NCBI GenBank assembly: GCA_021650915.1
Contig: CP091279.1
Span: 1,110,001-1,142,000, forward strand
Direction: 5' to 3'
Origin: Candidatus Brocadia sp.
GTDB taxonomy: Bacteria; Planctomycetota; Brocadiia; Brocadiales; Brocadiaceae
DNA: 32,000 bases
A program made the translations under genes and the position numbers. Below are positions 1-32,000 of this stretch, piece after piece; position 1 is the first letter of the stretch; each line of letters starts with the position of its first letter. The notes beneath the pieces are model-generated. The model was not told where the DNA came from and ran no database searches. It saw only the letters and a program-made list of their open reading frames with translations.

Positions 1-254
1 TACCACTCATACACCTGATACGGCGGGGTAATCCCATCCCCGGCAACCTGATCATCGTCAAATTCAGCACAAACAAAGGCGCCTGCTGCCATCGCGGTCA
101 AGAAGCGCGGGTGTCTCATACGTTCGCGGACGCCTGGCACAAGCCTTGTGCCAAGGCGATCAGCGATTAAAGACAATCCCAAAGGATCGAGCGAGCCTTC
201 GCTGTCAGCTACTTTATCATATTCGGTTAATAAGGGTGCAAGTTCTGTCATCAT
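1..254 (-). CDS. Hypothetical protein, N-terminal ~84 codons only (gene runs off the left edge of the window)
   Basis: The reverse strand reads ATGATG at 254-249 and stays open to position 1 (MMTELAPLLTEYDKVADSEGSLDPLGLSLIADRLGTRLVPGVRERMRHPRFLTAMAAGAFVCAEFDDDQVAGDGITPPYQVYEW...). It is absent from the ORF track because no stop lies inside the window. It starts 60 nt downstream of hepT on the same strand. Family not recognised. Confidence 0.4.
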   Translation of the reverse strand, partial: MMTELAPLLTEYDKVADSEGSLDPLGLSLIADRLGTRLVPGVRERMRHPRFLTAMAAGAFVCAEFDDDQVAGDGITPPYQVYEW

Positions 255-314
255 TGTGGATGAGATATGGATAGGTGAAATGTTGGGAAAGTGCTTTTTG
301 AAATTGTCTTGTCA

Positions 315-716
315 TTATGCTGAGAAATTTTTCTTAACGTACTCTATCGTATATTCAAATAATGGCCTGGCATTCTTTACAAAATTCCTTATCTCTTCCC
401 ATCGAATATCCAGATATTCGTGCGTAATAATGTTTCGTAACCTGGCAAATTCACACGATCTTTCGACAGTGTTTTTATCAAATTCATGGAAAGACATAAA
501 CGATCTCAAAACCTCTCTGTAAGTGCCCGGTAAAGATTTTTTTTCGGACGCCAGGAGAATTCGTACGACATCAATTGAGGCATTGACGATATTTTCTCTC
601 CAATGCTCTGAACTTCTCCGCCTTACCCTGTCATTCTGGTATTCATCCCAACTGAGTTCCAGATAAATATTCCAGTCAGCGAGTTCGTTCGTCAAAAATT
701 TTAGTAGCGTTGTCAA
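315..716 (-). CDS. hepT: HepT-type HEPN toxin (DUF86 family) of a MntA/HepT toxin-antitoxin module
   Basis: 133-aa ORF with a TTG start at 716; there is no in-frame ATG upstream before a TGA. It carries the RX4HXY HEPN active-site motif: ...CEFARLRNIITHEYLDI... (R-NIIT-H-E-Y). The size is typical of the family. Confidence 0.8.
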   Translation of the reverse strand: MTTLLKFLTNELADWNIYLELSWDEYQNDRVRRRSSEHWRENIVNASIDVVRILLASEKKSLPGTYREVLRSFMSFHEFDKNTVERSCEFARLRNIITHEYLDIRWEEIRNFVKNARPLFEYTIEYVKKNFSA

Positions 717-726
717 GTGGAGACCT

Positions 727-2062
727 GAGAAAAGTCCTCCAATGTATAGTTGTCACGCATCAAAGCCGTTGTAGTAATAGGCAAGCCGAATTTTGGTAAC
801 GTTCAGCGCCCCGGCAACACTCCATTTGCTCACATTCACCCGCAGGTTAACCGTACGCATGACGCGCTCTACTTTACTTGTCGTTCTGCCATTGAGCCTC
901 TTTTCTATCGCCGTAAACATATCAGGCCTGGCATTCTCAAGATAGGATGCGGTATGAGTATATCCCTTCGACAAACAATGCTGAATCACCGCATCCAATC
1001 GTTTCCTCTTGGACTCTATCATTTTCTCGATGGTCTTCTGACAATCAACCAATGGCCGTATCGCACAGACCTCCATAAGCTCCGACATCACCTCCAGCCA
1101 TTCTTTCCCCCTTGCTCTTGACCCCATCTTGCCACAATACATACTTTGCCTGATACGGAATATGCCACAAACATCTCTGTACAAGCACCTTGATCTTACC
1201 TTTCAAACTATCCAAAATAGAGGTGTCTCCATCGGTTATCAAAAGAAACTGGGAAAACTTCCTGAACACCTTAACACTCTTACCAAAAAGCTTATCCCAA
1301 CTACCGTTGTAATCCCCTATGTCAAGCCCTGCCACTCTCACCCCTCCACCGCTCTTGTATTGCACAAAGACCTTGAGTTCCTTGCCTCGTTTGGCTATCC
1401 CCTTAATCCCTACCCCTGTCCCGTCTGCTTCTCCCAGGGGAAGTCCCTTCTCGTCGAGTTGAAAATCTATCTCTGCTGCCGTCTTTTGTACCGATTTCCC
1501 TATCGTCATCTTGTCTACTGTCCAGCCAAACATCGACACGATCTTCTTCGCTACCCGGTAGGTCGTTAACGATCCTACCAGCCCAAGCTTCCGATACGTC
1601 TCCGGTGGTATTCGCTTCATCCGCTCCATCCCCAGAAGCTTTCGCGTTATATACATCTTATGACCGCACCTCTTGCACTGCACCTGCAACTGCTCTAATC
1701 TCAACCACTGAAAGACCGTCAGTATCTTCGTCTCTTTTCCATGCCTCGTCTTCCAGATAAACTCCTTGTCATTCCCACATTCGTCGCAGCAAAATGGCTT
1801 CCGTGATTGCGCCATCGCACTCTCACCAAAACCAACCACGATCTTCTGAATAAAATCCCTTAATATCTCCGGCAGTATCTTGCAAAATGCCTTGAGAATC
1901 GACTCCAGGCTGCCGTCCTTTAATTCAACCCGAATTTGACAACCAAATTCTATTGTGATACCATCTGTGCATGGGGTTGCTCCCATATAGCCCTCCTTCT
2001 CTTTATGGTTTAGTTTCTTGTATCAAAACTATTTTTTACCATATTTGGAGGGCTTTTTCTTT
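727..2062 (-). mobile_element. ~1.3-kb insertion sequence, family uncertain (ISH6/ISLre2/UPF0236-like by eye), between the mntA relic and hepT
   Basis: Imperfect terminal inverted repeats: TGAGAAAAGTCCTCCAATGTATAG (726-749) versus the reverse complement of 2039-2062 (AAAGAAAAAGCCCTCCAAATATGG). They enclose a single transposase frame that nearly fills the element. A strong SD (AAGGAGG) lies 5 nt before the transposase ATG at 1986. No target-site duplication was identified, so the boundaries are approximate. Confidence 0.6.
753..1986 (-). pseudogene. DDE transposase split into two overlapping frames (313-aa and 143-aa ORFs) by a 1-nt frameshift
   Basis: The N-terminal ORF has a Zn-finger (CCDECG...CKRCG) and an LITDGD...VQRCLWH core. 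The C-terminal ORF continues with ...SKVERVMRTVNLRVN..WS..GALNVTKIRLAYYYNG. The two frames overlap over 1045-1184. The switch is most simply placed at the C5 run at 1107-1111 (G5 on the coding strand). This could be a true pseudogene, a programmed shift or a sequencing error. Confidence 0.7.
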
Positions 2063-2095
2063 AACCAAGTCTCTCTTTTTCTACTCTACCAAAAT

Positions 2096-2194
2096 TTTAT
2101 TATTTCAATCAGTCTGGTTTTGTCAAAATCACTCAGAGATGTCGAACGTTGCTCGATACGTCAATAATCTTCAACGAATTCTCTGAAATCCCTA
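2096..2194 (-). pseudogene. Relic of the 3' end of an mntA-type antitoxin gene (copy A of a 99-bp direct repeat)
   Basis: About 94% identical by eye (6 differences) to 31653-31751, which is the coding 3' end of the MntA-like gene at the right edge. Copy A translates as DFREFVEDY*RIEQRSTSLSDFDKTRLIEIIKFW*. The TGA at 2161-2163 aligns with a TGG (Trp) at 31718-31720 in copy B. Copy A is cut on its upstream side at TA 2193-2194. Confidence 0.65.
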
Positions 2195-2216
2195 GCGCGG
2201 CTACGCCGCAACCAAA
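2195..2216 (+). repeat. Orphan left terminus of the ~220-bp repeat family
   Basis: TA|GCGCGGCTACGCCGCAACCAAA compared with TA|GCGCGGCACAGCCGCAACCAAA at 8183-8206. The only differences fall in the 3-nt loop of the GCGGC-nnn-GCCGC hairpin. Similarity stops after ~22 nt. Confidence 0.5.
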
Positions 2217-2306
2217 GCTTTAAAACCGTCCTCCAATAGTGTATATTTGATTTTTTTTGAAGTGGAATCCTAACCACTGGATTATACACAAGAGAGGAGG
2301 ACGGCA

Positions 2307-3569
2307 ATGGAGAAGTTTCTTGAGCGATATCATAACAAAATCACCGGGGTGCTTTCAACGTTTGATCGAATGCTATTTAAAGGGCATTTCTTGCCATTTT
2401 TTCAAAAGAGTAAGAGACATCAGTATTTATTTCAGGAGAAGGTATTATTGAAGAATTTTGGGACGTATGCGAAAAAGGTATCAGAGGTCATAAAGGATAA
2501 CGCAAGAGAGCTATCGTCAAAAGAGTCCCGACCGTTGATTCACCTGGATTCAAGCAGAATCAGCAAGGAAGACCTTGCACGGAAGATACAAGAAGAAGAC
2601 AGGGTAAAAGAAGGTCTTATTTGTGTATTAAAGGGCGTTGAACCCTGTGTATCTTTTGATGTTCGTGGAAACAAGGAGAAGCAGAAGTTAGAGGTGGTGA
2701 TTCGGGAACGCAAATGTCTGTTTCTTTACTTTTACTACCAACACCAGGAATTTGGTTTTATGCATGTACGGCTTCAGACGTGGTTTCCCTTTCAGATACA
2801 AATCTATATCAACGGACGTGAATGGCTTGCCAAACGACTGGATGGAGAGGGCATCGGGTATCAAAGATACGATAACAGCATGGTTCAGGTTGATGATGGA
2901 AAGCGGGCGCAAGAGATAGCAGAAGAGTTTCTTCGTGTCAATTTTGCAAAGGCATTTGATGCGCTTGCCCGGCAAATAAATCCCGTTCTGCCTCGAATCA
3001 AAAAGGTATTTTCTCAAGGATATTATTGGGTGCTGGATCAAGGGGAATATGCTACCGATGTGCTGTTCAAGGATCGGCAAAGCCTCCTTGAGATTTACCC
3101 TGAACTGGTAGAACACGCCTTGGTGAGCTTCAGTGCCTCTGACGTCATGACCTTTTTGGGAAGAAAACTCAGGGGGAACTTTCAGGGCGAGATGATAACG
3201 GATACCAAAAAGAGGCCCCAAGGCATTCGCATTAAACACCGCATGAAGCAAAATTCTCTGAAGATGTATGACAAATGGAGTGTCTTACGAGTAGAGACAA
3301 CCATTAATAACCCCCGGGAGTTTAAAATATACCGGAAGGTAGAGCGGTATGGGAAAAAAGTCATGAGATGGATACCGATGGGCAAGAGTGTATTCAATCT
3401 TTACCGGTATGCTGAAGTGTCAAAAATTGCCAATGAGCGTTATCTGGGAGCATTATCTGCTGTCGTACCCCTGAACGATTGTGTAAGAGAACTCGAACAG
3501 CTTGCTCAATCAGTCCATGACGGACAGGACCGGTATTCCGGATTTGTAACAGTTCACCCCCTGGTGTGA
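2307..3569 (+). CDS. 420-aa conserved-looking protein of unknown function; its 3' end is supplied by the IS66 terminal repeat (truncated gene)
   Basis: A strong RBS (GAGAGGAGGA at 2291-2300) precedes ATG 2307, and the ORF is long and unbroken. The last 9 codons (FVTVHPLV*) are encoded by the IS66-family TIR that starts at ~3542, so the native C-terminus is lost. Distinctive stretches are FGFMHVRLQTWFPFQIQIYINGREWLAKRL and LKMYDKWSVLRVETTINNPREFKIYRK. I cannot place the family. Confidence 0.6.
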   Translation: MEKFLERYHNKITGVLSTFDRMLFKGHFLPFFQKSKRHQYLFQEKVLLKNFGTYAKKVSEVIKDNARELSSKESRPLIHLDSSRISKEDLARKIQEEDRVKEGLICVLKGVEPCVSFDVRGNKEKQKLEVVIRERKCLFLYFYYQHQEFGFMHVRLQTWFPFQIQIYINGREWLAKRLDGEGIGYQRYDNSMVQVDDGKRAQEIAEEFLRVNFAKAFDALARQINPVLPRIKKVFSQGYYWVLDQGEYATDVLFKDRQSLLEIYPELVEHALVSFSASDVMTFLGRKLRGNFQGEMITDTKKRPQGIRIKHRMKQNSLKMYDKWSVLRVETTINNPREFKIYRKVERYGKKVMRWIPMGKSVFNLYRYAEVSKIANERYLGALSAVVPLNDCVRELEQLAQSVHDGQDRYSGFVTVHPLV

Positions 3570-3634
3570 AAGAAACAAATTCCTCGGGGCATTTTTTCTG
3601 ACTTCACCCTGTTTCATTTGTTATACTCCCAGTC

Positions 3635-4512
3635 ATGGAAATAACCATAACAATACGTGGGTGCAGCATCACGCCCTCTGATATCCAACGTATCCAAAGC
3701 TTCATGGACGAACACCCCCATTGGCATAGGACGAAACTCTCCCGGGAACTCTGCATTGCCTGGGATTGGAAAACACACAATGGCCAATACAAAGATATGG
3801 CATGTCGCGGCCTCCTTCTCAAGCTGGAAAAGCTCGGCATTATTACCTTGCCTCCCCGTCGTGCCCAAGCTTATAACTCCCTTCGGAATCGGCTGATTCA
3901 TCCTGTCCAACACCGGCAATCTCCTATTCACGCCAGTTTGAAAACCCTTGTTCCGCTTCACACGAGTGTGTTCAAAAAGACGAACACAAGACACTCTTTC
4001 ATACCTTGCTTGCGCTTTACCATTACCTTGGCTCCTCGAGGATGGCGGGTGAAAATATGAAGTATATCGTTTTCGACCGTAATGCTAACCCACTTGCCTG
4101 CATTCTTTTTGGTTCCCCTGCCTGGAAGGTTGCACCTCGTGACTCATTCATCGGCTGGGATATTCTGGCCAGGAAACACTCTCTCCACCTCATCACCAAT
4201 AACCCGTGTTTTCTTATTCTTCCCTGGGTGCGCGTTCCCCATCTGGCAAGCCACATTCTTGGACTCATTGCTCGCCGCATCAGGAATGATTTCGTACACA
4301 AATACGGACATCCCGTTTACCTGCTCGAAACCTTTGTCGAGCGGGAACGCTTTCAAGGCACTTGTTACAAGGCTGCCAATTGGCAGCTCGTCGGCCAAAC
4401 AAAAGGACGGACTCGAAACGACCGATACAATACCATTCGTGTACCCACCAAGGACATCTATCTCTATCCCCTTATCCCAAACTTCCGGGAGGCTCTGCAT
4501 GGCATCCCCTAA
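3635..4512 (+). pseudogene. DUF4338 (DruA-like) protein gene, frameshifted
   Basis: Two ORFs (3635-4060 and 4006-4512) together give a DUF4338-like protein. The N-terminal part is ...HRTKLSRELCIAWDWKTHNGQYKDMACRGLLLKLEKLGIITLPPRR. The C-terminal part is ...LLALYHYLGSSRMAGENMKYIVF...AWKVAPRDSFIGW...NNPCFLILPWVRVPHLASHIL...ETFVERERFQGTCYKAANWQLVGQTKGRTR. The frame switch falls between ~3940 and 3980, where there is an A5 run at 3974-3978. The stop at 4510-4512 overlaps the transposase ATG at 4499. Confidence 0.7.
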
Positions 4513-6124
4513 GAAACATACCACAAACACTTCTTTGGAGTGTTTCTCTGCCATACTCTGGATGCTCCGTATTGTTATCATCCTCTTGCTCAGAGAAATC
4601 CAGTACTTGAGAAAAAGGCTTGCCTCCCATAAAAAAAACTCTTCAAATTCCCATAAACCACCTTCACGGGATGACCCCTTTCAAAAACGAGGCGTTCCCA
4701 AACGTGGTGCCTCCGGCAGAAAGCCGGGCGGACAAAAAGGTCGTCCGGGCAAAGCCCGTGTCATGGCCTTGCCAGGCCAAATCTCTCAGACCATTCCCCA
4801 CAAACCCCAATCCTGCAAGCGATGCGGTATCTCTTTCGGTGAATCTCACGAAAGTGTTCCCGCCCAAAAACGCCAGGTATGGGAAATCCCAGAAATCAAA
4901 CCGTCGGTTATCGAACATGTCTTCTATAGCACAACCTGCTCGCGCGGACACAGAAACCGCCCTGACGTCCCTGAATGGATCTACTCAGGCACCGGGGAAA
5001 ACCTCCATGCCCTTATCGCTTACCTGACCGTTGAAGGAAAACTCTCGCGGCGCATCCTCCAGAGCATCCTGGAGAACGTCTTTCACGTACCCCTTGCCCT
5101 CGGCGCAATCCAGAACCGGCTTGAAGACACTTCACATATCCTTCAAGGAGCCTGTGCCGAACTTGAGAACGAACTGACCAACCAACCCGTTGTCAATATT
5201 GATGAAACAGGATACCCTCATAATAAGACCCTTGCCTGGCTCTGGGTATTTGTCACAAACTCCTTCGCCTTGTTTACCATCCGCGCCTCTCGCGGTTCTC
5301 AGGTCATACGCTCCGTTCTGGGAGAACTCTTTGACGGCATTATCATCTCCGACCGCTTTTCCGCTTACCTCAAATATCACAAAGACCGGACGTGCGGACT
5401 TCTGCAACTCTGCTGGGCACACATTATCCGTGATGTCAAGGCGCTCTGCACGGAACCTGCTTATGGTTCGTCCAAACCCTTCTCCCTGCTCATGCGCCAA
5501 CGCATTGGCACCGTTTTCCGAATATGGCACGCACATAAACACAACACCCTCTCGCGCGAGCAACTCATTGCCTTGACGCAACCGATACTTCTGGAGATGC
5601 GCTCCTTCCTGGAAAACAACCGGAATGCGCCTTCACAGGCCGTCTCTAAGTTTTCCTGCCAACTCCTGAAAAAGTGGGAGCATCTTTTTGTCTTTCTCTC
5701 CCATCAGGGAGTTGAACCCACCAACAACCTGGCCGAACGTTCGATTCGTCCTGCGGTGCAATCCCGAAAATTGTAACACTTTAGTTTTTTGAAAAGGTAG
5801 GGGCGAAGCATTTGCCTGCTTGGGGTGTGAATTCATGTATGCCAATTTATGGCAAATGCTTCGCCCCTACACCGTGCGGTAACATCGTTATTATGGTAAT
5901 TTTTCAAAAAACTAAAGTGTTACCGAAAATTAAGTTATTGTACCCGCAGCGATAAGGGACAGATTCTTCGGGCGCGGTTGCTTACCGTTTGGCAATCCTG
6001 CCGGACGCAGCGTAGAAACACCCTTGACTTCTTCCGTCAATCTATCCACGCCCACCGACACCATCTCTCCATGCCATCCTTGCTTCTACAACACCTCCCT
6101 GACCACACTCATCTGGCTGCTTAA
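4499..6124 (+). pseudogene. tnpC: IS66-family transposase (TnpC type) interrupted by a MITE
   Basis: Motifs present: NSSNSHKPPSRD, CKRCG, VNIDETGYP, LQLCWAHIIRD, TNNLAERSIRP. The track ORF stops at 5776 inside the MITE. Deleting 5773-5923 plus one TSD copy restores the frame (...AVQSRKLSYCTRSDKGQILRARLLTVWQSCRTQRRNTLDFFRQSIHAHRHHLSMPSLLLQH...), which then ends at TAA 6122-6124. The track start at 4082 is a spurious upstream extension. Confidence 0.85.
5773..5923. mobile_element. 151-bp MITE with IS66-like GTAA ends, inserted in tnpC
   Basis: Perfect 23-bp TIRs: GTAACACTTTAGTTTTTTGAAAA at 5773-5795 and its reverse complement at 5901-5923. It is flanked by the 8-bp direct repeat CGAAAATT (5765-5772 and 5924-5931). 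Its core is a perfect 20-bp inverted repeat, GTAGGGGCGAAGCATTTGCC at 5797-5816 paired with 5851-5870. Confidence 0.85.
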
Positions 6125-6418
6125 TTCTTCCGAATTACTCTACGCAGCCTATCTCTTAAAAATGCCACGATGAATTTGTTTCTTTCACACCAGGGGGTGA
6201 ACTGTTACAAATATTTTAACATCCCATTTAAAATTTTGAATCTTCAGGCAACTGAGTGGGTAATTTTGAGCAGTAAATTGGCCATAATATAGCATAAAAT
6301 AAAGGGAAAAAGAAGTTTTATATGAAAAAAAACGGTATGCGGGTGTTGTGGAAAAATTCATGGGAGTTATTACGACAAGAGGGTGCGTTGGATACGGGAT
6401 TTATCCTGTGGCGATGCA

Positions 6419-6559
6419 AGGATCTACCTGGAAGTAGAGGTGCGGCGAGTATTATGTCGGAAGTGTGGAAAGATGAAGCGGGAGAGACTGGAATGGGTGG
6501 CGCAAAAGAAGCTTCTTGCGACAAACAAACAGCTCAATACTGCCTATGTGTTAAGGTAG
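6419..6559 (+). pseudogene. Relic of an ISL3-like transposase gene (Zn-finger segment fused to a C-terminal segment by internal deletion)
   Basis: One frame reads RIYLEVEVRRVLCRKCGKMKRERLEWVAQKKLLATNKQLNTAYVLR*. This resembles the ISL3 N-terminal Zn-finger region joined directly to the ..LL..N..LNTAY.LKE region. It rests on pattern recognition only. Confidence 0.35.
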
Positions 6560-6792
6560 AAGGGAATCCGAAATCCGAGTTGTATGAGATGGTGATAGAC
6601 AATCTTCTCTCAGAGGTCTATCTTTGAAGTCATCAGCATTGCTCAAAATATTTTTGCTGAATAGTTATAAAAGAAGATTGATTCTATGACGGTTTTCATT
6701 TACATTAACAATTCTGTAAATGCCATGTTTTCATATGGTATTCCCGTTAGTTAACATTATCCTGAACTGAAATACTTGAAAGGAGCTATTTC

Positions 6793-6981
6793 ATGAAAAT
6801 TTCCATTGAAAGTAAAACAAGGATTAAAATGATTCCTGAAAGCAAACACGAGGAAGAGAACCTGGAATCCCTCTGGAAGATACTGATACGCTGCGAAACG
6901 GACAGCAAGGTACTCTGCCCAATCGGCTCATACGTAGCTTCTCAGGACGATGGCGCCAACTTTGTGATACAGGATCAGTAA
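6793..6981 (+). CDS. Small hypothetical protein (62 aa)
   Basis: An AAGGAG Shine-Dalgarno (6780-6785) lies 7 nt before ATG 6793. The protein is acidic and hydrophilic (MKISIESKTRIKMIPESKHEEENLESLWKILIRCETDSKVLCPIGSYVASQDDGANFVIQDQ). No recognisable family. Confidence 0.35.
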   Translation: MKISIESKTRIKMIPESKHEEENLESLWKILIRCETDSKVLCPIGSYVASQDDGANFVIQDQ

Positions 6982-7069
6982 TTCCTTTGAACATGCAAAA
7001 AATCCCGGAGGGCCATGGGCAATAGTTCCGCAACCAACGTTGTTATCCTTGATATTTTGATAACAAGAT

Positions 7070-7093
7070 ATAATTCCTGTGTCCAGGAATTAT
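7070..7093. promoter_or_regulatory. Perfect dyad ATAATTCCTG-tgtc-CAGGAATTAT (candidate operator or small hairpin) upstream of the glycan operon
   Basis: 10-bp perfect inverted arms (7070-7079 / 7084-7093) with a 4-nt spacer, in the AT-rich spacer between the small ORF and wzm. Confidence 0.2.
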
Positions 7094-7146
7094 ACGTGCA
7101 TGATAAATTTTAACACAAGCTTAATCGACATCTAACAACATATTGC

Positions 7147-7175
7147 TTGTCAGGTTTAATACCATACCATATATT
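7147..7175 (+). promoter_or_regulatory. Candidate sigma70-like promoter for the glycan operon
   Basis: TTGTCA (7147-7152), a 17-nt spacer, then TATATT (7170-7175), ~195 nt upstream of the wzm ATG. This is sequence resemblance only, and the promoter rules of the source organism are unknown. Confidence 0.2.
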
Positions 7176-7368
7176 GTGGTTTTATCGATGAAACGGAAAT
7201 AGCTCATAGAAAATTTTCTATAATGCAACGGTTATTCTTTCAGTAAACCGTAATGGTCTTTTTTGTTCGGTCTTTTCTTACGTCACAACTTATTTTGAGC
7301 AGTTGTTTATTCCCGCTCCCCAGAAATTATACGCATTGAGTTTATACTCTGGCAAAGACACAATCATT

Positions 7369-8133
7369 ATGAATTCATTGACGTACAATTTTGACTTGAT
7401 ATGGCACCTTGTACGTTGCGATTTTATTATTCGGTACAAAGGATCTATTTTAGGAGTCCTCTGGTCACTCACCCTTCCGCTGACTCAACTCCTGGTATTA
7501 GTGTTTCTTTTCCAGAAAGTCGTCCCTCTGGATATCGATGCATACCCGGCCTTTGTCTTCAGTGCGTTGGCACCATGGACATGGTTTAACTCCTGTCTTG
7601 GTTCGGCCGGCAATCTGTTGATTAATAACCGAAATCTGATTCTCAGACCTCGTTTTACGCCATACACCCTTATCATTGTCAATGTTTTGTCTAATATGCT
7701 TAATTATCTGATCGCCCTGCCAATTCTTTTTAGCCTGCTATTGATTTATGATCGGCCAATAGCCCCAACGATTCTGTTTCTCCCCCTGCTAATGCTGCTC
7801 CAGGGCATCCTGATCGTTGGCCTGGGACTGATCATCGCAACGCTCAATGTCTTTTATCGTGATGTACAACATATCGTAGCCGTCGTAACGATGCTCCTGT
7901 TCTATATGACACCGGTTTTTTACCAACCACAGGCCGTCGCGGAAAAATTCCGCATTCTGTATACACTGAATCCGGTTGCCGTCCTGATCCAGGTCTACCG
8001 ATCAATTTTCTTTTATGGCACAGCGCCGGAGTGGAGTCCACTCCTGTATGTGGGTGCAGTAAGCGTACTCGTATGCGCCTTTGGTTTCCTTTTTTATGCC
8101 CGTAATCTTCATGACATTATTGATACCATATAG
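7369..8133 (+). CDS. wzm: ABC-2 type polysaccharide export permease (Wzm/TagG-like)
   Basis: The N-terminus FDLIWHLVRCDFIIRYKGSILGVLWSLTLPL matches the conserved opening of Wzm/TagG permeases, followed by multiple hydrophobic segments. I prefer ATG 7369 over the track's TTG 7303. Confidence 0.85.
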   Translation: MNSLTYNFDLIWHLVRCDFIIRYKGSILGVLWSLTLPLTQLLVLVFLFQKVVPLDIDAYPAFVFSALAPWTWFNSCLGSAGNLLINNRNLILRPRFTPYTLIIVNVLSNMLNYLIALPILFSLLLIYDRPIAPTILFLPLLMLLQGILIVGLGLIIATLNVFYRDVQHIVAVVTMLLFYMTPVFYQPQAVAEKFRILYTLNPVAVLIQVYRSIFFYGTAPEWSPLLYVGAVSVLVCAFGFLFYARNLHDIIDTI

Positions 8134-8180
8134 TGTCGAATAAAAAATATTTTGACATTTCTGACACAAAAGTGAATAGA

Positions 8181-8402
8181 CATAGCGCGGCACAGCCGCA
8201 ACCAAATTTCCTTTATGAAAGCGGGGAGATTGCTTCGGAAAAGGCCTCGCAATGACAGCGACCATGCACTTTGATGGCACACGGCACGTTGTCATTGCGA
8301 GTGAAGCGAAGCAATCTTTCCCTCATAAAAAACGGCACCTCCTGAAAGTGGTTTGTGAAAAAACTTACAAAAAAAAAGAAGTTTTCATACAGTAATACTA
8401 TA
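8181..8402 (+). repeat. ~220-bp repeat element, intact copy 1 (wzm-wzt spacer)
   Basis: Near-identical to 30843-31065. Features: a left hairpin GCGGC-aca-GCCGC; an internal 11-bp inverted repeat TCGCAATGACA...TGTCATTGCGA; no terminal inverted repeats; TA on both sides (8183-8184 and 8401-8402). It generates the spurious 97-aa minus-strand ORF at 8002-8295. Confidence 0.85.
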
Positions 8403-8536
8403 ACCCTGACAGGGTTGACTCGTTTTTCCGACTCGTTCGGGCTGGGATATCGTTTCGTTTATAAAGTGAGACTTCGTGATATCACATAGTCTTGAAAGAT
8501 TCATTTTCCATCAGAAAAGAGACGGGCGTAACGGTG

Positions 8537-8678
8537 AGCATTCCCGATTTCTTGTAAACCCACAATTTGAAGGGGTAGCACAGGTATCTTGCCTGCATCG
8601 CTGGAGGCAAGATGCCTGCACTACAGTATTCTTCCGCCGTTTTTTGCCTTCCGGATTTACAAAAAATCGGGAATGCTC
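8537..8678. repeat. ~140-bp palindromic (MITE/REP-like) unit immediately upstream of wzt
   Basis: The outer arms are inverted repeats: GAGCATTCCCGATTTCTTGTAAACC (8537-8561) versus GGATTTACAAAAAATCGGGAATGCTC (8653-8678), with a 15-nt perfect core. The central hairpin is ATCTTGCCT (8586-8594) / AGGCAAGAT (8605-8613). Confidence 0.55.
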
Positions 8679-8713
8679 CCGCGTAAAGTACCTTATCCGT
8701 TTCAGGAGTGCTC

Positions 8714-9964
8714 ATGACAGCAATTTTAACCGTCGAATCAGCTTCAAAACGATACCGTATACAGCGGCATCGTCCTACTTCCATCAAAGATTCCATAATC
8801 GGGCGCCTCAAAGGCCTTCACCGCAAAGATAATTTTTTTTGGGCATTGCGTGATGTCTCCTTTTCCGTGGAACATGGGCTGAAACTCGGCATCATTGGCC
8901 ATAACGGTGCGGGAAAAAGCACCCTCCTGCGATTGCTGTGCGGTTTGGGAAGACCTACCACGGGGCGTATTCACTGCAAGGGTCAGGTGAGTGGTTTGCT
9001 CGAACTGGGAAGTGGATTTCACCCCGACATGACCGGCCGTGAAAATCTTGTAACTGGAGGCATCCTGAGCGGCCTTACCAAACGCCAGGTACTGGCAAAA
9101 CAAGAAGAAATCATTGCCTTTGCTGAACTTGAAGAATGTATCGATCATACGGTCAGAACGTATTCGAGCGGTATGTACTTGCGGCTTGCCTTTGCCGCGG
9201 CAATCCATTTTGACCCCGATGTGCTAATCATTGATGAAGTGCTGGCCGTTGGCGATTCTCGTTTCCAAAAGAAGTGTCTCGAACGGTTAGCAGCCTTTCA
9301 AGCAAAAGGGAAAACCACTATCCTGACGTCGCACGATACCGAACAAATCCGCAATTTGTGTGATGAAGTTCTGGTCCTGGAAGAAGGACGAGCCGTAATG
9401 CTGGGAGATCCGGAGAAGGCACTTCAGTGTTACAACGATTTAATGCGTCAGCGGACGGAGAAGAGGGCTGCGCTGCTATCCGGCGGGGCAACCCAAACCA
9501 ACCTGGTGGTCGAGCATGGCAGCCGTATGGGTACCCTGGAAGCATCCGTCTGCGCTGTCCGCCTGTATGATACTCAGCGCAGGGCTACGAATACCATACA
9601 CAGCGGCGACAGCCTGATCATTGAGCTTGAATATCGCCTTACAAAACCATTGCCCGATGTCGCCCTTACCCTGGGTATTTATACCGAGGCCAATACAAAA
9701 TGTTTTGAATTCTGTGTAGCCTCAGCCGTCACAACCGTCGGATCGTTAACCAACGCGGGCAGATTACGCTGTCAGCTGCCAGAACTGCCTTTGCTCCCCG
9801 GCCTCTATTACCTTAATATCGGGCTTTATCCTCCTGATTGGAACTACGTATACGATTATCACTGGCAAATGCACCCCTTGCACGTGCTGAGTGCCAGCGA
9901 AGGATATTCCGGGATTTCCGGAGTAATCTCAGTGAAGCCTGTCTGGTCTGTTGTAAAAGAATGA
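8714..9964 (+). CDS. wzt: Polysaccharide ABC exporter ATPase with C-terminal glycan-binding-type extension (Wzt/TagH-like)
   Basis: Walker A GHNGAGKST, signature YSSGMYLRLAFA, Walker B VLIIDEVLAVGD, H-loop ILTSHD. A further ~170-aa beta-rich C-terminal extension (..GTLEASVCAVRLYDTQ..SLIIELEYRL..LTLGIYT..) sits where Wzt proteins carry their carbohydrate-binding domain. AGGAG at 8704-8708 precedes ATG 8714; the track uses GTG 8708. Confidence 0.85.
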   Translation: MTAILTVESASKRYRIQRHRPTSIKDSIIGRLKGLHRKDNFFWALRDVSFSVEHGLKLGIIGHNGAGKSTLLRLLCGLGRPTTGRIHCKGQVSGLLELGSGFHPDMTGRENLVTGGILSGLTKRQVLAKQEEIIAFAELEECIDHTVRTYSSGMYLRLAFAAAIHFDPDVLIIDEVLAVGDSRFQKKCLERLAAFQAKGKTTILTSHDTEQIRNLCDEVLVLEEGRAVMLGDPEKALQCYNDLMRQRTEKRAALLSGGATQTNLVVEHGSRMGTLEASVCAVRLYDTQRRATNTIHSGDSLIIELEYRLTKPLPDVALTLGIYTEANTKCFEFCVASAVTTVGSLTNAGRLRCQLPELPLLPGLYYLNIGLYPPDWNYVYDYHWQMHPLHVLSASEGYSGISGVISVKPVWSVVKE

Positions 9965-9965
9965 A

Positions 9966-12371
9966 ATGAAGAGAAAAGAGCCACGTCATATTCTTCTGGT
10001 GGAAGCCTATGAAGGTTGTATCGGGTATCTTTCTGACGATCCGGATGAAAGGAAATCCCTGCAAGGACTCGGTCTGCCGGTCGAAGAGATTGCAGAACGA
10101 CTTGATTGCCGGATTACTCTCCTGTGCTGGGACACCTGGTATCGCTATGAAGAAAAAGAAACCTCGCTGCCAACACCGGCGACACGACCAGTATTACAAC
10201 CCGATTTCGGCCAACCGTCCGCTGTCTATACCTCCGCAAGGGTGAGACGGGTTCCCATTCCCGCGCGAGACCCCGTTTACTGCCTTCCCTTTGATGTCAA
10301 GGGTTTCAGCCCCCGCTCGCATGGACTCATGAATGATAGCGGGTTGCTTTTTTTCGCCTCATACTGTTTAAGCAAGGAAATTCAGGCGCTTTACCGCACA
10401 GACCCCTTTCAGTCCATCATCGTTCCCCTGTGGGGTGGACTGGGATATGTTTCCCAGATGGCAAAGGCTAGCGTGGTTCCTCACGCAGTCAATGTGCCTT
10501 TCGTCGTTGTCGTTACGGATAAATCCGTTAACCGTCAGATGGCGAATCAGGAAGGAACCTGGACCCGTCATGCAGTTATCTTACGTCAGATGGAAGATGT
10601 CTCGCTTGCTTTGGCCGATATGACCCTGGTTTTCGGACCCAGAGGGAAGGAATTTGCCGTTGCGGGCAGGCTGCCAGAGTCACATCCTCCGGTTTGCGCA
10701 CCCCGCTGGATTGAAGATTCACTGCTCGACAAAATCGCCCGTGCATCAGAACAACCCGCGGATACTCACCGGCCGTTACAATTCTTTCTCTATGAGCCTC
10801 AACAGGCATCGTCAGGAGCGCTGACCGCCCTGGACGCCGTCAACCTCTTGGCAAGTAAAGGAACGCGTTTTGATCTGCCGGTAATCAGCGCCGGACCACC
10901 TATGGTCTTTGCCCCCATGAAACCGAGAGAGTTCACTGATTACTGGTCGTCTCGCGGATTCGCCCGCGAACTCGTCCGTGAACGTCAATGGGAATGGAAG
11001 AGAGAATATCCCCACCTTAACCAGGTTTTCCCCGTGCGTCTTTATCCAAGCTTTTTCGATTATCTTCCCAATGCTTGGGCTGAACTCGCCCGGGGTTCTC
11101 TGGTCCTTCTTTCACCAGCGGCCGCTGAGGGAATGGCGTTCGGAGAAAATATTCCCCGGGAAATCCTCATTCAGGGAGACCCGGCGCCAGAGAAAGTGGC
11201 AGATTGTTTGGAAAAAATCGCAGGCACCGACGTCAAAAAGCTCGACGAGATCAGACGGGAGTTGTGTTTACGGGTTGTCCGGTCACATCGCGGAGAGGAG
11301 CGGCAACGACTTATCAACGATACTTCCGTAGCCCTTGAACAACTTTTACAATCCCCTCCAAAACCACAAGACCTGTCGCGGATAGCCACCCTGTTTTTTG
11401 ATCGTCGTATACCACTTCGAACGCTCGCACAGACAGACAACCCCCCTCCCATGCCTGAACCGGGACCGGGCACAAAGAAAGGAACACTATCCGTCGTTGT
11501 TACGTGCTACGAAATGGGTTCTCTGATTCGTGAAACCATGGAAAGTGTCTGGACATCAGAGCGTCAGCCCGATGAAGTGCTGCTTATCGATGATGGCTCA
11601 TACGGAGACGAAACCCTCACGCATATTCAGGAACTCCAAAGGCATGCCGCTGAGAAAAATCTTCCCCTTCAGGTTATCCGGCAGAGGAACCAGGGGTTGG
11701 CTTCCGCCAGAAACACCGGACTCAGTGCAGCACACGGGGAATTCATTTCTTTTCTTGATGGCGACGATATCATCGAATCCCCGTTCTACCGGCTAGCGCT
11801 TCAGATTCTTGAAAGGTACCCTCGTTTGGGTGGGGTTGCTGCATGGGCCACCATCTTCGGCACGGAGATTCCCGATGGTTTCTGGAATGCCCCGCAGCCG
11901 GAATTCCCTTTTCTGTTCATTGAGAACAGCATAGTTGTTCCCTGCCTGACCCGTACCGAACTCTTGCGCAACCTCGGCGGTTACGATACCCGCCAACGGT
12001 ATAATTACGAAGATTGGGAGTTAGGCATACGCATGCTCTCTTCTGGTTGGTCGATTGTTACGATCCCTATGCATCTTCTCCGTTACCGGATCCGTACCCA
12101 GTCCCTCTACCGAAGCATGACTGAGGTGCAAAACCAAATTATGAGGGAACTTTTGTTGAGTACGCACCGGGAAACGGTTTCCAAATTTGCCGTTGAAATC
12201 GCTATGCAATTGGAAAATCTTTGGAAGACGTCCGTTTATTCCAATTCAGTTTCTTTACCCCCTGCCCAAAGCCAGAAGAGTGACACTTCTTTTCAGAAAA
12301 TGCTTGCGAAGGCATTGAAGAAATTTCTTTCACGGTTATTCTCCTACAGAGAGGATTCATCTCTTGTATGA
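9966..12371 (+). CDS. Two-domain glycosyltransferase: N-terminal GT4-like (GT-B) + C-terminal GT2
   Basis: The N-terminal half is homologous to the GT4 half of the next gene: PLWGGLGYVSQ vs PLGGIGTYVTH; LRQMEDVSLALADMTLV vs KRLEDYSIASADALLC; PSFFDYLPNAWAELARGS vs PSRWENFPNTCVEAMSSG, giving DX7E in place of EX7E. The C-terminal GT2 shows VVVTCYE..LLIDDGS..ARNTG..FLDGDDI..YEDWELGIR. Its ATG lies 1 nt after the wzt stop. Confidence 0.8.
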   Translation: MKRKEPRHILLVEAYEGCIGYLSDDPDERKSLQGLGLPVEEIAERLDCRITLLCWDTWYRYEEKETSLPTPATRPVLQPDFGQPSAVYTSARVRRVPIPARDPVYCLPFDVKGFSPRSHGLMNDSGLLFFASYCLSKEIQALYRTDPFQSIIVPLWGGLGYVSQMAKASVVPHAVNVPFVVVVTDKSVNRQMANQEGTWTRHAVILRQMEDVSLALADMTLVFGPRGKEFAVAGRLPESHPPVCAPRWIEDSLLDKIARASEQPADTHRPLQFFLYEPQQASSGALTALDAVNLLASKGTRFDLPVISAGPPMVFAPMKPREFTDYWSSRGFARELVRERQWEWKREYPHLNQVFPVRLYPSFFDYLPNAWAELARGSLVLLSPAAAEGMAFGENIPREILIQGDPAPEKVADCLEKIAGTDVKKLDEIRRELCLRVVRSHRGEERQRLINDTSVALEQLLQSPPKPQDLSRIATLFFDRRIPLRTLAQTDNPPPMPEPGPGTKKGTLSVVVTCYEMGSLIRETMESVWTSERQPDEVLLIDDGSYGDETLTHIQELQRHAAEKNLPLQVIRQRNQGLASARNTGLSAAHGEFISFLDGDDIIESPFYRLALQILERYPRLGGVAAWATIFGTEIPDGFWNAPQPEFPFLFIENSIVVPCLTRTELLRNLGGYDTRQRYNYEDWELGIRMLSSGWSIVTIPMHLLRYRIRTQSLYRSMTEVQNQIMRELLLSTHRETVSKFAVEIAMQLENLWKTSVYSNSVSLPPAQSQKSDTSFQKMLAKALKKFLSRLFSYREDSSLV

Positions 12372-14665
12372 AACACTTGATTATTTGCCCTGAATATCCA
12401 CCCGCACCAATACCACTGGGGGGAATCGGTACTTATGTAACTCATATTTCAAAGCTGCTTGCTGAAAGTGGAGAAACCGTACACGTAATTGGCCAACTTT
12501 GGAAAGGGGCAGAGAGAAGAATTGAAGAAAAGTGTCATGGAAGGTTGATTATTCATCGCGTCCGTCTCGACGGTGGGAAATCATTTTCGGGACGGAAATT
12601 GAGTTCTGCCAGGAAGGCCGGAGCAGAGGAAGGTCTTCTTGCATCGAGTTTCCCCCCTCAATATTTCTCCTGGCAGGCCAGTCTCCTCGCTGAAAGCCTT
12701 ATTGAGCAGGAAGGAATAGATTTAATCGAGGCGCAGGATTATGAGGCGCCATTGTATTACTTACAACTCCGACGCGCCCTGGGGTTAGGACCAAAAAGAC
12801 GCCCGCCCTGTATCATCCATTTACACTCTCCCACGGAAATTATTATCCGATACAATGATTGGGATATTGGACGTCCCTATTTAATGACAGCAAAACGGCT
12901 TGAGGATTATAGCATTGCGTCTGCCGATGCGCTGCTTTGCCCGAGTCGTTATCTGGCTCGCCAGGCAACAACTCATTATGGATTGAATGAGGGTTGTATT
13001 CAGGTTATTCCCCTGCCAATTGGCAACATCCCTATGCTCGAACGAGATAAAGACATATGGGAGCATGGAACGATTTGTTACGTGGGGCGGCTTGAACGAC
13101 GCAAGGGAGTAATTGAATGGATTGATGCCGCAGTTGATGCCGCACCTGCATATCCGTCAGCACGTTTCGAATTTATAGGGGCTAATATTCTCGGAACAGA
13201 TACTCTGCGCGGAGAAAAGGTTGTGGAGCGCCGCATTCCGGATGAACTGAAGTCGAGATTTCACTTTCGTGGGCAGCAAAATCATTCGACTCTCCTGCAA
13301 TTCCTGGCAGGCGCCCGCATAGCTGTTGTTCCATCACGCTGGGAAAACTTCCCCAATACCTGTGTGGAGGCCATGTCTTCAGGGCTTCCTGTCATTGCGT
13401 CGCGTGAGGGTGGAATGGTAGAGATGATCGAGGATGGACGAACAGGTTGGCTAGCCGACAAGGCGGGAAGTGTTGGACTTAGAGATGCCCTCAGGCGCGC
13501 ACTCGGCACACCATCGGGGCACCTTGCCAAGATGGGACGCGAAGCTTCGATGTCCATTCGTCAGATGTGCGATAACAAGAAGGTCTTGGAAAGTCACTTG
13601 AACTTTCGTCGTCTGATTGTTAATCAGGGAGCAAAACGCTCCTTGCATTTACCAGTAAATTTATCGTGGACAAAAAGGGCCGTTTTCGATGAATCGCCAC
13701 GCCGAACAACACAAAATAAATGCGAAAAAGGGATTGCAATCGTAGTTACTTGTTTCAATACGGGACAATTTCTCGACAGTAGTTTGCAGAGCATTAGACA
13801 ACAGACTCAACAGCCAGCGGCGGTGATTGTTGTGGATGACAAATCGACCGAAGGGCAAACTTTAAAAGCTCTGCGTAAGTCGCAGCAGGACGGATGGCAA
13901 ATCATTCAGAAAAAAAATGGGGATCTCGTACCAGCCAAGAATACTGGCATTGAAACAATTCTTCGTTCTGAACCAAATATCCTTGGTTTTGCGTTTCTCA
14001 ATGCAGGGGATCAATTGCAGCCTGGTTTTGTTGCGACCTGTGAATCGGTGTTGCAGCATTGTTCGGAAGTTGGACTTGTTTCCTGCTGGGCTCATTATTC
14101 CGGAATCAAAAATGACCTCTGGATCAGACCATGTCCCGGCTTTCCCTATCAATGGCTGACAAACGAGGCTGTTCCTTTCAGCATTGTACGGGCGGAGGCA
14201 CTCCGTGAGGCTGGCAATTTTCGTATAATCATGAGTCATGGATACGACAATTGGGATCTTTTCAATGCAGTAATGGCAGCCGGATGGATTGCGGTAACCA
14301 TACCTGCGATACTGGGAGATCATCGAGTTGTGGAAGATTCCGCGCTGCTTATGGCTCGTGTCCCCGCCTTTGGAAAAATGCGGAGAGAAATTCTTGAAAG
14401 ATTTCCTGATCTCATCGCTCGTGATGCGAAGGATATCGTTTTCCTCATAGAGTCCTCTATTACACAATCGCTGTGCGAAGAACTTTTTACACTCCGGAGG
14501 GAGCGCACAACGGCGAGAACGATGCTCAGCACCTCTCGACAATCAGTCGTGCGGATTTTGAAAAAGTTGAAAAAGAGAGTACTTCAGCGTACGCCAGTCT
14601 GGATGTCTAATTTTATTTCCCGTATAACAGCCCAATCCGAACGAGTTGGAAAAGAAATACGGTAG
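12368..14665 (+). CDS. Two-domain glycosyltransferase: N-terminal GT4 + C-terminal GT2-like domain
   Basis: GT4 motifs: GGIGTYV, and the EX7E motif ENFPNTCVEAMSSGLPVIAS. The C-terminal GT2-like domain has IAIVVTCFN..VIVVDDKST..AKNTG, but the DXD position reads FLNAGDQ. It overlaps the upstream gene by 4 nt (ATGA). Confidence 0.85.
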   Translation: MKHLIICPEYPPAPIPLGGIGTYVTHISKLLAESGETVHVIGQLWKGAERRIEEKCHGRLIIHRVRLDGGKSFSGRKLSSARKAGAEEGLLASSFPPQYFSWQASLLAESLIEQEGIDLIEAQDYEAPLYYLQLRRALGLGPKRRPPCIIHLHSPTEIIIRYNDWDIGRPYLMTAKRLEDYSIASADALLCPSRYLARQATTHYGLNEGCIQVIPLPIGNIPMLERDKDIWEHGTICYVGRLERRKGVIEWIDAAVDAAPAYPSARFEFIGANILGTDTLRGEKVVERRIPDELKSRFHFRGQQNHSTLLQFLAGARIAVVPSRWENFPNTCVEAMSSGLPVIASREGGMVEMIEDGRTGWLADKAGSVGLRDALRRALGTPSGHLAKMGREASMSIRQMCDNKKVLESHLNFRRLIVNQGAKRSLHLPVNLSWTKRAVFDESPRRTTQNKCEKGIAIVVTCFNTGQFLDSSLQSIRQQTQQPAAVIVVDDKSTEGQTLKALRKSQQDGWQIIQKKNGDLVPAKNTGIETILRSEPNILGFAFLNAGDQLQPGFVATCESVLQHCSEVGLVSCWAHYSGIKNDLWIRPCPGFPYQWLTNEAVPFSIVRAEALREAGNFRIIMSHGYDNWDLFNAVMAAGWIAVTIPAILGDHRVVEDSALLMARVPAFGKMRREILERFPDLIARDAKDIVFLIESSITQSLCEELFTLRRERTTARTMLSTSRQSVVRILKKLKKRVLQRTPVWMSNFISRITAQSERVGKEIR

Positions 14666-14690
14666 GGGCAGGTTTCAAACCTGCCCCTAC
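14662..14690. repeat. 29-nt perfect palindrome GTAGGGGCAGGTTTcAAACCTGCCCCTAC (REP-like hairpin) overlapping the stop codon of the upstream gene
   Basis: 14-nt arms around a single central C. It shares GTAGGGGC...GCCCCTACAC ends with the core hairpin of the MITE at 5797-5872. There is no U-tract directly after it, so it is not a canonical intrinsic terminator. Confidence 0.7.
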
Positions 14691-14767
14691 ACAGTGTGAA
14701 AAAAACATTTTTGCCGAAAATGTCAAAATATTTTTTATTAGACACTAACAGAGAAGACTTGACAGAG

Positions 14768-15709
14768 ATGAATATACTCATATCAGCTATCATATGCACG
14801 CATAATCGTGCTGGGTATTTGCAGAAGGCAATCCAAAGTTTGATGGATCAACGTACCCCCACAAATAAATATGAAATTGTCGTGGTAGACAATTGTTCAA
14901 CGGATTCCACAAAGAAAGTGGTTGACCAATTTTCAGCCAAGGGCAATGTAAGATACATTTTTGAACCCACTTTAGGCCTTTCGTATGCAAGAAATACCGG
15001 CTGGCGTAGTGCACGGGGCAAATATGTTGCTTACCTTGATGATGATGCCATTGCTTGTCCTGTTTGGCTAGACAAAATTTTAGAAGCGTTTGAAACGGTA
15101 ACGCCGCGACCTGGGTGTGTGGGAGGAAGAGTAACACCCATATGGGAGGCTTCCCGGCCTGAGTGGCTGTCGGATTGGCTTTTACACGGCCTTACTATTA
15201 TAGACTGGTCAGACATGCCCCATATCCTGACTAATCTTTCTGAAGAATGGCTCGTTGGCGCCAATATCGCCTTTCCGGTTGAAATTCTTGAGCGTGTTGG
15301 CGGATTCACGCCAAACCTTGACCGGGCAGGTAATAACCTTTTATCAAGTGGTGATGTATTCCTTGAAAATCAAATAAAAAACATGGGATATTCCTGTTTT
15401 TATCATCCGGACATTACTATCGGACATCACATATTTGAATCGCGTCTGAGTCAGTCATGGTTCATTCGGAGATATTATTGGCAGGGCGTTTCTGATGCGG
15501 TGATACACCTGCTTCAGGAAAGGCCTTCGATGCTAAAACGACTTCGTTTCGCTTACTCTCAGGCAAAAATCCTCTTACAATCTCCAGGAAAGTTAAAGAC
15601 CCTTATATTACCTACAAATAACCCTGAGCGGTTTACACAAAAATGTTTTACTCTTATAATATTGGGACATATTTACGGCGTGTTAAGGTTTGTGAGACCA
15701 TGGCAATAA
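14768..15709 (+). CDS. GT2 family glycosyltransferase
   Basis: ISAIICTHNRAGYL..VVVDNCSTD..ARNTG..YLDDDA. I prefer ATG 14768 over the track's GTG 14696. Confidence 0.8.
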   Translation: MNILISAIICTHNRAGYLQKAIQSLMDQRTPTNKYEIVVVDNCSTDSTKKVVDQFSAKGNVRYIFEPTLGLSYARNTGWRSARGKYVAYLDDDAIACPVWLDKILEAFETVTPRPGCVGGRVTPIWEASRPEWLSDWLLHGLTIIDWSDMPHILTNLSEEWLVGANIAFPVEILERVGGFTPNLDRAGNNLLSSGDVFLENQIKNMGYSCFYHPDITIGHHIFESRLSQSWFIRRYYWQGVSDAVIHLLQERPSMLKRLRFAYSQAKILLQSPGKLKTLILPTNNPERFTQKCFTLIILGHIYGVLRFVRPWQ

Positions 15710-16824
15710 ATATACATCTCATCCGAACCCAACGGCCCCACTGGGGAAAATATTCTGGTATAAATCAGTTTTTGAACTATGTCGATCAGGATAAATATCA
15801 TATAAATATTTATACTGCCTCAGATAACGACGAGGATTTTCCGGTGCGCAACAAAACGATACGCAGGTGGCTTCGGTGCGCTGTACAAAGAAAGGGTATG
15901 CAATATTATAAACTCAGCGACCTGACGGCTGAGATTCGTGCGCTCCGGAAATGCTTATACAAAAAGGCAGATATCGTTCACTACATGGATGGGGAACATT
16001 CAGCTCAGTATTTGCCATGGTTATGTAAACTACCCAGGAAGATGCGGCCTAAGATCGTGGCCACGTATCATCAACCTCCGGAACTCCTGAATTCACTTAC
16101 TAATAAAAAGGTCATTTCTAAGCTCGATCACGTTACGGTTGTATCTCCCGAACAGACATCCTATTTCCATGGGTTATTACCCCCTGATAAAATTACCGTG
16201 ATTTTACATGGTATAAATGTTGATTTCTTCCGGCCGGGAAGTACCCCAAAAACAGGAAAGGTGTTCAGGTGTATTACCGTTGGACACTGGTTAAGAGATT
16301 TCAAGACTATCCGGGAGGTCGCTGAGAAATTGGTGGAATATAAAGACATAGAATTTCATATAGTGACATCAAAACTCACCGGTCCCAGGCAAACTGGACT
16401 GGAAGGCTTAACAAACGTTATACTCTATAGAGATACCCTTGACGATGCAGGATTACTAGCGCAGTACCAGCAAGCGGACCTACTCTTTTTACCTTTGTTG
16501 CAGTCAACTGCAAACAACGCACTCCTTGAAGGGATTGCCTGTGGATTACCCGTTGTATCCACGTATTTGCCATCGGTAAAGGCATATCTGCCAGGTAAGG
16601 AAGCTATTTTAATAAAAGACAACGATCCAAAACAATTGGCAGATGCAATATTACATTTAGCGCATAATCCGTGGGACCAACGAAATATGGCGCAAGAGGC
16701 TCGCAAGAGGGCTGAAGAGCTGGATTGGCGTAATATCGCTCCACACTATGAAGCCGTTTATTCAAAACTAATAAGTAACTGCTGTCCAACACAGAGAAAT
16801 ACTGTTATAGGTAATGGGCAATAA
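15700..16824 (+). CDS. GT4 family glycosyltransferase
   Basis: The C-terminal half reads ..ADLLFLPLLQSTANNALLEGIACGLPVVST.. (an EX7E-type region), and the length is right for GT-B. ATG 15700 overlaps the upstream stop (15707-15709). Confidence 0.8.
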   Translation: MAINIHLIRTQRPHWGKYSGINQFLNYVDQDKYHINIYTASDNDEDFPVRNKTIRRWLRCAVQRKGMQYYKLSDLTAEIRALRKCLYKKADIVHYMDGEHSAQYLPWLCKLPRKMRPKIVATYHQPPELLNSLTNKKVISKLDHVTVVSPEQTSYFHGLLPPDKITVILHGINVDFFRPGSTPKTGKVFRCITVGHWLRDFKTIREVAEKLVEYKDIEFHIVTSKLTGPRQTGLEGLTNVILYRDTLDDAGLLAQYQQADLLFLPLLQSTANNALLEGIACGLPVVSTYLPSVKAYLPGKEAILIKDNDPKQLADAILHLAHNPWDQRNMAQEARKRAEELDWRNIAPHYEAVYSKLISNCCPTQRNTVIGNGQ

Positions 16825-17530
16825 ACAACATGCGAAGGAGCAGAAAATGCTAATGGAAAGGCTAATCACAGATAATCCACAATTCCATTCTTATAAAGGT
16901 ACTTTTACAAGTTGGGCCATTAACCCCAATACTTTGAACTTTCTCTATAGCATGCTGACTCCAGGCATGTCAACCCTCGAGACGGGTTGCGGACAAACCA
17001 CCGTTGTCTTTTCTATTGCTCGTACGAAACATATTTGTATCACACCGGATCAGGGAGAAGCTGAACGAGTAGACCAATATTGTACGAAATTAGGTCTTGA
17101 GAAAAATATAACTTTCGTAATTGATAGTTCAGATGCAGCCCTTCCACAGGATGGACTAATACCTTCGGAATTAGATCATGTTTTCATTGATGGTGCACAT
17201 CGCTTCCCTATAGCGATCATTGACTGGTATTACACCGTACGCAAGCTAAAGCTGGGCGGTATTGTAAGCGTGGATGATTTCAAAATACCATCAGTGAAAA
17301 TATTATACGATTTTTTGTGTACTGAAGAAGAATGGGAATTAATACGGGTTATGCACAATACGGCATTCTTCAAAAAATTGCGAGAACCAATGAATATAAA
17401 CGATTGGAGCGGACAGAAAATCAATTTATCATATCAAACCAGTGCGAGAGGTTTCGGAAAAAAAGGTTTTATCCGTAAGTTGATACTTCCTCAGTTCGAA
17501 CGAATATTAAAGGGTAAAAACCATGGATAA
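16814..17530 (+). CDS. Class I SAM-dependent methyltransferase (Methyltransf_24-like)
   Basis: Motif I LETGCGQTTVVF, and later HVFIDGAHRFPIAIIDW. An alternative start at ATG 16847 is preceded by AAGGAG (16836-16841). Its stop overlaps the radical-SAM ATG (ATGGATAA at 17523-17530). Confidence 0.75.
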   Translation: MGNKQHAKEQKMLMERLITDNPQFHSYKGTFTSWAINPNTLNFLYSMLTPGMSTLETGCGQTTVVFSIARTKHICITPDQGEAERVDQYCTKLGLEKNITFVIDSSDAALPQDGLIPSELDHVFIDGAHRFPIAIIDWYYTVRKLKLGGIVSVDDFKIPSVKILYDFLCTEEEWELIRVMHNTAFFKKLREPMNINDWSGQKINLSYQTSARGFGKKGFIRKLILPQFERILKGKNHG

Positions 17531-18587
17531 AAACAATCGCTTGTTTTGTTCAAAGCCATTTACGTGGTTCGAAATTACTCATTTAAATAAAATTGGAGAG
17601 GTATTTATGTGTTGTCCAGCTTGGCTGGATACATCCATAGGAAATCTACAAGATCAATCAGTTCAAGAGATATGGAATGGTAAAAAGGCACAGGAAATAC
17701 GGCGCTCGATCCTGGATGGATCATTTACCTATTGTAATCACTCCAGATGTGCTTTTCTGCAAACAGTATCTGGGCCAGTTGCAAAAGTCGAAGACGTTAA
17801 AGATGAAGATTTACATGCCGTAATAGAAAAGGAACTTACGATCTTGCCGTATGGTCCCCGGCAAATCATTTGTACCTATGACAAATCTTGTAACCTATCC
17901 TGTCCGTCCTGCCGTACAAAATTAATTATTGAACGCAGAAATAAGAAACAGATATTGAAAATTCAAGATAAAATTCAAAATGAAGCCATTCAAGATGCTT
18001 ACTATTTGCATATTACGGGTTCTGGAGACCCTTTTGGCAGTCCATTTTTTAGGAAATGGTTGCAAACGATGAAGAGAGAGGATATACCAAGGGTTAAAAT
18101 CATACATCTACAAACAAATGCCCAGTTATGGACACCAAAAATGTGGGGTACCATAGCGAAAGACATACAACACCTGATAAAAAATGCAGATATTTCAATT
18201 GATGCAGCAAATCCTGAAACATATGCAATAAATCGCAGAGGCGGGAGTTTTGAAAGACTCCTCAATAATCTCGAATTTATTAGTACGTTACGTAAGAACG
18301 GTCCCCTGGAATGGGTGGGTATAAGCATGGTCGTTCAAGAAAACAATTTTCGAGAGATGCCTGATTTTGTGCGTCTCGGTAAGCGTTTTCATTTCGATAC
18401 CGTCTATTTCAGCCAATTGGTAAATTATGGAACATACTCTGAAGAAGAATTTAGAAATCGCGCAATTCATTTTCCTACTCACTCAAGATATTCAGAGTTT
18501 CTTGGTATCCTGAAGGATGAAATCTTTCATGACCCATTAGTCCACCTAGGAAATCTAACGGAAACGATGCGCCGTAGTGATAAGTAA
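17523..18587 (+). CDS. Radical SAM enzyme with N-terminal twitch/SPASM-like cysteine motif
   Basis: CX3CX2C is present as SCNLSCPSC, followed by ITGSGDPFGSPFF (GGE-like). Upstream of the core, C-x15-G-x4-C (CSKPFTWFEITHLNKIGEVFMCC) matches the CX9-15GX4C half-motif of SPASM/twitch domains, followed by YCNHSRC. Confidence 0.8.
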   Translation: MDKNNRLFCSKPFTWFEITHLNKIGEVFMCCPAWLDTSIGNLQDQSVQEIWNGKKAQEIRRSILDGSFTYCNHSRCAFLQTVSGPVAKVEDVKDEDLHAVIEKELTILPYGPRQIICTYDKSCNLSCPSCRTKLIIERRNKKQILKIQDKIQNEAIQDAYYLHITGSGDPFGSPFFRKWLQTMKREDIPRVKIIHLQTNAQLWTPKMWGTIAKDIQHLIKNADISIDAANPETYAINRRGGSFERLLNNLEFISTLRKNGPLEWVGISMVVQENNFREMPDFVRLGKRFHFDTVYFSQLVNYGTYSEEEFRNRAIHFPTHSRYSEFLGILKDEIFHDPLVHLGNLTETMRRSDK

Positions 18588-18732
18588 TTTGATAATAGAC
18601 ATAGTCACTAATCTGATTTTTGTAAGCGTAATGGTGTATACCGTATCAATCAATAAAAACTATGTTGAGCCATAGTGTCGAGTGAGTTGAAGCGCAAAAT
18701 GGAATGAAAATGGGAAAGTATGCGAGGCTAAT

Positions 18733-20502
18733 GTGGTAACAGAAGGATACGCAACCCCAGACTGGGAAGTAGTTGATTACCAAATGTATTGTTTAGATCC
18801 GGAAGTAATTGATCGTCAAACCAATACTGGCTTACTTCTAAGAGGACCCAAACCTCAACATTTAGAAAAGGGCAAATATTTTGTATGTATTGGTGCCGCG
18901 CAAACTTTCGGACGTTTTTGTGAAAAACCATATCCAACGCTATTGCAAGAAAGACTAAATGTAGTAACATTAAACCTGGGATACGGAGGCGCTGGACCAT
19001 CCTTTTTCTCGAAAGATAACGATAGACTGCTAAAATACATAAATAATGCAAGGTTTGCTATTATACAGGTTATGTCAGGAAGATCTGAAAGCAACTCATT
19101 ATTCGAGAGTAGAGGTTTGGGATTTTATACGAGAATATCTGATGGTACTTCAATTGGATGCGATGATGCCTTTAGAGAATTGCTAAAAGAGAATGACAGA
19201 GATTACATAAAAAAAATCGTTGCGGAAACAAGGCATAATTGGGTAAATAACTATAAAGAACTCTTAGAAAAGATTACAATTCCTAAAATATTGTTTTGGT
19301 TTTCGGTAAGGAAGCCACACTACAGAGAAAAATACGATGATGTCTCTAGTTTATTTGGGGAATTTCCCCAATTAGTTAATTTCCACTTGATTAATCAAAT
19401 AAAAAAGTATTGCAATGAATATGTTGAATGTATAACCAGGCAAGGGTTGCCACACTTACTGGTGAATAGATTTACCGGTGAACCAATTACGGTAGAAGAC
19501 CCATGGGGTGGAAGCTGGAGCAAGAATTGGTACTACCCTTCACCAGGGATGCACAGAGAAGCTGCAACTGCACTTGAACAGGTATGTAAAAAATACCTAA
19601 ATCCAATTGAATTCCATCAGCAATCGAAACCGTCCTTTGTCTCGGGTAAGTGGTTGTTTAAAAAAACCATCATTGACGAAAAATACATTTACTTAAGAAA
19701 TTTATGCTGCTTTCATTTGAAAAACGTTGCTCTTGATCTGGGTATCTTAGGTGGACATACAGATTATTGCAGGTTTATTATTCTTGGAAGAGCAAGATCG
19801 GGTTCAAACTTTTTACGTGGTTTACTCAACTCGCACCAGCAAATTATTACCTTTGGGGAATTATTCAGGGCGTACGATTCCATCGGGTGGGAGTTCCCGG
19901 ATTATGATCAATATTTACAGTCTCGAAGTTTAAGGTCATTTATGCAAAATGACCCGGGCAAATTTTTGGAGGAAAGAGTATTTAAGAAGTTTCCAAAGCG
20001 AATATTGGCGGTGGGATTTAAACTATTTTATTATCATGCCCAGGATGATTCCCGTAAAATTATTTGGCCTTACTTAAAAGACCAAAAAGACATAAAAATA
20101 ATTCACCTTCAGAGGAATAACACGCTCAGGGTGCTTCTCTCTCTTAAGAAGGCATTTCAAACCGATAAATGGACTAATATTACCGGTGAAGAAGAAACGT
20201 CTTCAATTTTACTTGATTATGAAGAGTGTCTCCGAGAATTTACTTGGTCACAAGAAGTTAAAAAGCAGTATGGTGACTATTTCGAGGGTCATCACAAGAT
20301 AGATGTTTCCTATGAAAATTTAAGTAATTATTGTGAGGATGAAATAAAACGTATCCAGGCATTCTTAGGTGTTCAGTATGAAATTGTTAAACCTTCTACC
20401 TTTAAACAATCTAACCAACCTCTTTCTAAATCAATTTCAAACTATTTCGAGTTAAAGGAAAAATTTAAAGGCACTTCGTGGGAAAAATTTTTTGAAGAGT
20501 AA
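18733..20502 (+). CDS. Two-domain protein: N-terminal uncharacterised domain (possibly DUF6473-like) + C-terminal PAPS-type sulfotransferase
   Basis: The C-terminal half has FIILGRARSGSNFLRGLLN (5'-PSB-type loop) and IIHLQRNNTLRVLLSLKKA (3'-PB-type R..N......S). The N-terminal half is ..LLLRGPKPQHLEKGKYFVCIGAAQTFGRF..LNLGYGGAGPSFF..IIQVMSGRSESN... It has a GTG start; the frame opens at 18691 with no ATG. Confidence 0.7.
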   Translation: MVTEGYATPDWEVVDYQMYCLDPEVIDRQTNTGLLLRGPKPQHLEKGKYFVCIGAAQTFGRFCEKPYPTLLQERLNVVTLNLGYGGAGPSFFSKDNDRLLKYINNARFAIIQVMSGRSESNSLFESRGLGFYTRISDGTSIGCDDAFRELLKENDRDYIKKIVAETRHNWVNNYKELLEKITIPKILFWFSVRKPHYREKYDDVSSLFGEFPQLVNFHLINQIKKYCNEYVECITRQGLPHLLVNRFTGEPITVEDPWGGSWSKNWYYPSPGMHREAATALEQVCKKYLNPIEFHQQSKPSFVSGKWLFKKTIIDEKYIYLRNLCCFHLKNVALDLGILGGHTDYCRFIILGRARSGSNFLRGLLNSHQQIITFGELFRAYDSIGWEFPDYDQYLQSRSLRSFMQNDPGKFLEERVFKKFPKRILAVGFKLFYYHAQDDSRKIIWPYLKDQKDIKIIHLQRNNTLRVLLSLKKAFQTDKWTNITGEEETSSILLDYEECLREFTWSQEVKKQYGDYFEGHHKIDVSYENLSNYCEDEIKRIQAFLGVQYEIVKPSTFKQSNQPLSKSISNYFELKEKFKGTSWEKFFEE

Positions 20503-20517
20503 TAAAACGGGATTCAC

Positions 20518-23500
20518 ATGAAGGTATCTATCATTATACCAGCTTATAACGCAGCAGGAACCCTGGCTGAGACACTTGAATCCGTCCGTGCCCAGACCTT
20601 ATCAGGTTGGGAGGCAATTGTTATCGATGATGGTTCAACCGATACGACAGCAGCAATTGCCGCGAATTTTGCAGAAAAAGATCCCAGAATCCGTATCGTG
20701 AGTCAACCGAAGGGCGGGGTATCTGCCGCCAGGAACACCGGCATTGCAAAGGCCCGTTACGACTGGCTCCTCTTCCTTGATGCCGACGACTGGCTCCTGC
20801 CACTCCACCTGGAAAAAATAACGCATGTGCTTATTGCAGACGCTACTCTTGACGCCGTCCACTGTGGCTGGGCTAATATTGCACCTGATGGAACCCACTT
20901 AGATGCCGGGTTTTGCTTTCAACTGGGAGACCTCTTTGGTGAATTCGCGAATCGATGCGCTTTTCCGATACACGCTTGTGTCGTCCGTAAGTCAGTTGTT
21001 GAGTCAATCGGTGGCTATGACTCATCACTTATTACCTGTGAAGATTGGGATCTTTGGCAGCGAGTTGCGCGCACGGGCGCCCGCTTTGGCACGATTCAGG
21101 AAGTGCTTTCGCTTTATCGTACACGGCCGGGATCAGCATCAAGAAACAGTTTTCAATTACTCGCCGATGGCATTCTTGTGATTGAGAGAGGGCATGCACC
21201 GGATGCACGGGTACCAAACCCGCGTCCAGAACATGCAAATGGTCAACCGGTGGCGGAAGTTCCCGCTGCTATATTAGAGCAGCTCTGCTGGTGCGCCGGC
21301 ATCTTCCTTGGTGTTGGAAAAGATGCCAGACCTTTGCTTGGCGCAGTGAGAAACATTCGCGATGCCTTGGTCTACGGCAATGCACGCAATATCGCTGATT
21401 ATATCTTAATCTCCTTATCAATCCATGGAGGTCAGCCGCTCGCCGCATGCTACAAGATCTGGCATGGCATTGAGCAGCGTGTCGACGAGTTTCTGCTTGC
21501 CATCGAGGAACAGTCTCAGACTTTTGATTTGGCGAACCGCATTGGCACGGTTCTCAAACGTCTGATCCTGGCACCTCCTGCAACTCCACGACCGCTGACG
21601 ATTGGGAATCTGCATGCGATTCGCGTCGAGGTCACCGAGCCTATAAACGATATTGTCCCTTCCATTCAAGTCAATCGACTCATTTGCAGTATTGAGTTGG
21701 AAGGAACCCATATCGGAACTATCGAACTCCCCGTATGTGACGGCATCGTTCCTGGTCATGTACTCGCCGATGCTATCGCAGCTGACTTCTCTTGGGTAAT
21801 TTTCAAACGTTATTTTGAATGTACAGTACGCCCCAATCTCAGCATGAAACGGAATCAGCTAGGCTTTTCGATTTGGCGGAAAAACCTGTGCCTTGTCGAA
21901 GCGATTCCTGGAAACGAGCACACCGTCGAACAGCAACTCTACGAAAAGGTTGGCTGGACCGTTTTCCTGCAGGAGGTCTTTGGATGCCAGAACCTGCCGT
22001 TGGACGGTTTTTATCAGACGAAGCTGGAGATTCCTTCGATAAAGCATGGTTGGAAGTCATTGATTAAGAAGTTCTGTGCGCGTCATATGAAATCGCATGA
22101 GCGTATTTCCAAACGGAAAGTTAAACCACTGCATTCCGTACCTGGAAACTGGCTTATGGTTGAGATCGCTGAAAGGCTTTCCGATGTAGAAGTTTCTGGT
22201 AAAGAGCTCAATATTGTGTTAACGGTGGGAGGAGTTGTCCTGAATGTCATAATTATTCCTGTTATCGGGAATATCGTTCACCGGAAAGAATTACGAGTGG
22301 CAATCGCCACCACATGCGGACTTGAATTATGTCGTGCTGCGGTTCGTGAGGGTTTGCTTGGCAGACCAATCACAGATAAGCCATTATCACTCCAGAAACG
22401 TCTCGAGGCTAAGTCCCTGGTTATGCAACGTCACGGCGATAGCTCATTATTGAAGGGAGATACTGATATCGTTTTTGTGCCTGGATCTGCCCGCGCCCTT
22501 GACAATTTTTTGTCTTTCGATAATCGCAGTTTAATCCTCGGACGGCATGCATGCGGAAGGATCGGGACCAGCGCCTCACGGCGCGCTATGCTGCCGGCAG
22601 CAACTACCCCAGAACTTATCGATGCCTCTCGAGTGGCTGGTGAACCCGTAATTCAAATTCCAGCACCAGGCGAACAGCCAAGGCATGTGGCCTATGTTCC
22701 AGAACTTGTCTGGTTCCCATCTCCTGATAACCGGACATCTGTTCCAGAATCAAGAGTTTTAAAGAAGACGCATTCTGCAGCCTCTCATACCCAAAACCAG
22801 ATTATAATTACGGGGAACGTTGTTACTGATCGACTTCCGATCCTCATGTATCATCGCGTTGCGCTAACTGCCAAACCTTCGGGTGATCGCTATCGGATAA
22901 CGCCAGAGTCCTTCGAGGAACAACTCAGCTATCTGCGTAATGCCGGGTACTACAGTATCAACCTTGAAGACTGGCATAACGCTATGGAAAAGAACGAACC
23001 GCTCCCGGGCAGAGCAGTAATGATTACCTTTGATGACGGGTATCTCGATTTTCTTACCTGCGCATGGCCACTCTTGAGAAAGTATGGTTTTTTTGCTACA
23101 GTTTTTATTGTGGCAGATCTTGTCGGAAAGACAAATAAATGGGATGAAATTTATGGAGAGGAGATACCATTGATGGGATGGAAAGACATCCGGCGGCTTC
23201 AGGATGATGGGGTTCTGTTTGGCTCGCATTCGGCTAGCCACCCCTATCTCACGGTGCTTCCACCGGAACAGATCGTACGCGAAGGCGCACGGTCCAGAGC
23301 AATCCTTGGCCGTGAATTGGGGATAACGGTTCCGGCCTTTGCATATCCGTACGGAGATGTTGATCCTGTTGTTCAGCACCTTATCGGGGCGTGTGGTTAC
23401 CTCTACGGTCTGTCTTGTCGTGAGGACCTCAGCACCTACCGTGATCCTCTTTTAGCGCTGCCGCGGATTGAAGTGTCAGGCGCCGATAGTTTACAGCATT

Positions 23501-23553
23501 TTATTACAAAGCTTGGTGTTTTGCAATCTCCGGATATCAATACGACAAATTAA
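20518..23553 (+). CDS. 1011-aa fusion enzyme: GT2 glycosyltransferase - unassigned ~500-aa middle - CE4 (NodB-type) polysaccharide deacetylase
   Basis: GT2 motifs: IIIPAYNAA, IDDGSTD, ARNTG, FLDADDW, CEDWDLWQR. CE4 motifs: LPILMYHRV, ITFDDGY, FGSHSASHPYL, AFAYPYGD. No long hydrophobic stretch noticed. Confidence 0.85.
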   Translation: MKVSIIIPAYNAAGTLAETLESVRAQTLSGWEAIVIDDGSTDTTAAIAANFAEKDPRIRIVSQPKGGVSAARNTGIAKARYDWLLFLDADDWLLPLHLEKITHVLIADATLDAVHCGWANIAPDGTHLDAGFCFQLGDLFGEFANRCAFPIHACVVRKSVVESIGGYDSSLITCEDWDLWQRVARTGARFGTIQEVLSLYRTRPGSASRNSFQLLADGILVIERGHAPDARVPNPRPEHANGQPVAEVPAAILEQLCWCAGIFLGVGKDARPLLGAVRNIRDALVYGNARNIADYILISLSIHGGQPLAACYKIWHGIEQRVDEFLLAIEEQSQTFDLANRIGTVLKRLILAPPATPRPLTIGNLHAIRVEVTEPINDIVPSIQVNRLICSIELEGTHIGTIELPVCDGIVPGHVLADAIAADFSWVIFKRYFECTVRPNLSMKRNQLGFSIWRKNLCLVEAIPGNEHTVEQQLYEKVGWTVFLQEVFGCQNLPLDGFYQTKLEIPSIKHGWKSLIKKFCARHMKSHERISKRKVKPLHSVPGNWLMVEIAERLSDVEVSGKELNIVLTVGGVVLNVIIIPVIGNIVHRKELRVAIATTCGLELCRAAVREGLLGRPITDKPLSLQKRLEAKSLVMQRHGDSSLLKGDTDIVFVPGSARALDNFLSFDNRSLILGRHACGRIGTSASRRAMLPAATTPELIDASRVAGEPVIQIPAPGEQPRHVAYVPELVWFPSPDNRTSVPESRVLKKTHSAASHTQNQIIITGNVVTDRLPILMYHRVALTAKPSGDRYRITPESFEEQLSYLRNAGYYSINLEDWHNAMEKNEPLPGRAVMITFDDGYLDFLTCAWPLLRKYGFFATVFIVADLVGKTNKWDEIYGEEIPLMGWKDIRRLQDDGVLFGSHSASHPYLTVLPPEQIVREGARSRAILGRELGITVPAFAYPYGDVDPVVQHLIGACGYLYGLSCREDLSTYRDPLLALPRIEVSGADSLQHFITKLGVLQSPDINTTN

Positions 23554-23593
23554 TTTTCTGCGATATTGATCAAAATAATATCTACGGCAATGT

Positions 23594-26500
23594 ATGAATA
23601 ACCAGTTTGCATCCCCTATAAAGGTATCTGTCATCATACCTGCCCACAACGCCGCGGAAACAATCACCGAAACGCTTGAGTCCCTTCTTGCTCAAACCCA
23701 TCATGCCTGGGAAGCAATTGTCGTTGACGACGGTTCCCTTGATGAAACGAAGGCCATAGCCACAGGTTTTGCTGAAAGAGAACATCGAATTCGCGTTCTT
23801 TTTCAGGCACAGGGCGGGGTATGCGCAGCCCGGAACGCTGGCATTGCAATAGCTCGCTTTGACTGGCTGCTTTTCCTTGATGCGGATGACTGGCTTGCCC
23901 CTGCATATCTTGAGAAAATGACGACCCGTCTCATTTCAGATTCCCGCCTTGATGGTGTATACTGCATTGCGGCACGTATCTCTCCTGAAGGAAAGCTCTA
24001 TGAAGAATTTTTGCTTCCCTCTGGTGATCTGTTTCATGCATTAGCGCGTTACGCAGCATTTCCCATTCATACCTGCGTTGTCCGCCGCTCGTTAGTCGAG
24101 GCCGCCGGAGGCTTTGATACATCGCTCCTGGCATGTGAGGACTGGGATCTCTGGCAACGGATTGTCCGCACGGGCGCTCGCTTTGATGCAGTCCGTGAAG
24201 TGCTCGCATTCTACCGAATGAAACCTAGATCTGCCTCTGTCAATGCCTTCCAGATGTTCAGAGATGGTCTTCGCGTGCTCAAGCAGGGACACTCCCCTGA
24301 CGCACGTGTCAAGAACCCGCATCCAGCCTATGCAAACGGGTTGCCGTCAGATCACCTTCAAAACCAGATATTTTATTTTTTAAGCTGGTGTGCCGGCCTC
24401 TTAATCAGTTACGACAATGATGCCAGGGTACTGCTCGATTCAGTCAGGGAGTACCGTTATCCGGAACTTAATCCGCATGGCGTTGCACAAAACATTTATC
24501 GGGCGACCATTCTGCCCACGGGCCTAACCTTATCTGCCTGGGGCAAATATTGGCAAAAGGTTGAGATTCGTATTCGTGAATTTCTTCTTGCTCTTGAATT
24601 ACAAGCACAGGCTTCAGGGTTGGCTTATCGCGCCAGGACAGCTCTGGAGCGTATGATAGTGGAACACCCATCGGCTTCCCGTCCTCTGACCGTGGGAGCC
24701 ACACACGCAATCCGGATTGAGGTTACCGAGATAATTCCAGACATTTTTCTTTCAGCGAAGGTCGAGCGTCTTTATTGCACCGTCGAGTTTGATGGATCTG
24801 GCATGGGAACGATAGAACTTCCCGTTTGTGATGGACTAGTTCCCAGATCTGTTTTGTCTGATGCCATCGCAGCCGAATTTGCCTGGCCAATTCTCGGACG
24901 ATTCTTCGGGCGTACTATTTACCCTCACCTTCGCATTAAGCGTGAGCGGACAGGATTTTCTATCTGGCGAGAAGCACTGCGCCTTACGAGAACACTTTGC
25001 GAGGATGAACACGTTATCAGACAAAAGATGCATGAACAAATTGGCTGGACAGTTTTTTTGCAGGAGATCTGGGGGCAGCAGAACCAGCCGCTCGATAGTT
25101 TTTATACCGTTGGCGGTAAGGTCTCTTTGAAGAAAAATGATTGGAAGCTATCTTTCCTGAAGTATTACAGACGTTTCTTCAAAACAGGACCAGCATCATG
25201 GCGTGCATTCAACAAAGGCTGGATGATACTTGATGTCAGCGATAAGTTTCATGATATGAAAGTAGAGGGGCAGGAGATTCATGTTGTGCTTACGGTGGGT
25301 GGCGTTGTGCTTGGAACGGTTAACATCCCCGTCAAGAAGAACATCATACGTACCCGGGAACTGCGTGCAGCGCTCACGAAAGCGAGTGGCTTTGAATTAT
25401 GCCGGGCATCTGTCCGTGAGGGCTTGCTGGGTAAGTCATTGGCAGATAATATGGCATCACTTCGGGATCGCCTGTCAGCGGTAAAAAAATCACCGGTGCC
25501 GCATAAGGAATACGACTCACTTTTGAGGACGTGTCGTGATGTCGCCTTTGTGCCAGGAACAGACTTCACCCTTGATCGTGTATTGTCAGCAGGAAATTAT
25601 GGTGTACTTTTTGGGAGGCACCTATATGGCGAGATTGGAACAAGCGCCTCCCGGCGCGCAACGCTACCATCGTCAGTTATTCCTGAACTTATCGATGCTT
25701 CTTCAACAGCTGGTGAGCCGGTAATCCAAGCTTTAGCACCAGAAGAATCTTCCAAACGCGTGCTTTATGTTCCAGAACTATTCTGGTCTCCGACACGAAA
25801 TATGCAGATATCTTCTCCAGAATCACGTGAATCTGAAACGTTCCAGGCAAAGCCTTCGGCGTTTAACAGCCACGACACAGACACAACACAAGCCTTGCGG
25901 CGTTGTAGTCCTCCACACTATAGCGGTAACAAACAAAACATTACGACCCACCAGCTCCCCATCATCAGATACCATCGTGTTGCCCCAGACGGCTTGCCCT
26001 CAGCAGTTCGCTACCGGGTAACGCCTGACGCATTTGAAGAGCAAATCCGTTACCTCCATGATAATGGATACTACAGTATCCGTCTGAAAGACTGGCACAC
26101 TGCTATGGAAAAGAAGAGACCGCTTCCTGGTAAAGCAGTAATGATCACTTTTGATGACGGTTATTTCGATTTTCTCACCTATGCATGGCCCATTTTGAGA
26201 CGATATGGTTTTCACGCCACCGTCTTTCTTGTGGCGGACTATGTTGGGCGATCGGACAGTTGGGATAACGTTTATGGAGAGGAAATACCACTCCTTGGCT
26301 GGAGTGAGATCAGACAACTTCGGGATATGGGGGTTGAGTTTGGCTCCCATTCTGCTAGCCATCCTTATCTCACAGCGCTTTCACCAGAGAAGATCGTGCG
26401 TGAAGGAGCTCGCTCCAGAGCGATCCTGGGACGCGAACTTGGGATAACGATCAGGGCATTCGCATACCCCTACGGCGATGCGGATCATGTTGTTCAGCAT

Positions 26501-26665
26501 CTTATCGGAGCCTGCGGCTATGTTTATGGTTTGTCGGCCAAACAAGACCTGAGTAAGTTCCAAGATCCCCTGCTTGCGCTGCCTCGCATCGAGATTACCG
26601 GTTCCGACAAACTTCAGGACTTCATCGAAAAGCTCAACGTTCGACCCACTCAGGTTGTCAGCTAA
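23594..26665 (+). CDS. 1023-aa paralog of the preceding gene: GT2 - unassigned middle - CE4 deacetylase
   Basis: Collinear with 20518-23553 along its whole length (VIIPAHNAA, VDDGSLD, FLDADDW, CEDWDLWQR ... ITFDDGY, FGSHSASHPYL, AFAYPYGD). It starts 40 nt after the upstream stop. Confidence 0.85.
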   Translation: MNNQFASPIKVSVIIPAHNAAETITETLESLLAQTHHAWEAIVVDDGSLDETKAIATGFAEREHRIRVLFQAQGGVCAARNAGIAIARFDWLLFLDADDWLAPAYLEKMTTRLISDSRLDGVYCIAARISPEGKLYEEFLLPSGDLFHALARYAAFPIHTCVVRRSLVEAAGGFDTSLLACEDWDLWQRIVRTGARFDAVREVLAFYRMKPRSASVNAFQMFRDGLRVLKQGHSPDARVKNPHPAYANGLPSDHLQNQIFYFLSWCAGLLISYDNDARVLLDSVREYRYPELNPHGVAQNIYRATILPTGLTLSAWGKYWQKVEIRIREFLLALELQAQASGLAYRARTALERMIVEHPSASRPLTVGATHAIRIEVTEIIPDIFLSAKVERLYCTVEFDGSGMGTIELPVCDGLVPRSVLSDAIAAEFAWPILGRFFGRTIYPHLRIKRERTGFSIWREALRLTRTLCEDEHVIRQKMHEQIGWTVFLQEIWGQQNQPLDSFYTVGGKVSLKKNDWKLSFLKYYRRFFKTGPASWRAFNKGWMILDVSDKFHDMKVEGQEIHVVLTVGGVVLGTVNIPVKKNIIRTRELRAALTKASGFELCRASVREGLLGKSLADNMASLRDRLSAVKKSPVPHKEYDSLLRTCRDVAFVPGTDFTLDRVLSAGNYGVLFGRHLYGEIGTSASRRATLPSSVIPELIDASSTAGEPVIQALAPEESSKRVLYVPELFWSPTRNMQISSPESRESETFQAKPSAFNSHDTDTTQALRRCSPPHYSGNKQNITTHQLPIIRYHRVAPDGLPSAVRYRVTPDAFEEQIRYLHDNGYYSIRLKDWHTAMEKKRPLPGKAVMITFDDGYFDFLTYAWPILRRYGFHATVFLVADYVGRSDSWDNVYGEEIPLLGWSEIRQLRDMGVEFGSHSASHPYLTALSPEKIVREGARSRAILGRELGITIRAFAYPYGDADHVVQHLIGACGYVYGLSAKQDLSKFQDPLLALPRIEITGSDKLQDFIEKLNVRPTQVVS

Positions 26666-26758
26666 AAGCATGTGATGAAAATTATTATCAACTTTATTTA
26701 CAAATTGTCGTAATATAAAGCCTAATGATTGGAAATCAACAAGGATGATTCAGGGATA

Positions 26759-28084
26759 ATGTTTAAACCTATCAAATTAATAGATATCGAATTGAGCCGT
26801 CCTCTTGTGACCATAGAGGGGCTGTATGGCTACGAGTTATTACAGGCGTTGGTCCGCTTGCATAATACTCCAATTGGGTTTATTAAGGTGCCGGTTATCA
26901 ATGGTCGTTGCACACCAACCGATCTTCGCAGAGCAATTCAGAAACAAAAGACTATCGATAACGCACACCATTTTTTCTCCGATGATCTGTCGGCGTCAGC
27001 GATAACGGAAAATTTACGTATCAATGACCTGCTTAAAGTTCCGCCTCCTGTTTACCCAGGACCACAGCCTCTTGTCACCGTTGCAGTCTGCACCCGAGAC
27101 CGGACCGAAGACCTGCGGCAATGTCTCGATTCTCTCAACGACCTTGATTACCCCGCTCTTGATATCCTGGTTATAGATAATGCTCCCAGGAACGATGACA
27201 CCGAGCAACTGGCTCGCACAACCTTCCCCGGGATACGCTATGTCCTAGAACCCAGACCAGGCCTCGATTGGGCGCGAAATCGAGCCATAACCGAAGCACG
27301 CGGTGAGATTATTGCTTACACTGATGACGATGTAGTTGTTGATCCGGGATGGGTAAAAGCGCTCGTGGAAACCTTCAACCAAAATGATTCGGTGATGGCG
27401 GTAACAGGATTGGTCGTACCGTATGAATTAGAAACCGAGGCACAGATACTTTTTGAACGGCACGGTGGTTTTGGTCGCGGCTTTGTATATAAGGAATACC
27501 GGGCAAAGAAAAAGAATGGCAAGGTGAAGGCGCTTCATCATAGCAGTGTAGGACGATTTGGCACCGGCGCAAATATGGCTTTTCGTAGCAGTTTATTTCA
27601 TAAGATCGGATACTTTGACCCAGCCCTGGATGTGGGAACTGTTACCAACGGTGGTGGCGACCTCGAAATGTTTTTCCGGGTACTGAAAGAAGGATATACC
27701 CTGTGCTATGAGCCACGTGCATTGGTACGCCACAAGCATCGTCGAAACTACCATCAATTGCGGGAACAGCTTACCAATTGGGGCACCGGTTTTATTTCGT
27801 ATTTCATGCGAAGCGCCCTGGCATATCCGGATGAGCGATTTGCCTTCTTCAGGGTATGGTTATGGTGGCTCATGCGGAAGATCCGCCTTCTGTTGATTTC
27901 CTTTACCGGTTCGTCACGTTTTTCACCTGATTTGCTCCTGGCAGAGATTTGTGGATCATTCCTTCTCGGACGCTACCCTAAAGCCAGGCGCACGGCAGCA
28001 AAAATTGCACAGATCTTTGGTTCTGCCACTCAGGTAGTATCGCCAAAAGAAGCCTGTGTTACAAAGGACGATTCACGAACGTAA
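26759..28084 (+). CDS. GT2 family glycosyltransferase with ~100-aa N-terminal extension and hydrophobic C-terminus
   Basis: VTVAVCTRDR..LVIDNAPRND..ARNRA..YTDDDVVVDPGW. The N-terminal extension carries the same ~60-aa module found twice in each giant fusion protein. I prefer ATG 26759 over the track's TTG 26729. Confidence 0.8.
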   Translation: MFKPIKLIDIELSRPLVTIEGLYGYELLQALVRLHNTPIGFIKVPVINGRCTPTDLRRAIQKQKTIDNAHHFFSDDLSASAITENLRINDLLKVPPPVYPGPQPLVTVAVCTRDRTEDLRQCLDSLNDLDYPALDILVIDNAPRNDDTEQLARTTFPGIRYVLEPRPGLDWARNRAITEARGEIIAYTDDDVVVDPGWVKALVETFNQNDSVMAVTGLVVPYELETEAQILFERHGGFGRGFVYKEYRAKKKNGKVKALHHSSVGRFGTGANMAFRSSLFHKIGYFDPALDVGTVTNGGGDLEMFFRVLKEGYTLCYEPRALVRHKHRRNYHQLREQLTNWGTGFISYFMRSALAYPDERFAFFRVWLWWLMRKIRLLLISFTGSSRFSPDLLLAEICGSFLLGRYPKARRTAAKIAQIFGSATQVVSPKEACVTKDDSRT

Positions 28085-28212
28085 CCACCAACAGCTATCA
28101 CCACCCGGAGTTGATCAGAGCTAACGAGGTGTAGCGGACTAATTACAAATGAGTATGTATGCCTGTTTTTCTGGAAAAGGCAGAATTGAAACGAGACAAG
28201 GAGTAGCACAAA

Positions 28213-29151
28213 TTGCCAATAGTTAGTGTAATTATTCCAACACATAATCGTGCCGAATTGCTTTGCTCGGCAATTACCAGTGTATTAAATCAGACATTTC
28301 AGGATTTCGAGATCCTGGTGATCGACGATGCATCAACAGATAATACCCGGGAGGTTATCAGCAGATATCGCGATACAAGAATAAAATATATCCACCATGA
28401 AGTTAATAAAGGAGAAGCGGGATCAAGAAATACCGGGATACTACATTCACATGCTGAGTATATTGCGTTTTTGGATGACGATGATGAATGGTTACCAGAG
28501 AAGTTGCAGTTGCAAATTGACCTATTTAATTCCTGCCAGCAAGAGATTGGAGTTATATACACCGGCTATCTCAGGGTAGATTGGACAAAAAAGAAGATAT
28601 TGAAACAAACGGTTCCGATAAAACGAGGGTATATTTATAATGATATGTTTATTCAAAATTACGTCGGAATCCCGTCGACGATTATCTTAAGACGAAAATG
28701 TTTCGACTTGGTTGGCTTGTTTGACGGAAGTCTGCCTTATGGAACTGATTATGATATGTGGATTCGACTGGCAAAAGAATTTCATTTTGATTATATAAGA
28801 GAACCTCTGGTTAAGTATTGTGTACATCAGGAGAGAATTTCTTCTCATCTGGACGCGCGAATAAACGGACTAGAAATCCTTTTGAAAAGATATAACCATC
28901 TCTTTGCAGCAAATAGTAAAAGGCACAGCTATTATCATTCCCATATTGGAATGATGTACTGTTCCATTGGAAGCATTAAAAAAGGTCGTGAATTACTTTT
29001 AAAGGCGATAAAAATATATCCGCTTGGAATAAGAGGATATCTTTGTTTCGTGCTTTTCCTGTTAGGTAAAAACAATTTCAGGAGGGTGAAAAAAATCATA
29101 TATTTTTTACGTAGCACCGGGTTTTATTTTACACATCGTGATAGGCGCTAG
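28213..29151 (+). CDS. GT2 family glycosyltransferase (last gene of the operon)
   Basis: VSVIIPTHNRAELL..LVIDDASTDNT..SRNTG..FLDDDDEW. TTG start, with AAGGAG (28198-28203) 9 nt upstream. The C-terminal tail is hydrophobic. Confidence 0.8.
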   Translation: MPIVSVIIPTHNRAELLCSAITSVLNQTFQDFEILVIDDASTDNTREVISRYRDTRIKYIHHEVNKGEAGSRNTGILHSHAEYIAFLDDDDEWLPEKLQLQIDLFNSCQQEIGVIYTGYLRVDWTKKKILKQTVPIKRGYIYNDMFIQNYVGIPSTIILRRKCFDLVGLFDGSLPYGTDYDMWIRLAKEFHFDYIREPLVKYCVHQERISSHLDARINGLEILLKRYNHLFAANSKRHSYYHSHIGMMYCSIGSIKKGRELLLKAIKIYPLGIRGYLCFVLFLLGKNNFRRVKKIIYFLRSTGFYFTHRDRR

Positions 29152-29286
29152 GCAATAGATAAGGAATCCGATATCGTCTGTACCTGTTCACCCAATGGCA
29201 TAGATTAATGCATGACCTGGATTTCATCACCACCTTAACTCACTCTTTACCATAAATACAAGTTCTCAACTCGCGTTCTATGGCGA

Positions 29287-29307
29287 AAGTTTTTATACAA
29301 TACTATA
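29287..29307 (+). repeat. Orphan right terminus of the ~220-bp repeat family
   Basis: AAGTTTTTATACA---ATACTATA compared with AAGTTTTTATACAGTAATACTATA at 31042-31065: a 13-nt plus an 8-nt exact match around a 3-nt gap. It has the same orientation as the intact copies and ends in the same TA. Confidence 0.45.
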
Positions 29308-29390
29308 GCATCCTATCCCGACTTTCACAATTCGAGGGGTATGCAACCCTCTGAGCCAGGAAAATCAAGAGGTCATGAAAAAGGTCGGCA

Positions 29391-31392
29391 CTACAGACCG
29401 ACCTGTCCGGATGCGTAAACCTTGGGCGGCGGTTGTTCAGGAAGCGTTAATCCCAATTGTGCCAAAAGGAGTAAAACGTCCTTCTCCGGCTGGGTATAAC
29501 GGCTCATGACAATATGACGGCCATCCGTGGTTGGTAAATGGACGTCTATCATTTGAATGCCCGACAGTTTTTCTAAAATCGCTTCCGACGTCAGCCCTCC
29601 GGCCCTCCCCCGCGCAAGATTGCGCAGCGTCGTGTGGAGACAAAAAGCCAAAAAGGAGACAAAGATATGGGCTTCAATTCTCCGTTCCAGTTGGTGCCAT
29701 AGGGGACGGAGGGAAAGCGATCCCTTCAAGTCCTTAAATGCCTGTTCTATCCGTGTCAACAGCAAATAATTTTCCCAGACGGTTTCTGGCGCGGTGGCCT
29801 GCATGTTGGAACGAAGCAAATAACGCCCCTCGCGCCGATACGCCTGCCTCAGGCGTTCCCGATCCAAACTGAACCGGAACGTATTCTCATTGACCGGTTC
29901 CTGCGGTTTGGGAATGGAGATCGTGACCAGTCTGTAGTCTCGTCCGGCTTCTTTCTTTAACGCGCCAATATGCATGAGCAGGTCATCGCGCGTGAGGGCT
30001 TTTCGATTGCGAAGTTCGCGCAGACCCATCCACAAACGTCTGAGTCTGCGCCTACGCATGGCACGCTCCTTAGACACCCGGTCATGGCTTTCCACGTAAA
30101 CGTAAAACTCCGATTCCTGCCGAAGAACTTTCACGCGGACGCTCTCCCTCGCCCGCATCCAGGTTTGTTCGAGTAGCGGTTTTTCTACTCTCGTCAAATG
30201 CCCCTTCGGAGTCCCAACCAAATAATCAATCCCGCGCTCACGCATCTTTTCCAACATCTCCTCCGTTGGAATACCGCGATCCATAAACCAGGTGCGCCGG
30301 AATTTCCCATACTGCTTTTCAATCCGATCCAGAAATTCCTCCAGCGTTGCGGTGTCTCTGGTATTGCCCGGATACACTTCGTAGGCCACGGGAAATCCTT
30401 CCGGCGTTAACACCAATGCCACTACCACCTGCACGCAATCCGAACGTTTGTCCCGGCTATATCCAAACCGTTTCTTACTCCCCGATCCAGTCGGAGGTGG
30501 GTCACTTTCAAAATACGTACTCGTCAAATCATACAGCAGTACATCGTACTTCGCCCCAAAGAGATTCCCCCACTTCTCCTTTAAATAGACAAACAGCTCG
30601 TCCCGATGCTCAAGCAACAAATCCAAACAACGATACGCCTTGTCCTTCTGCGCCAGGGAATAATCCTCTCCCAGCAGATCGCCTGTTGCGCTGCGCACGT
30701 ACCACTCACGGTGAAAACGAAATTCGCTTCCCGGATCGACAACCGGTAACAGACAAGCGCCTTCAGCATATTCAACCAGCTTGTCCCCTTCCGGCTTGAC
30801 GGCAGACGCATCCTCCAGAATGTGTCCAGTTCCAGCATATTCCATAGCGCGGCACAGCCACAACCAAATTTCCTTTATGAAAGCGGGGAGATTGCTTCGG
30901 AAAAGGCCCCTCGCAATGACACCGGCCATGCACTTTGATGGTACACTGCATGTTGTCATTGCGAGTGAAGCGAAGCAATCTTTCACTCATAAAAAACGGT
31001 ACCTCCTGAAAGGGGTTTGTGAAAAAACTCACAGAAAAAAGAAGTTTTTATACAGTAATACTATACATACAATCCCAACCAGCTCGCTCCCCACTCCCGT
31101 GGATGGCGCAGCTCTATTTTGTCCAATCTCATCCGGACTGTCTCACCATCCGGTATCGGCCTGGCTTCCCGGTCGTCCGGGGAAACAACGCCAGTTGTCT
31201 TGGCCTGGGTTCTTTACCCGACACCGCCTCTATCGTCCGAACCCACCCAGCCCGTTGATTGTCATTGGGTTCTCCCAAAGAGAGAACCTGCCGCTGCACC
31301 ACCCTTCTTCCGCTGATCCGGCGGTTCTCTACCACGCTCCAATAACAGTGGGTTTTTCCATCTTTCGTTCATGTCTTTTCCCGGAGAAACAT
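29391..31392 (-). pseudogene. IS1634-family transposase pseudogene (premature stop, two or more frameshifts, ~220-bp repeat insertion)
   Basis: Core motifs: YDLTSTYFE, GYSRDKRSD, FMDRGI, YLLRSN, IEQAFKDLKG.LSLRPLWH...RIEAHIFVSFLA. The N-terminal part reads MFLREKT*TKDGKTHCYWSVVENRRISGRRVVQRQVLSLGE, with a TGA at 31369-31371. Frameshifts fall near 31179-31182 and near 30736-30745. The repeat is inserted at 30847-31063. The first 47 aa of the 531-aa track ORF are read out of the repeat and are not genuine. Confidence 0.8.
30843..31065 (+). repeat. ~220-bp repeat element, intact copy 2 (inside the IS1634 transposase gene)
   Basis: Near-identical to 8181-8402. Removing 30847-31063 plus one flanking TA joins the transposase codons in frame (...REWGASWLGLYV|WNMLELDTFWRMRLPSSRKGTSW...). 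Confidence 0.85.
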
Positions 31393-31618
31393 GCGAGCAT
31401 TTTCGCACTTCCCCCTGCATGCGTCAAGAGGGTAGGTCGGCACTACAAGCCGTTTTGAAAATTCACCCCTTGAATTTCAAGGCTTTCCAGGCGACTCTTG
31501 CCCAAAAATAACCTTTTTTGGACGCGAATTGCGAATGTCGGGTTAGTTCTACACACTACGGGAATTACTTACAGTTTGCGTAATGAGTACAAATGGCAAA
31601 CTTATCCCCTTTTAGGAA

Positions 31619-32000
31619 TTAACCCAAAGCCACCTGCTCCGCGGGTGGATTCTTTATTATTTCAATCAGTCTGGTTTTGTCAAAATCACTCAGAGGTGTC
31701 GAACGTTGCTCGATGCGCCAATAATCTTCAACGGATTCTCTGAAATCCATAGCTGCGGAATTGCTTATCAATAAAAATCGTAAATACAGTGACGGGTCTT
31801 TAATTACCAGGGGTATGCCTGTATGCACGGCATCGAAGGCAATGAGACACGGCGCCTTGTTTAATACCAGGATATCAACGTTTTTCCCCAGGATTTTTTC
31901 GGTATCTGCCCATATTTCTGTTTCTTCCGGCCACTCCCCGGTCTCTTCCCATTCCAGTCTTCTTGTTTTTAGCTTAAAATAGACTGCAATATCGACATCG
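31619..32000 (-). CDS. mntA: MntA-type nucleotidyltransferase (antitoxin-class), C-terminal ~126 codons; the 5' end lies beyond the right edge
   Basis: The reverse strand is open from 32000 to TAA at 31619-31621: DVDIAVYFKLK...GKNVDILVLNKAPCLIAFDAVHTGIPLVIKDPSLYLRFLLISNSAAMDFRESVEDYWRIEQRSTPLSDFDKTRLIEIIKNPPAEQVALG*. DVDIAV and DILVLN..P are typical of minimal NTase antitoxins. The track shows only its last 69 aa. Confidence 0.65.
   Translation of the reverse strand, partial: DVDIAVYFKLKTRRLEWEETGEWPEETEIWADTEKILGKNVDILVLNKAPCLIAFDAVHTGIPLVIKDPSLYLRFLLISNSAAMDFRESVEDYWRIEQRSTPLSDFDKTRLIEIIKNPPAEQVALG
31653..31751 (-). repeat. Copy B of the 99-bp mntA 3' direct repeat (here still part of an open gene)
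   Basis: Aligns with 2096-2194 at a constant offset of 29557 nt with 6 mismatches. Similarity continues weakly (TAGC.GCGG) for ~7 more nt. Confidence 0.7.

Follow-up and report, generated by a model that had tools for sequence, protein, structure and literature searches.

Gene Organization of the Locus

The window analysed here is a stretch of 32,000 nucleotides from the genome of a fulgida-like Candidatus Brocadia. It contains a run of genes on the same strand (table 1) that bears out the preliminary description of an ABC-transporter-dependent glycan locus, since it encodes a system of Wzm/Wzt type in which domain annotation assigns a Wzt_C module to the Wzt protein. The genes for the CE4 and sulfotransferase domains are both intact and belong to this single co-oriented run, among whose CE4 and sulfotransferase proteins no obvious signal peptide is seen. 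GC content lies between 36% and 39% from the methyltransferase to the sulfotransferase gene and jumps to 50% in the CE4 fusions, at the junction, while counts of promoters and terminators do not exceed chance level. As stated before, no genes for PAPS supply are seen among the annotated ORFs of the window. The proposed search in the rest of the genome found Sat and CysC, so PAPS can be made by this organism. However, CysC is present in 16 of 16 genomes of the genus, and PAPS genes are thus only permissive for the locus; we have rejected them as evidence specific to it.

Table 1. Genes and domains of the glycan locus, with positions in the window
Feature	Position (nt)	Strand	Evidence and remarks
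Wzm, ABC-2 permease	7303..8133	+	PF01061 E 4e-16; 5 hydrophobic segments
Wzt ATPase with Wzt_C carbohydrate-binding domain	8708..9964	+	PF00005; PF14524 E 4e-14
801-aa protein, GT2 after ~500-aa N-terminus without assigned domain	9966..12371	+	
GT4 + GT2-like glycosyltransferase	12368..14665	+	Domains, synteny; part of conserved cassette core
GT2	14696..15709	+	Conserved cassette core
GT4	15643..16824	+	Conserved core; in 15/17 cassettes
Methyltransf_24 SAM methyltransferase	16814..17530	+	PF13578 E 6e-10; in 16/17 cassettes
Twitch/SPASM radical-SAM enzyme	17523..18587	+	PF13186, PF04055; NF033640 below cut-off
DUF6473 + sulfotransferase fusion ORF, 589 aa	18733..20502	+	PF20078 E 2e-29; PF13469 E 6e-11
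DUF6473 domain, aa ~6-295	18748..19617	+	PF20078; AF2 pLDDT 93.7
Stf0/Stam10-like PAPS sulfotransferase domain, aa ~341-589	19753..20502	+	PF13469; AF2 pLDDT 92.2
GT2-X-CE4 fusion 1, 1011 aa	20518..23553	+	CE4 nt ~22834-23514; PF01522 E 7e-23
GT2-X-CE4 fusion 2, 1023 aa	23594..26665	+	CE4 nt ~25955-26638; PF01522 E 2e-26
GT2, 451 aa	26729..28084	+	
GT2, 312 aa	28213..29151	+	Closes the gene run

The Sulfotransferase Domain and Its Relatives

The sulfotransferase is apparently intact in catalytic terms, as judged from its motifs. Both motifs quoted in the preliminary description are present, the 5'-PSB-like GRARSGSNFL at aa 352-361 (nt 19786-19815) and the 3'-PB-like motif at aa 458-470 (nt 20104-20142), forming an Arg-type PSB loop (R355, S358), a Glu base (E376) and an R-x8-S 3'-PB motif (R461, S470). 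Across 124 homologs, R355, E376 and R461 never vary, and S470 is kept in 123. With a single-sequence query, the sole PDB match is Stam10 (9VKI, E 3e-7; E 9e-18 in the profile search), whose essential residues R13, S16, E34, R108 and S117 correspond one to one to the five residues above; the PAPS-binding residues on which the earlier proposal depended are therefore in place. Stam10 is a homolog of Sam10, the fucose 2-O-sulfotransferase of saccharomicin, which sulfates the C2 hydroxyl of fucose in a glycan that also bears eight amino sugars and does not accept nucleotide sugars as substrate (PMC13291958). These enzymes work on an assembled oligosaccharide; they differ from the Brocadia domain, to which their identity is low, in standing alone and in belonging to a natural-product pathway. 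Moreover, S17 and H37 of Stam10 are replaced by Asn and Arg in Brocadia, so the acceptor is probably unlike that of Stam10.

Structural comparison of the AF2 model gives Stf0 as the top match (Z 13.1, rmsd 4.2, 197 aligned), a rank it shares with other O-sulfotransferases; the ties in fold include 4GOX, the sulfotransferase of olefin synthase, in which sulfation has an activating use (Z 12.8). The NDST domain 1NST, of the same overall fold, follows with Z 10.8. No NDST chain appears among the 58 matches of the sulfotransferase profile (E up to 10), nor in the second profile search. The Arg-type PSB and the R-x8-S motif recur in the mycobacterial trehalose 2-O-sulfotransferase Stf0 (1TEX) and in the rhizobial glycan O-sulfotransferases NodH/KpsS (PMC11625862); unlike these enzymes, the Brocadia domain is fused to DUF6473 and lies in a Wzm/Wzt locus. 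Most homologs carry the JGI name 'LPS sulfotransferase NodH', and the Stf0 trehalose 2-sulfotransferase equivalog NF047724 scores 19.1 bits against a cut-off of 400, far too low for membership. Given the low identity to Stam10 and Stf0 and the close Z-scores across sulfotransferase folds, structure does not fix the acceptor chemistry. By analogy with its characterised relatives, however, the domain most resembles enzymes sulfating sugar hydroxyls, and O-sulfation is its most likely activity.

DUF6473, a Predicted SGNH Fold Without the Catalytic Serine

The top matches of DUF6473 in Foldseek and VIA are all SGNH/GDSL proteins (best Z 13.6, rmsd 3.5, 180 aligned), yet the Ser-His-Asp triad of this family is absent. 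The position of the nucleophilic serine is occupied by Ala56, an alanine in 111 of 113 homologs, and Tyr268 and Asn265 probably fall at the positions of His and Asp, in a register deduced from motif spacing. The domain is thus predicted to be an SGNH fold without catalytic serine; probably it is not a classical esterase and would function as a non-catalytic, glycan-binding partner. Its fusion with sulfotransferases is found in 31 of 120 matches, with either domain coming first and with sulfotransferases of distinct lineages, whereas a fused CE4 is found in none of the 120. Our literature search retrieved no paper on DUF6473, for which the leads from Atlas searches all stayed below 0.9; the X region discussed below gave no lead at all.

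Could DUF6473 and the sulfotransferase constitute a unit in which a non-canonical deacylase exposes a hydroxyl or amine that is then sulfated? The SGNH fold is common to carbohydrate acetyl-esterases, many polar residues of DUF6473 are conserved (N81, R117, R167, R193, Y267 and Y268 among them) and the recurrent fusions just described would fit such a coupling. Nevertheless we consider it very unlikely, given the near-invariant alanine at the nucleophile, the residues apparently replacing His and Asp, and the absence of DUF6473 from 16 of the 33 loci of the sulfotransferase clade.

The GT2-X-CE4 Fusions

The two CE4 domains noted earlier are confirmed with full motif sets, but they do not lie immediately downstream of the sulfotransferase: they form the C-terminal ~230 aa of GT2-X-CE4 fusions of ~1000 aa, starting 2.3 kb (nt 22834) and 5.5 kb (nt 25955) past its stop codon. 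Each copy has the set defined for the IcaB/PplD type (PMC8807736), namely the N-terminal His, D-D, HxxxH and an Arg near the C-terminus (H778, D839/D840, H904, H908 and R983 in fusion 1; H794, D854/D855, H919, H923 and R998 in fusion 2). The best PDB matches are of PplD/IcaB/PgaB type (6DQ3, 4WCJ; E 4e-24 and 1e-17), circularly permuted CE4 de-N-acetylases with which the Brocadia domains share the N-terminal catalytic His, the D-H-H triad and the C-terminal Arg (PMC8807736). Those enzymes are surface-exposed, whereas the Brocadia domains are fused to GT2 and apparently cytoplasmic.

The fusions are 54% identical to each other and represent a tandem duplication. Their GT2-X-CE4 frame is that of the proteins which NCBI names trifunctional GT2/class I SAM methyltransferase/polysaccharide deacetylase, combining the logic of NodB and NodS, with which the CE4 shares 60-74% identity. 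In contrast to the latter, both duplicated Brocadia copies are devoid of the ~230-aa NodS-like insert: PF05401 is not found in either, and the gap between X and CE4 measures 43 and 59 aa versus ~275 aa in NodS-bearing homologs. The fusions belong to a widespread family: the NodS-like methyltransferase is present in 77 of their 118 homologs, and a fused sulfotransferase in none of them. Within the X region no significant internal repeat is seen, nor does it significantly resemble the N-terminal part of the 451-aa GT2. The NodS-like domain of most relatives probably N-methylates the amine; in its absence, the amine in Brocadia would probably stay free.

A Conserved Cassette Surrounding the Sulfotransferase

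Co-occurrence was evaluated at the level of loci. The set comprised 33 sulfotransferase loci, de-duplicated and flanked on either side by 4 kb or more. DUF6473 is present in 17 of these loci, which combine it with the methyltransferase in 16 cases and with the radical-SAM enzyme in 16. Conserved along with the sulfotransferase are the methyltransferase, DUF6473, the twitch radical-SAM enzyme and, in addition, three glycosyltransferases. The resulting seven-gene cassette, a previously undescribed gene set, recurs outside Brocadia in the cyanobacterium Gloeothece citriformis PCC 7424 and in many bacteria that have not been cultured.

CE4 is not a regular member of this cassette. The closest sulfotransferase homologs often directly precede GT2-X-CE4, but CE4 occurs in only 7 of the 33 loci and, among the 17 cassettes, is present in 7 and absent from 10; Gloeothece PCC 7424 and further loci have the full cassette without CE4 within 10 kb. 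Conversely, this sulfotransferase clade is found in none of the 29 non-anammox loci of the GT2-X-CE4 family. In one Brocadia genome (G030), the sulfotransferase is present while the CE4 gene is missing from the syntenic position, the likely ortholog of the 451-aa GT2 lying directly 3' of the sulfotransferase; no CE4 profile match was found genome-wide in its draft of 510 contigs. The whole-genome search concerned this draft, and a deacetylase encoded elsewhere in a genome could supply an amine.

The methyltransferase, DUF6473 and sulfotransferase are jointly missing in one anammox lineage which keeps wzt, while the radical-SAM gene is retained in sulfotransferase-positive and -negative loci alike, indicating that its chemistry is independent of sulfate. 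This retention bears upon another explanation, whereby sulfate is not a final decoration but is added to a small intermediate, such as a nucleotide sugar or cap unit modified by the radical-SAM enzyme and methyltransferase, possibly activating it. The tight block of methyltransferase, radical SAM, DUF6473 and sulfotransferase genes (16 of 17 cassettes) is consistent with such a role, as is the fold tie with the activation-type 4GOX; the rejection of nucleotide sugars by Sam10 adds to the evidence against it, and we regard this explanation as quite unlikely.

O-Sulfation versus an NDST-Like Pathway

The preliminary description had envisaged a route resembling that of animal NDST, in which CE4 frees an amine that the neighbouring sulfotransferase then N-sulfates. 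Compared with NDST1 (PMC10864358), the locus does bring deacetylase and sulfotransferase chemistries near each other; the sulfotransferase fold is common to both, as is a metal deacetylase barrel with His-His-Asp (here D855, H919 and H923, with D854 and H794), although the latter is a general feature of CE4 that is not specific to NDST. But NDST1 combines both activities in one polypeptide, whereas in Brocadia they reside in separate ORFs that are seen fused in no homolog, have been gained and lost independently, and likely act in the cytoplasm on a lipid-linked chain. The PSB residue is Lys614 in NDST1 and Arg, the variant of Stf0, in Brocadia, and the interdependence that an NDST-like pathway predicts is not observed in the counts of loci given above.

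A convergent pair of this kind would be compatible with the intact, co-oriented genes and their lack of obvious signal peptides, with the amine left unclaimed by both NodS-less fusions, with the Glu base, found also in hNST1, with the ability of bacterial deacetylases to feed NST in vitro (PMC13353177) and with a CE4 co-occurrence in cassettes that is not negligible. Within Brocadia, furthermore, the NodS form and this sulfotransferase are not found together. This exclusion looks strong as support for N-sulfation but we have discarded it, because it reduces to a single loss: the sulfotransferase-minus Brocadia loci form one radical-SAM clade (support 96/95). All four combinations exist, with both NodS and sulfotransferase in L147, neither in Scalindua G064, the CE4-less arrangement of G030, and a different methyltransferase fused to CE4 in G022/G024. 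Together with the cassettes lacking CE4 and the Arg of the PSB, this makes the convergent pair decidedly doubtful. Even the broader proposition, that the sulfotransferase N-sulfates an amine released by the NodS-less CE4 fusions or, alternatively, by a serine-less DUF6473 deacylase, seems unlikely. Heparan-sulfate-like N-sulfation is unlikely since the sulfotransferase travels with another gene set and resembles O-sulfating enzymes; the NDST-like reading is, overall, poorly supported. What stands of the earlier proposal is the sulfated glycan, well supported by the seemingly intact sulfotransferase, the PAPS supply and the ABC glycan exporter, and the alternatives it had mentioned, an O-sulfotransferase or a terminal cap, become the likelier readings.

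The scheme that we favour as probable is O-sulfation, as tailoring or terminal cap, of a glycan exported by Wzm/Wzt, with deacetylation a separate accessory step. A lipid-linked surface glycan would be built in the cytoplasm, partly made and tailored by the cassette, and the sulfotransferase would most likely move sulfate from PAPS, made by housekeeping Sat and CysC, to a sugar hydroxyl; we infer this acceptor atom, and likewise the cap role. The sulfate may decorate the side of the chain or contribute to its terminal cap. As a separate accessory module, the GT2-X-CE4 pair would add an amino sugar and then de-N-acetylate it. The C-terminal module of Wzt, given the carbohydrate-binding role of this domain (PMC11231755), probably checks the terminal group, so that export may be gated by it. 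This scheme resembles the CBM-gated ABC-transporter O-antigen systems of E. coli O9a and Klebsiella O4/O7/O12 (PMC11231755) in having Wzm, Wzt with C-terminal CBM, multi-domain glycosyltransferases and candidate terminal modifiers. It differs from them in that the sulfate cap is a candidate and the possible terminators, methyltransferase and sulfotransferase, are missing from some loci that retain wzt. The recipient of the chain may be LPS O-antigen or an S-layer/protein glycan.

Significance for Anammox Bacteria

The fold prediction presented here offers a first assignment for DUF6473, that of an SGNH pseudo-hydrolase with links to sulfotransferases. N-sulfated GAG-like polymers have been reported in the EPS of Pontiella and sulfated GAGs in anammox granules, reports that weigh against the favoured scheme. 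Sulfated GAG-like polymers are reported from anammox and other granules, with producers and pathways that are unknown (PMC10483923, PMC7356697). If N-sulfation were true, the locus would encode the first bacterial N-sulfotransferase pathway to be defined, and its genes would be a source of the sulfated GAG-like polymers found in anammox granules. A genuine N-sulfotransferase from bacteria would also matter for heparin bioengineering, but the evidence here points to O-sulfation. The locus is, in any case, a testable candidate source of the sulfated polymers of granules.

Gene Content and Layout of the Locus

The window spans positions 1,110,001-1,142,000 of a complete genome of 4.05 Mb, in which an anammox-specific 16S primer site is present. 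The three ORFs of the preliminary description, encoding a DUF6473-sulfotransferase fusion and two paralogous GT2-X-CE4 proteins (54% identical), are present where it had placed them (table). Both CE4 domains lie downstream of the sulfotransferase as claimed, but not immediately so, starting 2.3 and 5.5 kb past its stop. Upstream, wzm and a wzt that includes a Wzt_C domain are accompanied by genes for four glycosyltransferases, a Methyltransf_24 protein and a twitch/SPASM radical-SAM protein, while two more GT2 genes follow the CE4 fusions; GC content rises from 36-39% to 50% at the sulfotransferase/CE4-fusion junction. No obvious N-terminal signal was found in any tailoring protein of the locus, which fits proteins working in the cytoplasm on a lipid-linked chain. 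That sulfate is placed on a small intermediate seems improbable. In characterised systems, the CBM of Wzt recognises the terminal group of the finished chain (PMC11231755).

Features of the locus, of other loci in the source genome (G000) and of related loci (coordinates without prefix are those of the window)
Feature	Coordinates	Strand	Remarks
HepT-like toxin gene	315-716		
IS66 and DDE transposases	4082-5776; 29391-30986		On either side of the glycan locus
wzm-wzt gap	8134-8707		574 bp; several inverted-repeat-like stretches; inserted elements possible
N-terminal ~500 aa of 801-aa GT2	9966-11480		No Pfam match; conserved in related loci
DUF6473-sulfotransferase fusion	18733-20502		DUF6473 aa ~6-295; sulfotransferase aa ~341-589
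GT2-X-CE4 fusions	20518-23553; 23594-26665		GT2, ~500-aa X without assignment, CE4
X regions (~490 aa)	21200-22700; 24300-25770		No match in Pfam or Atlas
Glycosyltransferase-like cluster (L009)	G000 1,146,127-1,156,834	opposite	Just past window end
Second cysC copy (L007)	G000 922,608-923,029		Internal stop and frameshift
sat and adjoining flavoprotein gene	G000 3,164,507-3,167,685		Flavoprotein of 558 aa, may be aprA-like
Second sulfated-glycan locus	L004:8076-19479 (G000 1,870,075-1,881,478)	minus	Wzx type
NAD-dependent epimerase	L005:781-1953	minus	In second locus
GT2-X-CE4 gene in Brocadia G026	L050:2097-6268		Interrupted, in pieces; DUF6473 and sulfotransferase intact
Sulfotransferase array	L237:8105-15400		Four in tandem, then DUF6473 and an acyltransferase-3 gene

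The Sulfotransferase and Its PAPS Supply

The 90% cluster of the sulfotransferase includes KKO20501, a 'Stf0 sulfotransferase' of Ca. Brocadia fulgida; we regard the source organism as B. fulgida or very near to it. A PDB sequence search returned a single match, 9VKI, and a profile of 124 sequences recovered 9VKI with E 9e-18 and Stf0 with E 3e-5, NDST being absent among its 58 matches. The 9VKI protein is Stam10, 84% identical to Sam10, whose target is the C2 hydroxyl of fucose in saccharomicin, itself a glycan that contains eight amino sugars (PMC13291958). Stam10 residues R13, S16, E34, R108 and S117, important by mutagenesis (PMC13291958), align with R355, S358, E376, R461 and S470, all invariant or nearly so in the homologs. 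Hence the possibility, raised in the preliminary description, that PAPS-binding residues are missing falls away, and the enzyme looks active. For the AlphaFold model (pLDDT 92.2), the best match is Stf0 (Z 13.1, rmsd 4.2, 197 aligned), with which several O-sulfotransferases tie; the NDST domain reaches Z 10.8. NDST1 binds PAP through K614, and an Arg at this place is the variant of Stf0. The characterised close relatives are all O-sulfotransferases, a relationship that at low identity suggests the acceptor without proving it.

The search for cysDN/cysC proposed earlier found Sat and CysC at other places in the genome, both with their motifs intact; CysC is present in 16/16 genomes of the genus. 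The second cysC copy, broken here, is intact in most Brocadia relatives.

DUF6473

The DUF6473 model (pLDDT 93.7) has an SGNH fold (Z 13.6, rmsd 3.5, 180 aligned), which would accord with an enzyme that unmasks the sulfate acceptor. In 111 of 113 homologs, however, Ala occupies the nucleophile position, and motif spacing would put Tyr268 and Asn265 at the His and Asp positions, so that we hold such a role to be quite unlikely. Fusions with sulfotransferases account for 31 of 120 matches, in both domain orders and with distinct sulfotransferase lineages. Our literature search found no paper naming DUF6473. We read the domain as a putative non-catalytic glycan-binding partner, the alternative being a serine-less deacylase. 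In Anabaena (L232) and in L238, the same sulfotransferase clade has no DUF6473 and is preceded by wzm/wzt and by an ScmC-like gene accompanied by NTP_transf_5 genes, which is another cassette type.

Do Sulfotransferase and CE4 Travel Together?

In both CE4 domains the arrangement is that of IcaB/PplD, and no catalytic residue is missing. Their fusions belong to a widespread family, named trifunctional glycosyltransferase/methyltransferase/deacetylase by NCBI, in which 77/118 homologs carry a NodS-like block of ~230 aa inserted between X and CE4; both window copies are without it. NodB frees an amine that NodS then N-methylates, and by this analogy methylation is probably the usual step after deacetylation in the family.

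Co-occurrence was assessed at the level of single loci, which are related to one another. After removal of duplicates, 33 sulfotransferase loci had 4 kb or more of sequence on both flanks. CE4 is present in 7/33. Among the 17 with DUF6473, a methyltransferase and a radical SAM gene each occur in 16 and a second GT4 in 15, CE4 in 7, which shows that CE4 and sulfotransferase modules are often in one locus. On a fast tree, CE4 presence requires about five changes, no fewer than with shuffled labels. Among Pfam-annotated loci, CE4 is missing from that of Gloeothece PCC 7424 and from several others, one of which has a YdjC gene ~10 kb off; in Brocadia G030, a draft 96% complete, the sulfotransferase is directly followed by the likely ortholog of the 451-aa GT2, with no match to the CE4 profile. 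Conversely, neither the sulfotransferase clade nor DUF6473 was found in non-anammox CE4-fusion loci (0/29).

The NodS form and the sulfotransferase were not found together in Brocadia loci. We dropped this exclusion as support for coupled deacetylation and sulfation, since all sulfotransferase-minus loci fall in one clade (96/95) of the tree of the adjacent radical-SAM gene, so that methyltransferase, DUF6473 and sulfotransferase were lost together once with CE4 retained, and since L147 has both NodS and sulfotransferase and Scalindua G064 neither. N-sulfation coupled to CE4 appears improbable in our estimation, and the window system does not, on present evidence, amount to an NDST equivalent; CE4-independent O-sulfation is the reading that we consider fairly probable. 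We envisage as most likely a core of three glycosyltransferases and the radical-SAM enzyme, to which would be added two optional blocks, one for methyl and sulfate tailoring and the other formed by GT2-X-CE4.

A Second Locus and Wider Context

The Wzx-type locus of the same genome has three sulfotransferases of other types. Beside the flippase, it contains a stand-alone CE4 gene, which a tandem pair of Sulfotransfer_3 genes directly follows, together with two alpha/beta hydrolases, a GT2, the third sulfotransferase and an Asn-synthase-like amidotransferase. This CE4 has the first motifs and no standard HxxxH match, and so may be inactive or atypical. The N-terminus of the epimerase presumably resembles SqdB/UDP-sulfoquinovose synthase.

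Sulfated GAG-like material has been reported from anammox granules, and N-sulfated EPS from Pontiella. What emerges here is an ABC-exported, probably O-sulfated glycan with a conserved cassette that was not described before.

Follow-up and report, generated by a model that had tools for sequence, protein, structure and literature searches.

What do two adjacent proteins of about 1,000 residues, each fusing a GT2 glycosyltransferase to a CE4 (NodB-homology) deacetylase domain, contribute to an ABC-exporter locus of the anammox bacterium Candidatus Brocadia? The window analysed here is a stretch of 32,000 nucleotides, and all features are given as window positions on its + strand. It carries gene A (20518..23553; 1011 aa; NCBI UJS21724.1) and, after a gap of 40 nt in the ORF listing, its paralogue gene B (23594..26665; 1023 aa; NCBI UJS21725.1), the adjacent pair that an earlier note on this DNA had described. 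Both share one layout—GT2, a helical extension, a domain that we call X, a tether, and CE4—and many Candidatus Brocadia assemblies hold copies that are identical to them or at least 90% identical, confirming that the genes are real; NCBI labels the product of A ‘glycosyltransferase’ and nothing more. The placement in a Wzm/Wzt locus also held, with genes for a Wzm ABC-2 permease (7303..8133) and a Wzt ATPase bearing a C-terminal carbohydrate-binding Wzt_C domain (8708..9964). Gene B is followed by gene C (26729..28084; 451 aa), a GT2 by Pfam that is headed by a single 58-aa module (aa 16-98, window 26774-27022; jackhmmer E 7e-13, and module HMM). Directly upstream of A and B, a gene of its own encodes a DUF6473-sulfotransferase, and another methyltransferase (MT) gene is found just upstream as well.

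The N-terminal parts of both proteins proved to be canonical GT2 domains, as had been read from their motifs. PF00535 matched at E 9e-36 in A and 8e-35 in B (124 and 121 bits against a Pfam cutoff of 23.3), and DDGS (position 37 in A, 45 in B), DADDW (88, 96), and CEDWDLW (174, 181) were all located; D-A-D at 88-90 and 96-98 is the DxD metal/nucleotide-sugar motif, with the Asp-rich DDGS motif upstream of it, and C174-E-D176 is present in A. The catalytic domain, intact and of the inverting type in both chains, has in A (aa 1-230; 20518..21207) a GT-A fold according to Foldseek, where the full-length model matched K4CP, WrtF, TarS, TarP, and PmHS2 with E-values from 1e-12 to 1e-14. Glycan-elongating GT2s are much nearer to it (K4CP, E 4e-25) than ArnC is (E about 2e-5), and in both proteins the domain is of the non-processive, soluble type; a match to NodC was obtained only for gene C and was weak (E 8e-6). 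Because glucuronosyl- and other transferases with differing donors are among the top matches in PDB and NCBIfam, the GT2 need not add an N-acetylhexosamine (HexNAc), and the substrate of the CE4 domain may come from another enzyme. The helical extension that follows in A (aa 231-365; 21208..21612), with five helices (245-351) in the full-length model, was found solely in GT2-bearing relatives and thus travels with GT2 only.

At their C-termini, both chains carry a CE4 domain of the PplD/PgaB/IcaB type (A aa 767-1000, 22816..23517; B aa 782-1016, 25937..26641), matched by PF01522 at aa 828-962 of A (E 7e-23, 81 bits) and aa 842-978 of B (E 2e-26, 93 bits). TFDDGY lies at 837 in A and 852 in B, HSASHP at 904 and 919, and AYPYG at 942 and 957. 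PplD requires H105, D167, D168, H223, H227, and R302 (PMC8807736), and the A and B domains align to it over their full length (E 4e-24), with the Asp-His-His metal triad (D840, H904, and H908 in A; D855, H919, and H923 in B) falling on D168/H223/H227 and the catalytic His, Asp, and distal Arg (H779, D839, and R983; H794, D854, and R998) on H105/D167/R302. The earlier claim that every motif is intact in both copies therefore stood up to alignment, with no metal or catalytic residue lost in either, and the CE4 model has the (beta/alpha) barrel fold, superposing on PplD, IcaB, and PgaB-N with TM-scores of 0.86, 0.80, and 0.76. This domain is also the most constrained part of the pair (dN 0.20, versus 0.29-0.55 elsewhere), and the impression that it is more similar between the paralogues than the middle was confirmed—identity is 70% in CE4 against 46% over aa 231-770, with 61% in GT2 and 55% overall. 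We read this similarity as family-wide constraint, since the CE4 of A is about equally close (72%) to that of the Brocadia protein P0001.

Between the GT2 and CE4 domains, Pfam called nothing in A or B, even at E≤1. The unassigned middle of about 500 residues described in the earlier note is thus real, but it is not a single block: the GT2 extension at aa 231-365 is followed by the portable domain X, with jackhmmer boundaries at aa 366-750 in A (21613..22767) and aa 371-749 in B (24704..25840). Nor was the suggestion that the middle carries the specificity difference supported, since the two paralogues diverge most in the GT2 extension (dN 0.55, versus 0.38-0.43 in X). Domain X, about 385 aa long, is globular alpha/beta in the model of A (AF2 pLDDT 85.7, pTM 0.85), and profile and structure searches gave no match for it in Pfam, NCBIfam, PDB sequences, or Foldseek-PDB. 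It is built of X1 (aa 366-505), a basic linker, and X2 (aa 533-750), and comparison of the two halves with hhalign (95% probability, E 7e-9) revealed a duplicated 58-aa module, at aa 368-425 (21619..21792; in the model, three strands and then a long helix) and aa 546-603 (22153..22326; module HMM). The same module forms the N-terminal head of adjoining GT2 enzymes. The basic amphipathic insertion between X1 and X2 (aa 500-540; 22015..22137), which has a net charge of +10 and low model confidence, is possibly a membrane-contact helix. Among 149 X domains, the polar residues D418, Q485, E486, E603, R610, E611, R628, R688, and Y726 are invariant, and C605 is kept at 82%. A disordered tether (aa 736-763; 22723..22806; pLDDT <50 in the full-length model) leads from X to CE4, at a position that holds a NodS-like MT in most relatives.

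The family of A and B, large and so far unstudied, has X-CE4 as its chassis and is encoded next to ABC exporters and GT2s headed by the module. It comprises about 500 clusters at 50% identity in many bacterial phyla, and X was found in 58 species genomes, usually adjoining Wzm/Wzt with a carbohydrate-binding module (CBM) or another ABC exporter (an MsbA/PglK-type exporter in Nostoc). Such a neighbourhood was recorded at about 30 of the 58 genome loci, a lower bound because Wzm and Wzt were detected with home-made profiles, as well as in the window and at loci L006-L009. The commonest architecture is GT2-X-MT-CE4, in which the MT adjoining CE4 is NodS-like (PF05401 at 60-89 bits against a cutoff of 24; top PDB match NodS 3OFJ, E 4e-20); the GT2-X-CE4 form of A and B, from which the MT is absent, is a minority, and sulfotransferase-X-CE4 (ST-X-CE4) and N-terminal-MT-X-CE4 forms also occur. 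The earlier note knew of no characterised single-chain enzyme of this kind, and our literature search likewise found no paper describing one; on database survey, however, the architecture turned out to be nothing exceptional, with X so widespread.

Across the family, integrity of the CE4 domain varies with what accompanies it. It is intact in 77 of the 98 proteins with GT2 in cis, in none of the eight ST forms (for example, NDGMYR in place of HDDHHR), and in a minority of GT2-less forms, and it is degenerate in most N-terminal-MT-X-CE4 proteins (Fisher p = 0.002, and 7e-7 when the comparison is with the ST and GT2-less classes, in tests that treat related proteins as independent). The coupling is not obligatory, since the CE4 domain is degenerate in a third of the relatives with a GT2-X-CE4 layout.

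Where would these enzymes act? Kyte-Doolittle analysis and the model, a crude test, gave no transmembrane helix in A or B, the sole hydrophobic peak (A 563-588) being a confidently modelled beta-hairpin, and both proteins begin directly at the first GT-A strand, with no signal peptide ahead of it. As judged from sequence and model, both catalytic domains are thus most likely cytoplasmic, in line with the earlier reading that no long hydrophobic stretch is present. That reading had also held that the GT2/CE4 partners known to it are separate chains, with PgaB and IcaB acting outside the cytoplasm. NodB and ArnD work in the cytoplasm. A cytoplasmic CE4 partner of GT2 has precedent, and the novelty is the fusion in a single chain.

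Taken together, we somewhat favour the view that A and B take part in Wzm/Wzt-CBM glycan assembly as bifunctional enzymes in the cytoplasm, probably peripheral to the membrane. The best reading, to which we give slightly better than even credence, is that they would act on a lipid-linked glycan by adding a sugar and then de-N-acetylating it, while X would serve as a hub for docking or ligand binding. The GT2 would add a sugar to a polyprenol-linked glycan, HexNAc being the most economical guess, and the tethered CE4 would strip the N-acetyl group in cis and so free the amine. Methylation of this amine by the NodS-like domain may then follow in most relatives; because A and B are without this domain, their amine would stay free or be modified in trans. 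Domain X could be the site that binds the lipid-linked acceptor, or it could bring the enzyme together with the other module-bearing GT2s (B, C), and the product, plausibly distinctive and possibly a terminal residue, might be read by the Wzt carbohydrate-binding module before export. Modular multi-enzyme complexes are the rule in ABC-transporter-dependent glycan assembly (PMC11231755).

A bolder extension, which we regard as unlikely, is that the X family comprises widespread cappers or terminators of ABC-exported glycans, independent of a coiled coil and performing Nod-factor-like chemistry in one polypeptide. GT2 would add HexNAc, the NodB-type CE4 would unmask the amine, and the NodS-type MT would methylate it to an unusual amino-sugar end group; X, as a new hub for ligand binding or catalysis, would dock onto polymerase GT2s tagged with the module. 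Because the MT is lost in Brocadia and DUF6473-sulfotransferase and MT genes lie upstream, the amine there could stay cationic or be N-sulfated. Sulfated glycosaminoglycan-like material has been reported from anammox granules, and the Brocadia product, if this were true, would feed it.

Other explanations assign the conserved parts differently. In one, which we consider quite unlikely, X-CE4 would bind (and in A and B also deacetylate) the reducing-end primer GlcNAc of an Und-PP-glycan while the N-terminal GT2, MT, or ST acts distally; with the same low probability, such a protein would gauge chain length or terminate the chain without the need for a coiled coil. PplD, the nearest solved CE4, works on a linkage-unit GlcNAc, a catalytically dead CE4 is nonetheless kept, and the D839-R983 pair is retained in 146 of 149 domains, which suggests a binding or structural role; several of the invariant Arg residues of X could bind a pyrophosphate. 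The variable N-terminal enzymes are of kinds used in terminal modification, the MT of the terminator WbdD is NodS-like in fold, with NodS as its closest structure (PMC3482155), and a crude composition scan found no locus protein with a long coiled coil—none in A or B, and only stretches of about 42 aa in two other proteins. Yet CE4 integrity tracks a GT2 or NodS-like MT in cis, as would be expected of a catalytic relay more than of a generic anchor, and the CE4 domain sits in the model on a flexible tether of about 30 residues that would not place it rigidly.

More doubtful still is that X is an unrecognised enzyme acting on the unmasked amine or the glycan, by NodA-like N-acylation or as a kinase or other transferase comparable to the cryptic kinase of K. 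pneumoniae O7 ORF6. Its conservation resembles that of a catalytic domain, since some nine polar residues are invariant over many phyla and C605 is largely kept, and unannotated domains of such pathways have proved to be enzymes before (PMC11231755). The family also joins NodB-like, NodS-like, and NodH-like (ST-X-CE4) parts with ABC export, so that only the acyltransferase step is missing, and at locus L010 an acyl-AMP ligase/carrier/thioesterase gene adjoins GT2-GT2-X-CE4. That context is a single case, however; at E≤1, neither NodA nor any enzyme family of Pfam or NCBIfam resembles X, which also has no recognisable nucleotide or cofactor motif and no fold match, and the duplicated 58-aa module, which GT2s also carry simply appended to the N-terminus, has more the look of an element for interaction or binding. 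It is very improbable that the A and B CE4 merely binds glycan without catalysis, as the domain must do in ST-X-CE4 relatives, on proteins that are plain glycosyltransferases with accessory domains: of 149 family members, 45 have lost metal or catalytic residues in CE4, all eight ST forms among them, so the domain can persist without catalysis, but A and B keep six of six, in the region where purifying selection is strongest and with a model that superposes closely on PplD.

How, then, does the favoured add-then-deacetylate enzyme compare with known systems? The best sequence and structure matches of its CE4 domain are to the circularly permuted PplD/PgaB/IcaB subfamily (6dq3, E 4e-24 and TM 0.86; 4wcj, 3vus, 4f9d), with which it shares the catalytic His, Asp-Asp, His-x3-His, and distal Arg; as in that subfamily, the canonical MT3 Arg and MT4 motifs are missing. 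Those enzymes act outside the cytoplasmic membrane, as membrane-anchored, secreted, or lipoproteins, and have no GT fusion, whereas A and B place GT2 and X in the CE4 chain. Like WbdD, WbbB, and K. pneumoniae O7 ORF6, A and B are large cytoplasmic multi-module proteins of Wzm/Wzt-CBM loci that combine GT, modifying, and unannotated domains (PMC11231755), and it is plausible that GT2 and CE4, with the NodS-like MT in relatives, install a terminal cap read by the Wzt CBM. All characterised terminators of the WbdD/WbbB type have a long coiled-coil ruler where A and B have the globular alpha/beta X, and a CE4 module is not described for such systems, the term being absent from PMC11231755.

Heparan sulfate N-deacetylase/N-sulfotransferase (NDST) likewise joins a deacetylase and an enzyme modifying the unmasked amine in one chain, and the ST-X-CE4 relatives resemble it superficially. 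An NDST-like identity was rejected for these, in which the zinc ligands are lost in eight of eight proteins, and for A and B, neither of which contains a sulfotransferase domain. In the ArnC/ArnD and FlmF2/NaxD pathways of polyprenyl-phosphate sugars, a GT2 step is followed by N-acyl removal at the cytoplasmic face that exposes an amine, but the proteins are separate and the substrate is a monosaccharide carrier lipid. In the Nod-factor pathway, a cytoplasmic CE4 (NodB) de-N-acetylates the HexNAc glycan made by the GT2 NodC, with N-methylation by NodS, sulfation by the sulfotransferase NodH, and export by the ABC-2-type NodIJ. A and B share its NodB-type deacetylase domain, and the main form of the X family sets a genuine NodS-family domain beside CE4; by Pfam, a NodS-type MT is absent from A and B, and no part of either matches NodA at E≤1. 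The Nod enzymes differ in being separate polypeptides with a processive membrane GT2, and the CBM on Wzt here suggests that the product is a polymer linked to polyprenol and not an oligosaccharide in free form. The CE4 and GT2 families themselves are known types; what is new is their fusion, through the conserved and undescribed domain X, in a single chain.

The two adjacent genes A (20518-23553, 1011 aa) and B (23594-26665, 1023 aa), both on the + strand and spaced by 40 nt in the ORF listing, encode proteins with a GT2 glycosyltransferase domain at the N-terminus (PF00535, E 9e-36 and 8e-35) and a CE4 deacetylase domain near the C-terminus (PF01522, E 7e-23 and 2e-26), with no Pfam match between the two, even at E ≤ 1. 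All motifs quoted for the pair in the earlier note were found. In the GT2 domains, the DDGS, DxD, and ED motifs are all present, and the sequences are far closer to K4CP, WrtF, PglI-like AvpGT, TarS, and PmHS2—relatives that differ in donor sugar—than to ArnC, making them like glycan-elongating GT-A enzymes and unlike polyprenyl-phosphate transferases such as ArnC. Full-length alignments of the CE4 domains were obtained with PplD (6dq3, E 4e-24), IcaB, and PgaB, and the CE4 model matched PplD with a TM of 0.86. The essential residues of PplD are H105, D167, the Zn ligands D168/H223/H227, and R302, and its subfamily is without the canonical MT3 Arg and MT4 motifs (PMC8807736). Protein A keeps H779, D839, D840, H904, H908, and R983, with all equivalents present in B, and the catalytic and metal residues, previously judged from motifs only, are thus intact in both by alignment. 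Neither protein has a signal peptide, and the reported absence of long hydrophobic stretches was borne out: the sole peak, at residues 563-588 of A, was rejected as a transmembrane helix, being a high-confidence beta-hairpin in the model and sub-threshold at the same place in B. Both are most likely cytoplasmic proteins.

The ~500 residues between these ends had been described as one unassigned core. With this region alone (residues 231-770) as the query, we recovered 42 relatives; that the region is portable was clear from their lengths and Pfam calls. It proved to consist of two parts rather than one, of which the larger is indeed without a known domain. The first part, residues 231-365, is confined to relatives that also carry GT2, runs on from the GT-A domain as a bundle of five helices in the full-length model, and is reached by Foldseek alignments to TarS, TarP, and RmlT. 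The second, residues 366-750, is an independent domain (here X) with two halves, X1 (366-505) and X2 (533-750), and a variable linker between them, which in A and B takes the form of an amphipathic, highly basic insertion (net charge +10 in A, +9 in B). A tether of ~30 disordered residues (736-763) connects X to CE4. Both X1 and X2 open with the same ~58-aa module, in which three strands lead into a long helix (X1 vs. X2 by hhalign: probability 95%, E 7e-9); a third copy forms the N-terminus of gene C, the GT2 gene directly downstream (26729-28084; E 7e-13), and other copies precede GT2 domains in related loci.

No match to X was found in Pfam or NCBIfam (both E ≤ 1), among PDB sequences by phmmer and profile searches (E ≤ 10), or in the PDB by Foldseek with both models. 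We rejected X as a degenerate GT-A domain with a module head, since Foldseek would have detected GT-A, and likewise set aside P0008, an apparent "X alone" relative, as proof of autonomous X, since it lies within a frameshift-fragmented string of GT2, X, methyltransferase, and CE4. Residues D418, W426, W480, Q485, E486, E603, R610, E611, R628, R688, and Y726 each reach at least 90% identity in 149 X domains drawn from many phyla. Such conservation goes beyond the needs of a passive spacer and points to a site of ligand binding or catalysis, or to a conserved interface. Enzymes of this ABC-transporter-dependent pathway type operate in multiprotein assemblies whose modules are distributed variably (PMC11231755); because of this, and because X shares its 58-aa module with GT2s of the same loci, we favor X as a putative docking or acceptor-binding hub. 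Whatever its mechanism, the domain merits a Pfam/InterPro family definition.

Searching 1.84 billion cluster representatives with the X profile recovered 500 proteins at E ≤ 1e-3 and 337 at E ≤ 1e-30. Among 192 members in a local census of domains, GT2-X-CE4 and GT2-X-MT-CE4 (MT, methyltransferase) were roughly equal in number, with X-MT-CE4, X-CE4, GT2-X, N-terminal-MT-X-CE4, and sulfotransferase-X-CE4 as smaller classes. A one-genome-per-species scan yielded 58 X loci, cultured strains among them, from Planctomycetota, Nitrospinota, Nitrospirota, Cyanobacteria, Verrucomicrobiota, Gemmatimonadota, Chloroflexota, Acidobacteriota, Actinomycetota, Bacteroidota, Desulfobacterota, and others; here GT2-X-MT-CE4 dominated (~33/58), and the methyltransferase-less form of the window was a minority. 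Cultured carriers of GT2-X-MT-CE4 include Nostoc sp. FACHB-110, Coleofasciculus sp. LEGE 07092, and Haloferula sp. BvORR071. The presumed rarity of the architecture is contradicted by these results: the family spans hundreds of sequence clusters, 58 species genomes, and many phyla, cultured cyanobacteria and Verrucomicrobia included. We found no publication describing the architecture or X, nor any prior description of it in literature on cytoplasmic CE4 in O-antigen synthesis or on NodB/NodS outside nodulation. The methyltransferase between X and CE4 matches PF05401 at 60-89 bits (vs. a 24-bit cutoff), well above generic methyltransferase families, and has NodS as its top PDB match (3OFJ, E 4e-20); judged by sequence, it is specifically NodS-like. 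The methyltransferase of the O-antigen terminator WbdD likewise has NodS as its nearest structure (PMC3482155), and a NodS-like domain therefore fits either N-methylation or terminator-type methylation. The N-terminal-MT-X-CE4 forms carry a different type, Methyltransf_23.

We scored a six-residue CE4 signature in 149 CE4 domains and found that integrity varied with architecture. The signature was intact in 45/50 forms with both GT2 and methyltransferase, 20/24 with methyltransferase (mostly X-MT-CE4), 32/48 with GT2, 7/19 with no GT2, NodS-like methyltransferase, or sulfotransferase (X-CE4 and most N-terminal-MT forms), and 0/8 sulfotransferase forms. GT2 in cis was associated with CE4 integrity (Fisher p = 0.002, or 7e-7 when set against the sulfotransferase and GT2-less classes, phylogeny ignored in both). 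This distribution implies that CE4 works mainly alongside GT2 and/or the NodS-like methyltransferase, and supports a putative catalytic relay. The D839-R983 pair is retained almost everywhere, and since X-CE4 is kept despite a dead CE4, the chassis must have a non-catalytic role too. Zinc ligands are replaced in the CE4 domains of P0029, P0031, P0032, P0035-P0037, P0132, and P0144, all sulfotransferase-X-CE4 proteins (e.g., NDGMYR for HDDHHR), which are conserved pseudo-deacetylases, presumably retained for binding or structure; an NDST-like reading of these relatives was rejected, given the loss of CE4 metal ligands.

By global alignment, A and B are 61% identical in GT2, 46% in residues 231-770, and 70% in CE4, in agreement with the impression that the CE4 parts are more alike than the middles. 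CE4 is the best-conserved part family-wide as well (A vs. its Brocadia relative P0001: CE4 72%, X 46%). Synonymous sites are saturated in every region (pS 0.63-0.80) and no run of identical codons exceeds 4, indicating an old duplication with no recent gene conversion; conversion as the source of the high CE4 identity was rejected on these grounds. Values of dN were 0.20 for CE4, 0.29 for GT2, 0.38 for X1, 0.43 for X2, and 0.55 for the helical extension of GT2. The extension is thus the most diverged region (0.55 vs. 0.38-0.43 for X) and a better candidate than X, if any region carries an A/B specificity difference. The observation made in the earlier note is confirmed; both its rarity claim and the specificity role it gave to the middle region need correction. 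Exact-sequence look-ups traced the source to Candidatus Brocadia, an anammox planctomycete, and showed that its proteins are named only "glycosyltransferase" or "hypothetical protein." In an older Candidatus Brocadia fulgida assembly (KKO20502-KKO20505), A and B are both broken near the X-CE4 tether, probably through sequencing frameshifts, into pieces named "glycosyltransferase" and "PgaB precursor," the word "precursor" being a misleading choice for proteins that lack a signal peptide.

The Wzm/Wzt setting of the pair was confirmed: the locus holds Wzm (7303-8133) and Wzt with a Wzt_C carbohydrate-binding domain (8708-9964), together with six more genes for glycosyltransferases, a Methyltransf_24 gene three genes upstream of A, a SPASM/radical-SAM gene, and a DUF6473-sulfotransferase fusion. 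A crude scan of the locus found no coiled-coil ruler. Wzm and Wzt are separated by a gap of 575 nt (8134-8707), and the ~1.5 kb upstream of Wzm (5777-7302) contains no ORF of at least 120 aa. An 801-aa GT2 protein following Wzt, conserved in the Brocadia locus L006, has no Pfam match in its first ~505 aa (9966-11480, +). The radical-SAM protein (17523-18587, +; SPASM/twitch at the N-terminus, aa 16-72, core aa 123-284) is unusual within a Wzm/Wzt glycan locus. Directly upstream of A, the 589-aa fusion of N-terminal DUF6473 and a Sulfotransfer_3/Stf0-like domain (18733-20502, +) may act on the glycan or amine in trans. The locus is bracketed by an IS66-family transposase (4082-5776, +) and a DDE_Tnp_1 transposase (29391-30986, -), which fits a mobile or serotype-variable gene cluster. 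Unrelated to it, a 420-aa ORF (2307-3569, +) has a weak, sub-threshold HEPN_AbiA_CTD match (E 0.002).

Two Brocadia-type loci, L005 and L006, are syntenic with the window and carry GT2-X-MT-CE4 then GT2-X in the A/B slot, with GT2-X followed by a double GT2 in which the module heads each GT2. Both keep the radical-SAM protein at the same position; the sulfotransferase fusion is missing from both, with a NodS-like methyltransferase domain present in the A/B slot instead. The X domains of A and B are 49% identical to each other and 43-47% to the pairs of other Brocadia, which are 57-62% identical within a genome. This identity matrix led us to reject 1:1 orthology between the pairs, and the difference looks like serotype-style variation. 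More widely, about 30/58 genome loci, a lower bound, had Wzm and/or Wzt_C no more than 10 kb away by home-made profiles, and two metagenomic cases also have them adjoining X genes. A cassette of Wzm, Wzt-CBM, module-GT2-module-GT2, and GT2-X-MT-CE4 recurs; Nostoc sp. FACHB-110 differs in its exporter, a fusion of ABC_membrane and ABC_tran encoded alongside three GT2s and GT2-X-MT-CE4 in an operon of five genes. A cyanobacterial sulfotransferase-X-CE4 gene (GCA_965185665.1) adjoins Wzm and, directly upstream, a 690-aa fusion of Wzt ATPase, Wzt_C, and Sulfotransfer_1 (5110-7182 of locus L007)—an exporter bearing its own modifying enzyme, which is unusual. On a single metagenomic contig (locus L010, 5102-7744), an 880-aa AMP-binding/carrier-protein/thioesterase gene just upstream of GT2-GT2-X-CE4 is a possible acylation link for an unmasked amine.

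ABC-transporter-dependent assembly is one of the main ways of making O-antigens, capsules, and S-layer glycans. Within such an exporter locus, A and B each link GT2 to a PplD-type CE4, both intact, through X and a flexible tether. We propose that GT2 would add a sugar, most simply HexNAc, to a polyprenol-linked glycan and that CE4 would de-N-acetylate it in cis; the product would be methylated by the NodS-like domain in most relatives, whereas in A and B the amine would be left free or modified in trans, perhaps yielding a terminal epitope read by the Wzt CBM. A HexNAc-rich, methylated S-layer O-glycan in Kuenenia (PMC5088730) and sulfated glycosaminoglycan-like material in anammox granules (PMC10483923) have been reported, neither tied to the A/B locus. 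If the relay model is true, it would account for the installation of free-amine or N-methyl amino sugars ahead of export and would offer a handle on anammox surface and EPS glycans, relevant to granule formation in wastewater treatment. The main value of these results lies in an undescribed, widespread domain and the deacetylase relay (with methyltransferase in relatives) that it appears to organise in the cytoplasm.

To our knowledge, all known terminators of ABC-transporter-dependent glycan assembly use coiled-coil rulers with methyl, phosphate, or Kdo caps; to this toolkit, the X family brings a CE4 deacetylase in the cytoplasm, a methyltransferase of NodS type, and a conserved domain with no fold match in the PDB. 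A and B would function in the manner of the modular O-antigen enzymes of this pathway, without their defining coiled coil. Their GT2 domains are ordinary members of that family, as are their CE4 domains of the PplD/PgaB/IcaB branch, except in being cytoplasmic, and the main form of the X family resembles a fused NodB-NodS pair.
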